Source: Desulfatiglandales bacterium
Lineage (GTDB): Bacteria; Desulfobacterota; DSM-4660; Desulfatiglandales; HGW-15
Length of the DNA: 45,135 nucleotides
NCBI GenBank assembly: GCA_030145585.1
Contig: JAQYVK010000604.1
Span: forward strand, 1 to 45,135
Reading direction: 5' to 3'
The notes under the pieces: generated by a model
The model's input: only the letters and a program-made list of their open reading frames with translations
Database searches by the model: none
Told to the model about the DNA's origin: nothing
Shown here: piece by piece, positions 1 through 45,135 of the stretch
Position numbering within the stretch: the stretch's first letter is position 1
Layout: each line of letters starts with the position of its first letter
Program-made: the position numbers and the translations under genes

Positions 1-130
1 GAATTCGACAGTCAGTTGGATATCCTAAGAATAAGACCTGTTTTTCTGTGGAATACAGTTTTTTTAAAAGAGGTGAGACTATCGTGTGGGAAACAAATAT
101 TAGCAGATAAATAAGGCACTTAAAAATTAG

Positions 131-216
131 GGTCATCTCCAAAAGAGTTGTTCGATATTCGATATTCGGTTTTACATTCCCTGGACCCCTTTCTCCCAAC
201 TAATTGGGAGAAGAAC
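131..216. mobile_element. Short MITE-like element, related to 28388-28712
   Basis: Ends GGTCATCTCCAAAAGAGTTG and CAACTAATTGGGAGAAGAAC are imperfect inverted repeats and resemble the ends of the 28388-28712 element; internal TTCGATA heptamers. Confidence 0.5.
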
Positions 217-248
217 AAAAAAATTAAAGAGGATCCGTTAACCTCCCT

Positions 249-1442
249 TCAACGCTCTTTAATGGGGGCTAGGGTGAACAAGGCTACGGCGGCGAGGGCG
301 GCCCAAAAGATGAATGGTAAGCCGGGATTCAGGCTCGCAAAGCTGTTGCCCAGTGGAGGAGCTATCACGCCCCCGACTTGGGAAATGGTAAGCGTAATCC
401 CAAAAGCCGTCCCGAAATCTTTCGGTTCAACCCCCTCGGTTTCTATGATCATGGTGGCGGTGATCGCCATAAAGCCGTCCATAAAAATGCCTGACAATAT
501 CAACAAGATCCAGATCAAGGTGCCATCAACCACAGGCAAAAGACCTAAACAGATCAGGGGCACTATTATGGCAGTAAACAGGATCGCTTTCCTTGAACCA
601 AGTCTGTCTGATAATGAAGACAAAGGGACAACACATATGGTGCTAACCCCATAGAAAACGGCCAGCGTGCCATCTGCACTTGCAGGGCTCCAACCCTGCT
701 CACGGAGATAGAGTGGCAGGTAGCCCGTCATGCCCATGATACCACCCATGCGCAACAATAGAGTGAATCCAATGAGCCAAAGGGCCTTGATACGAATTAA
801 CCTTGAGAGTGCCTGTCGAAACGGCTCTGCAATGGATTCGCCGGCAGTCGAGTCAGCTTCGTGTGGTTCCCTTCCAAATAAAAACCAGAGGATACCTATA
901 ATAATGGCGATCGCACCATAGAGGTACATGACCCCTCTCCAGCCACCTAATAAGGGCGACAATATCGTGGCGCTGATCATCGGTCCCAACATAAGTCCAA
1001 GACCCATGCCCATAGCGGATATACCCATCGCCAAACCCAGATTTCGATCAATAAACCACAAACCGATTGTCTTGGTCGCGCTGATCGGTACTATCAATCT
1101 TACGATACCAAGAAGGAAGACAGTGAACGAGAGTGTTAGGAAGCTGTTGGATAGACCTCTTGACGCACCGGTTATTCCGACTAAGAGGCACGTTACGCTC
1201 AAAAGGAATTTCACCCGGAACCGGTCGCTCAGGATTCCGCCGATCAGGCTGACAAAAATACCCGCCAGACTGGCGGCTCCCCAGACGGTGCCTATCTGTA
1301 CGAGGTTTAAGTCTAAATCCTCTGATATCTCTTTAAAGAGGACAGGCAAGCAGGAAAGCGGTATCGTGGTGACAAAAGCGCCTGTTGCTACTGCAAGCCC
1401 TAAAAGATACCATCGATAGTTTGATTGAAGATTATCTGTCAT
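249..1442 (-). CDS. MFS transporter
   Basis: 397 aa, about 12 hydrophobic segments, MFS motif A in both halves (GGILSDRFRVK, LSDRLGSRK). Confidence 0.9.
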   Translation of the reverse strand: MTDNLQSNYRWYLLGLAVATGAFVTTIPLSCLPVLFKEISEDLDLNLVQIGTVWGAASLAGIFVSLIGGILSDRFRVKFLLSVTCLLVGITGASRGLSNSFLTLSFTVFLLGIVRLIVPISATKTIGLWFIDRNLGLAMGISAMGMGLGLMLGPMISATILSPLLGGWRGVMYLYGAIAIIIGILWFLFGREPHEADSTAGESIAEPFRQALSRLIRIKALWLIGFTLLLRMGGIMGMTGYLPLYLREQGWSPASADGTLAVFYGVSTICVVPLSSLSDRLGSRKAILFTAIIVPLICLGLLPVVDGTLIWILLILSGIFMDGFMAITATMIIETEGVEPKDFGTAFGITLTISQVGGVIAPPLGNSFASLNPGLPFIFWAALAAVALFTLAPIKER

Positions 1443-1458
1443 TAGAATTCGTTTTATT

Positions 1459-1820
1459 TATACCCTAATGGAGCGAAAGTCGAGGATGCCCCAGATCCAA
1501 GGCGTCCAAGGGCGAAGCCGTAGTAAACTACTGCGAGCTTTGGCATGCGCTTGTTCACAAGCGCCGGAGATTGGGTGTATCCTGCTGTTCGTAAGAACAG
1601 CCGCTTTCCTCAAAGGTGGAGAATCCCGACCATCGGTCGTGATTCTCCTAAAGAAAAAGCCTGCTGGCTTTTTCGCGTAAACCAAAATGGAGTGTATTTT
1701 TCCGATCCCATATTTCACTGATAGAAGAGTTATAATAAATCAAAAAATTTCATGAACGCCCCTGTGTTTAAGGTTTTTTATTATAGTTCTCCCTTTTGTT
1801 TACGCTCAATTAGGGTTATA
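1459..1820. mobile_element. Nested MITE-like elements (inner element about 1473-1677 interrupts the left end of an outer element)
   Basis: Removing 1476-1677 restores TATACCCTAATGGAGCGTAAACCAAAATGGAG, an imperfect inverted repeat of 1789-1820; the insert contains hairpins GCGCTTGT/ACAAGCGC and GGAGAATC/GATTCTCC. Confidence 0.5.
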
Positions 1821-1926
1821 TATTCTGATCCCTATAGGGACAATATCGAGCCACTATTTATTAACGCCACCCCTAAAATGGGCCAAGCCTTTAAGGGATT
1901 TCAGATGTTTAATAGTGGATGTTGAG

Positions 1927-3210
1927 TTAAAAGGGTGGAGATGGGATGCTCAATGAATCGGGGACATCGGCCAGGAATTGTGCTATTTCCTGATCCGAGG
2001 GAACGCGGGTAAGGGGGCCGAAGTGTTCTTCCCAATTCAGTTTCCTAATCATCGCCTTCCTCAGCCTCCCGGCACTCTCAAAGCCGTTGATCAGGTTTGC
2101 TCCCACCAGGACGCCTTTGTCGAAGGCCATCAAACGGTAAGGGCCTTCCGACAGGTCGCGATTCGAGAGGATCGTCACATCGTTCCCTTGATGCATGGGA
2201 TTCCCCAGATGGACGAGGGTCAAGCCAAAGAGAGTGCTGATGTGGTCCGGAACAGCGCCGGGATAGGAAGTCTTCTGACCCGCCATGTTCAGTCCAGCCG
2301 TTCGACCCTGATAGCAAGCATTTCCCCAAAGTCCAATAACCTCTTCTTTCCCTGTGAGGAGGTTCCGTCCCTGGCTGACATCGCCCGCCGCGTAAAGGCC
2401 CTCGACGCTGGTGCGCATCCGGTGGTTTACTATAATCCCCTGATCAATTTCAACGCCTGAACCGTTGAGGAAATCCAAGTTAGGCCGCACCCCGGTGCTC
2501 ACCAGACATAGATCTGCTTTGATGGTCTTGTTGCCTTGAAAGTGAAAAACGGCCTCACTGCCATGATCCTCAACCCGTTCCAGGTTCGAGGACAGATGAA
2601 GCTCCACACCCTTTGTGGCAAAATGTGCCTCAAGAATTCCCGCGCACTCGGGATGGGCCGCATGAGGAAGAACCTGCCCCGCTATATCCACGATGGTCAC
2701 CTTGATTCCCCGTTGAACAAGAATTTCCGCCACCTTGACCCCTACCAGTGACGCGCCCAGGATGAGGGCACTCTGGGTTTCGGACAGGGCATCATGGAGT
2801 AGGATGGTATCTTCGGCGGTTCGAAGAGTAAATAGGTGGTTTGAAGTGCGGAGACCAGGTACCGGCGGAAGGAGAGGGCTTGCACCCGTGGCAACAAGGC
2901 ATCGATCGTAGGGAAGCTTTTCACCCCCTTTTAGGATGACCTCCTTGTTGGCAGAGTCTAATGTTTCCACAGGGGATCCAAGATGGCACGTTATGTCAAA
3001 TTTTTTGTAAAAGCCTTCTCCAAAAGGAAAACAATCATCAAAAAGGATCTTCCCTGCCAGATAATAGGGTGACAACATAGGGTTAAAGGCCCTGCCCTGC
3101 ATATCGGATACCAGGTGAAGGGGCCCTGAGTGGCCGGAGGCCCGCGCCGCTTGAAGGGCGTGTATGGCGGCGCCGCCGTTGCCGATGACAAGAAGATTAG
3201 GTTCTGGCAT
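1927..3210 (-). CDS. FAD-dependent NAD(P)H oxidoreductase (rubredoxin reductase / NirB N-terminal-like)
   Basis: N-terminal VIGNGGAA FAD motif, ATG motif, ILGASLVG NAD motif, TSVEGLYAAGD motif. Confidence 0.88.
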   Translation of the reverse strand: MPEPNLLVIGNGGAAIHALQAARASGHSGPLHLVSDMQGRAFNPMLSPYYLAGKILFDDCFPFGEGFYKKFDITCHLGSPVETLDSANKEVILKGGEKLPYDRCLVATGASPLLPPVPGLRTSNHLFTLRTAEDTILLHDALSETQSALILGASLVGVKVAEILVQRGIKVTIVDIAGQVLPHAAHPECAGILEAHFATKGVELHLSSNLERVEDHGSEAVFHFQGNKTIKADLCLVSTGVRPNLDFLNGSGVEIDQGIIVNHRMRTSVEGLYAAGDVSQGRNLLTGKEEVIGLWGNACYQGRTAGLNMAGQKTSYPGAVPDHISTLFGLTLVHLGNPMHQGNDVTILSNRDLSEGPYRLMAFDKGVLVGANLINGFESAGRLRKAMIRKLNWEEHFGPLTRVPSDQEIAQFLADVPDSLSIPSPPF

Positions 3211-3211
3211 T

Positions 3212-3727
3212 TTAAGGCCCTGAGACTTTCATTAAGGGTTCAAGTAAAAACATGGAGGCCTTTTCAGCCTTTTGCCTGGAAAGACTGTCCATGGATCCAA
3301 AGCCCAGGGCCTTTGTCGGGCAGACCCGCACACATGCGGGCTCCCTGCCGTCTTCTACCCGGGCAACACAGAAATGACATTTGCTCATCTTCCCATTCTC
3401 AAGGTATCGGGGTGCACCAAAGGGGCAGGCGAGAGCACAACTGTGACAGCCTACACAAATCTCCTGGTGGACATCCACGATACCATCTTTGTCTCTTTTA
3501 TAGATAGCACCGGTGGGACAGACCATCATGCAAGGGGCGTCTCCGCAATGCTGGCAGGCAAGGGAGAGAAAAGACATGCTTACGGCAGGGAACTGCCCTT
3601 TTTCCAACCGCGTCACATGCCTGAAATTCAAACCGTCGCCATGGAGATCGTTTTCATCCTGGCACGCCACGACACAGGCCATACAACCGCTGCAGCGTGA
3701 GACATTGAAGGAAAATCCGATTTGCAT
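3212..3727 (-). CDS. 4Fe-4S dicluster protein (DmsB/PsrB-like electron transfer subunit)
   Basis: Four Cys clusters: CSGCMACVVAC, CQHCGDAPCMMVCP, CVGCHSCALACP, CHFC...PACVRVCP. Confidence 0.93.
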   Translation of the reverse strand: MQIGFSFNVSRCSGCMACVVACQDENDLHGDGLNFRHVTRLEKGQFPAVSMSFLSLACQHCGDAPCMMVCPTGAIYKRDKDGIVDVHQEICVGCHSCALACPFGAPRYLENGKMSKCHFCVARVEDGREPACVRVCPTKALGFGSMDSLSRQKAEKASMFLLEPLMKVSGP

Positions 3728-3801
3728 ATTCTATAAACCCCGAAAGACTAATCACGAAAACACGAAAGTTTGAAAACACGAAAAAACTAATAGGCTTTTA
3801 A

Positions 3802-3851
3802 TGGGTATCGCTTTGCCCGCCAAACTTCCGGCGGGTAAGCTCTACCCATCC
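3802..3851. repeat. REP-like palindrome interrupted by a second hairpin
   Basis: ATGGGTATCGCTTTGC...TCTACCCAT stem split by CCCGCC-AAACTTCC-GGCGGG-TAAGC. Confidence 0.55.
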
Positions 3852-3911
3852 CCCATTCTCTTCACGGTTCACTGTTAACGTATCCATATCGGTATCGCTT
3901 TGCGCTATGCT

Positions 3912-6062
3912 CTATGCGCTCTGCGTTTTTTTTACTTCACAGAGGAGGGCCTTAAATCCTGGATAACAGGAAATGGGGTCCACGTAATCGGGCTCAATCA
4001 ATAGATTCACATCCGCTTCCGAATAGGCATGGTACATGTTGACGACGCCGGGCGCTATGATTTCCGTCAAATTAGCCTTCACCTGAATAGCCCCCCGTTT
4101 TGTGGACAGGGTCACCGAATCACCCTGTTTGATTCCTCGATCATCCGCATCTTTTGGATTGATGTCCACCATAGGATCCGGCCTGAGGCCTCTGGTCCAG
4201 GACAACCGGAAGGTCCTGGAATGGATAAACATGGGAAGACGCGCACCGGTCGTCAGGATTAGAGGATAATCTTTTGCTACATCCGGTGTGGAGAAGGGGC
4301 TGAGTCTCGGTTCCTCGTATTTGGGAAGGGGATCAAACCCCGCCTCTTTCAAGACGCCGGATGTAAATTCCATTTTCCCGGAGGGCGTAGAGAAGCCGTT
4401 CTTCTCATACTTCTGATAAGGCGGTAAGGCCACATCCTTGAGGCGGTATCCGGCCGGATACTCCTTTAATGCCTCCACCTTGAGATGGGCCGGTTCCAGA
4501 ATCCAATCTACAGAGGCCTCGTAGCCCTTCTGCATGAGGTCGTCATCAGGGGCGAGCTTGGTACCCAAATCAAAGATGATGTCGGTGTCAGGTCTGGATT
4601 CCTCCAAGGGAGGAATGACCGGACGGGTCCATATCACGTACTTTTGGGTATAAAACTTGATTTCGCTCCTTTCAAAAGATGTACAGGCGGGCAGCACCAG
4701 GTCCGCAAGCCTGGCAGTATCGGTCATGAATAGGTCCACATCCACAAAAAAATCCAGCATGTTTAGGCTGTCCTTCATGAAATCGGATCCTGGCCACATG
4801 CGATAATTCATTCCAAAGGCGAGTAGAGCACGGATGGGATAGGGTTTCTTGCTTCGTATCTGAAAGGGGAGGTGTATGGCTTGACCCTCGGAGACCATTT
4901 TGCACCATACTGGATATTGATCTTGGCCCACTCGGGGGGGCATTTCTTCCCAGGGACGAGATTGCATAAATGGACCCTGTCGGGTGGTTACCCCATTGGG
5001 CACATAGAGGTAGGCGGGCGGAACCACATGGTTTCCCCCCTCCCGGTCAAAGTTGCCTGTGAGCCCGATCAGGGCCGTAAGGGCGCGGTGGTTTTGGATC
5101 CCGTTCGTATGGTGAACCGTGGCATTGGGACCGGTCATAAGAGCAGCCGGTTTCGTGGTAGCATAGAGCCTTGCGGCCTTGGTAATCAAATCCCCGGAAA
5201 CACCCGTGATGCCTTCAGTGATCGAAGGAGTATATTTCCGGACGTAGTCTCGGTATTCCTCAAAACCAAGGGTCCAGTTTTCGACGAAATCATGATCATA
5301 GAGGCCTTCTTCAATGATGACATGCGCCATTCCCAGGGCCAGAGCGCCGGAGGTGCCGGGCCTTATCCGGAGATGGAAATCCGTGTGGGCCGTCAATGGC
5401 GTGATCAATGGTCCCACCTCGATGATCTTCAGTCCTCTTTCCCTGGCATCCAATAATTTCCTCACGGCAGAGGTGTTGGAATAAAAGGGGTTACTGCTCC
5501 AGACCAGAAGACATTTGCTCTTTCCGGTTTCGGGGCCTCCCATAGTGCCGTAATTGAGACCTGCCGCCAGCCCGGCAGCGGCTGAACAGACGCTCGATTC
5601 AGTACAATAATTTGGGGATCCGAAACTGTGGGCGAGACGTTTCAGGAAAGGCCGCATCCACTTGGAATAGCCGGCATAAAAGACAACCCCTTCGGGACCG
5701 GTCTCATCTTTTATCTTGAGAAGTCGGGTGGTGATGGTATCCAGGGCTTCATCCCAGGAAATGGGTTCAAACTGTCCGGAGCCTTTGTCCCCCTTCCTGA
5801 TAAGAGGGGTACGAATGCGATCCTCGTGATAAATATACTGTCTGCTGGCGGCACCTTTGGAGCAGAGGGTCCCCGCGTTGTTGGGGTTTTCTTTCGTCCC
5901 TTCCACCTTGATGACAACCCCATCCTTGACGTAGGCATCGATACCGCAATGGGATCTGGGGCTGCAGATGGAACAGATCGTATGCCGGATCTCGATCCCT
6001 GTCTCTTCTCCCGGCAACTTGCTATCGGGCCCCTCAAAATTCAATCCCGAATTCATACCCAT
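3912..6062 (-). CDS. Molybdopterin-dependent oxidoreductase catalytic subunit (DMSO reductase family), cytoplasmic
   Basis: N-terminal CSICSPRSHC...LCSKG 4Fe-4S motif, ISWDEALD, TARLADLVLPA, C-terminal molydopterin dinucleotide-binding domain (YPLILTTGAR...INPKDADDRGI); no Tat signal; likely Cys ligand in ESSVC. Confidence 0.92.
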   Translation of the reverse strand: MGMNSGLNFEGPDSKLPGEETGIEIRHTICSICSPRSHCGIDAYVKDGVVIKVEGTKENPNNAGTLCSKGAASRQYIYHEDRIRTPLIRKGDKGSGQFEPISWDEALDTITTRLLKIKDETGPEGVVFYAGYSKWMRPFLKRLAHSFGSPNYCTESSVCSAAAGLAAGLNYGTMGGPETGKSKCLLVWSSNPFYSNTSAVRKLLDARERGLKIIEVGPLITPLTAHTDFHLRIRPGTSGALALGMAHVIIEEGLYDHDFVENWTLGFEEYRDYVRKYTPSITEGITGVSGDLITKAARLYATTKPAALMTGPNATVHHTNGIQNHRALTALIGLTGNFDREGGNHVVPPAYLYVPNGVTTRQGPFMQSRPWEEMPPRVGQDQYPVWCKMVSEGQAIHLPFQIRSKKPYPIRALLAFGMNYRMWPGSDFMKDSLNMLDFFVDVDLFMTDTARLADLVLPACTSFERSEIKFYTQKYVIWTRPVIPPLEESRPDTDIIFDLGTKLAPDDDLMQKGYEASVDWILEPAHLKVEALKEYPAGYRLKDVALPPYQKYEKNGFSTPSGKMEFTSGVLKEAGFDPLPKYEEPRLSPFSTPDVAKDYPLILTTGARLPMFIHSRTFRLSWTRGLRPDPMVDINPKDADDRGIKQGDSVTLSTKRGAIQVKANLTEIIAPGVVNMYHAYSEADVNLLIEPDYVDPISCYPGFKALLCEVKKTQSA

Positions 6063-6087
6063 GGTATCCGTAATCCCTCCTCATTTA

Positions 6088-6546
6088 TAGAAGCCGTCTC
6101 AAAAATGCCAAATAGCCCGATCTCCGCGTCCGGCTTGAATCGTATTAATAAAAGGATTCAAGGATTCAAGGGGTCGAGGATTCGAGTGAATTAAAAAAAA
6201 GAATATCGAAAAAGGAATGTCGAATGACGGAGTTTTCGATTCAGCCACCCGTTCCCCATCGAATTCTCATAGGGTCTCTCGACCCACACCAGCCGTCGCT
6301 GAAGCTATGGCGCGGCAAGCAGACATTTAGCCGGACGACTTGTCCGGCTAAAAAATGCTTCCCGCATTAGCGGGAAATGAAAAAGAAACGCTTTGCGATG
6401 ATTAGGCCAATATCTAAACCATCCAATCTTAAAAGCTAGATATTTTCTAGTCCTTCGAAATTCATTATTCCTTGTTCGATATTCTGCGGTTCGATTTTGT
6501 TTGTCCTTGACCTCGGGCTATTTTCCTATTTTTGAGATAGCTTCTA
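6088..6546. mobile_element. MITE-like element with multiple nested repeats
   Basis: Terminal inverted repeats TAGAAGCCGTCTCAAAAAT / TAGAAGCTATCTCAAAAAT (17/19) plus a subterminal AAATAGCCCGA inverted repeat. Confidence 0.7.
6245..6391 (+). repeat. Dispersed hairpin-rich repeat, copy 1 (copy 2 at 8556-8702)
   Basis: Shared blocks CCACCCGTTCCCCATCGA, AGGGTCTCTCGACCCACAC, GCCGGACGACTTGTCCGGC, AGCGGGAAATGAAAAA. Confidence 0.85.
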
Positions 6547-6641
6547 ATTGAATATCTCCGCCTTTCCGTTCAAGTAATAGGATAGCAACGAGGAATGAGT
6601 CTGTCCATGGCTTTCTGTTCCGTTGATTCCTTCCAATCGGA

Positions 6642-7337
6642 TCAGAAATCATACTCCTGAAGTTGGGCTTTGGCTTGGGCTATAAAGGGCGAGGATTCGA
6701 ATTTTTCCACGAATTCTTTCAGAATTGCTTGGGACTTTTCGGGCTGGCTAGAAAGCCTGTAAATCCTTGCCAGGCCTAACATGGCCTGCTCCTCGAAAAA
6801 GAGATCGGGATTTGACTTGATCTGTGTTAAGACCTCGATGGCTTCCTTGAAATCTCCTTTTTCCTCATAGCAGGCGGCGAGTGCCAATAAGGTCATGGCT
6901 TCATAGGGATTATTATCGCGGACTTCGGCCAAAAATTCTTTGTAAAGGGAGATGGCCTCATCATACTTCTTTTCGCGAAATTTAAGATAAGCCAACTCAT
7001 TAAGGGCCAAACGGCTTGCTTTTGACAGACCGTATTTTTTTGTCACCTTCTCAAATAATTCAACCGGTTGTTTCAAGTCCTCTTTCGCGGCATCTGAATT
7101 CTGGTTTTGCGCGAGGGCATAATAGGCCTCGTTGTAAGCGGTTTGGCCTTTTTTGTTGACATACTTCATATAGGTATTGATCCCCAGGTAAATACATATG
7201 AGGACAACGATACCTACTCCAAGGTATGAAAATTGGGTTGAATGATCTTTAAAGAAAATGACCGCCCTAGAGGAAATGGTCAGGAATTCATCCGGTCCTT
7301 TTAAGAGTTCTTTTCGAGATATTTTTTTTGCTGCCAT
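6642..7337 (-). CDS. Membrane-anchored TPR protein (YfgM-like)
   Basis: N-terminal KELLKGPDEF, one transmembrane helix, then several TPR repeats. Confidence 0.8.
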   Translation of the reverse strand: MAAKKISRKELLKGPDEFLTISSRAVIFFKDHSTQFSYLGVGIVVLICIYLGINTYMKYVNKKGQTAYNEAYYALAQNQNSDAAKEDLKQPVELFEKVTKKYGLSKASRLALNELAYLKFREKKYDEAISLYKEFLAEVRDNNPYEAMTLLALAACYEEKGDFKEAIEVLTQIKSNPDLFFEEQAMLGLARIYRLSSQPEKSQAILKEFVEKFESSPFIAQAKAQLQEYDF

Positions 7338-7407
7338 TTAATCCTATCCTGGTTTTGTTGGGTGGTTCATTCGTTAACAAAAGCATGCACCTGAGTCAAG
7401 GCAAAAG

Positions 7408-7592
7408 ATCCCCCTGATCACCAAATGAATGAGAGGTTCAAGGTCCAAGGTGTAAGGTATACGGCGGATGGTCCACGGAATAACTGGCTTGTAAGGTTTT
7501 TAGACCTTAGACCTTATGCCGTACACCTTTTTCACGCCTCAGTCGTCGCTCCTCGGCGCCTTGCATCTAATACCTTGCTGCCGATCAGGGAT
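7408..7592. mobile_element. MITE-like element containing an inverted heptamer-repeat element (7434-7529)
   Basis: Ends ATCCCCCTGATC / GATCAGGGAT; inner arms AGGTTCA-AGGTCCA-AGGTGTA-AGGTATA and CCTTAGA-CCTTATG-CCGTACA-CCTT. Confidence 0.55.
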
Positions 7593-7774
7593 ACTCTATA
7601 GACTGCCAGTTACTCGTGATGGCTAAAATAGGCTGTGGATTGGGATCTTATCTTTTTTTCCCTTTGATAGCGTCAAATAATTGAGTATAAAGAGCAACAA
7701 GCCGATATGTAAAGAGAATAAGCGTTGAATCATGCCCAAGCTGACGATCCGGTCGCTGGGAATTTAGGCTGAAG

Positions 7775-8395
7775 ATGACTTATACTGAAAGATTCTTAAA
7801 TTGGCTCGAAACCCTTCCTGATTTCCTTGTCTACCTGTTTCTCGGGTTGAGCGCTTTTGTTGAAAATCTTTTCCCTCCTATCCCGGGCGATACCATAACC
7901 GCCTTTGGGGCCTTGCTCGTGGGAATTGGGGGATTGAATTTCTTCGGGGTCTATTTTTCAACCACTTTGGGAAGTTTGCTGGGATTTTTATGCCTGTTCC
8001 GGATCGGAGGTTATTTGGGGCGGCATTTTTTTATTAAAAAAAATTATAGGTTTTTTAAACGGGAGGATATCCTCAAGGCGGAGGAATGGTTCGGAAAATA
8101 TGGTTATTTTCTCATTGCCTTCAACCGGTTCCTCCCAGGTATCCGTTCAGCCATTGCAGTGGTCGGAGGCATCCTACACCTCAAAGGGATAAGGGTGACC
8201 CTCCTGGCGCTCCTCAGTTGTGCGGTCTGGAATCTTATCTGGATCCTCTTGGGTTTTGGGCTCGGAAGTAACTGGGAGATCATCGAGGCACGCCTTTCCG
8301 CGTTGAGAACGACCTATTACGTAACCTTGCTGATTGTATTCGGCCTCTTTTTGGTATTTTTCATTGTCTGGAAATGGACCCGGAAACGAAAATGA
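7775..8395 (+). CDS. DedA family membrane protein
   Basis: ENLFPPIPGD and RFLPGIRS signature motifs. Confidence 0.92.
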   Translation: MTYTERFLNWLETLPDFLVYLFLGLSAFVENLFPPIPGDTITAFGALLVGIGGLNFFGVYFSTTLGSLLGFLCLFRIGGYLGRHFFIKKNYRFFKREDILKAEEWFGKYGYFLIAFNRFLPGIRSAIAVVGGILHLKGIRVTLLALLSCAVWNLIWILLGFGLGSNWEIIEARLSALRTTYYVTLLIVFGLFLVFFIVWKWTRKRK

Positions 8396-8555
8396 GTCAT
8401 CTCCTCCCATAAGATGGTCCACCCCTCTAATATTTAATCGCACACAGGTGACCGCGGTTTTGCACGAGGTCAAAGAAGAAACCCGCCACCTCAATGGTGT
8501 GTAAATATCGAATATCGAACAAGGAATTTCGAATGTCGAAGTTTTTTATATTTAA

Positions 8556-8702
8556 CCACCCGTTCCCCATCGATGCCGGTTGTGAAAATTAGCCTTTACA
8601 ACCGGCTACTCAGGGTCTCTCGACCCACACAGACATTTTGCCGGACGACTTGTCCGGCAAAAAATAAGCTTCCAGCATAAGCGGGAAATGAAAAATAAAC
8701 GC
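8556..8702 (+). repeat. Dispersed hairpin-rich repeat, copy 2
   Basis: Direct copy of 6245-6391 carrying a different internal insertion; preceded by the same AATATCGAA/AAGGAAT.TCGAATG heptamer arm. Confidence 0.85.
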
Positions 8703-8922
8703 CCCGCGCCCTGCACCTTGCACCTTGCACCATTAAGTATTAACATTGGGATTCGAATACACCCAAAGAGTGAATGAACGAAAGGTCCAACACACCGAAG
8801 GAATTGATTTTCCCGAAATTGGATATTATATTAATCAAGTAGCCTATGAACATCCTGATCTGACGGATTTGGATTAGAGATGGAGAACGCTTCAAAGGAG
8901 GCGATATAGAGGTAAGGTATTT

Positions 8923-9918
8923 ATGGTTATTGAACAATCACTAGAGAAGCTTCATCGGCGCATTAATTATTTGCGTCTTTCTGTAACGGATCGTTGTAAT
9001 CTGAGGTGTATGTACTGCATGCCTGAGGAAGGCATCCCATTCCTCCCCCATGGGGACATTCTCACCTATGAGGAAATGCTCCGTTTGGTCAAGATTTCGA
9101 CCCGTTGCGGCATCAGAAAAGTCAGGTTGACCGGCGGGGAACCTTTGGCCCGCAAGGGGTTCATTCATTTCCTTGAAAGACTGAGTGATATCAATGTGTT
9201 GGATGAAATCACGCTGACGACCAATGCCGTTTTGCTTAAGGAGTATGCGGCCGATATCATGGACTGCGGTATCTGCCGGATCAACATCAGCCTGGACTCC
9301 CTCAATCCGGAGCGGTTTTTCCAGATAACGGGACGAGATCAATTTGATAGGGTCTGGGATGGTATTCAAGAGGCGGAGCGCATGGGTTTCAATCCGATCA
9401 AGATTAATGTTGTTGCAATAAAAGGTGTCAATGACGATGAAATTCTGGATTTTGCGCGTCTTACCAGGGAAAAGCCCTATCATGTTCGTTTTATCGAACT
9501 CATGCCTGTGGGGAAGGAAAATATATGGAGTGTTGACAAATTTATATCCACTGAAGAAATTTTCAAACGGATCCAGACCCTGGGAGCCCTGAAGCCAATT
9601 GTATCCAGCCCCTTGGACGGGCCTGCCGACAGATTTGTTCTCGATGGGGGGAAAGGGGAGATCGGATTCATAGGCGCGTTAAGTCAACACTTCTGCGATA
9701 GTTGTAACAGACTGCGGCTGACAGCAGAGGGCCAATTAAGGAGCTGTCTTTTTTCGGATCAGGAGATCGACATGAAGACTCCATTGAGGGAAGGGAGGGA
9801 GGACGACTATCTCGTCAATTTGATCGGGTACGCTATCGAAAACAAACCGGAAGAACATGGGCTCATTAAATCAGGTCCCCGAAAATGCATTAGACAGATG
9901 TCTACCATAGGGGGGTAG
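8923..9918 (+). CDS. moaA: GTP 3',8-cyclase (radical SAM, molybdenum cofactor biosynthesis)
   Basis: YLRLSVTDRCNLRCMYC, LTGGEP, FCDSCNRLRLT, C-terminal MSTIGG. Confidence 0.97.
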   Translation: MVIEQSLEKLHRRINYLRLSVTDRCNLRCMYCMPEEGIPFLPHGDILTYEEMLRLVKISTRCGIRKVRLTGGEPLARKGFIHFLERLSDINVLDEITLTTNAVLLKEYAADIMDCGICRINISLDSLNPERFFQITGRDQFDRVWDGIQEAERMGFNPIKINVVAIKGVNDDEILDFARLTREKPYHVRFIELMPVGKENIWSVDKFISTEEIFKRIQTLGALKPIVSSPLDGPADRFVLDGGKGEIGFIGALSQHFCDSCNRLRLTAEGQLRSCLFSDQEIDMKTPLREGREDDYLVNLIGYAIENKPEEHGLIKSGPRKCIRQMSTIGG

Positions 9919-10002
9919 ATAAAAGAAGGGTGCAAGGCGTACGGCAAAAGGTTTTTGCCTCAAACCTCCAACCTCTAGCAAAGCGATCCCTATTCCTGGG
10001 AA

Positions 10003-10338
10003 TCACGCCTTCTCAATCAGGACGGTCCAGTATTCCCCCACCTTCTCCTGGTTCAAAACTTTATTTCCTTCTAATTTGGTCGAACGAGGGACATTATCGG
10101 CCGGCTCGCCGTCGTCGAGCCACACCTCCAGAATTTCGCCGGATTTCATGGCGGCCATTGCGATCTTGGTCTTTACAAAATTAATCGGACACTTGGTCCC
10201 GCGTAGGTCTATGAATTTATCCGCCCCATTATTGCGATTCATTTCATCGCCACCCTTCGATTCATCGATAGGCATCTTCTCCTCCATGTTGATCTTATGA
10301 TTGTGCTCTCCCGAGATTTTTTTCGTAGGCTCAGACAA
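10003..10338 (-). CDS. TusA/SirA family sulfurtransferase
   Basis: IDLRGTKCPINFVK motif and LEVWLDDGEP; a downstream start codon is possible. Confidence 0.88.
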   Translation of the reverse strand: MSEPTKKISGEHNHKINMEEKMPIDESKGGDEMNRNNGADKFIDLRGTKCPINFVKTKIAMAAMKSGEILEVWLDDGEPADNVPRSTKLEGNKVLNQEKVGEYWTVLIEKA

Positions 10339-10723
10339 TATCCAGGGGCTCAGGTGTTACCATCCCATTTTTAATTGTAAACGCACCGCAGGTCCTCTTC
10401 TCATTTTCCAAGGAGACGATCACATAAATGATTGAGGAATCATGCGCCAAGCGAATATCTTCCTCCGAGGGCCGGGCCGGAGAGGCAGGATGGCTGTGGT
10501 ACACGGCGATCAAGTCTGATCCATCGGCTCGGACGCTTTTCGCGACCTGAAACTGTTCCTTGGGATCCAAGGAAAAATGAGTTTCACTCTTGTCTACGTT
10601 GGTCATTTTATAGTGGGATGTGATGACGTCCTCTTTCCCTGCAAGATATCCACACGCCTCCAAAGGGGCTTCGGCTTCCGCCTGTTCATAGATCATTTCT
10701 AAAATGCCCTTTGATATTTTCAT
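10331..10723 (-). CDS. JAB/MPN+ (M67) metallopeptidase, sulfur-carrier processing (Mec/HcyD-like)
   Basis: JAMM motif EACG...YHSHP...PSEED. Confidence 0.93.
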   Translation of the reverse strand: MKISKGILEMIYEQAEAEAPLEACGYLAGKEDVITSHYKMTNVDKSETHFSLDPKEQFQVAKSVRADGSDLIAVYHSHPASPARPSEEDIRLAHDSSIIYVIVSLENEKRTCGAFTIKNGMVTPEPLDIV

Positions 10724-11541
10724 AGCTTCAAATCACAGACTGTTTGTTCATAATCAATCAGCGAGGTTATCTGCGGGCTTTCACCGCAGACTGGACATTC
10801 CACCCTCTTTTTAATCTTCAAGTTCCTGAATTCCATTTTGAGTGCGTCGAACGTCTGGAGGCGATTGGCCAGCAGGTCTCCCTTCCCGAGAATATATTTT
10901 AATGTCTCTGTGGCCTGAAGGGTTCCGAGCACACCGGCCAGCACACCGAGCACGCCCGCCTGGCTGCAGGTCGGAACGGCGTCGGGCGGCGGGGGTTCCG
11001 GAAATATACACCGCAGGCAGGCCGACTCTCCCGGGAGAACCGTCATGGTTTGCCCATTGAAACGGAGTATCCCGGCATGAGAATAGGGCTTTTTAGTGAT
11101 GATGCAGGCATCATTGATCAGATATTTGGCCGCAAAGTTGTCTGTCCCATCGACGATGAAATCGTAACCCGAAATGATTTCCAAAGCATTATCGGCCTCC
11201 ACGCGCTCTTCGCGGATATGTACCTGTACATCGGGATTCAAAAGATTAATTTTTTCCTTGGCGGATTGAACTTTGGTTCGATCAATATCAGAAGTAAAAT
11301 GGACGATCTGCCGTTGTAGGTTCGTCATGTCAACCACGTCCCCGTCGACGATTCCAATGGTTCCGACGCCTGCCGCGGCGAGGTAATACAGGATGGGTGA
11401 ACCCAGCCCACCGGCGCCGATCACCAATACTTTTGCCTCCAATATTTTTTGTTGGCCTTCAATGCCCACATCAGCCAAGATCAGATGTCTGCTATACCTG
11501 TGGATTTGTTCTTCATTCAGTTCCATTTTGATAGTCCTCAA
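10720..11541 (-). CDS. ThiF/MoeB family adenylyltransferase (E1-like, HcyF-like)
   Basis: RYSRH, GAGGLG, NLQRQ, DGTDNF, CLRC and CPVC zinc pairs, PTCSQAGVLG; no rhodanese domain. Confidence 0.94.
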   Translation of the reverse strand: MRTIKMELNEEQIHRYSRHLILADVGIEGQQKILEAKVLVIGAGGLGSPILYYLAAAGVGTIGIVDGDVVDMTNLQRQIVHFTSDIDRTKVQSAKEKINLLNPDVQVHIREERVEADNALEIISGYDFIVDGTDNFAAKYLINDACIITKKPYSHAGILRFNGQTMTVLPGESACLRCIFPEPPPPDAVPTCSQAGVLGVLAGVLGTLQATETLKYILGKGDLLANRLQTFDALKMEFRNLKIKKRVECPVCGESPQITSLIDYEQTVCDLKL

Positions 11542-12791
11542 ATTTTATGAAGTGCTTGTTCAATGTCCTCCATGAGGTCCTCAACGTCCTCGATGCCGAC
11601 AGAAAGCCGAATCAGGCCTTCACTGACATCCATGGTTTCCTTTTCTTCCATGGTGTACTCCTGGAAAAGTGTGGAAGCGGGGTGAATGATCAAGGTCGTG
11701 TTATCTCCCAAATTGGAGGCCCGCCGGATGATTTTCAAATGATTTAGAAAAGTAAAACTGGTCTGCTTATCGGGTAGTTCAAAGGTCAGCACCCCACCAA
11801 AACGGTTGTTAAATTGCTTTTTAGCCAGGGCATGGAAAGGGGAATCCGGTAATCCAGGGTAATTGACCCGGATTACTTTATCATGCCGGGCTAAATAACC
11901 GGCCAGCTCCAGTGTGTTTTTACAGGCTTTTTCAACCCTGAGAGAGAGGGTTTCCAATCCGAGACTTTGCAAAAAGGCGATTTGTGGGGCCATGCAGGCG
12001 CCCAGGTCCCGGTAGACTTCCTTTCGTAAACGGGCCAAAAAAGACAATTCCCCCAGTTTCTTATAATCTTCCAAGCTTGGAAAACCGGACCATTCGCAGT
12101 TGCCCAGATCGACAATGACACCGCCAATACTGGTGGCACCTCCGGAAATCAATTTGGTAGATGAATGAACAACAAGGTCGACACCAAATTCCTTTCCCTT
12201 AAACAGGTAAGGGGTCGTTACTGTGCCATCTACAATGACCGCGATTCCATGGTCCCGGGCCATTCTTTTCTCACGGGCGATTTCCACAATCTTTGTGATA
12301 TCCGGGACATTCATCTTGGGATTGGAAATGGTCTCTAAAAAGAGCGCACGGGTTTTTCCATTGATGGCTTCGCGAACCTGATCCAGGTCGTCTATGTCCA
12401 CAAATCGGGTCTCGATTCCGAAATTTTTTAGGGTTTTTTTAAAAAAGGAATAGGTGTTTCCAAATAATGAATTTGCAGAAACGATGTTTTCTCCTTGCTT
12501 CAATAAATTGAAAAAAACATTGGAAATGGCCGCCATTCCTGAGGCCGTTGCGACCGCTGCCCTGCCATCTTCAAGCCCGTTCATTTTCCGTTCAAACGCT
12601 TCCACCGTGGGGTTGGTGACCCGGCTGTAGGCATGGGCCGGTTTTCTAAAGGCAAAGGCGTCTTCAATATCCTCCGCGGACTCAAAATGAAACGCAACAC
12701 CTGCGTATATCGGGTATCGAATGGCCTTATGGATGTCCTCTTTCAGGACATCTCCGTGAACGGCTTTTGTATCAAAACCAAGTTTTCCCAT
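11538..12791 (-). CDS. metY: O-acetylhomoserine sulfhydrylase (PLP transsulfuration family)
   Basis: YSRVTNPT, ASGMAAI, HSSTKLISG (PLP Lys), NLGD...IIHPAST, IRLSVGIED. Confidence 0.85.
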   Translation of the reverse strand: MGKLGFDTKAVHGDVLKEDIHKAIRYPIYAGVAFHFESAEDIEDAFAFRKPAHAYSRVTNPTVEAFERKMNGLEDGRAAVATASGMAAISNVFFNLLKQGENIVSANSLFGNTYSFFKKTLKNFGIETRFVDIDDLDQVREAINGKTRALFLETISNPKMNVPDITKIVEIAREKRMARDHGIAVIVDGTVTTPYLFKGKEFGVDLVVHSSTKLISGGATSIGGVIVDLGNCEWSGFPSLEDYKKLGELSFLARLRKEVYRDLGACMAPQIAFLQSLGLETLSLRVEKACKNTLELAGYLARHDKVIRVNYPGLPDSPFHALAKKQFNNRFGGVLTFELPDKQTSFTFLNHLKIIRRASNLGDNTTLIIHPASTLFQEYTMEEKETMDVSEGLIRLSVGIEDVEDLMEDIEQALHKI

Positions 12792-12796
12792 AATTA

Positions 12797-13012
12797 TTAC
12801 CCTCTGGTCTGCCCACCCCCCATGAAAAAAAGAAACTCGATCTGGTCATTTTCCTTGAGTTGGGTGGTTTCAAAATCGACTCGATTCAGAATTTCACTAT
12901 TGAGCTCAACTGAGACCATCTCCGGCGTTTCAATGCCTCTTATCTTTAACAAATCGGCAATGTTTACGACATCAGATACCGTCTCCTCTTTCCCGTTTAT
13001 GGTCAATCGCAT
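12797..13012 (-). CDS. thiS: ThiS/MoaD-like ubiquitin-fold sulfur carrier with a masked C-terminus
   Basis: 71 aa: LTINGK...VELNSEI...DQIEFLFFMGGG followed by QTRG. Confidence 0.88.
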   Translation of the reverse strand: MRLTINGKEETVSDVVNIADLLKIRGIETPEMVSVELNSEILNRVDFETTQLKENDQIEFLFFMGGGQTRG

Positions 13013-13044
13013 CTCGTACTCCTTTCCGACTTTAAGTGTACTTA

Positions 13045-13293
13045 TGAGGCTGTTGGAAAACGCCCATCTGCTGCGTTACCCTCATCCCTCGTCACTGCGG
13101 CGTACAAATAACAAAACGGTTCACGGCACACGGCGCAGGGTGTATGGCCTAAAATCACAACGAATTGAGAAAAATTCACACTTTGACATGGACCCTATAC
13201 CGTGGACCATGTACCTTTCTTTTATTACGCCTCATTCCCAGGGATTTCGTCCCGCAGAAGAGCCTGCGGGATGGACATTTTCCATCAGCCTCA
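13045..13293. mobile_element. MITE with 22-bp terminal inverted repeats and a nested heptamer-arm element (13117-13215)
   Basis: TGAGGCTGTTGGAAAACGCCCA vs TGAGGCTGATGGAAAATGTCCA (19/22); the inner element lies in the loop of GGCGTA/TACGCC. Confidence 0.75.
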
Positions 13294-13380
13294 CAAAACC
13301 CAGTTTTTCGAAAGTCTCTATTGAATATGTTCCATGAGGCTTGTCACTTGAATCTTGTTTTTTCCAACCCATTGAAACCT

Positions 13381-13833
13381 TTAAATATTATAAGTAATGG
13401 CGCCATTCTCCTTGGACAGGACGTCGGTTTCCCTCTGTTGGATGTCCGAAAAGTCTATCTTGTCGATGACGGATGAAATGGCCTCCTCAACCTCCTCCAA
13501 AACCCCGAAAAAGCCGTTCCGGGTCGCCCCATCATTACCAGGCAAGCCATTATCTGGATCAGGGGTGGAAAAAAGCGAAGGTTCCATGACTCGAATAATT
13601 CCCCCCACAGTGATGCTTTTCGGAGGCCGGCACAAAGAATACCCGCCACTCGGTCCTTTCTTGCTCTGGATGAATCCCCCTTTTTTTAATTGAGTCAGGA
13701 CCTGTTCAATGTATTTCGGAGGTATGTTTTGTCTTTCAGCCAGATCGATGATGTGCACCAGGTTATTTTGGAAGTGATTCGATAAATCAAGGATCACTTT
13801 CAGTGCATAGTGACATCTGAGAGAAATTTTCAT
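13381..13833 (-). CDS. Rrf2 family transcriptional regulator lacking Fe-S ligands (CymR-like)
   Basis: MKISLRCHYAL...IPPKYIEQVL...SKKGPSGGYSL; no C-terminal Cys triad; ATG at 13833 preferred over TTG at 13842. Confidence 0.9.
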   Translation of the reverse strand: MKISLRCHYALKVILDLSNHFQNNLVHIIDLAERQNIPPKYIEQVLTQLKKGGFIQSKKGPSGGYSLCRPPKSITVGGIIRVMEPSLFSTPDPDNGLPGNDGATRNGFFGVLEEVEEAISSVIDKIDFSDIQQRETDVLSKENGAITYNI

Positions 13834-13900
13834 ATTTCCCAACTCACAGAACTTTTAGGGGTTTATCGGATTCCATTCAAAGCTTCTTTGTTTGCTCATT

Positions 13901-13941
13901 TAGAATACTGTACATATAGACTATAATTTATCTCTTGTCAA
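13901..13941 (-). promoter_or_regulatory. Putative sigma70 promoter overlapped by candidate Rrf2 box 2
   Basis: TTGACA (13941-13936) then N17 TATATG; TAGAATACTGTACATATAGACTA at 13901-13923 matches box 1 at 18/23. Confidence 0.5.
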
Positions 13942-13993
13942 GCATTTATTTGCCTGAAAATATAAATAAATTTATTATTTTTAAAAAATTTTT

Positions 13994-14026
13994 AAATTTA
14001 GTCTACTTAAAATATAGACTAAATTT
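13994..14026. promoter_or_regulatory. Candidate Rrf2 operator (box 1)
   Basis: Perfect 12-bp inverted repeat AAATTTAGTCTA-N9-TAGACTAAATTT upstream of the Rrf2 gene. Confidence 0.6.
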
Positions 14027-14034
14027 GAGATAAT

Positions 14035-14268
14035 TATAGCTGATGTAATAAATATGGTCTGATTGGGAGGCGTGTGTGACAATACAAAATCCCCCCCCTG
14101 GCCCCCCTTTTTGAAAAGGGGGGGGCACGCTTACACTCCGACATGGCTCATTGCGGCCATAGGAGTGCTGATACGACTTCAGGCCTTCATAAGTTCCCCC
14201 TTTGACAAAGGGGGACAGGGGGATTTTATAAAAAGGCCAATCGGAACATATTTCTGACAATGACTGTA
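14035..14268 (+). mobile_element. About 230-bp MITE, copy 1 (inverted copy at 40909-41136)
   Basis: Full-length similarity to the reverse complement of 40909-41136; imperfect TATAG...AAATAT ends; internal CCCCCTTT-N-AAAGGGGG palindromes. Confidence 0.85.
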
Positions 14269-14314
14269 GGCTTTTTCATTAGGGGGGCTTTGATAAGGAT
14301 TTCCTGGAAAAACC

Positions 14315-15103
14315 TCACCCACCTTGGTTGAGGTGCAGGGTTTCGAAGGCGGGGGGTTTATCCTGGATAAAGATCTGCTCCGGAATGGATTTGTTGAAGA
14401 CCATTTTCATGTTTTTAAGGACCAATCTCCTCTTTTCTCCCTTGTGGGACACACCCACTTCACGGGCATAATAGATGCCTTCATTTTCCTGAAAATCAGA
14501 ATATGACAATGTAATCTGTTTGTCTGGAAACTGGACTGATCTGGGCAACTGGCTTTCAGGATGGAGATCAATCACTTCCACTTCCTCACCATCCCCGTGG
14601 AACAGGCTGATTTGATCTTTCTTCAAAGATTTAACACGATCATGACGGACAAGATTGGGATATCCTCTCAGGGTCCCCCAGACGAGTTCAGGGTCAATAT
14701 TTCCTGGGAAAAATTTTGAGAGGGATTCCGGTGTGAATGGTGCATAGTATAGTGTTTTATCCTTGAAGGAGAGTACCTCTAGTCTCTTCTGATCAATCAG
14801 GATATGAAGAATGGGTTGTCCCCAGGTTTGGGTGATTTCGATCTTCATCCTAAAGGGACTTTTTTTCCCCACCACGAGGATATTGGCTTCTGATTGACCA
14901 TACCAGGCGCTGGATGCTATGCGGCCATGGGCATAAAAAGAATGGACCTTATTCTCCTGTTCCCGAATTACCGAAATGATCCGTTTCGTTGTTTGATCGC
15001 TGAGGGGCTCTTGAATCGGAGGTTTTGAAACAGTCGCACAATTAGGGATAAGGAATAGAAGGAAAAAAATTATCAGGTAGTAACGCAGGGGCTTCGAACC
15101 CAA
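14315..15103 (-). CDS. Putative lipoprotein, LolB/DUF4292-like
   Basis: Signal peptide with Cys (LIPNC-ATV), beta-rich body, lies downstream of a TPR lipoprotein. Confidence 0.55.
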   Translation of the reverse strand: MGSKPLRYYLIIFFLLFLIPNCATVSKPPIQEPLSDQTTKRIISVIREQENKVHSFYAHGRIASSAWYGQSEANILVVGKKSPFRMKIEITQTWGQPILHILIDQKRLEVLSFKDKTLYYAPFTPESLSKFFPGNIDPELVWGTLRGYPNLVRHDRVKSLKKDQISLFHGDGEEVEVIDLHPESQLPRSVQFPDKQITLSYSDFQENEGIYYAREVGVSHKGEKRRLVLKNMKMVFNKSIPEQIFIQDKPPAFETLHLNQGG

Positions 15104-15197
15104 TTATTGGAACTCCTTTCGGGCTGTCAGGCCGAAAAGACTTTCGGCAAGACAGCAGAAAAAACCCAATCTGAGATCGGGTTTCATCGCCCACTCC

Positions 15198-16985
15198 TTA
15201 TTCTAATACCGCCTTTACCTTTTCAATCTTTTCTTTGATCATCTCTTCATTTGGATGGTTCAAGGAGAGGGCTTTTTGATACATCTCAAGAGATTTTTTA
15301 TACTTTTTCGTTTTAAAATAGACATCCCCTAAATGCTCACTAACAGTGGGATCATCAGGTATCAGAGTAAAAGCTTTTTCAAGAGATTGGATGGCCTCAT
15401 CATACAACCCTTTCTTGTAATAGACCCAACCAAGACTATCTATAATATAGCCACTTTCCGGTTTTATTTTTAGGGCTGACTGAACCAATTCCATAGCTTC
15501 ATTCAACCTTATACCCTGTTCGGCATAGGTATAACCTATGTAATTGAGCGCATCGGCGTGCTTCGGATCAATCTCAAGGACGCTTCTCATTTGTTCGATA
15601 GATTTTTCCTTTTGTCCCATTTTATCGAACACAACACCGAGTCGAAAGATCAGTTCGACGCTTCTATCATCCTGCTTCAGGCCCTCTTCTATCACTTCAA
15701 TAGCTCTGCCAAACTCCTTTTTCTTTTCGAGAAGTGTGGCTTGCATTAAATAGAGTTCAATTTTTCCTTTCTCTTTTTGGATCGCCACCTGAAGGAGGTT
15801 GAATGCTTCATCATACTTTTCCTGGTTATCAAGGATATAGGCCATGTGTAATTGTGCGCTAACAAAATACCTTGAACCTTTATCTATCATCCGGAAATGA
15901 TCAAGGGCCTTTTCAGGCTCCCCCTTCTCTTCATAGGCCAAAGCAAGAAAATATCGAGTTTCATGATCCGAAGGCCAAGCGGAAACGATCAGATTAAGTT
16001 CCTCAATCGATTCATCCAACTTCCCATGACGAAGATAGATACGCCCCAGGATTTGACGGTCCCGATCTCCAGGCTTTGAATGCGCCTTAAGCTCTTCCAT
16101 CTTCTGCTTCGCCTGATCCTCCCGACCGAGTTCATAATATACATTTATGAGCCTTTCTCGGGCGACCGAATTGGCGGGATAATAACCCAGCAATTTTTCA
16201 TAAGTGACCATCGCTTTTTCGTAGTCTTTTGACATCTGATACAGAACGCCTAGATCGAAAAGGGTATGCTCCATCCTGGGGTTTATTCTCAGGGCGTCCT
16301 GATAGGCTTTTTCCGCCGCCCGGTAATTACGCAATTCCAAATGGATCCTACCCCGGTAGTAGTAGGCGATCATCAAATTGGGATCTTCTTGGAGAAGCGT
16401 GTCTAAATGCCCCAGAGCAGCCGTAAACTGGCTTTTTTTAATGAAGATCGTTGTCAAGATGAGTCTTACTCTTGAGTTACTGGGATCCATATCGAGTATT
16501 TTTTGATACTCACTTATTGCGGATTTATCATCTCCTGAAAGCGAATAAATGTCGGCCAATTGCAGACGTTTCTCAATATTATTGGGATCGGTCTTTAAAC
16601 CTCTTTGTGCATATTCTAGCGCTCCCTCATAATCTTTCATTTTTTTAAGATAGATGACCATCTTTTGGTTGAGGTAAAAGGAATCGGGATCATTTTCAAG
16701 CGCCTTTAGCAAGTAATCCCTTGCTTGCTTAAAATCGCCATACTCATCATTGAGAGAGGCCATGAGAAAATTTGTATAAGCCGCCTGAAGCTTATCTCCT
16801 TCAATGCCTAGCATGCCTTGTGCAGGGGAAACTCTACGAGATTCTGGAATTTTCGACAATGATTCAAACCCTGTGCAGGCCCCGCCTATACTGAGAAAAA
16901 AAAGGAGGCCGATACAATAGAATAATTTACTCTCGTTTTTATAGTGTCGTTTTATGGAACCCATTGAAATCACAATCCTGTTCAT
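15198..16985 (-). CDS. Large TPR-repeat (lipo)protein
   Basis: Many TPR units; ADALNYIGYTYAE and IIDSLGWVYYK; possible lipobox GGAC; true start probably downstream. Confidence 0.88.
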   Translation of the reverse strand: MNRIVISMGSIKRHYKNESKLFYCIGLLFFLSIGGACTGFESLSKIPESRRVSPAQGMLGIEGDKLQAAYTNFLMASLNDEYGDFKQARDYLLKALENDPDSFYLNQKMVIYLKKMKDYEGALEYAQRGLKTDPNNIEKRLQLADIYSLSGDDKSAISEYQKILDMDPSNSRVRLILTTIFIKKSQFTAALGHLDTLLQEDPNLMIAYYYRGRIHLELRNYRAAEKAYQDALRINPRMEHTLFDLGVLYQMSKDYEKAMVTYEKLLGYYPANSVARERLINVYYELGREDQAKQKMEELKAHSKPGDRDRQILGRIYLRHGKLDESIEELNLIVSAWPSDHETRYFLALAYEEKGEPEKALDHFRMIDKGSRYFVSAQLHMAYILDNQEKYDEAFNLLQVAIQKEKGKIELYLMQATLLEKKKEFGRAIEVIEEGLKQDDRSVELIFRLGVVFDKMGQKEKSIEQMRSVLEIDPKHADALNYIGYTYAEQGIRLNEAMELVQSALKIKPESGYIIDSLGWVYYKKGLYDEAIQSLEKAFTLIPDDPTVSEHLGDVYFKTKKYKKSLEMYQKALSLNHPNEEMIKEKIEKVKAVLE

Positions 16986-17005
16986 GTCTAAGTCGTCAGT
17001 TGATT

Positions 17006-17986
17006 TTATTTAATAAAATCTGAGAAATTCTCCTCAAAGTTGGGAATTTCTTCCATGAGCCACTTTCTTATACCCTTGATGATTCTTTCCTGGATCTGGC
17101 GAATCCTTTCACGAGAGATATGGTATCGATCCCCCAGTTCTTGAAGGGTCAAAGGACTCTCTGCCATGATCCGATTATCAAAGATATCCAATTCCTTCCC
17201 GGCGAGCCCTTCCCTGTATTCTTTCAATTTTTCTAAAAGGAGTTCCCGGTTCTGTTTCTCGGAGAGCGCCTCATCGATTGCCATGCCCGGGTCCGGTACA
17301 AAAGACCCGTAAACCTCTTTTCCATCCATTCCTACAGGGGCATTGAGGGAGATTTCCCCGCTTCCCAGGCGCTGGCTCATCTCCTCAACCTCTTTTTCTT
17401 TGACATCAAGGCGCTCAGCCAGGAGCCTCGTTTCAGGTTCATAGCCCTGTGATATCAGTTTATCCCTTTCCTTGGCCAAGTTAAAGAACAATTTCCGCTG
17501 AGTCTGTGTTGTGCCGATTTTTACCATCTTCCAATTTTCCATGATAAATTTAAGCATGTAGGCCTTGATCCAAAATGAGGCGTAGTAGGAAAATTTAATC
17601 CCCCGGTATGGATCAAATTTCTGGACGGCCTGCAAGAGACCAACATTGCCCTCTTGAATGAGATCCAGAAGACTCTTGGTCCAATAACGATGAAAATCCA
17701 TAGCAATCTTGACCACCAACCTAAGGTTGGAGGTCACCAGCCGGTACGCGGCCTTCTGATCGTTTTTTTCCCTAACGAGTTTGCCCAATTCCACCTCTTC
17801 TTCTCTCGTTAGCAATGTATAATGCTTGATCTCCATCAGGTACATCTGAAGAGGATCGTAAGGGACGAGGGATCGCCCTCCAGTTTGGACGACCGGACTG
17901 AGCACAGGGGTACCCTTGGGCTTGGTCTTCTTGTCCTTACTTTTCGATCTTTTTTTGACAGGAGTCTTTTTTTCTTTTTTTTTCAT
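17006..17986 (-). CDS. rpoH: RNA polymerase sigma-32 factor
   Basis: Sigma70 regions (DPLQMYL, DLIQEGNVGL, ISRERIRQI) with RpoH box QRKLFFNL; ORF extends to 18088, ATG at 17986 is more plausible. Confidence 0.88.
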   Translation of the reverse strand: MKKKEKKTPVKKRSKSKDKKTKPKGTPVLSPVVQTGGRSLVPYDPLQMYLMEIKHYTLLTREEEVELGKLVREKNDQKAAYRLVTSNLRLVVKIAMDFHRYWTKSLLDLIQEGNVGLLQAVQKFDPYRGIKFSYYASFWIKAYMLKFIMENWKMVKIGTTQTQRKLFFNLAKERDKLISQGYEPETRLLAERLDVKEKEVEEMSQRLGSGEISLNAPVGMDGKEVYGSFVPDPGMAIDEALSEKQNRELLLEKLKEYREGLAGKELDIFDNRIMAESPLTLQELGDRYHISRERIRQIQERIIKGIRKWLMEEIPNFEENFSDFIK

Positions 17987-18125
17987 GTTGAGCGGTATAT
18001 TTGCCTGATTTTTGAGATATGTTACGCCGATTTCAATGTGAGAGGCTGGATGGACAACAGTATTTGTCACAAGGCGAGGAGATCCCATGCAGGCAAGGTG
18101 CCTTTAATAGATTATTCTCTCTCCA

Positions 18126-19382
18126 TTATTGAAGGATAATTCTGAGATATCTTTTTTTCCCTCCTCTTAGCAAGATAGAATCATTCATCATATCCTTCGT
18201 ATCGATAATTTGGTCAAAGGTCTCAATTCTGTGATCGTTAATATATCCTCCCCCTTGTTTGATAAGGCGGCGTGCTTCCCCCCTGCTCTTACAGAGTCCC
18301 ATTTTTTCAAAGAGAATATAGGCAGGGACCCCCGGTTCGAGTTCATCAGCACCCAAAGGATGTTTAGGCACCGATTCTGACAGCTCCTCTGCATCCGTTC
18401 CGAATAGCTGATGGGCGGCAAGCTTTGCCTTTTCAGCTTCAGCCTTTCCGTGGCACAGTTTGGTGGCTTCATACGCCAGGACCTCTTTGGCATGTCGAAT
18501 GTCCGCCCCCTGGAGAGCTCCCAGTTTCTTGACCTCATTCATGGGAAGAAAGGTGAAGATGGCCAAAAAACGCTCGATGTCCTTGTCATCCTGGTTTATC
18601 CAGTACTGGTAATAATCAAAAGGGGAGGTCTTTTCCGAATCGAGCCAAACGCTTCCTTTATGGGTTTTCCCCATTTTAATTCCAGACGAAGTTGTGAAGA
18701 GTGGGAAAGTGATGCAGTGAATGGCTTCCCCTTCCAGGCGTCTGGTCAGATCTACGCCCGCCAAAATATTTCCCCACTGATCGTTTCCGCCCATCTGAAG
18801 GCGACAGTCGTAATGCTTGAAGAGATGCCAGAAATCATAGGCTTGAAGCAGCATATAATTAAACTCAATGAAATTAAGGCCGGTCTTAAACCTTTCCTTG
18901 TAACTCTCCGCAGACAACATTCTGTTTACGCTAAAAAATCTGCCGAAATCGCGCAAGAATTCTATGTAGTTCAGTTTTGTCAGCCAATCCGCATTGTTGG
19001 CCATGATTGCCTTGCCGTTCTCAAAGTCAAGAAAACGAGACAGTTGCTCCCTCAGCCCCTGGGCATTTTTGTCTATCTCCTCCCTTTTCATAATGGGACG
19101 GAGTTCCGTCTTTCCGCTGGGATCCCCTACGAGTGTGGTGCCTCCACCCACCAATGCGATCGGTCTGTGTCCGGCTCTTTGCATATGAGCCAAGGACATA
19201 ATGGGGACGAGACTCCCCAGATGGAAACTGCTGGCAGTCGGATCAAATCCGATATAGCATGTGGTCGGCTCTTCAAGAAGATCACGGACCCCCGTCTCAT
19301 CGGTGACCTGCTCGACGAATCCCCTTTCTTTAAAAATATCGAAAACGCTTTCCAAATTATTCCTCACACTTTGAACCTTCAA
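18126..19382 (-). CDS. tyrS: Tyrosine--tRNA ligase
   Basis: YIGFDPTASSFHLGS, LQAYDF, GGNDQWGN, KMGKT, C-terminal S4 domain. Confidence 0.97.
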   Translation of the reverse strand: MKVQSVRNNLESVFDIFKERGFVEQVTDETGVRDLLEEPTTCYIGFDPTASSFHLGSLVPIMSLAHMQRAGHRPIALVGGGTTLVGDPSGKTELRPIMKREEIDKNAQGLREQLSRFLDFENGKAIMANNADWLTKLNYIEFLRDFGRFFSVNRMLSAESYKERFKTGLNFIEFNYMLLQAYDFWHLFKHYDCRLQMGGNDQWGNILAGVDLTRRLEGEAIHCITFPLFTTSSGIKMGKTHKGSVWLDSEKTSPFDYYQYWINQDDKDIERFLAIFTFLPMNEVKKLGALQGADIRHAKEVLAYEATKLCHGKAEAEKAKLAAHQLFGTDAEELSESVPKHPLGADELEPGVPAYILFEKMGLCKSRGEARRLIKQGGGYINDHRIETFDQIIDTKDMMNDSILLRGGKKRYLRIILQ

Positions 19383-20325
19383 AATTTTCAGGGAGCTTCA
19401 ACCTGACCACCCGCCCCAGGTCGCCCAGGTTTTCAAGCCTCTTTTCGTTGAAATCGAATTCAACACCGGCGGCATTTCCGATCAGCACATTAAAGCCGTC
19501 CATGCCTTTCCACTGAGGCCTGCTGCCCGGTTGGAATATGTATTCTTTTGGTTCCTGCTGGTCCACACAGATTCTTATCCAAGTTCTGGCATTCACATGA
19601 CCGGTAAGGACAAAGCGTGCTTCGCCCTCTTCAGCCTCAGATGCCGGCTCAGTGGTTTTGGGAGCGATCACCATTGGTTCTGCCGGTGTCTCGACCTCCA
19701 ACGAAGCCACCTCCGAAGCTTGTTCTTTTTGATCGGTCTGGTCCGGTTCCACTTTGGCTTCCTCTGTAATCTCCGCTATCTTGGTCTCAACCTCCGGTTC
19801 TTTCGGTTTGGGGACTTCGGTTTCCATGGCGGTTGAGGGCTCTTGCCGTGGCTCCGGGGGAGGCGTTATTTCAGGTTGAAGAGGGGTATATATGGAAAAG
19901 GGATATAATATCCACAGGATCAAGGCAGCAACCCCAATCAGTAAAAATGCCAGAAAAAAGAAAGGACCAATTTTGGCCTTGGGACGTTTTACAAGGGGCC
20001 TGGGGGCCAACGACTTTGCGGGCATGCTTTTTTCATATAACTCAAGGGCCCTTTTCTCATCCACCCCAACGACCTGGGCGTATGAGGTTATAAAACCCCT
20101 GACGAATACCCCGGAAGGCAGATTTTCCCAATCCTCATTTTCCAAAGCCTCTACAAAGTGTTTTCTGAGACGGGTGACCTCAACGACTTGCTCCCGGCTG
20201 AGGCCCATTTTTTCCCGCTCTCGTTTGAACAGCTCTCCCAGACCGATCGCTTTTTGGGATTCTGCTTCAGCCTTTATAGCTTCTTTCTTTGGGCTCTCTT
20301 CTTGCTCTTTTTTTGTCATAAACAA
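19357..20325 (-). CDS. rodZ: RodZ-like protein (HTH - TM - DUF4115)
   Basis: N-terminal HTH (LGELFKRERE...FVRGFITSYA), one TM helix, Pro/Glu linker, TWIRICVD...IGNAAGV. Confidence 0.85.
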   Translation of the reverse strand: MFMTKKEQEESPKKEAIKAEAESQKAIGLGELFKREREKMGLSREQVVEVTRLRKHFVEALENEDWENLPSGVFVRGFITSYAQVVGVDEKRALELYEKSMPAKSLAPRPLVKRPKAKIGPFFFLAFLLIGVAALILWILYPFSIYTPLQPEITPPPEPRQEPSTAMETEVPKPKEPEVETKIAEITEEAKVEPDQTDQKEQASEVASLEVETPAEPMVIAPKTTEPASEAEEGEARFVLTGHVNARTWIRICVDQQEPKEYIFQPGSRPQWKGMDGFNVLIGNAAGVEFDFNEKRLENLGDLGRVVRLKLPENFEGSKCEE

Positions 20326-20474
20326 CCTGGGTATTTCTTGAATCTGAACTTTGTTTCGTTTAACAAACGGAAAGGTTCCTCACCACGGGCTGGGAGCGGA
20401 GCTGAAGAACCGAGGCCGAATGATTCAGGTCCGGCTAGAGAAGATGAGGACCATAGAATCAAAAGACTTACCGG

Positions 20475-21449
20475 TTAAAAGATGATTTTCGTATATGAAC
20501 GCTCCCTGAGCTCTTGGATCCAGGCATTGTACCTTTTGTCAATTTCCTCCTGATATAAAATCCCGTAGATGGCATCTTGGACATCCTCAAAGGACTTTGC
20601 CTTTCCGCCCTCTTTTTTGACCACCATGATGATCTGAACACCTTTTGGCATGATGATGAGATCAGTGAAGCCACCTTCCGGAATCACCTCGAGGATCTTC
20701 TTCAATCCGGGATTCAGCTCATCCAATTGAAAAACACCCAGGTACCCCCCATCCTCTGCACCGGGGCCTTGAGAAAATTTTCTTGCCAAATCCTTGAAAT
20801 CCTCCCCGCCTTTCAATCTGGCCAGAATATCCCCGCCCTTTTTTTCGATTTCAAGAGATTCCTTTTTATCCTCCGGATTCTTAGGAAGCAGAAAAATACT
20901 GGCGAGGTGAACCTTCACCTCGCCACTGAAACTATTCTTGTGCTCCTCGTAATACTGGGTCATCGTCTCTTCCCTGATGAGAATCCTTGATCTGACCTCA
21001 TAGTTGATTAACTCGATGCGCTCGAGCTCTTCCCTCATGTTCTCTTTGTACTTTTCGAGAGATAAGCCCTCCTTTTGAATTCTGGATACAAGGTCCTCCT
21101 GGGTCCACTTATTATCACTTTTTATCTTTTCAATGGCATCGTCGATTTTTTTCTGACTGACCTCAATGCCCATTTCCAGAACCTTTGCTTGCTTAATCTT
21201 GTCATCGATCAGGAGTTCCAATATCTTGCCCCTGACCTCATAGTACTGATCTTCATTCTGGCTCCTCAGTTCAACGGGTGTACGACCGGTTAATTCTTTG
21301 ATTTTCTTGTTCAATTCATAAAGCGTGACAAGGTCGTCATTGACAATAGCGACGACCCGGTTGAGGGTCTCTCCGCTGGCATGGTGAAAACCGGGCAGGG
21401 CCAGCATGGCCAAAAAGAGGAGGATCCTCATTGATCTTGGGCAATTCAT
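20475..21449 (-). CDS. surA: SurA-like periplasmic chaperone / parvulin PPIase
   Basis: RVVAIVNDDLVT N-domain; FKDLARKFSQGPGAEDGGYLG rotamase motif. Confidence 0.85.
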   Translation of the reverse strand: MNCPRSMRILLFLAMLALPGFHHASGETLNRVVAIVNDDLVTLYELNKKIKELTGRTPVELRSQNEDQYYEVRGKILELLIDDKIKQAKVLEMGIEVSQKKIDDAIEKIKSDNKWTQEDLVSRIQKEGLSLEKYKENMREELERIELINYEVRSRILIREETMTQYYEEHKNSFSGEVKVHLASIFLLPKNPEDKKESLEIEKKGGDILARLKGGEDFKDLARKFSQGPGAEDGGYLGVFQLDELNPGLKKILEVIPEGGFTDLIIMPKGVQIIMVVKKEGGKAKSFEDVQDAIYGILYQEEIDKRYNAWIQELRERSYTKIIF

Positions 21450-22390
21450 TATCCCAACTCCAGGGTTTTCAGAAGGTCTGCATTGATTTCTACAGGAATG
21501 GTGTCTTTCAGCTCACTAAGCCACTTTTTGTAGAATTGCGCCTCCTTCTGATAAAAAAGTTTTGATTCAATTTCCGTGATTGCCTCGGGAAGGCTTTGAA
21601 TTCCTGCAGGACGCTTGGAAATGACCTTGAAGATATGGAATCCATGAACCGTCTTTACCACGGGACTTATTTTCCCGATGGGTAAAGTAAAAATCACTTT
21701 ACTCATAGAGGCCTCCAGGTGTTCCTCAGCAACCCAACCTACCTCGCCCCCATGGTCCGCTTCAGGAGTGATAGAGTATTTTCCGGCGAGCTGACCCATA
21801 TCTTCTCCCTGCTTCAATCTCCTCCAAATTTTTTCCGCTTCCGTCTTATCTCCTATCACGATCTGCAGAAATTTTACCATGATGGGGCGCCTAAATTCAT
21901 CAGGGTGTGAATTGAAATACAACTTGATTTCCTGATGGGATACCGGCGGGATACTCTCCGAAGCTTTGGCCACAATCTTTTTGACAAGGAGATGCTCTTT
22001 TAAGCCCACTTTCCAATCTTCATAATCGATATATCCATGGAGGAGTATTTTCCGAAGGTCCTGTTCAGAGTAGTCTCTCTCCATTTTCCTCACCGCGGCG
22101 TCAAGGTCCTCCTCAGAAATAAAGATTCCCCTCTCACGGCCGTATTCAAGAATAAGGTAGTGATCTACGATTCTGTTGACCAGCGGTTCGAGTATTTGTT
22201 CCACACTCTGATCCGTGATTCCCATTTCAGAGGTGAAGCGTTTGATATCCTGGTTCAATTCACCTATGGATATTTCCCTTTTCCCCACGGTGATGACCGT
22301 TTTCTCTTCAGGTCTTTCAAAGAGATCACCACATCCGGTAAAAGAGAAAAGAAACGCGATGAGACAATAATAAAGCCTTTTCAAAACCAT
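21449..22390 (-). CDS. Parvulin-type peptidyl-prolyl isomerase lipoprotein (PrsA/SurA-like)
   Basis: Lipobox FTGC; LAGKYSITPEADHGGEVGW...SPVVKTVHGFHIFKV. Confidence 0.87.
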   Translation of the reverse strand: MVLKRLYYCLIAFLFSFTGCGDLFERPEEKTVITVGKREISIGELNQDIKRFTSEMGITDQSVEQILEPLVNRIVDHYLILEYGRERGIFISEEDLDAAVRKMERDYSEQDLRKILLHGYIDYEDWKVGLKEHLLVKKIVAKASESIPPVSHQEIKLYFNSHPDEFRRPIMVKFLQIVIGDKTEAEKIWRRLKQGEDMGQLAGKYSITPEADHGGEVGWVAEEHLEASMSKVIFTLPIGKISPVVKTVHGFHIFKVISKRPAGIQSLPEAITEIESKLFYQKEAQFYKKWLSELKDTIPVEINADLLKTLELG

Positions 22391-22670
22391 GAATAATGTC
22401 CGAGGTCAGATATTCTTTTGGGTTGGGACGCCCTTGAACCTCATCCTAAAGGGGAACAATGTTATAAATAATCTGACCTAATGATAAATAAGTTAGAATA
22501 ACATTTATTAAAGATATTGCAAGTATTATCTTACATCCCGGCCAATCTACAATCAATGGAAATTACTGGCGAAGCTCCGCCCCAAGCCTATGAATTGACA
22601 GCTAAAAAGTCCTCATCGCGCCCGCCCTATAATTGCTTTGGGCGGGTAAGCGAAGTGATGTTGGAAATAA

Positions 22671-22780
22671 AGGGCATAGGGCCTAGGGCGCACGGCTCAA
22701 GGTATTTGAAAATTATTTCGCCTTTGTGATGCCGGTTGTGAAAATTGATCTTTACAACCGGCAGCCTTATGCCTTGAGCC
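22671..22780. repeat. Inverted heptamer-arm element carrying a REP-like hairpin (22728-22762)
   Basis: GGGCATA-GGGCCTA-GGGCGCA-CGGCTCA-AGG arm and CCTTATG-CCTTGAG-CC arm; the hairpin differs from 8572-8606 only in the loop. Confidence 0.6.
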
Positions 22781-22901
22781 ACTTTACATCATGCGTGATA
22801 CAAAAATTGAACCTAAAAGTTCAGATCTGGGTGTGAAAAAACACACAGTAACAAAAGGCAGAAAACCCCGCCTGAAACTGGTGGTGAAGTGATCATAGAA
22901 C

Positions 22902-25900
22902 TTATAATGTGGAGGTGAATGCTTCGAGCACCTTTTTCCCTTTTATAATGGCATCCAGCGACTTTTCGGTACCGGTTTCCACTCTCAACTTTTTATCAGA
23001 TAAAAACTGAAACCTCTCAGGTCTTTTTTCAAACCACTGGATCACCTTTTCGGGCGCTATCTTCGTATCCGGTGAAAAGGTCAATATCAGCCCATCATGT
23101 CTCACGTCAAGCTTGCTGATGTCCATTTTTTTCAACAGGAGTTTGACGGACATGACCTCGATCAAACCGGATACCTCCGGTGGTGATAAACCAAAACGAT
23201 CTTGCATTTCTTCCACCATGGCCTTCAATTCCGATTCCTCGCGAATAAAGGATAAACGACGATATAGGTTCAACCTCACATCCGTATCAGAGATGTAATC
23301 GGCGGGGAGAAAAGCCGGTATATTAATATTAATTTCAGGGTCTATCTCTTCATGCCATTCCTCCCCTTTCAATTCCGCAATACTTTGTTCAATCAATCGC
23401 ATGTAGAGTTCATACCCGATGGCCGAGATGTGACCTGATTGTGAAAAACCAAGGATGTTCCCTCCGCCCCTAATCTTCAGATCATGCATGGCCAGGTGAA
23501 TACCCGCACCCAAATGAGAAAAATCCATCAGAGCCCGCAGTCTCTTTTCCGCATTCCGTGTCAGGTCGGAAGTCTTGGAGAGGAGGAGGTAGGCATGGGC
23601 GCCCTCACCCGCCCGCCCGACCCGGCCACGGAGTTGGTATATTTGGGATAGTCCGAATCGGTCTACATCATGAATGATAATGGTGTTGGCCGAAGGAATA
23701 TCCAGCCCCGACTCGATAATGGTGGTACATACCAATATATCAATCTCTCTCTGAAGAAAGCGGAACATGGTATCTTCCAAATCCCTCTCCTTCATTTGAC
23801 CGTGGGCGATGCCGAACCTCCCTTTCGGGAGCAATTGCTTCAATCTCTCAGCCATATTGGCTATGGTCCGAACCCGATTGTGGACGAAAAACACCTGTCC
23901 GCCCCGTTCCAATTCAGATTCAATGGCATGAACAATGGTCGCTTCATCATAGTGGGAGAGATGGGTCTGAATGGCAAGCCGGTCCTCGGGAGGCGTCTCG
24001 ATGATACTGAGGTCCCTGATACCCATCAATGACAAATGAAAGGTCCTGGGAATCGGGGTAGCAGTCAGTGCCAGGACATCAACCAGAGTCCGATACTTTT
24101 TTAGTTTTTCTTTTTGTTTGACGCCGAATCGCTGTTCTTCATCGATAATCAACAGGCCCAGCTCTTTGAAGCTGATATCTTTTTGCAATAAACGGTGGGT
24201 CCCTATCAGGACATCGACCTTCCCGGACCGGCCCCTTGCAATCGTTTCTTTTTGCATCGCTTTGGTCTTAAAGCGGCTGAGTACGCCAACTTCAATCTGA
24301 TAGGGTTTCATCCGCTTTTTGAAGGTCTCATAGTGCTGTTCGGCCAGGATGGTTGTGGGCACAAGGAGGGCGACCTGTTTTCCATCCATGACCGCTTTGA
24401 AGGCGGCCCTGATTGCGACCTCGGTCTTTCCAAAACCCACATCCCCGCATATCAGGCGGTCCATGGGACGCTCGGATTCCATATCCGAGAGGACATCATC
24501 GATGGCCTTGATTTGATCGGGGGTCTCCTCATGTTCAAAGGTCGCTTCAAACTCTCTATATTCGTTGTCCGGGCGGGAAAAAGCATACCCTTTCAGGTGT
24601 TTCCGAATGGCATATATTTCGACAAGTTGTTTGGCGATCTCCCTGATAGATTTTTTGGCCTTTTGCTTAACCAAATCCCATGAACGTCCACCCAACCTGT
24701 CAAGTTTGGGATTTTTTTCATCGGCCGCAATATACTTTTGGAGGATGTTGATATGATCGGCCGGGATGTAGAGACGATCATTGTATGCGTAGTCAATAAT
24801 GACGAAGTCATTGATTTTTTGTTCGATCTCCATCTTGGAGAGGCCCCCGTATCGGCCTATGCCATGGTCCTGATGGACGACAAGATCGCCCTCCTTGAGC
24901 TGGCTAAACGAGGTCCATCCAAGTCTTTTATCTCCCGCCTTTCTTTTTGCCACAGACCGCTTGGGACCAAAGATTTCATCCTCGCTAACCACATTGATTC
25001 CTAGGTCCGGCCAGGAAAAGCCCTTGGAGAGACGTCCCAAACAAATACTCAGGCCCTTGCCGTCGGAGACCACACCCCAGTGGCTTACCACTTCATCTAC
25101 CGGAACCTCGTAGTTGCGAAGAATCTCTTCCAGTCGATGTGCCTGCTGTTCTGTTCTACAGATAAGCACGACCCTGGACCCAAGATTCAGCCAATCAGCG
25201 ATTTTTTCTGCGAGGGGTGCCAGGGAGCGGCGACCTCTACCGGCGAGTTTGAGCTCAAGGTCTTCCTCTATATTAAAGGCTGCTGTAATGTGGAGAGCTC
25301 GGGTCGGGCCCTCTTTTTTTTCGATGGCCAACTCACTGAACCCGACACGCTGGTAGCGAACAAAGCATTGTTCAATGGTTTCGCGAGAGGCAAGAATACC
25401 TTCGATCTCGGGAAAAAGACCTTCCCGTTCTCTTGCCTCTATGCGGTATCTCTCTGTATCCTTATTAAACTTCTCAACAAATTTGCCTGCCTGATCTTCA
25501 AGACGATCAGGGTCCATTAATAACAGAAGACCGTTTTCAGGGAAGTAATCGAAAAGGGTATCAAGGTGGGAATAAAAATGATTCAACCAGGCTTCTTGAC
25601 CTGCAAAAGAGCCTGCCCCATGGGTCTCCCGAGGAAGCCGACCCATGGACCTGGCCCTGTTGACATTCTCCTTCCCCATGATGATTTCATTGGCAGGAAG
25701 GAGCACCATTTCATTCAGATGGTTCGTGGACCTCTGGTTCAAAGGATCAAAATGGCGGATGGATTCGATCCGATCGCCCCAGAATTCCAGGCGCAAGGGC
25801 TGGACATACAAGGGGGGGAATATATCGATAACACCGCCCCTTACTGAATAATCCCCCCTCTCTTCTACGAGGGAGGTGTGGAGGTATCCCTTTGACTCGA

Positions 25901-26378
25901 GCCCATGCAAAAGATCTTCCCTCTGGACCTCCTCCTGCACTTCTAAATATTCGATGGCCTTTATCATCGACTCTTTTGGTAAAATTCTTAAGAAGATCGT
26001 TTCAATCGATGTGACCACGATAGGGTTTTTCTCTGCGGTCAGGCGGTAGAGGGACTCGAGACGGCGACTGATCACATCCCCATGGGGACTCAGTCCGGTC
26101 AGGGGAGATATGTCGTATATGGGGAAATCGAATAACCGCCTTTCACCCTCGTCGGATGCGCCGTTCGATTCAGAAAGAAATAGGCCCAGCTCCCTGTAAA
26201 GACGGGTTGCATCTTTTGCCTGGGGTAGAATGATAAGGCTGGGCCTTTCAATATCCTTCAATAAGCCGGCTAAAAAATACGCCCTCACAGCACCTGTCAG
26301 CCCGGTTACGTGGAGGTCCGTGATCCCCTCTCCGATCCATTTTTTCAACGCGGCAAGATTTTTATTTGGTTGTGTCAT
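22902..26378 (-). CDS. mfd: Transcription-repair coupling factor
   Basis: UvrB-like N-terminus, CarD-like GDLVVHQDHGIG, GDVGFGKT, DEEQRFG, QLRGRVGR, TRCF C-terminus. Confidence 0.98.
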   Translation of the reverse strand: MTQPNKNLAALKKWIGEGITDLHVTGLTGAVRAYFLAGLLKDIERPSLIILPQAKDATRLYRELGLFLSESNGASDEGERRLFDFPIYDISPLTGLSPHGDVISRRLESLYRLTAEKNPIVVTSIETIFLRILPKESMIKAIEYLEVQEEVQREDLLHGLESKGYLHTSLVEERGDYSVRGGVIDIFPPLYVQPLRLEFWGDRIESIRHFDPLNQRSTNHLNEMVLLPANEIIMGKENVNRARSMGRLPRETHGAGSFAGQEAWLNHFYSHLDTLFDYFPENGLLLLMDPDRLEDQAGKFVEKFNKDTERYRIEAREREGLFPEIEGILASRETIEQCFVRYQRVGFSELAIEKKEGPTRALHITAAFNIEEDLELKLAGRGRRSLAPLAEKIADWLNLGSRVVLICRTEQQAHRLEEILRNYEVPVDEVVSHWGVVSDGKGLSICLGRLSKGFSWPDLGINVVSEDEIFGPKRSVAKRKAGDKRLGWTSFSQLKEGDLVVHQDHGIGRYGGLSKMEIEQKINDFVIIDYAYNDRLYIPADHINILQKYIAADEKNPKLDRLGGRSWDLVKQKAKKSIREIAKQLVEIYAIRKHLKGYAFSRPDNEYREFEATFEHEETPDQIKAIDDVLSDMESERPMDRLICGDVGFGKTEVAIRAAFKAVMDGKQVALLVPTTILAEQHYETFKKRMKPYQIEVGVLSRFKTKAMQKETIARGRSGKVDVLIGTHRLLQKDISFKELGLLIIDEEQRFGVKQKEKLKKYRTLVDVLALTATPIPRTFHLSLMGIRDLSIIETPPEDRLAIQTHLSHYDEATIVHAIESELERGGQVFFVHNRVRTIANMAERLKQLLPKGRFGIAHGQMKERDLEDTMFRFLQREIDILVCTTIIESGLDIPSANTIIIHDVDRFGLSQIYQLRGRVGRAGEGAHAYLLLSKTSDLTRNAEKRLRALMDFSHLGAGIHLAMHDLKIRGGGNILGFSQSGHISAIGYELYMRLIEQSIAELKGEEWHEEIDPEININIPAFLPADYISDTDVRLNLYRRLSFIREESELKAMVEEMQDRFGLSPPEVSGLIEVMSVKLLLKKMDISKLDVRHDGLILTFSPDTKIAPEKVIQWFEKRPERFQFLSDKKLRVETGTEKSLDAIIKGKKVLEAFTSTL

Positions 26379-26585
26379 AACTCTATCAGGTCATCCATCC
26401 TCTCATATGCCACACCCTCTCACTATCACGGGCCGGCTTCAGTTCTTGTTATCATAAATGCAAAAGAGAAAAATCACCAAATAGAAAAACCATGGTGTGA
26501 AAGAAAGGGATCCTGATGCAGGGGTGGCGCATGACGGGGAGAGGGAAGGTTCCTTTGGATCTTCAGCCCCTTAGGAGGCGGTATT

Positions 26586-26709
26586 GTAACTTCTCAATAA
26601 GTTCGGGTGAATGCAAAATGTGAAAAAACATTTTCCCCCTCCCTCAGTCCCTCCCGCCAGGGGAGGGAAGATAGGGGAAGGTAGCGCCCCGGACTTATTG
26701 AGAAGTTAC
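26586..26709. mobile_element. 124-bp MITE with 22-bp terminal inverted repeats
   Basis: GTAACTTCTCAATAAGTTCGGG vs GTAACTTCTCAATAAGTCCGGG (21/22); internal CCCTCCC/GGGAGGG hairpin. Confidence 0.8.
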
Positions 26710-27173
26710 GCGGTATTGGGATCGGCTGATTTAATGAATTGGGTATTAATCAGATATTCATTTCCTTCTACTTCCAAACAAAAGAATCTTCGGCTATTGT
26801 TTAGGAAATCAGATAGCCGGGATTTGCTTTGAGGCAGATCGCTATACACTTTTCCCCCGATAGTCTGGCCCGAAAGGAAGGTGATCCGGGTTTCCATTTT
26901 TCTCTGATAGGAAACACCTTTAAGGTATTCACATCCCTCCGACTTGACCATGACAATAGATCCCTTTTGAAGGAGCAGGACTTTCCCCCCATCTATCTCG
27001 AAAGGCAAATAGGACCTCTCGTCAAGGAGCAAGTCCAATAGACACTCACCCCCAACACGGCCTTGTGCGTGCAGGAGGACGAAAAAGTAACCGGAAAGAC
27101 TGTTTCCGTCGGAAAAAACTATTTCCGCCTTCTTTTTTGACATTTCAATATTGAGTTTCATTTCCAGCTCCAC
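26706..27173 (-). CDS. Hypothetical protein with two similar small beta domains (DUF6812-like)
   Basis: Internal repeat (IVFSDGNSLSG...LLDLLLDERSYL / ITFLSGQTIGG...RLSDFLNNSRRFF); follows the pilT paralogue. Confidence 0.6.
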   Translation of the reverse strand: MELEMKLNIEMSKKKAEIVFSDGNSLSGYFFVLLHAQGRVGGECLLDLLLDERSYLPFEIDGGKVLLLQKGSIVMVKSEGCEYLKGVSYQRKMETRITFLSGQTIGGKVYSDLPQSKSRLSDFLNNSRRFFCLEVEGNEYLINTQFIKSADPNTA

Positions 27174-27253
27174 GGGGAAGGGTATTTGCTATTGACAATT
27201 ATGTGATAAAGCCAAAATGGCTTTTTGGCTGTCCTCATGGACAGCAACTTTCC

Positions 27254-28303
27254 CTACTTGGGCTTGTCTATCTCATTTTCTTTTAAATGGAGCCCCGCCT
27301 CTTCCCTACTCACAAGTCCCTGTTTCACTATTCCATTGATTTGGGCTTCCATGGTCTGCATGCCCTCATCCAGGCTTGCCTGAATCACATAAAAAATCTG
27401 GTAAGTTTTCTCCTCGTTTATGAGGTTTTGGATGGCCGGGTTCATGACCATCACTTCCACAGCAGCCACACGTCCCTGTCCATCGGATCTTCTCAAGAGT
27501 CGTTGAGAAATAACGCTCCGAAGCGACCCACTGACCATGGCCCTAATTGGGGCCTGTTGATATATGGGAAAAACATCAATCAGTCGATCAATCGTATCGG
27601 TAGCACTGGATGTGTGCAGGGTGCCGAGCACCAATAGGTTGCTCTCTGCAGCTGAGAGTGCGAGGTGAATTGTTTCCGGATCACTCATATCCCCCACGAC
27701 GATGACATCCGGATCTTCCCTCAATGCGGCTCTCAGACCAGAAGGAACACTCTTCACATGGTGGCCTAATTGCCTTTGATGGATGAGGCATTTACCCTTT
27801 GAATGGATAAACTCTATAGGGTCTTCCAGGGTAATAATGTGATAGTTTTTCTCCTTATTGATCAAATCGACGATGGCGGCGAGGGTGGTTGATTTACCTG
27901 ACCCTGTTGGCCCTGTGACCATTACGAGTCCACTTTGGGTACGCGCAAGATCCTGAATTGATTCAGGGAGCCCCAGCTCTTCCAAGGTCTTGACTTCCGG
28001 CGGAATGATTCGAAAGGCGGCCCCATAGCCTTTTCGTTCTGAAAAGACATTTGCGCGGTATCGGGCCACACCCTCCAGCTCGTATGAAAAATTGACGTCC
28101 TTTCGCTCTTTGAAGATCGCAAGATGCTCATCTTCCAGGATTTCCAAAAGCAGCATTTCAACCTCTCGGGCGGAAAGATCCTGAGATTTTGTTCTCTGTA
28201 ACTGCCCGTTGATTCTTAAGACTGGAGGACCGCCGGCCGAAATGTGGAGGTCGGAAGCGTCATGTTGGGTCATCATCTTTAGAAGTGTATCAATCTTTGC
28301 CAC
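27254..28303 (-). CDS. pilT: PilT/PilU family type IV pilus retraction ATPase paralogue with degenerate motifs
   Basis: ASDLHI, GPTGSGKSTT, TLEDPIE, ALREDPD, GTLHT, GMQTM; GTG start at 28303 follows GGAGG. Confidence 0.85.
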   Translation of the reverse strand: MAKIDTLLKMMTQHDASDLHISAGGPPVLRINGQLQRTKSQDLSAREVEMLLLEILEDEHLAIFKERKDVNFSYELEGVARYRANVFSERKGYGAAFRIIPPEVKTLEELGLPESIQDLARTQSGLVMVTGPTGSGKSTTLAAIVDLINKEKNYHIITLEDPIEFIHSKGKCLIHQRQLGHHVKSVPSGLRAALREDPDVIVVGDMSDPETIHLALSAAESNLLVLGTLHTSSATDTIDRLIDVFPIYQQAPIRAMVSGSLRSVISQRLLRRSDGQGRVAAVEVMVMNPAIQNLINEEKTYQIFYVIQASLDEGMQTMEAQINGIVKQGLVSREEAGLHLKENEIDKPK

Positions 28304-28387
28304 GAGATCCCTCCGGAATGATTGGTTCACTTTCGCTATCATGCAAGAAAGTGGCCATATATAGGTATTATTTAAGGTTCTTATATA

Positions 28388-28712
28388 TAGTTCTTCTCCA
28401 AATTAGTTGGAGAAGAGGATTCGAGGATCCAAGGATTCAAGGGTTCAAGTGTCTGTTTTGCAACGATCTCATCAATTCTTTAAACATCTATCATCCTTAA
28501 CCGTAATACTATAATATATTGAATTTGTTGTCTGAATTTTCCGGTTATCCTGTAAATAGCCAAGCAGGGTTTATGAAATCACTTCAAATCTTTTAACTAC
28601 CTGTATTTCTATGGTTTTTCACTAGAACCCTTGACCCCTCGGCTCTTGCCCGCCGTGTTTGTGGCGGGCCGAATCCTTCTAATCTGAGCAACCTCTTTGA
28701 AAATGAACTCTA
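28388..28712. mobile_element. MITE-like element with inverted octamer arms and a nested REP-like hairpin
   Basis: GGATTCGA-GGATCCAA-GGATTCAA-GGGTTCAA arm (28417-28448) mirrored at 28620-28678; ends related to 131-216. Confidence 0.6.
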
Positions 28713-28977
28713 CAGTTTTCCTTCAACTAAATCGGAGATGATCCTTATATATAAAACACCTCAGCATTACACTCGCCTCTGTCCGGCTGAAACCCTGTTT
28801 CAGCAAGAAAGACACTTTCAGCCGGACAACCATCCTACAGAGCAAACTTATCCTTCTGGTCACGATATCAATGATGCGGAGGCTTCGGCAGAAAGTGAAG
28901 ACCTCTGTGCACAGCACGTCCTGGCTCTTACACGAATTTGGTTAGGTAATCTTTAAGATGTTTAATGGTCATAACAT

Positions 28978-29005
28978 ATCATATCATTAAGAAAAATGAT
29001 ATCAA
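28978..29005 (-). promoter_or_regulatory. Putative sigma70 promoter with an internal dyad, facing pilT
   Basis: TTGATA-N16-TATGAT overlapped by ATATCATT-N6-AATGATAT. Confidence 0.4.
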
Positions 29006-29177
29006 TTTAGTTCAATAAAGGTGGTATGAGACCCGGTCAACCTGGCACCAAGAATTCAGGACCTGACAAAGGCCTTGGATTGCGATATATTCATTAGTAA
29101 AGAAAAGGTCAACATGCTCGAAGGTCCTTTTCCTTTTCAACGGGGAGGGTACCAGTCGTAAAAAGTCATTCAAAGCC

Positions 29178-29336
29178 ATGAGCTTAGGGGGCACGGCTAC
29201 AGGGGAACACGGTGTGGGGATAGGCAAAAGGCAGTTCATGGAGGCGGAACATGGGAACAGCCTCGATTGGATGAAAAAGATCAAAGGCCTGTTCGACCCC
29301 CATGGAATCCTCGACCCAGGTAAAATCTTTCCCTGA
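29178..29336 (+). pseudogene. C-terminal fragment of a FAD-linked oxidase (GlcD / D-lactate dehydrogenase family)
   Basis: Translates to MSLGGTATGEHGVGIGKRQFM...IKGLFDPHGILDPGKIFP*; the rest of the gene is absent. Confidence 0.85.
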
Positions 29337-29390
29337 TAGGGTGCGAAAGGGCCCAATCTAAAACCTGACCCGGATAAACCGGAAATAATA

Positions 29391-29463
29391 GCCACAAAGG
29401 CACCAAGACACAAACAATAAATGTTTTTTATAATTAAATTTCGTGTCTTGGTGTCTTGGTGGC
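29391..29463. repeat. Inverted nonamer-arm element
   Basis: GCCACAAAGGCACCAAGACACAAA mirrored by TTTCGTGTCTTGGTGTCTTGGTGGC. Confidence 0.7.
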
Positions 29464-29536
29464 GAGAATATTTTGTTAGATAAATCCTTCGCAAACATGA
29501 TGTGATTTCAATAAATAGGTACTAAATGAATGGATA

Positions 29537-29776
29537 TTGGAATTTATGGAAGACTATATAAAAGTCGTGACTTTAGACAATGAGATCGAAGCCGGATTGC
29601 TGGAGTCTATCTTGAGCGAAAGGGGTATACCCCATCGCATGAGGTCCTATCACGACACCGCATACGACGGCCTTTTCCAGACCCAAAAAGGTTGGGGGTG
29701 CATCAATGCCCCGGAATCATACCAGGAAGAGATCAAGGAGATCCTTTCTGATGTGAGGAAAGAGGCTTTAGAGTGA
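29537..29776 (+). CDS. DUF2007-like putative signal transducing protein
   Basis: LDNEIEAGLLESILSERGIPH...SYHDTAYDGLFQ..KGWG. Confidence 0.7.
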   Translation: MEFMEDYIKVVTLDNEIEAGLLESILSERGIPHRMRSYHDTAYDGLFQTQKGWGCINAPESYQEEIKEILSDVRKEALE

Positions 29777-29832
29777 TTCTGTTTGGCCCATTTGTCACTC
29801 GAAATATGGGCCGACGGATGCAGGAGTTTTAG

Positions 29833-31038
29833 ATGAGAATTATCCTTTTTGCTGGAAAGGGAGGTGTCGGAAAAACGAGCATAGCGGCCGCCACAGGCAT
29901 AAAAGCGGCCGAAATGGGGAAGAAGACCGTCATCATGTCCCTGGATATTGCGCACAGCCTTTCCGACATTTTCGACCTGGAAAGGGGTTTGTTGGATAAA
30001 AACAAAGGGCGGCCGATCAAAATCAGCGAGAACCTGTGGATACAGGAACTGGATGTTCAAGAAGAGATAGAAAAAAACTGGGGCGGTATCCATAAATATA
30101 TTTCTACGCTACTCAATACCACGGGTCTGGATGAAATCCTGGCGGAAGAACTGGCCATTTTGCCCGGCATGGAAGAGGTCAGCCTGCTGCTCTATATTAA
30201 CCGTTACGTCCAGCAAAAAAAGTTTGATGTGATGATCCTCGACTGTGCACCCACGGGTGAATCCCTAAGGTTTATCAGTATTCCGACCACGCTCGAATGG
30301 TACATTTCGAAAGTCTTTAAAATGGAAAGGGCCCTTGCCAAATATGTTGGACCCGTGGCGAAGAGGCTGTATGACGTTCCGATTCCGGGTGATGACTATT
30401 TTGAGGCCATTTCAATTTTGTTTGAACGGTTGAAAGGGGTGGATCAAATCTTGGCGGATCCCGACATTACCACAGTTCGTCTTGTCACCAATCCGGAAAA
30501 GATTGTCTTAAAAGAGACCCAAAGGGCCCTGATGTATTTCTGTCTCTACAAGATGAACATAGATGGCATCATTATCAATCGTATTCTTCCGGAGGACATA
30601 AAGGACAACTATTTCAAAGGCTGGAGGGAAAGCCAAAAACATTACCTGGAGAAGGCAGAAGAATACTTTCGCCCCATCCCCATTTTTTACGTGAAACTCT
30701 TTCAAAACGAAATCCTGGGTTATGGCTCCCTTCAAAAATTGGCCGAACAAATCTATGAGGGCAAAGACCCCCTTGAACGGTTTTTTAAAGGGGAGCCCTA
30801 TCAACTGATCAAAGAGAATGGGGAGTACCGACTGATCATGAAACTTCCCTTCCTCGCGAAGGGGGATGTGGAACTCAATAAACTCTCAGACGAATTGATT
30901 ATTCGAATAGGTGGTTTTAAGAGGAGCGTGTTACTACCAAGACATGTGGCGTCCTCTAAATCGGTAAAAGCCAAATTGGAGGGTCAACATTTATCGATTT
31001 ATTTTAAAGGAGATGATCATGCCCAGAAAAATGAATGA
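29833..31038 (+). CDS. ArsA/GET3 family ATPase with a C-terminal HSP20-like domain
   Basis: GKGGVGKTS, SLDIAHSLSD, DCAPTGESLR; single ATPase domain plus beta-sandwich tail. Confidence 0.92.
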   Translation: MRIILFAGKGGVGKTSIAAATGIKAAEMGKKTVIMSLDIAHSLSDIFDLERGLLDKNKGRPIKISENLWIQELDVQEEIEKNWGGIHKYISTLLNTTGLDEILAEELAILPGMEEVSLLLYINRYVQQKKFDVMILDCAPTGESLRFISIPTTLEWYISKVFKMERALAKYVGPVAKRLYDVPIPGDDYFEAISILFERLKGVDQILADPDITTVRLVTNPEKIVLKETQRALMYFCLYKMNIDGIIINRILPEDIKDNYFKGWRESQKHYLEKAEEYFRPIPIFYVKLFQNEILGYGSLQKLAEQIYEGKDPLERFFKGEPYQLIKENGEYRLIMKLPFLAKGDVELNKLSDELIIRIGGFKRSVLLPRHVASSKSVKAKLEGQHLSIYFKGDDHAQKNE

Positions 31039-31249
31039 AGAGGAAGGCTTTTCCTGCCCCGTGGGTAGCTTTTTTGCGGATATGGAAAAAGTATTCGGGA
31101 AAAAATCAAAGTTTTTTGAGCATATGGGCCGCTCGCAGGCTGAATTTCTCAAGGCCGTCAGATCCCTCATCGATGAAAAAATTGAGGGTCTTGAAAAAAA
31201 AGGTAAAGCCGGAGCGGGAAGGAAGAGGACCAAAATCAAGGTGGAATAG
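31013..31249 (+). CDS. Small hypothetical protein coupled to the ArsA-like gene
   Basis: Overlaps the ATPase stop, AAGGAG ribosome-binding site, helical sequence ending in KIKVE. Confidence 0.65.
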   Translation: MIMPRKMNEEEGFSCPVGSFFADMEKVFGKKSKFFEHMGRSQAEFLKAVRSLIDEKIEGLEKKGKAGAGRKRTKIKVE

Positions 31250-31384
31250 ACAGAAGTGTCATGGATGGCGAGGAGATCGGTTCGCTTTAATGTGCGGCGT
31301 TGGAGAAACGTCTGAATACAGTTGACGAGATAGGGCGGCATCTGTTAGAAGACCCTGACATTGACGGGATGGAGAAGGTCTTTT

Positions 31385-32641
31385 TTGGAATTTGCATCAA
31401 TAAAAGGTTTTAAAGACATTCTGCCGGGTGAGACCGAGACCTGGCAGCGATTGGAAGCCGCAGCGCGACGGGTCTTCCGACCCTACGGTTTCAAGGAGAT
31501 CAAACCCCCAATCCTTGAAAGAACAGAGCTTTTCAGTCGGGGTATCGGCCTGGATACGGATATCGTTGCCAAAGAGATGTATTCATTCCCCGACAGCAAG
31601 GGAAACGGCATGACCCTCAGGCCGGAAGCGACAGCCTCGGTAGTCAGGGCCTACATTCAGCACAAGCTCTATAAATTGGACCCGGTTCAGAAACTCTATA
31701 CGATCGGCCCCATGTTCAGGCATGAACGGCCGCAGAAGGGTCGATTCAGACAGTTCCACCAGATAAACGCGGAAATCCTGGGTGATCCGGGCCCGAAATC
31801 AGATGCTGATCTTATCGTCATGGTCATGGGTCTGCTCAGTACCCTTGGATTGAAAGGGCTATCCCTTCAACTGAACTCCCTTGGATGCCCGCAGTGCAGG
31901 GTTCAATTCAAAAAGACGCTGAATCGTTATCTTGCTCAAAAGACCGATGCCCTCTGCTCCGACTGCCGAAGAAGGGCCGAGACCAATCCCCTTAGGGTCT
32001 TTGATTGCAAAGTAGAGGCATGCAAAGAGGTGGTCTCAGAAGCCCCCTCCATACTCGAGTTCCTCGACGAGGATTGCCGGCATCATTTTAGATCCCTACA
32101 GGAGTATCTTGAAGACTACAAAGTTCCTTTTATTCTGAATCACAGGCTTGTGCGGGGCCTCGATTATTACAATCGGACGACCTTTGAAATACAGACTGAA
32201 AGGTTGGGTTCTCAAAATGCGGTTACAGGGGGCGGTCGATATGACGGCCTTGTGAAGATTCTTGGCGGGCCGGATCAACCTGCCATTGGTTTTGCTATGG
32301 GGATTGAGAGGTTGGTCGAGCTTATGGAAGAAGATCAGGAACAGGAGTCGGAGACCCCCGACCTCTTTGTGGCCGGGTTGGGAGCAAAGTCTGAAAGAAA
32401 GGTCTTCAATTGGGTCAATGAATTAAGGCAAAGCGGTATCTGGGTCGACATGGTATATGCCCCAAAAGGGCTGAAGGCTCAGATGAAACAGGCCGACCGG
32501 TCTGGGGCGAAAAAGGTGCTCATCATCGGCGACAATGAACTTGAGGCTGGAAAAGGGGTCCTGCGAGATATGACAACGAAGGAGCAGAAAGATGTGCCCC
32601 TCGATAATCTGCTGGAGACGTTGAAAAAAGAGATCGGATAA
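31385..32641 (+). CDS. hisS: Histidine--tRNA ligase
   Basis: KGFKDILP, LRPEATA, RHERPQKGRFRQFHQ, LVRGLDYY, GGGRYDGL; TTG at 31385 preferred as start. Confidence 0.97.
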   Translation: MEFASIKGFKDILPGETETWQRLEAAARRVFRPYGFKEIKPPILERTELFSRGIGLDTDIVAKEMYSFPDSKGNGMTLRPEATASVVRAYIQHKLYKLDPVQKLYTIGPMFRHERPQKGRFRQFHQINAEILGDPGPKSDADLIVMVMGLLSTLGLKGLSLQLNSLGCPQCRVQFKKTLNRYLAQKTDALCSDCRRRAETNPLRVFDCKVEACKEVVSEAPSILEFLDEDCRHHFRSLQEYLEDYKVPFILNHRLVRGLDYYNRTTFEIQTERLGSQNAVTGGGRYDGLVKILGGPDQPAIGFAMGIERLVELMEEDQEQESETPDLFVAGLGAKSERKVFNWVNELRQSGIWVDMVYAPKGLKAQMKQADRSGAKKVLIIGDNELEAGKGVLRDMTTKEQKDVPLDNLLETLKKEIG

Positions 32642-32656
32642 TTCACGATTATTACC

Positions 32657-34462
32657 ATGGATGAAATAGAGAACATACAAATTGATTCACTGGGAGACTG
32701 GAAGAGGACCCATGACTGTGGCAGTCTGAGGGCCGAAGACGTGGGCCAAGAAGCCTTGTTGATGGGTTGGGTAAACAGTCGGAGGGACCTGGGCAATCTG
32801 ATTTTCATCGATCTTCGGAACAGGGGAGGCATCACCCAGATTGTATTTGATCCCCAGTTGGAGGAGGAAAGCCACAACAGGGCCCATATTTTGAGAAATG
32901 AGTGGGTCCTCGCCGTCAAGGGCAAGGTGACGCCGAGGCTTGAGGGTCAGGAAAATCAAGACCTGCCGACCGGAGCTATTGAGTTAAAGGTCACCCAACT
33001 CAAAATACTGAACAGGACCGAGGTCCCCCCCTTTCAAGTGGATGGGATGGTGGATGCATCGGAGACGCTGAGGCTCAAGTATCGATATCTGGAACTGAGA
33101 AGGCAGAAGATCTTCAAGAACTTTCAAAAGAGACATCATATCACCTCTTGTATCAGGGAATATCTAAACGAAAAGGGTTTTATAGAAGTGGAAACGCCTT
33201 TTCTGACCAAGAGCACGCCGGAAGGGGCTCGCGATTACCTGGTCCCGAGCAGGGTCAACAAGGGTCAGTTTTACGCACTGCCCCAGTCGCCCCAACTCTT
33301 TAAACAGCTCCTCATGATCGGCGGATTCGAACGGTATTACCAGGTGGTCCGATGCTTTCGAGATGAGGATCTCAGGGCAGACCGTCAACCGGAATTCACC
33401 CAGGTGGACATGGAACTGGCCTTTACGAATGAGGAAGAGGTGATGGAAATCTGTGAAGGCATGATGGCAACACTCTTCAGTAAGGTCATGGGGCGGGCAT
33501 TGTCCGAACCCATCCCGCGTCTGCCCTATCAGGAGGTGATGGACCGTTTCGGCACGGATAGACCGGACCTTCGATTCGGGATGGAACTGAAAGAGATTAC
33601 CGAGTTCCTCAAAGAGTCGGAATTTAAGAGCTTTCGCCGGGTCGTGGAAGAGGGCGGGGTCGTCAAGGCCATCAACGTGGATAAGGGCGCCACCAGCTTC
33701 TCAAGAAAGGGGCTGGATGAATTGACCCGTTTGGTGATTGATTGGGGAGGTAAGGGCCTTGCCTGGATCAAAGTAACTGAGGATGGGTGGCAGTCGTCCT
33801 TAAGTAAATTTTTCAGTGACGAAGAAAAGGAAGCCATCAATAAGCAACTAGATGGATCCCCGGGAGATTTGTATCTCATCGTGGCGGATCAGTCGCCGGT
33901 TGCCAATGAGGCCCTTGGAATGCTCAGGGGCGAGGTCGCCAGGAGATTGAACCGGATTAAGGAAGGGGATTTTGCCTTCGTTTGGGTCAACCGGTTCCCG
34001 CTGCTGGCCTATAACGAGACGGAGGGAAGATTGGAGGCCGTTCATCACCCTTTTACGGCCCCACTTGAAGAAGACCTTTCCCTGCTACAGGATCAACCGG
34101 AGAAGGTTCGGGCAAGGTCCTATGATCTTGTGTTGAACGGCACGGAGATCGGTGGGGGAAGCGTGAGGATCCATCAAATTTCCATGCAGCAAGAAATGTT
34201 TAAAATTTTAGGGATTCCCCAGAAAGAAGCGGAGCGAAAATTCGGTTTTTTGTTGGAAGCCTTAAAATATGGCGCTCCCCCACATGGGGGGATCGCTTTC
34301 GGCCTGGATCGTCTTGTGGCGATCCTGACAGGGGTCGATTCCATTAGAGAAATCATAGCCTTCCCGAAGACCCAGCGAGCGACCTGCCCCCTCACAGATG
34401 CCCCCTCTGGGGTGGGTGAGGATCAACTCGAAGAGCTCGGCCTCCGAACCCGTCAGGAATAG
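32657..34462 (+). CDS. aspS: Aspartate--tRNA ligase
   Basis: RTHDCG, TPEGARDYLVPSR, LPQSPQLFKQ, FRDEDLRADRQPEFTQ, PPHGGIAFGLDR. Confidence 0.98.
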   Translation: MDEIENIQIDSLGDWKRTHDCGSLRAEDVGQEALLMGWVNSRRDLGNLIFIDLRNRGGITQIVFDPQLEEESHNRAHILRNEWVLAVKGKVTPRLEGQENQDLPTGAIELKVTQLKILNRTEVPPFQVDGMVDASETLRLKYRYLELRRQKIFKNFQKRHHITSCIREYLNEKGFIEVETPFLTKSTPEGARDYLVPSRVNKGQFYALPQSPQLFKQLLMIGGFERYYQVVRCFRDEDLRADRQPEFTQVDMELAFTNEEEVMEICEGMMATLFSKVMGRALSEPIPRLPYQEVMDRFGTDRPDLRFGMELKEITEFLKESEFKSFRRVVEEGGVVKAINVDKGATSFSRKGLDELTRLVIDWGGKGLAWIKVTEDGWQSSLSKFFSDEEKEAINKQLDGSPGDLYLIVADQSPVANEALGMLRGEVARRLNRIKEGDFAFVWVNRFPLLAYNETEGRLEAVHHPFTAPLEEDLSLLQDQPEKVRARSYDLVLNGTEIGGGSVRIHQISMQQEMFKILGIPQKEAERKFGFLLEALKYGAPPHGGIAFGLDRLVAILTGVDSIREIIAFPKTQRATCPLTDAPSGVGEDQLEELGLRTRQE

Positions 34463-34543
34463 AAGCTTTTTTCAAGCACCAGAGCCAATTGGGGCGCCCT
34501 CCAAAAAGGATGAACCTACTTTTACTCTCCATTGCCTAAATGC
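34388..34543 (+). repeat. Left copy of a diverged direct repeat (aspS 3' end plus downstream DNA), island boundary
   Basis: 34439-34543 aligns with 40312-40419 at 82/108 positions by hand count. Confidence 0.8.
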
Positions 34544-34574
34544 ATCTACTATCCCCCTCCCTTGTAGTGAAAGT

Positions 34575-34933
34575 AAAAGGGGGTCAAATCTTTAAACTTC
34601 AGAAATATATTGATTAGTTTAATTTGGCTATATGGCTAGACCCCTAAGAATTCAATATCCTGGAGCTTATTACCACGTTATATGCAGAGGTAATGAGCAA
34701 AAGAAGATCTTCTGTTTGGATAAGGATTCATCCAGAAGAGAGCAACCAGCCCTGAAAGAATTAAGCAAAGTATTTGAACCGAAAGAATTGATTGAGCAAT
34801 TTATTCAAATAACAGGAGAAAGAAGGGAAGATATCTGTCGGCGCGGCAAAAACTCAACAGAGAGGGCTATGTTGATGGATTTGGCAAGATAATTAAGAAG
34901 TTGAATCATTTGTCAAGTTTAAAGACCCCTTTT
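34575..34933 (+). mobile_element. Internally deleted RAYT-type (Y1 HUH transposase) element with terminal inverted repeats
   Basis: Ends AAAAGGGGGTC-AAATC-TTTAAACTT / AAGTTTAAAGACCCCTTTT enclose ORF 34632-34892. Confidence 0.7.
34632..34892 (+). pseudogene. RAYT / Y1 transposase remnant
   Basis: Begins MARPLRIQYPGAYYHVICRGNEQKKIF but is only 86 aa and lacks the HUH motif and catalytic Tyr region. Confidence 0.8.
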
Positions 34934-34987
34934 CACAAAATTTTTGCGTATTCGGATTTTGAATTTGTTTCGGATTTCCGGACTTGG

Positions 34988-36487
34988 TTAGGTATAATTG
35001 ACAACCGCCGATTTTTTCTGCCCTTCTACCTCGACTGTTATCGACAATCTCTGTGCCATATCTATTGAGAACATTACCTCAATATCGACTTCACCAGCAC
35101 GTTTCGGAGCCAGATTATTGATGGGTATTTTTCCAATAAGAGAATGAGTCTTTTTTGAAATTTTTTTACCTGATCCCTGATAGACTCCTATGTCCAGTTT
35201 TTTAACATTATCCTTGGCAGTGGTGAACACTTGTTTGGCAGTGCAAGGCGCTTGGCGATTTGCAGGAATAAGCTCTTTGAAACGGTTCCCTGATGTTTTG
35301 AGTCCCAGGGCATGACAAGTTCGGGTTCGAATAACAATTTTTTTGTCAAAAAAATCGGTATTGTCGAGATAGGCGGCATACATTGCCGCACCTTCGGCGA
35401 TACTTGTGGATGGGTTAATATTACTCCATGTTTTTTCAGCGCCCAGGATATCATCCAGCAGGTTTTTTATGCATGGTATATGGCTTGAGCCACCAACTCG
35501 AATAACGCGATCAATATCAGAAGGGTTTAATTTGGAACTGGCCCAAAGACTATCTATAATTTTTGAAATCTTATCGAAATAGTCTTTTATGGATTTTTCG
35601 AATTCTTCACGGCTAATCGAAACTTCAATATGTTTATCAGGGAGTATAAACGGAACAGCAACATAGTAATCATTAGAGGCACTCAATGCGATCTTAGCCA
35701 ATGTTGACTGTTCTAGCAGGTTCTTTTGCGCCTTATTGAACAGTTTTGGTTCAATACCATCTAAGGAAACACCACTTTTTTCCAAAATAACATCCGCAAG
35801 ACATCTATCGAAGTCCATTCCACCCAGCCTGTCATCACCACTGCTGGCGAGGACCTCGAAAAATATTGTATCGCTTGTATGCTTAAGTTGAAACAATGTA
35901 AGATCAAAGGTGCCGCCCCCAAGATCAAAGACGAGAATTTTCTGGCTAAACTCTTTGTCAAAATGGTCCTCGCAAATTTGCAAGGCATAGGAAAGAGAAG
36001 CGGCAATTGGCTCTTGAATAATTCCAATACAATTAATATCTGTCATTTCAGCTGCCTTGCGTGTATTGTCCATCTGGTGCGCTTTGAAATAGCATGGAAC
36101 AGTGACAACACTGCCACGGCTGCTGAAAGTACCCGTCGGATATTTCATCTTGGCATCTTCATATATCTTTTCCAAAATCAAAGAAGAGAGTGTAATAGGA
36201 GTAAATTCTTTACCTCCAAGCATGACTTTCTGATTGCCATCATCCATAAGCCGTTTGACACCGACTATCATATTTTCCGGTATCATAAGTCCTTTGGTAT
36301 ATGCTATATGACCAACCAGAATTTCATCATTTTCCGGGTTGTAATAGACAACCGATTGAGTTATATCTTGACCCGCCCTGTTTTGAATGATTTGAGGTCC
36401 TTTCCTGTCCACCCATCTAGCTAATGCACTGAAGGTTGTACCTAAATCAAAGCCTAATACTGGATTAGTTTCGTTATCAATAGCCAT
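34988..36487 (-). CDS. Atypical Hsp70 family protein B (lid-less, basic substrate-binding domain)
   Basis: GFDLGTT, VKRLM, TVPCYF, QEPIAA, FDLGGGTFD, VGGSSHIP; ends directly after SBD-beta. Confidence 0.92.
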   Translation of the reverse strand: MAIDNETNPVLGFDLGTTFSALARWVDRKGPQIIQNRAGQDITQSVVYYNPENDEILVGHIAYTKGLMIPENMIVGVKRLMDDGNQKVMLGGKEFTPITLSSLILEKIYEDAKMKYPTGTFSSRGSVVTVPCYFKAHQMDNTRKAAEMTDINCIGIIQEPIAASLSYALQICEDHFDKEFSQKILVFDLGGGTFDLTLFQLKHTSDTIFFEVLASSGDDRLGGMDFDRCLADVILEKSGVSLDGIEPKLFNKAQKNLLEQSTLAKIALSASNDYYVAVPFILPDKHIEVSISREEFEKSIKDYFDKISKIIDSLWASSKLNPSDIDRVIRVGGSSHIPCIKNLLDDILGAEKTWSNINPSTSIAEGAAMYAAYLDNTDFFDKKIVIRTRTCHALGLKTSGNRFKELIPANRQAPCTAKQVFTTAKDNVKKLDIGVYQGSGKKISKKTHSLIGKIPINNLAPKRAGEVDIEVMFSIDMAQRLSITVEVEGQKKSAVVNYT

Positions 36488-36588
36488 CTAAAATCTCCTA
36501 ACGAGAAAATCAACGCAATTATATGCGCTTTGATTCTTTTTTTCTTCAAACCCATTATTCCGTTACCACGGAAGGCGTTACTTCACTA

Positions 36589-37770
36589 TTAATCATTATT
36601 CTTAATAACAACCACACGTGCAACGCGAAGCGTCTGCCGGTTTCCATTGTGAGCAACGTACTCATACCCATCCCTGCTGATCTCTTTAATTTGTTCGTTC
36701 TCCATCACAGGATCAGCCTCAACTGAAGAAGGTTCATGACGCTCAAAATCGATCATCATACCAGGCTCTATGTCCATCCGGTAAACACCTAGATCATTCA
36801 GCATGGTTAAAATGGTGCTGCTAAGTGTGAAATAGGTATTAAACCACTCACTTAATTTTGATTCTGATTCCTGATATTGCTCCATTAATTCATCTATCAG
36901 AATCGAAGTGGGATTCTTTCCATCGATAATACCATCAAGAATAGGGAGAACCTGTTTTCCAATGAAATCAAGCCATGTCTTTTGCCGTTTTTCAGCGAGG
37001 TCACCAGCTTTGGACACAAGTTTGTAGTTTGACCTTCTAATAATGTCCAGATTCTTGTTTATCTTTTTTTGTGCTGAATTCTCATTCATTTCACCTTCCA
37101 TAAGTTTCATCCACTCATCTTCCTCAAGCTCCTTTAAATTGTCAGCTAATTCGATTTCCTCTACCAGGCTTTTCAGTCGATCATCCTGATTAACCAAGCG
37201 TTGTAGCATCCGACCAATAATGTTGAGTCCCTGCTGGCTGCTTTCCAGCGCTTTTTTAAGTTCCTTTGACAGACTTTCCAGGATCTCATTGCTGTTTGCT
37301 ATAACGTCATCAGTAGCGTCTGCTGCCTCTTTGATCATGAGTTTCAGTCTTTTCCCACGCTCAAGCCAAAACTCGGCATTCTTTAGACACAGCTTAATAC
37401 TCTTTTCGTCATCTTTAATACTTTCCTGTTCTTCAGCCTTTGCCTGAGCGATCAAACCCTGGATATCTAAGACAGGTTCTTTTGAGACTATCTCTTTATC
37501 GGCCTTCACCGGAGAGGGTTGTGATTCTATCTGTTTCAGGTGCGAGCAAATTTCATCAAATTTTGCTTCAAGCTCCTTAAACCGTTCTTCAAGTTTATTA
37601 ATCCTGTCATCCCGATTTTCCAATTCTGCCTTAAGGCCTTCGATCTTTAAAGAAACCTTTTGCAATGGCTCCATTACAAAAGCTTGAAAGGCCTTGGTTA
37701 CTTCTTCGGCTTTCTCATCGTCAGGGAGGCTCTGATTATCTTCGGAAATATTGTTTTTTGTGGCGCTCAT
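36589..37770 (-). CDS. GrpE-like nucleotide exchange factor with a long N-terminal coiled-coil extension
   Basis: C-terminus VLPILDGI...LGVYRMDIEPGMMIDFERHE...RDGY...LRVARVVV follows the GrpE pattern; 393 aa. Confidence 0.75.
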   Translation of the reverse strand: MSATKNNISEDNQSLPDDEKAEEVTKAFQAFVMEPLQKVSLKIEGLKAELENRDDRINKLEERFKELEAKFDEICSHLKQIESQPSPVKADKEIVSKEPVLDIQGLIAQAKAEEQESIKDDEKSIKLCLKNAEFWLERGKRLKLMIKEAADATDDVIANSNEILESLSKELKKALESSQQGLNIIGRMLQRLVNQDDRLKSLVEEIELADNLKELEEDEWMKLMEGEMNENSAQKKINKNLDIIRRSNYKLVSKAGDLAEKRQKTWLDFIGKQVLPILDGIIDGKNPTSILIDELMEQYQESESKLSEWFNTYFTLSSTILTMLNDLGVYRMDIEPGMMIDFERHEPSSVEADPVMENEQIKEISRDGYEYVAHNGNRQTLRVARVVVIKNND

Positions 37771-38045
37771 AGCAGTTAATGTCCCCTTGATTGTGAAACA
37801 AATTTATTGGGACCATTTTGTATGGTTTTGAATTTCAATATTAATTAAACATCTCGGAAATTGTACAATCAAGAGCGCAAAGCTTCACTTCGTGTCCAGT
37901 ATTCCAACATTCTAAAGTTGGGATCCCGCCCCGGAGGGGCGGGAGGCTGAGCGGAGCAAAGCGAGCGCGAAGAATTGTGAGCGAAGCGAACGGTGTTCAA
38001 CAAATCCTGTTTTGCCGTAAGATTCCGTTATTCTTCGCGAACCGG

Positions 38046-39668
38046 TTACCGGCTTTTGTTATCTGGTGTAATCCTCTGTTGTCTATCAATGATGTTGGAC
38101 TCGCGGATTTCAAGCTCATCTGATGAACTGGAACTGCTTGCCTTTACTTTCAATAGATTTTGGCTGTCGATCTCAAATTCAACATCAATATTCTCTTCAC
38201 CACGTGGTTTTGGCGGGATCCCCTTAAGAAAGAATTCACCTATGCACTTAGCGCTATCAGATGATACATATTCAACATCTTCAGAGGACTGAAACACTAT
38301 AATAGCCAACTCTGTGATATTGTCTTCCGGCGTTGTATACTCTTTACTGACGGTAACGGGGCCCTCCGCCGGTATCTCCGTATCCTTAGGTATCAGACAG
38401 TTAAATTTGCCTCCAACAACTTCGATACCCAGGTTGTGAGTGACAATATTATCGATGTCGATCACAAATTCAGGAGTGTCTTCTTCAGGACGTTCCAATT
38501 CAGGATCCGGCAACATCATAGTAGCCCCGAGTATGGCGGCGCCTCGAGCTATTGCAGTATCCGGATCTGTATCAGAATAAGGTTCTTTTCCGAACATTTC
38601 ATGCAACATTTCTTTTACCAATGGGATCTTACTGGAACCGCCGACAAGGATGATCCTATCAATATCTTCAATCTCAAATTTTGCAGCACTTAAAGCCTTT
38701 TCAACTGAATCCTTGGTTTGAAGTATCAGGTCATGGATTTCTTCATTGAATTGTTCCCGGGTGATCTCAAAATTATCTATATGGTGAGGCTGCCCGGTCT
38801 CGTCATGGATGAAGTTAGGGATATCGATTGAGGTCGTGGTTGCTTCGGAGAGTTCATGTTTTGCAGCAATTACTGCTTCAAGCAGTTTTTGTTGAGCTTC
38901 TCTGGCTTCTTTAGTGATTCCCTGGTCCTTATCTGGATCATAAATATCGATATTGGATGCCTTGGCAAACTCGCCGGCCACTCTTTTCATAATCCTTTGG
39001 TCAAAATCATCTCCGCCCAGCTTTTGAATGCCTTCCTTTGCAAGAACTTTAAACTGTTTGTTGGCATTTCCTGTGGAGTCGACTTCAAGGATAGAAACAT
39101 CAAATGTACCGCCACCAAGATCATAGACAAGAACTGTCTGAACCCGCTCTTTTTCGAGAGCGTATGCATACGCAGCAGCTATAGGCTCTTCTAACAGGGT
39201 TAACATCTCAAGATTAGCAAGTTCTCCAGCCATTTGAGTTGCTTTCTTTTGTGCATCATTGAAATTAGCGGGTACACAAATAACAGCATACTTCGGGGTG
39301 CCGCCGAGATCGACCGTTTCATTTTGTAGAATACCGTCGATCAATTTCGAAAGAATTTCAGCGGAAACCTCCACTGGTGTAAAGACCTTCCCTGGAATCT
39401 CTTCAAACTCCTTTTCCCAGTCTGTCGCCATATGCCGCTTTATCGACGAGACTGTGCTTTCTGGCGCAATTAAATTGCGAGACTTTGCCTGGCTGCCAAC
39501 GAGAATTTCGCCGTCTTTTAGGACAGACATGACAGACGGCATAGTCTTGGTGCCATTAATATTAATGATTTCAGGCTCTCCCGTTTTATAGATCCCGGCT
39601 GCACAATTGGTTGTCCCAAGATCGATTCCTAAAACATAGCTGCTGGATTTTTCAACTAATGCGGTCAT
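38046..39668 (-). CDS. Atypical Hsp70 family protein A (lid-less, acidic substrate-binding domain)
   Basis: GIDLGTTN, IKRHM, VPANFNDAQ, EEPIAAA, YDLGGGTFD, LVGGSSKIP; GGAGG RBS; ends shortly after SBD-beta. Confidence 0.93.
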   Translation of the reverse strand: MTALVEKSSSYVLGIDLGTTNCAAGIYKTGEPEIININGTKTMPSVMSVLKDGEILVGSQAKSRNLIAPESTVSSIKRHMATDWEKEFEEIPGKVFTPVEVSAEILSKLIDGILQNETVDLGGTPKYAVICVPANFNDAQKKATQMAGELANLEMLTLLEEPIAAAYAYALEKERVQTVLVYDLGGGTFDVSILEVDSTGNANKQFKVLAKEGIQKLGGDDFDQRIMKRVAGEFAKASNIDIYDPDKDQGITKEAREAQQKLLEAVIAAKHELSEATTTSIDIPNFIHDETGQPHHIDNFEITREQFNEEIHDLILQTKDSVEKALSAAKFEIEDIDRIILVGGSSKIPLVKEMLHEMFGKEPYSDTDPDTAIARGAAILGATMMLPDPELERPEEDTPEFVIDIDNIVTHNLGIEVVGGKFNCLIPKDTEIPAEGPVTVSKEYTTPEDNITELAIIVFQSSEDVEYVSSDSAKCIGEFFLKGIPPKPRGEENIDVEFEIDSQNLLKVKASSSSSSDELEIRESNIIDRQQRITPDNKSR

Positions 39669-39743
39669 TTTGTTCCTCCGTTTAATTCGTTCATTATATT
39701 TTGATTTCCCTTTAAAAATTCTTAAGTGTGCTTTTTATTTGTC

Positions 39744-39759
39744 TGCGAACATCGTGCCA
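39744..39759 (-). promoter_or_regulatory. Putative sigma54 (-24/-12) promoter of the Hsp70 cassette
   Basis: TGGCACGATGTTCGCA, GG-N10-GC spacing, one mismatch to TGGCACG-N4-TTGCA, 75 bp upstream of the ATG. Confidence 0.65.
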
Positions 39760-40260
39760 AACTGTTAGCATCTGGAAATTGCATTAGATATCAAATAGAT
39801 ATGAAGATGACTCCAAATTTCCGGTCTGAAACGTGTTTATAAATTGACAATTCAATCAAAAAAGTGGCCAGGCAGACACATATTGACCATTGGGAGCGTA
39901 TCTGCTCACTTACGCATTGACAAAAATGGTCCGGACGTTCGTGCAGAACATGCATATATGAAAAGATAAGAAGTGGCTATTTCAAAGCGGATGAATCGAG
40001 AATGGTGACTTGTGTATCGGTTTCAACTGCAGCACAACATATTGAAGTGCCCATTAATGCAAACAATAATTATCCGAACAACCAAGCAGGTTTTGTTGTT
40101 AAGATTAATTTTTTTACGCCGGGGAACTTACGTCCTTAGGCAATTAAATAACTCAGCCAGAAGAGATAATTGTAAAATAGAAGCCTGTTCAAATGATAGA
40201 ATAGTTTGTGAATTACTAAAGGATTGTCCCCCATTTCACTAATCCGAAGATAATCAGAAC

Positions 40261-40419
40261 CCCCTTCTCACAAGCCCATGTGATGCGCCCAGACGGTGGC
40301 TTGACGCCACAGGGCTTCGCACCCTTCAGGAATAGCAGCTCTTTTCCCGACCCAAAGCCAACTTGGACACGCTCCTTAAAAACGGATGAACCTCCAATTA
40401 CTCTCCGTTGCCAGAATGC
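40261..40419 (+). repeat. Right copy of the direct repeat: degenerate aspS 3' fragment plus downstream DNA
   Basis: 40261-40335 reads PLLTSPCDAPRRWLDATGLRTLQE*, colinear with AspS PLTDAPSGVGEDQLEELGLRTRQE*. Confidence 0.8.
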
Positions 40420-40481
40420 GCCACATATTTTTCTTGACAGGTGATTCTATTTGAGAGATAAATTAGGGTTCTTAATTTTCA

Positions 40482-40784
40482 ATGGACAGAAAGGATGTGA
40501 TACCCATGGTTTGTACCAGTGTAAAGGAAGGGACGGAATGTTCCTTCATGGGCAGCAAAGGCTGTCAATTTAATGGGGGCAACTGCCACCCCATAACTGA
40601 GAAATGTGAAGGCTGCCAAAAGGTTGTTAAAAGACCCTCCGGCGATTACTGCCTGGCTTTTCCGGACCCGACCATCAAATGGCGATTCGGAAACTGCAGT
40701 ATGGCTACCCATATGAAGGCCAAGGACGAGAAGAAAAACGGGAAAGTCAATCCCCTCAAGGCCTCGAAGCGGCGAGCCCACTAA
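40482..40784 (+). CDS. PxxKW family cysteine-rich protein
   Basis: Cys-rich, with YCLAFPDPTIKWRFGNCSMATH and a KVNPLKASKR tail. Confidence 0.88.
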   Translation: MDRKDVIPMVCTSVKEGTECSFMGSKGCQFNGGNCHPITEKCEGCQKVVKRPSGDYCLAFPDPTIKWRFGNCSMATHMKAKDEKKNGKVNPLKASKRRAH

Positions 40785-40908
40785 GACCTTAGGTCCAACA
40801 AACTCCCGAAAACAAATCAATTAAAATTCAGAACCGGATTCGACGGCTGATTTTTAATAAGGCAGTGGTGTGTCCAGAATTCGAACTTGAGGATCAACGA
40901 ATCGGGCC

Positions 40909-41136
40909 TATAGTAATTGTCAGAAATATGGTCCGATTGGCCTTTTTATTAAATCCCCCTGGCCCCCTTTGTCAAAGGGGGAACTTATGAAGGCCTGAAG
41001 CCATGTCAGCACAACTATGGCCGCAATGAGCAATGCCGGAGTGTAAGCATTCCCCCCTTTCAAAAAGGGGGGCAGGGGGGATTTTGTATTGTCGCACACG
41101 CCTTCCAATCGGAAAATATTTATGACATCAGCTATA
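40909..41136 (-). mobile_element. About 230-bp MITE, copy 2
   Basis: Ends TATAGTAATTGTCAGAAATAT vs TATAGCTGATGTCATAAATAT (16/21); inverted copy of 14035-14268. Confidence 0.85.
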
Positions 41137-41141
41137 AAAGA

Positions 41142-41879
41142 CTATCTTTTCAGATAAACGAAGAACTCCCGATTTCCTTTTGGGCCGAGGAGCGGGGAGG
41201 GCATTTTTCCCGAAACAGTCCACCCCAACCCTTCAAAGAATCGGCTTAGTCCCTCCACGACCTCCTCATGAAGGGAAGGATCCCGGACAACACCCCCCTT
41301 TCCCACTTTGCCCTTTCCCACCTCGAATTGGGGTTTGATGAGGGCTATAATATAAGCCTCTTTTGGAAGGAGATCCGAGACGGGGGGGACCACTATTCTC
41401 AGGGAGATAAATGAGGCATCGATAACGGCGCCGTCGATCGCCGTTTCCAAATCATCAGATTTCAGATATCGGATATTCGTTCTTTCCAGGAGCATCACGC
41501 GGGGGTCCTGGCGAAGTTTCCAATCCAGTTGGCCGTAACCCACGTCCACCGCAATGATCCTTTTTGCCCCCTTCTGAAGTAAACAATCCGTAAAACCGCC
41601 CGTAGACACCCCAACATCCAGAAGGGTGTCGCCCCTTACATCGACTGAGAATTGTTCGAGGGCCGCTTCGAGTTTTAAGCCCCCGCGGCTGACATAGGGA
41701 GATGGTGGGGTTTTTAGGGATATGTGGGATGAGATGGGGGTAAGATGCCCAGGTTTGTCTGCCAGGGCCTTGTCGACCTCCACTTGACCGGCCATGATCA
41801 TTCTTTTCGCCGTTTCACGGCTCTCGGCCAAACCCTGTTGAACCAGAAGGAGATCGAGTCTGATTTTTTTATCTGTTAT
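41142..41879 (-). CDS. tlyA: TlyA family rRNA (cytidine-2'-O)-methyltransferase
   Basis: [33 protein letters not shown]; the S4 domain ([14 protein letters not shown]) extends upstream of the called TTG to an ATA at 41879. Confidence 0.92.
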
Positions 41880-43807
41880 TTGTTTAACTCCTTGGAATTT
41901 TCGGGACGTCTGATGCTGCGACAGAGTTCTCTTGCCTCGTTCATGATCCCTGATTTATCCAAGCCATACTTTTCCCTGAGTATGGCTGTAGGGCCGTGTT
42001 CAACAAAACGGTCCGGAAGGCCCAGCCTTTTTATCCGGACATCCCGAACATCCAGGTCGCTGAATAATTCCAGGACGGCGCCACCCAACCCGCCTTGCCT
42101 GATATTCTCTTCCACGATGAGTACCCTGCCTGTGGATCCGGCATACGCCGCAAGCTTTTCATCCAAGGGCTTTACAAAACGACAATTGATGACACCCACG
42201 GAGAGGCCCTCCTCTTCTAGGAGCTGGGAAGCTTCCATGGAAGGAGAAACCATACTCCCCAGGGCTATGATCAGGAGATCTTTGCCTTCTTTGAGCAACT
42301 CCGATTGCCCCAGAGGGAGGGTTTGATAATCCTTGTCAAAGGTCACACCGAGGCCATTCCCCCTCGGGTATCGTATAGCCACGGGCCCGGGCTGTTTTAG
42401 GGCCGTGTAGATCATGTGTCTCAATTCATTTTCATCTTTGGGCGCCATGACCGTCATATTGGGCAGGCTCCTGAGGTAGGTGATATCGAAGTGGCCGTGG
42501 TGTGTTGGACCGTCTGCACCGACCAATCCGCCTCGATCCAGGCAAAAGACGACCGGCAGATTCGGAAGACATACATCATGGATAATTTGATCAAAAGCCC
42601 TCTGAAGGAAGGTGGAATAAATGGCGACCACCGGTCGAAAACCCTCTGTGGCGAGGCCTGCGGCAAAGGTGACGGCGTGCTGCTCAGCAATACCCACATC
42701 CAGAAATCGATCCGGGAAAGTTTTAGCGAAGTTGTTAAGACCGGTGCCCTCAGGCATGGCAGCGGTTATTGCGAAGAGATTCTTATCCCGTTTTCCCAAG
42801 TCGACCATGGTGTCCCCGAAGACCCGGGTATAGGATGGGGGTGAGCTCTCTGAGGTCTTTGGAGGGGTCCCTGTGGCGATTTCAAAGGCCCCGACACCGT
42901 GATAAAAGGCGGGATCTTTTTCGGCAGGTTCGTATCCTTTTCCCTTTTTCGTCAGAACGTGGACCAGGACCGGTCCTTCCAGATGTAACGTATTGTTGAA
43001 GGTATCGATGAGGTGGTCGAGACGATGTCCCTGAATGGGGCCTATATATCTGAATTTAAAGGCCTCAAAAAGCATACCGGGTGTAAAAAAGGTGATAAAA
43101 GAGTCTTCGCTCTTTCGGGCGAGGTTCAGGATATTTTCTCCGACCCCGGGTAGCGATTTCAGGAAATTATGCAGTTCTTTCCGGAAAAAAGTTAATCGGC
43201 GTCCCGTAATCTTCCGGCTGACGAACGATGAAAAGGCGCCAACATTCGGTGCGATGGACATGGCATTGTCATTCAGGACCACGATGAGATTTTTCTCTGT
43301 ATGGCCGGCCTGGTTGAGCCCCTCAAAAGCCATACCGGCGGTGGTGGAGCCATCGCCGATCACAGAGATGACCCGGCTTTTTTCTCCCTTCAGACCTTTT
43401 GCCGTGGATATGCCGAGACCGGCCGAGATGGAAGTACTGCTGTGCCCCGTATTAAATGTATCGTAGGGACTTTCCTCTCGCTTGGGAAAACCACTGATCC
43501 CACCATAGGTCCTTAAAGTATGGAATGTATCTCTGCGGTTGGTCAAAAGCTTGTGGGCGTATGCCTGATGGCCCACATCCCATATGATCTTATCCTTAGG
43601 GGCATCAAACACATAATGCAGCGCAAGGGTAAGTTCCACGACACCCAGGCTGGGGGCCAAGTGCCCTCCGGTTTTTGAAACAGTCTCGATGATTTTGTCC
43701 CTGATTTCTTGGGCCAATAGGGTCAGGTCTTCCGGAGAGAGGGTCTTAAGATCCGCCGGACTGTTGATTCGCTCAAGGAGACTTTGCTGGTTCTTTTCAT
43801 TCATCAT
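41876..43807 (-). CDS. dxs: 1-deoxy-D-xylulose-5-phosphate synthase
   Basis: [26 protein letters not shown]...[19 protein letters not shown]. Confidence 0.98.
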
Positions 43808-44694
43808 TTTTTTCTTTCAATTATGTAATGGGCGATATCCCTCAACGGATCTGCGCGGTGATCAAACGATCCTAATGACTCAACAGCCCCCTTGATCATC
43901 GCCCTTTGGATCTCTTTTGATTTGTCCAGGCCAAGGACGGAGGGATAAGTGATTTTCCCCTTCCGTTCATCATTCCCAACGCCCTTTCCAAGGGTCCGGA
44001 TATCCCCCTCGATGTCAAGAATATCATCCGCAATCTGGAAGGCCAATCCGATCTTTTGGCCATAGGATTGAATCGACTCTATCTGGCCTGCGGATCCGCC
44101 GCCGATTAAAGCACCCGAAACGACCGAGGCTGTAATCAAGGCCCCAGTCTTATGGGTATGGATAAACTCTACAACTGACGCCTCGACCTCTTTGCCTTCC
44201 GATTGGATATCCACGACCTGACCACCCACCATGCCCTGGTACCCGGAGGCAGAAGCAATCATGGGGATGACTTTGAGAAGGGCGGGGGATGACACGGGTC
44301 TTGATAAATCTTTCCTGCCCATGAGATGAAAAGCTTCCGTCAAAAGGCCGTCTCCGGCGAGGATTGCTACGGCTTCACCGAAGGCCTTGTGGCACGTCGG
44401 TTTTCCCCGTCTCATATCATCATCATCCATGGCGGGCAGGTCATCATGGATAAGAGAATAGGAGTGGATCAACTCCAGTGCGCACGCGACCGGAAGGACA
44501 TCCCGCTCATCACCTCCCACTGATGCGGTCCCAGCTATGCACAGGATCGGCCTCAGTCTTTTTCCTCCGGCGAAAAGGCTGTAACGCATCGCCTCGATAA
44601 CGTCTGAGGCAGGGCCCTCCGGTCTTGGGAAAAACCGATCCAAAGCCTCCTCAACAATCGCCCTTTTTTTTTCCAGGTAGACCTTTAATTCCAT
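43804..44694 (-). CDS. ispA: Farnesyl/geranylgeranyl diphosphate synthase
   Basis: [34 protein letters not shown]. Confidence 0.95.
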
Positions 44695-44696
44695 AT

Positions 44697-44936
44697 TCAG
44701 GATTCTTCATCTTCTCCTATTTTAATGGGCTGCTGTGCAAGGTTGCCTTCGCTCCCTTGAACGAGCGTGGTCACCTTTTGTTCCGCCTCTTCCAGCTTTT
44801 CGGAGCAGAATTTGATCAGCTTCATGCCTTCTTCAAAGGTTGCCAGGGATTCCTCCAAAGTCAATTCCCCTTCTTCCAGGCCTTGAACGATATTTTCAAG
44901 TTGCTCCATCGCATCCTCAAATTTTAATTGAGCCAT
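44697..44936 (-). CDS. xseB: Exodeoxyribonuclease VII small subunit
   Basis: FEDAMEQLENIVQGLEEGELTLEESLATFEEG; xseB-ispA-dxs-tlyA order. Confidence 0.95.
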   Translation of the reverse strand: MAQLKFEDAMEQLENIVQGLEEGELTLEESLATFEEGMKLIKFCSEKLEEAEQKVTTLVQGSEGNLAQQPIKIGEDEES

Positions 44937-45014
44937 GTTTCCTCCCTTGAAATGACTGTTTACAATCCCAAAAGCATGAACGGATATGGTAAGGAAAAAA
45001 GGTGATCGAGGGTC

Positions 45015-45134
45015 CTATTCCCCCAATTGTTCGCTTATTTTCGTTAATCCCAGGGGATCTACCCGTGCACCGTTGACCCGGACACCCAAATGGAGATGGG
45101 GCCCGGTGACACGCCCCGTAGACCCTACAAGCCC
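45015..45134 (-). CDS. M23 family metallopeptidase, C-terminal part (runs off the window edge)
   Basis: Reads GLVGSTGRVTGPHLHLGVRVNGARVDPL...*, with the HLH zinc motif. Confidence 0.88.
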   Translation of the reverse strand, partial: GLVGSTGRVTGPHLHLGVRVNGARVDPLGLTKISEQLGE

Positions 45135-45135
45135 T

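What the first reader, a model, noticed from the sequence alone, without database searches (positions are those of the whole stretch)
34988..39668. Candidate new system: Hsp70A - extended GrpE - Hsp70B cassette with no J-protein
Seen: three co-oriented genes, visibly AT-richer than aspS or dxs, encoding two mutually divergent Hsp70s (540 and 499 aa) around a 393-aa GrpE-like protein; no J-domain or HrcA gene in the island. Established: the canonical DnaK machine has an Hsp70 with a helical lid, a GrpE of roughly 200 aa and DnaJ. Inference: a dedicated, horizontally acquired ATP-driven module with its own exchange factor rather than a general heat-shock operon; it could act on a specific client, as a stress switch, or in phage/conflict response. 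Function cannot be read from sequence alone.
Basis: partly seen in the sequence, partly recalled or inferred. Interest (0 to 1): 0.85.

Follow-up and report, generated by a model that had tools for sequence, protein, structure and literature searches.

The report
Two-Hsp70 cassette with long GrpE
A small, horizontally inserted gene trio encodes two lid-less Hsp70 ATPases around an unusually long GrpE-type exchange factor, and the same trio recurs in several bacterial phyla as the core of a larger uncharacterised multi-Hsp70 system.

Summary
On the minus strand lie hspA (38046-39668, 540 aa), a GrpE-like gene (36589-37770, 393 aa) and hspB (34988-36487, 499 aa).

- **The Hsp70s:** both keep the ATPase residues and the beta substrate domain. 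Both lack the helical lid and the DnaK residues I recall as J-domain contacts.
- **The middle protein:** residues 225-393 form a GrpE module, behind a family-specific helical N-terminal half.
- **Insertion:** the trio is a 5.9-kb, AT-richer insert between aspS and a DUF6811 gene. Imperfect 105-nt direct repeats flank it. The GrpE-like gene was not found in 60 relatives.
- **Conservation:** the order A-GrpE-B recurs in 24 loci from six named phyla. HspA and HspB form separate position-specific clades outside DnaK/HscA/HscC/YegD. dN/dS is 0.11-0.43.
- **Extended forms:** most other loci add one or two more Hsp70s (one fused to vWA). Subsets add a trypsin-like protease, vWA-like proteins and a pseudokinase with a variable domain. 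None of these is in the window, and only generic trypsin-like genes occur elsewhere in its genome.

Best reading: a J-independent, GrpE-cycled two-Hsp70 engine. It is the minimal core of an undescribed sensing or conflict-type system. Its function is unproven. My literature searches found no description of it.

The parts
38046..39668 (-). hspA: lid-less Hsp70 (540 aa). It has an NBD, an NBD-SBD linker about 17 aa longer than DnaK's, the SBD-beta domain and a short Ser-rich tail.
   Evidence: ORF and translation. Pfam HSP70 E 3.8e-111, profile positions 1-497 of 599. Below the NCBIfam DnaK and HscA cut-offs. Catalytic positions are kept and the recalled J-contact positions are changed. It belongs to the HspA clade of 23 rows. 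A GGAGG ribosome-binding site lies just upstream of the ATG, within a GGGAGG/CGGAGG block shared with L014 and L015.
36589..37770 (-). grpEL: extended GrpE-like protein (393 aa)
   Evidence: Translation. Pfam GrpE 20.8 bits, below the gathering score. The family profile hits GrpE 4ANI at E 0.0026. The AF2 model has pLDDT 90.2. GrpE chains top the Foldseek and VIA lists. The family has 442 representatives at E<=1e-3.
36592..37098 (-). GrpE-homologous module of grpEL (residues 225-393): long helix, helical bundle and beta domain
   Evidence: VIA-align: 1DKG_B Z 10.7 (142 of 151 residues aligned, model 225-391); 9BLT_C Z 10.4 (155 of 159, model 225-392); 4ANI_A Z 10.0 (147 of 156, model 225-390). 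Secondary structure H230-298, H300-326, strands 329-389.
37099..37473 (-). Family-specific helical middle domain of grpEL (residues 100-224), with conserved W135 and the motif around 179-191 (QxGLNIIGRMLxR)
   Evidence: Conserved columns in alignments A1 and A2. Most family members match from about profile position 100 onward. Helices 103-166 and 169-194 have pLDDT above 95. Only generic helical-bundle matches were found.
37522..37719 (-). N-terminal long helix of grpEL (residues 18-83), variable in length and sequence across the family
   Evidence: Helix 18-83 in the AF2 model. N-termini vary, with family lengths of about 320-750 aa.
34988..36487 (-). hspB: lid-less Hsp70 (499 aa) that ends right after the last SBD-beta strand
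   Evidence: ORF and translation. Pfam HSP70 E 2.7e-87. Best solved relatives are DnaK chains, E 1.2e-63, covering residues 10-493. It belongs to the HspB clade of 22 rows, SH-aLRT 100, stem length 0.91. Residue table.
34439..34543 (.). Left copy of the imperfect direct repeat. It overlaps the last 24 nt of aspS and the 81 nt after it.
   Evidence: the repeat finder families D1 and D3: 74-80% identity to the right copy, spacing 5873-5876 nt. Alignment with relatives' aspS-DUF6811 spacers.
40312..40419 (.). Right copy of the direct repeat, just upstream of the DUF6811 gene
34463..40481 (.). Whole inserted islet between the aspS stop and the DUF6811 start. It holds the trio, one unconserved 86-aa ORF (34632-34892, +) and an 813-nt non-coding leader upstream of hspA (39669-40481).
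   Evidence: In relatives G001, G005 and G007 the spacer between the aspS and DUF6811 matches is about 150-210 nt. GC 0.411 for the repeat-bounded interior 34544-40311, against 0.497 and 0.513 in the flanks. The 86-aa ORF has no Pfam hit and no homologue in the 24 related loci.

Best explanation
The trio is a self-contained Hsp70 machine acquired by horizontal transfer. It consists of two different lid-less Hsp70 ATPases (HspA, HspB) and a dedicated long GrpE-type nucleotide-exchange factor. I propose the following mechanism.

1. Both Hsp70s hydrolyse ATP and bind extended peptide segments in their beta domains. Without a lid, binding and release should be fast.
2. The GrpE module of the middle protein resets one or both of them by ADP release.
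3. The cycle runs without a J-protein, because both Hsp70s have lost the DnaK positions that contact J domains and the VLLLD linker.
4. The family-specific helical half of the GrpE-like protein holds the two Hsp70s in one heteromeric assembly.

The trio is the invariant core of a wider family. [quoted passage not shown] That composition points to a regulated sensing or conflict-type (or envelope-stress) system rather than general protein folding. The window carries only the stripped-down engine.

Shown here: the anatomy, the insertion, the conservation, purifying selection, and distinctness from DnaK/HscA/HscC/YegD. Inferred: exchange activity on the neighbouring Hsp70s, J-independence, a heteromeric complex, and the biological role. 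My odds: real functional module 0.9; GrpE-like protein acts on HspA and/or HspB 0.7; conflict or sensing role for the family 0.35-0.4. The confidence of 0.55 is for the composite statement up to, but not including, the biological role.
For: **Anatomy**
- Both Hsp70s keep DnaK D8, K70, E171, D194, T199 and D201 wherever the row is aligned (D8 in 21 of 23 HspA rows, the other two gapped at the N-terminus; K70 in 22 of 23; E171, D194, T199 and D201 in 23 of 23; all six in 22 of 22 HspB rows).
- Both end right after SBD-beta.
- The SBD pocket positions stay hydrophobic (F/Y426, 436, 438).

**J-contact positions** (their role is recalled, not from a call)
- R167 becomes Y/S/T in HspA (R in only 3 of 23) and G in 22 of 22 HspB.
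- N170 becomes E in 22 of 23 HspA and Q in 22 of 22 HspB.
- T173 becomes V/I.
- The linker VLLLD is not kept.
- No J domain lies in the island, nor inside the loci of three large genomes checked (L025, L031, L035).

**GrpE module:**. All 10 of 10 long relatives tested pass Pfam's GrpE threshold.

**Trio conservation**
- 24 of 33 loci returned by the genome scan carry it.
- An HspA-type gene lies upstream in 23 of 24.
- An HspB-type gene lies downstream in 24 of 24. It is partial in L030 (contig end) and truncated in L032.
- The Hsp70s form four position-specific clades, with matching branching of the A and B clades.

**Accessory genes**
- Trypsin-like protease in 8 of 24 loci.
- Kinase-like gene in 14 of 24.
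- Hsp70-vWA fusion in 8 of 24.
- HspD paralogue in 17 of 24.
- vWA-like genes in 5 of 24.
- The kinase-like domains lack the HRD and DFG aspartates in 12 of 12 aligned (my reading of motif positions).

**Selection and insertion**
- dN/dS is 0.11-0.43 for the three genes against L013-L015.
- Insertion evidence.

**Weak hint of expression:** contigs 90-99% alike from three metatranscriptome studies cover all three genes. The tool warns that this does not prove transcription.
Against: - No binding or activity was measured.
- The window protein's own Pfam GrpE score is below threshold.
- The window copy has no effector-like, vWA, protease or kinase-like partner in the island. tblastn of the 83.5%-complete genome found none of the pseudokinase, vWA-like or vWA-TerF partners. 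The conflict reading therefore rests on relatives in other phyla.
- The neighbours are housekeeping genes, not a defence island.
- PADLOC gives only weak partial hits (PDC-M61B, 26.7 and 34.5 bits).
- The GrpE-like protein was not found in phage, plasmid or viral-contig collections, and no integrase lies in the islet, so the vehicle of transfer is unknown.
- J-independence rests on recalled residue roles. The genome's five J-proteins could still serve the trio.
- The tree used a quick search, a single reference each for HscA, HscC and YegD, and SH-aLRT 92 for the HspA clade.
Confidence: 0.55

Rival explanations
1. A specialised proteostasis or client-specific chaperone, in the manner of HscA-HscB for IscU. 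The trio folds, holds or remodels one client or a class of clients under a particular stress, with no role in conflict or signalling. The accessory genes seen elsewhere would be lineage-specific clients.
For: All three proteins belong to chaperone families. The window copy and its closest relatives (L013-L015) carry no effector-like genes. Its neighbours are housekeeping genes. A dedicated DnaK1-DnaJ3-GrpE system with a specific cellular task exists in cyanobacteria (PMC9239167, abstract read).
Against: - Distribution is sporadic and rare: 0 of 60 relatives and 1 of 400 other genomes in the phylum. The window copy is a recent insertion.
- The putative client is not conserved. The flanking genes differ in every lineage.
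- The J-contact positions are lost.
- The recurring partners (vWA, trypsin-like protease, pseudokinase with swapped sensor domains) look like parts of regulated conflict-type systems, not metabolic clients.
Confidence: 0.25
2. Hsp110-like co-chaperones. HspA and/or HspB do not act as chaperones themselves but pair through their NBDs with the housekeeping DnaK, or with each other, as exchange factors or disaggregation boosters. A 2026 review proposes this for bacterial DnaK 'derivates'.
For: FEBS J 2026 (PMC13580251, abstract and passages read) proposes this role for NBD-containing DnaK paralogues. The HspA and HspB linkers have diverged from VLLLD, as in Hsp110.
Against: The cassette carries its own GrpE-type exchange factor, which an Hsp110-like factor would make redundant. 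Both proteins keep a complete SBD-beta with hydrophobic pocket positions and all catalytic residues. The pair is always co-inherited with the GrpE-like gene rather than with dnaK.
Confidence: 0.1
3. A decaying remnant. The trio is what is left of a larger system after loss of its effectors, and no longer does anything.
For: The window copy lacks every accessory gene seen in other phyla. There is no integrase. One related locus (L032, Ectobacillus) shows a truncated hspB.
Against: - All three frames are intact.
- dN/dS is 0.11-0.43 against three relatives that share the same minimal trio.
- 103 relatives were found, mostly of 388-425 aa at 66-99% identity, mainly from metagenome assemblies.
- Near-identical DNA occurs in runs from 11 marine-type studies.
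- RNA-library contigs cover the genes (weak evidence).
Confidence: 0.05

Closest known systems
Canonical DnaK-DnaJ-GrpE chaperone system
   Same: An Hsp70 NBD with all catalytic residues and an SBD-beta. A GrpE-fold exchange factor with a long helix, helical bundle and beta domain.
   Different: There are two divergent Hsp70s instead of one. Neither has a helical lid or the VLLLD linker, and the recalled J-contact positions are changed. There is no J-protein gene. The GrpE-like protein is twice the usual length, with a family-specific helical N-terminal half. No CIRCE element is present. The genome has a separate canonical DnaK and GrpE.
HSP70-GrpE theme of GAP1-N2 GTPase-centric conflict systems (Kaur, Burroughs, Iyer, Aravind, eLife 2020, PMC7159879; section 29 read)
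   Same: HSP70 and GrpE are encoded together, sometimes with a second Hsp70-type gene, inside a predicted conflict system. The systems associate with organisms of multicellular habit, and vWA, kinase and trypsin parts occur in sister themes.
   Different: That theme is centred on a GAP1-N2 GTPase. Its second Hsp70 lacks the peptide-binding domain, and an FNIII protein is fused to DnaJ or TPR. It is found mainly in actinobacteria and firmicutes. Here no GTPase and no J or FNIII protein were seen in the window or among the neighbours I annotated, and both Hsp70s keep SBD-beta. I could not see that paper's supplementary neighbourhood tables.
E. coli yegD beside yegI (Ser/Thr kinase), pphC (PP2C) and yegL (vWA); TerY-P-type triads
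   Same: An atypical Hsp70-family gene is linked to a kinase-family gene and vWA genes. This is the same theme as the extended relatives of the trio. The L026 kinase-like gene matches PADLOC model STK_OB at 1.7e-81.
   Different: YegD is an NBD only, and it was used as the outgroup of the tree. That locus has no GrpE and has a phosphatase. The kinase-like genes next to the trio's relatives look catalytically dead. None of these partners is in the window. That STK_OB belongs to TerY-P is my recollection, not a tool result.
Lid-less DnaK-like domains fused to EACC1-protease defence modules (bioRxiv 10.1101/2025.11.14.688446; passages read)
   Same: A lid-less Hsp70 is associated with a protease in a predicted death or defence module, and the authors suggest it senses misfolded proteins without refolding them.
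   Different: There the DnaK-like part is a fused domain about 50% identical to DnaK, with a cysteine protease and the EACC1 effector, and no GrpE. Here the Hsp70s are free-standing paralogues with a dedicated GrpE-like factor, and the protease in relatives is trypsin-like.
HscA-HscB and HscC-DjlC (dedicated bacterial Hsp70s)
   Same: Specialised Hsp70 paralogues with shortened lids, encoded next to their own co-chaperone.
   Different: Those have a J-protein partner and no exchange factor of their own. The trio has the reverse arrangement. HspA and HspB fall outside the DnaK/HscA/HscC group in the tree and below the NCBIfam HscA cut-off.

Membership tests
Hsp70 (Pfam PF00012) | Actin-like nucleotide-binding domain with the catalytic residues (DnaK D8, K70, E171, D194, T199, D201) | tested here: met
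   Pfam E 3.8e-111 and 2.7e-87. The residues are kept in the window's HspA and HspB and in every aligned row of both clades. Their catalytic roles are recalled.
Hsp70 (Pfam PF00012) | Beta-sandwich substrate-binding domain | tested here: met
   Matches run to profile positions 497 and 491 of 599. The alignment with DnaK runs to about residue 502. PDB DnaK chains cover residues 10-493 of HspB.
Hsp70 (Pfam PF00012) | C-terminal helical lid | tested here: not met
   Both proteins end within about 5-35 residues after the last SBD-beta strand.
DnaK proper (NCBIfam TIGR02350 / NF001413) | Score at or above the curated equivalog cut-off; conserved DVLLLD linker | tested here: not met
   HspA scores 394.1 and HspB 290.7 bits against a cut-off of 648. 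The linker is not conserved. Both fall outside the DnaK clade.
HscA / YegD (NCBIfam) and HscC | Score above the curated cut-off, or placement inside the clade | tested here: not met
   HscA 338.5 and 278.8 bits against 708.55; YegD model NF008673 74.9 and 55.3 bits against 331. In the tree HspA and HspB are separate clades. Only one E. coli reference was used per family, so distant membership of an HscC-like group is not strictly excluded.
GrpE (Pfam PF01025) | Score at or above Pfam's gathering threshold | tested here: not met
   The window protein scores 20.8 bits against 25.8. All 10 of 10 longer relatives tested pass at 35.6-58.3 bits, and many close relatives carry a precomputed PF01025 hit.
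GrpE (Pfam PF01025) | Fold: long helix, helical bundle, C-terminal beta domain | tested here: met
   AF2 model with pLDDT 90.2. Foldseek's top hits are 1DKG A and B, E 1.1e-4 and 1.7e-4, probability 1.00. VIA gives Z 10.0-10.7 with 142-155 residues aligned over nearly whole GrpE chains. This rests on a predicted model only.
GrpE (Pfam PF01025) | Homodimer that accelerates ADP release from its Hsp70 | not testable with these tools
   This needs biochemistry.
HSP70-GrpE theme of GAP1-N2 GTPase systems (Kaur et al. 2020) | GAP1-N2-type GTPase and an FNIII protein fused to DnaJ or TPR in the neighbourhood | tested here: not met
   The islet holds only the trio and an 86-aa ORF with no Pfam hit. 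No GTPase or J domain was seen among 30 neighbours of related loci scanned against Pfam. One neighbour (L021) has TPR repeats with a 2OG oxygenase domain, and it is not conserved.
TerY-P-type triad (vWA + PP2C + Ser/Thr kinase) | vWA, phosphatase and kinase genes together | tested here: not met
   None is in the window. tblastn of the own genome found no homologues of the vWA or kinase-like partners. Relatives have vWA and kinase-like genes, but no phosphatase was seen.
Known or candidate defence systems in PADLOC-DB 2.0 | Significant full-length match to a system component | tested here: inconclusive
   Only partial NBD hits to PDC-M61B (26.7 and 34.5 bits) and a coiled-coil hit to JetC (16.5 bits).

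The most novel reading that the evidence does not exclude
The HspA-GrpE-HspB engine is the ATP-driven core of a previously unrecognised chaperone-based immune or danger-sensing system. Lid-less Hsp70s would sample foreign or misfolded polypeptides, for example phage proteins or envelope damage relayed by the pseudokinase's variable domain. Through GrpE-timed cycling they would license vWA proteins and a trypsin-like protease to act. The window's three-gene form would then be a mobile, stand-alone version that works with host factors. In short, this would be an Hsp70 counterpart of the MoxR-vWA ternary systems.
Probability: 0.3. Interest if true: 0.85.

Novelty: new variant of a known kind. Interest (0 to 1): 0.68.

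Why it matters
Bacterial genomes hold many Hsp70 'derivates' whose roles are unknown (FEBS J 2026 review). This cassette gives one group of them a defined, testable context. It has a fixed pair of lid-less Hsp70s, their own exchange factor and no J-protein, which contradicts the textbook rule that Hsp70s need a J domain to work. If the conflict or sensing reading holds, it would add a chaperone-driven class to prokaryotic immune-like systems. It would also offer a minimal three-gene version for biochemistry. If it is only a specialised chaperone, it is still a compact natural experiment on how Hsp70 cycles without lid and J-protein.

Tried and rejected
**Complex prediction.** Complex prediction with HspA NBD, HspB NBD and GrpE-like residues 228-393 returned 'no answer' (ipSAE 0.00 and 0.00; controls were not run). 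I draw nothing from it.

**J-domain search.** I built a J-domain HMM locally from five own-genome J domains plus E. coli DnaJ and HscB. It found nothing in the 24 loci or the window. It also missed the control (DjlB and DjlC in L048), so this negative is worthless. I then used PF00226 on the whole genomes behind five loci. For L017 and L019 I could not map contig numbers to the locus, so only L025, L031 and L035 count.

**Links considered and set aside.**
- CoCoNuT / CnuD Hsp70-like proteins (PMC11090510, passages): a different context (McrBC) with degenerate ATPase motifs, so not this.
- HrcA/CIRCE regulation: no CIRCE at up to 3 mismatches.
- Phage or plasmid cargo: no tblastn match for the GrpE-like protein in 'plasmids' or 'phages', and no relative in viral contigs.
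- tRNA or ncRNA integration site: none in the window.
- Promoter and terminator scans were at or near shuffle expectation and were not used.

**Weak genome-scan loci.** L037-L045 match only about 70-135 C-terminal residues at E 1e-6 to 3e-4. Seven have no Hsp70 nearby and two have a single one. I set them aside as probable ordinary GrpE-type genes without examining them further.

**RNA runs.** Depth differences between genes and uncovered flanks in the contig data cannot be used as evidence.

**Literature.** Searches for a description of this cassette found none. Subscription journals and supplementary tables, for example those of Kaur et al. 2020, were not visible.

Full report
**What is in the window.** Three co-oriented minus-strand genes occupy 34988-39668.
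- hspA is 540 aa, a GrpE-like gene is 393 aa, and hspB is 499 aa.
- Both outer proteins are strong Pfam HSP70 matches (E 3.8e-111 and 2.7e-87). The matches stop at about profile position 497 of 599, so the helical lid is missing.
- The two are 32% identical to each other.
- Against NCBIfam they score far below the curated cut-offs for DnaK (394 and 291 against 648 bits), HscA (338 and 279 against 709) and YegD (75 and 55 against 331).
- The genome is a 623-contig assembly, 83.5% complete. It has a canonical DnaK (920 bits), a canonical GrpE (156 bits) and five J-domain ORFs, all on other contigs. The trio is therefore an extra system.

**The two Hsp70s.** I aligned them with E. coli DnaK, HscA and HscC and with orthologues from 24 related loci.
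- HspA and HspB keep the positions of DnaK D8, K70, E171, D194, T199 and D201 wherever the row is aligned. D8 is present in 21 of 23 HspA rows (two are gapped at the N-terminus) and K70 in 22 of 23. E171, D194, T199 and D201 are kept in 23 of 23. All six are kept in 22 of 22 HspB rows. The roles of these residues are recalled, not from a call.
- Pocket positions 426, 436 and 438 stay hydrophobic. Both proteins end just after the last SBD-beta strand.
- The positions I recall as J-domain contacts on DnaK (R167, N170, T173) are replaced. R167 is Y/S/T in HspA (R in 3 of 23) and G in 22 of 22 HspB. N170 is E in 22 of 23 HspA and Q in 22 of 22 HspB. T173 is V or I.
- The DVLLLD linker, quoted in the FEBS J review, is not kept.
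- HspA also has a linker about 17 residues longer than DnaK's and an insert in subdomain IIB.
- No J domain lies in the islet. This fits a J-independent cycle, but that is an inference.

**The middle protein.**
- Its own Pfam GrpE hit is sub-threshold: 20.8 against 25.8 bits.
- Many close relatives carry a Pfam GrpE hit. All 10 of 10 longer relatives I scanned pass the threshold at 35.6-58.3 bits.
- A 65-sequence profile finds Geobacillus GrpE (4ANI) as the best solved sequence, at E 0.0026.
- An AlphaFold2 model with pLDDT 90.2 and pTM 0.72 has GrpE chains at the top of the Foldseek list: 1DKG A and B at E 1.1e-4 and 1.7e-4, then human GrpEL1, Thermus and Geobacillus GrpE.
- VIA-align gives Z 10.0-10.7 with 142-155 residues aligned, covering model residues 225-392 and nearly the whole GrpE chains.
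- Residues 1-224 are extra. They comprise a variable long helix (18-83) and a helical domain (100-224) conserved across the family, with W135 and a motif around 179-191. Only generic helical-bundle similarities were found for it.
- A profile search of 1.84 billion cluster representatives found 442 family members at E<=1e-3, 227 at <=1e-10 and 116 at <=1e-30. Most match from about position 100 to the end, and lengths run from about 320 to 750 aa. With only 442 hits, I infer that ordinary GrpE proteins, which I would expect to be far more numerous, mostly fall outside this profile. That expectation is mine, not a count.

**A horizontal insertion.**
- In 3 of 7 related genomes whose aspS region I fetched (G001, G005, G007), the order is hisS-aspS-DUF6811-FtsJ-dxs-ispA, with only about 150-210 nt between the aspS and DUF6811 matches. 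In the other four, the fetched stretch shows hisS-aspS but none of the other genes.
- In the window, 6.0 kb separates aspS from DUF6811.
- The insert is bracketed by imperfect direct repeats of about 105 nt (34439-34543 and 40312-40419). They are 74-80% identical and 5873-5876 nt apart. The left copy includes the aspS 3' end.
- GC is 0.411 inside the insert, against 0.497 and 0.513 in the flanks. GC3 is 0.37-0.42 in the trio against 0.53-0.62 in neighbours.
- The GrpE-like gene was not found in 60 relatives of the same family or order. It was found in only 1 of 400 other genomes sampled across the phylum at E<=1e-10.
- No integrase, tRNA or ncRNA is present. The protein has no match in the plasmid, phage or viral-contig collections. 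The rest of the window is housekeeping, so this is not a defence island.

**The trio elsewhere.** A scan of one genome per species returned 33 loci.
- 24 of them (L013-L036) carry a clear relative of the GrpE-like gene with Hsp70 genes around it.
- An HspA-type gene lies immediately upstream in 23 of 24. The exception is Desulfonema magnum, which has two ABC-type ATPase genes there.
- An HspB-type gene lies immediately downstream in 24 of 24. It is cut by the contig end in L030 and truncated to 175 residues in Ectobacillus L032.
- By record titles and tree labels, the hosts fall in six named phyla: Thermodesulfobacteriota, Candidatus Moduliflexota, Cyanobacteriota, Planctomycetota, Armatimonadota and Bacillota. 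Many are, as I recall, filamentous or otherwise multicellular (Desulfonema, Vecturithrix, Pseudanabaena, Argonema). One search also lists Candidatus Magnetomoraceae.
- A maximum-likelihood tree of 76 Hsp70s (quick search, LG+G4) resolves four position-specific clades. HspA has 23 rows (SH-aLRT 92). HspB has 22 rows (100, stem 0.91). A vWA-fused HspC has 8 rows (100). HspD has 17 rows (99).
- E. coli DnaK, HscA and HscC and the genome's own DnaK group apart (87), with YegD as outgroup. The A and B clades branch alike.
- The flanking genes of the window have no homologues around any of the 24 loci, so the cassette moves as a unit.

**The larger system.** Only the window, L014 and possibly the short or cut contigs L013 and L026 show just two Hsp70s. 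19 of 24 loci have three or more. Recurrent partners are:
- a 183-232-aa trypsin-like peptidase, in 8 of 24 loci (Pfam Trypsin_2, E 2.2e-32);
- an Hsp70-vWA fusion, in 8 of 24;
- two or three copies of a roughly 300-aa protein that the ESM Atlas links to vWA/TerF-like folds at TM 0.55-0.57, in 5 of 24 (a lead only);
- a vWA-TerF-like protein, in the UASB270 (L017) locus;
- downstream, a kinase-like protein in 14 of 24. Its C-terminus is swapped between InlB B-repeats (8 loci) and, after a transmembrane stretch, TcaA-type NTF2 domains (6 Bacillaceae loci). A second kinase-like gene fused to an FGE-sulfatase domain occurs in the Chthonomonadaceae locus.

In 12 of 12 aligned kinase-like domains, the positions of the HRD and DFG aspartates are not Asp (my reading). 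These therefore look like pseudokinases. PADLOC relates the protease to the RT-Protease_XI protease part (1.2e-22) and the kinase-like genes to MkoA, PD-T4-6 and STK_OB models. No GTPase, phosphatase or J domain appeared among the 30 neighbours scanned. None of the pseudokinase or vWA partners was found by tblastn anywhere in the window's genome. Only generic trypsin-like genes about 40% identical were found, on three other contigs.

**Is the minimal trio alive?**
- The frames are intact.
- dN/dS against the three closest loci is 0.11-0.18 for hspA, 0.25-0.43 for grpEL and 0.11-0.26 for hspB.
- 103 relatives, most of them 388-425 aa long and 66-99% identical, mainly from metagenome assemblies, were found.
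- About half of the stretch's sampled words occur in DNA runs from 11 studies of marine sediment, seawater and cold-seep samples. One of these may be the source.
- Contigs 90-99% alike from three metatranscriptome studies cover all three genes. The tool stresses that this does not prove transcription.
- A GGAGG ribosome-binding site lies just upstream of the hspA start, within a block shared with L014 and L015. The remainder of the leader is not conserved.

**Mechanism proposed.**
- Shown: the anatomy, conservation, insertion and selection.
- Inferred: (i) the GrpE module resets HspA and/or HspB by nucleotide exchange; (ii) the cycle needs no J-protein; (iii) the family-specific half of the GrpE-like protein couples the two Hsp70s in one assembly, which would explain why exactly this pair always flanks it; (iv) lid-less SBDs give fast, reversible sampling of peptide segments, suited to sensing rather than holding.
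- The recurring vWA, protease and pseudokinase partners with a swappable ligand-binding domain resemble the logic of chaperone-vWA conflict systems described by Kaur et al. 2020. They also resemble the lid-less DnaK-like sensors fused to protease-effector modules. E. coli yegD sits beside a kinase, a PP2C phosphatase and a vWA gene.
- I therefore favour a regulated sensing or conflict-type role for the family, at odds of about 0.35-0.4. The window carries only the engine. A plain specialised chaperone remains a serious rival.

**Comparison with the literature.**
- Seven full-text searches found no description of this cassette.
- I read section 29 and passages of Kaur et al. 2020; passages of the CoCoNuT paper, the FEBS J 2026 review and the 2025 protease-effector preprint; and the abstract of the Nostoc DnaK1 paper.
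- The nearest published item is the HSP70-GrpE theme of GAP1-N2 GTPase systems. It differs in its GTPase centre, its J- or TPR-fused FNIII protein and its SBD-less second Hsp70.
- Supplementary tables were closed and subscription journals were not searched, so prior mention cannot be excluded.
- I rate the finding a new variant of a known kind: an Hsp70 and exchange-factor machine recruited into a multi-gene system.

**Limits.**
- There is no experimental evidence.
- The complex prediction gave no verdict.
- J-independence rests on recalled residue roles.
- The tree is a quick one with single references.
- The genome scan reaches only loci that match two short peptide patterns, so the census of 24 is a lower bound and may be biased.

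Noticed in passing
window 34439-34543 and 40312-40419: Imperfect direct repeats of about 105 nt (74-80% identical) bracket the 5.87-kb insert. The left copy contains the aspS 3' end. This looks like an att-type duplication or a recombination scar, yet no integrase is present.
   Followed up: partly
window 40482-40784 (+): A Cys-rich 100-aa DUF6811 protein lies next to aspS in the three relatives where the full synteny block was seen, so it belongs to the native locus and not to the insert. Its function is unknown.
   Followed up: partly
window 29833-31038 (+): An ArsA-type ATPase with a C-terminal HSP20-like domain lies upstream of hisS. It is conserved in relative G007.
   Followed up: no
L015:12631-14328: In one close relative of the trio, a fourth, very divergent Hsp70-like gene (565 aa, NBD only by Pfam, longest branch in the tree) follows hspB directly.
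   Followed up: partly
L016 (Desulfonema magnum) 6185-9451: This locus has no HspA. Instead, two ABC-transporter-type ATPase genes (539 and 547 aa) lie upstream of the GrpE-like gene. This may be a replacement of one ATPase type by another.
   Followed up: no
L032 (Ectobacillus funiculus) 10479-11567: Only the first 175 residues of hspB are present, apparently run into the kinase-like gene's family in one 362-aa frame. It looks like a decayed copy.
   Followed up: no
L049 (E. coli K-12) 9675-15129: yegD (an Hsp70 NBD) lies beside yegI (Ser/Thr kinase), pphC (PP2C) and yegL (vWA). This is the same Hsp70, kinase and vWA theme as in the extended relatives.
   Followed up: partly
G000 contigs C522:34238-34744, C88:4655-5161, C399:588-1055: Three trypsin-like genes about 40% identical to the small protease of the extended systems lie elsewhere in the window's genome. 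Their neighbourhoods were not examined.
   Followed up: no
L031 (Priestia abyssalis) 14372-15103: A PspA/IM30 membrane-stress gene follows the membrane-anchored pseudokinase of the Priestia system. It was seen in this one locus only.
   Followed up: no
P0175 (relative of the GrpE-like protein, 690 aa): One long family member carries an InlB B-repeat in its N-terminal extension. This is the same domain found on the pseudokinase C-termini.
   Followed up: no
window 37771-38045: The hspA-grpEL spacer is 275 nt here but about 65 nt in L014. RNA-library contigs from two runs skip about 60 nt at 37906/37912-37973, which suggests length variants among strains.
   Followed up: no
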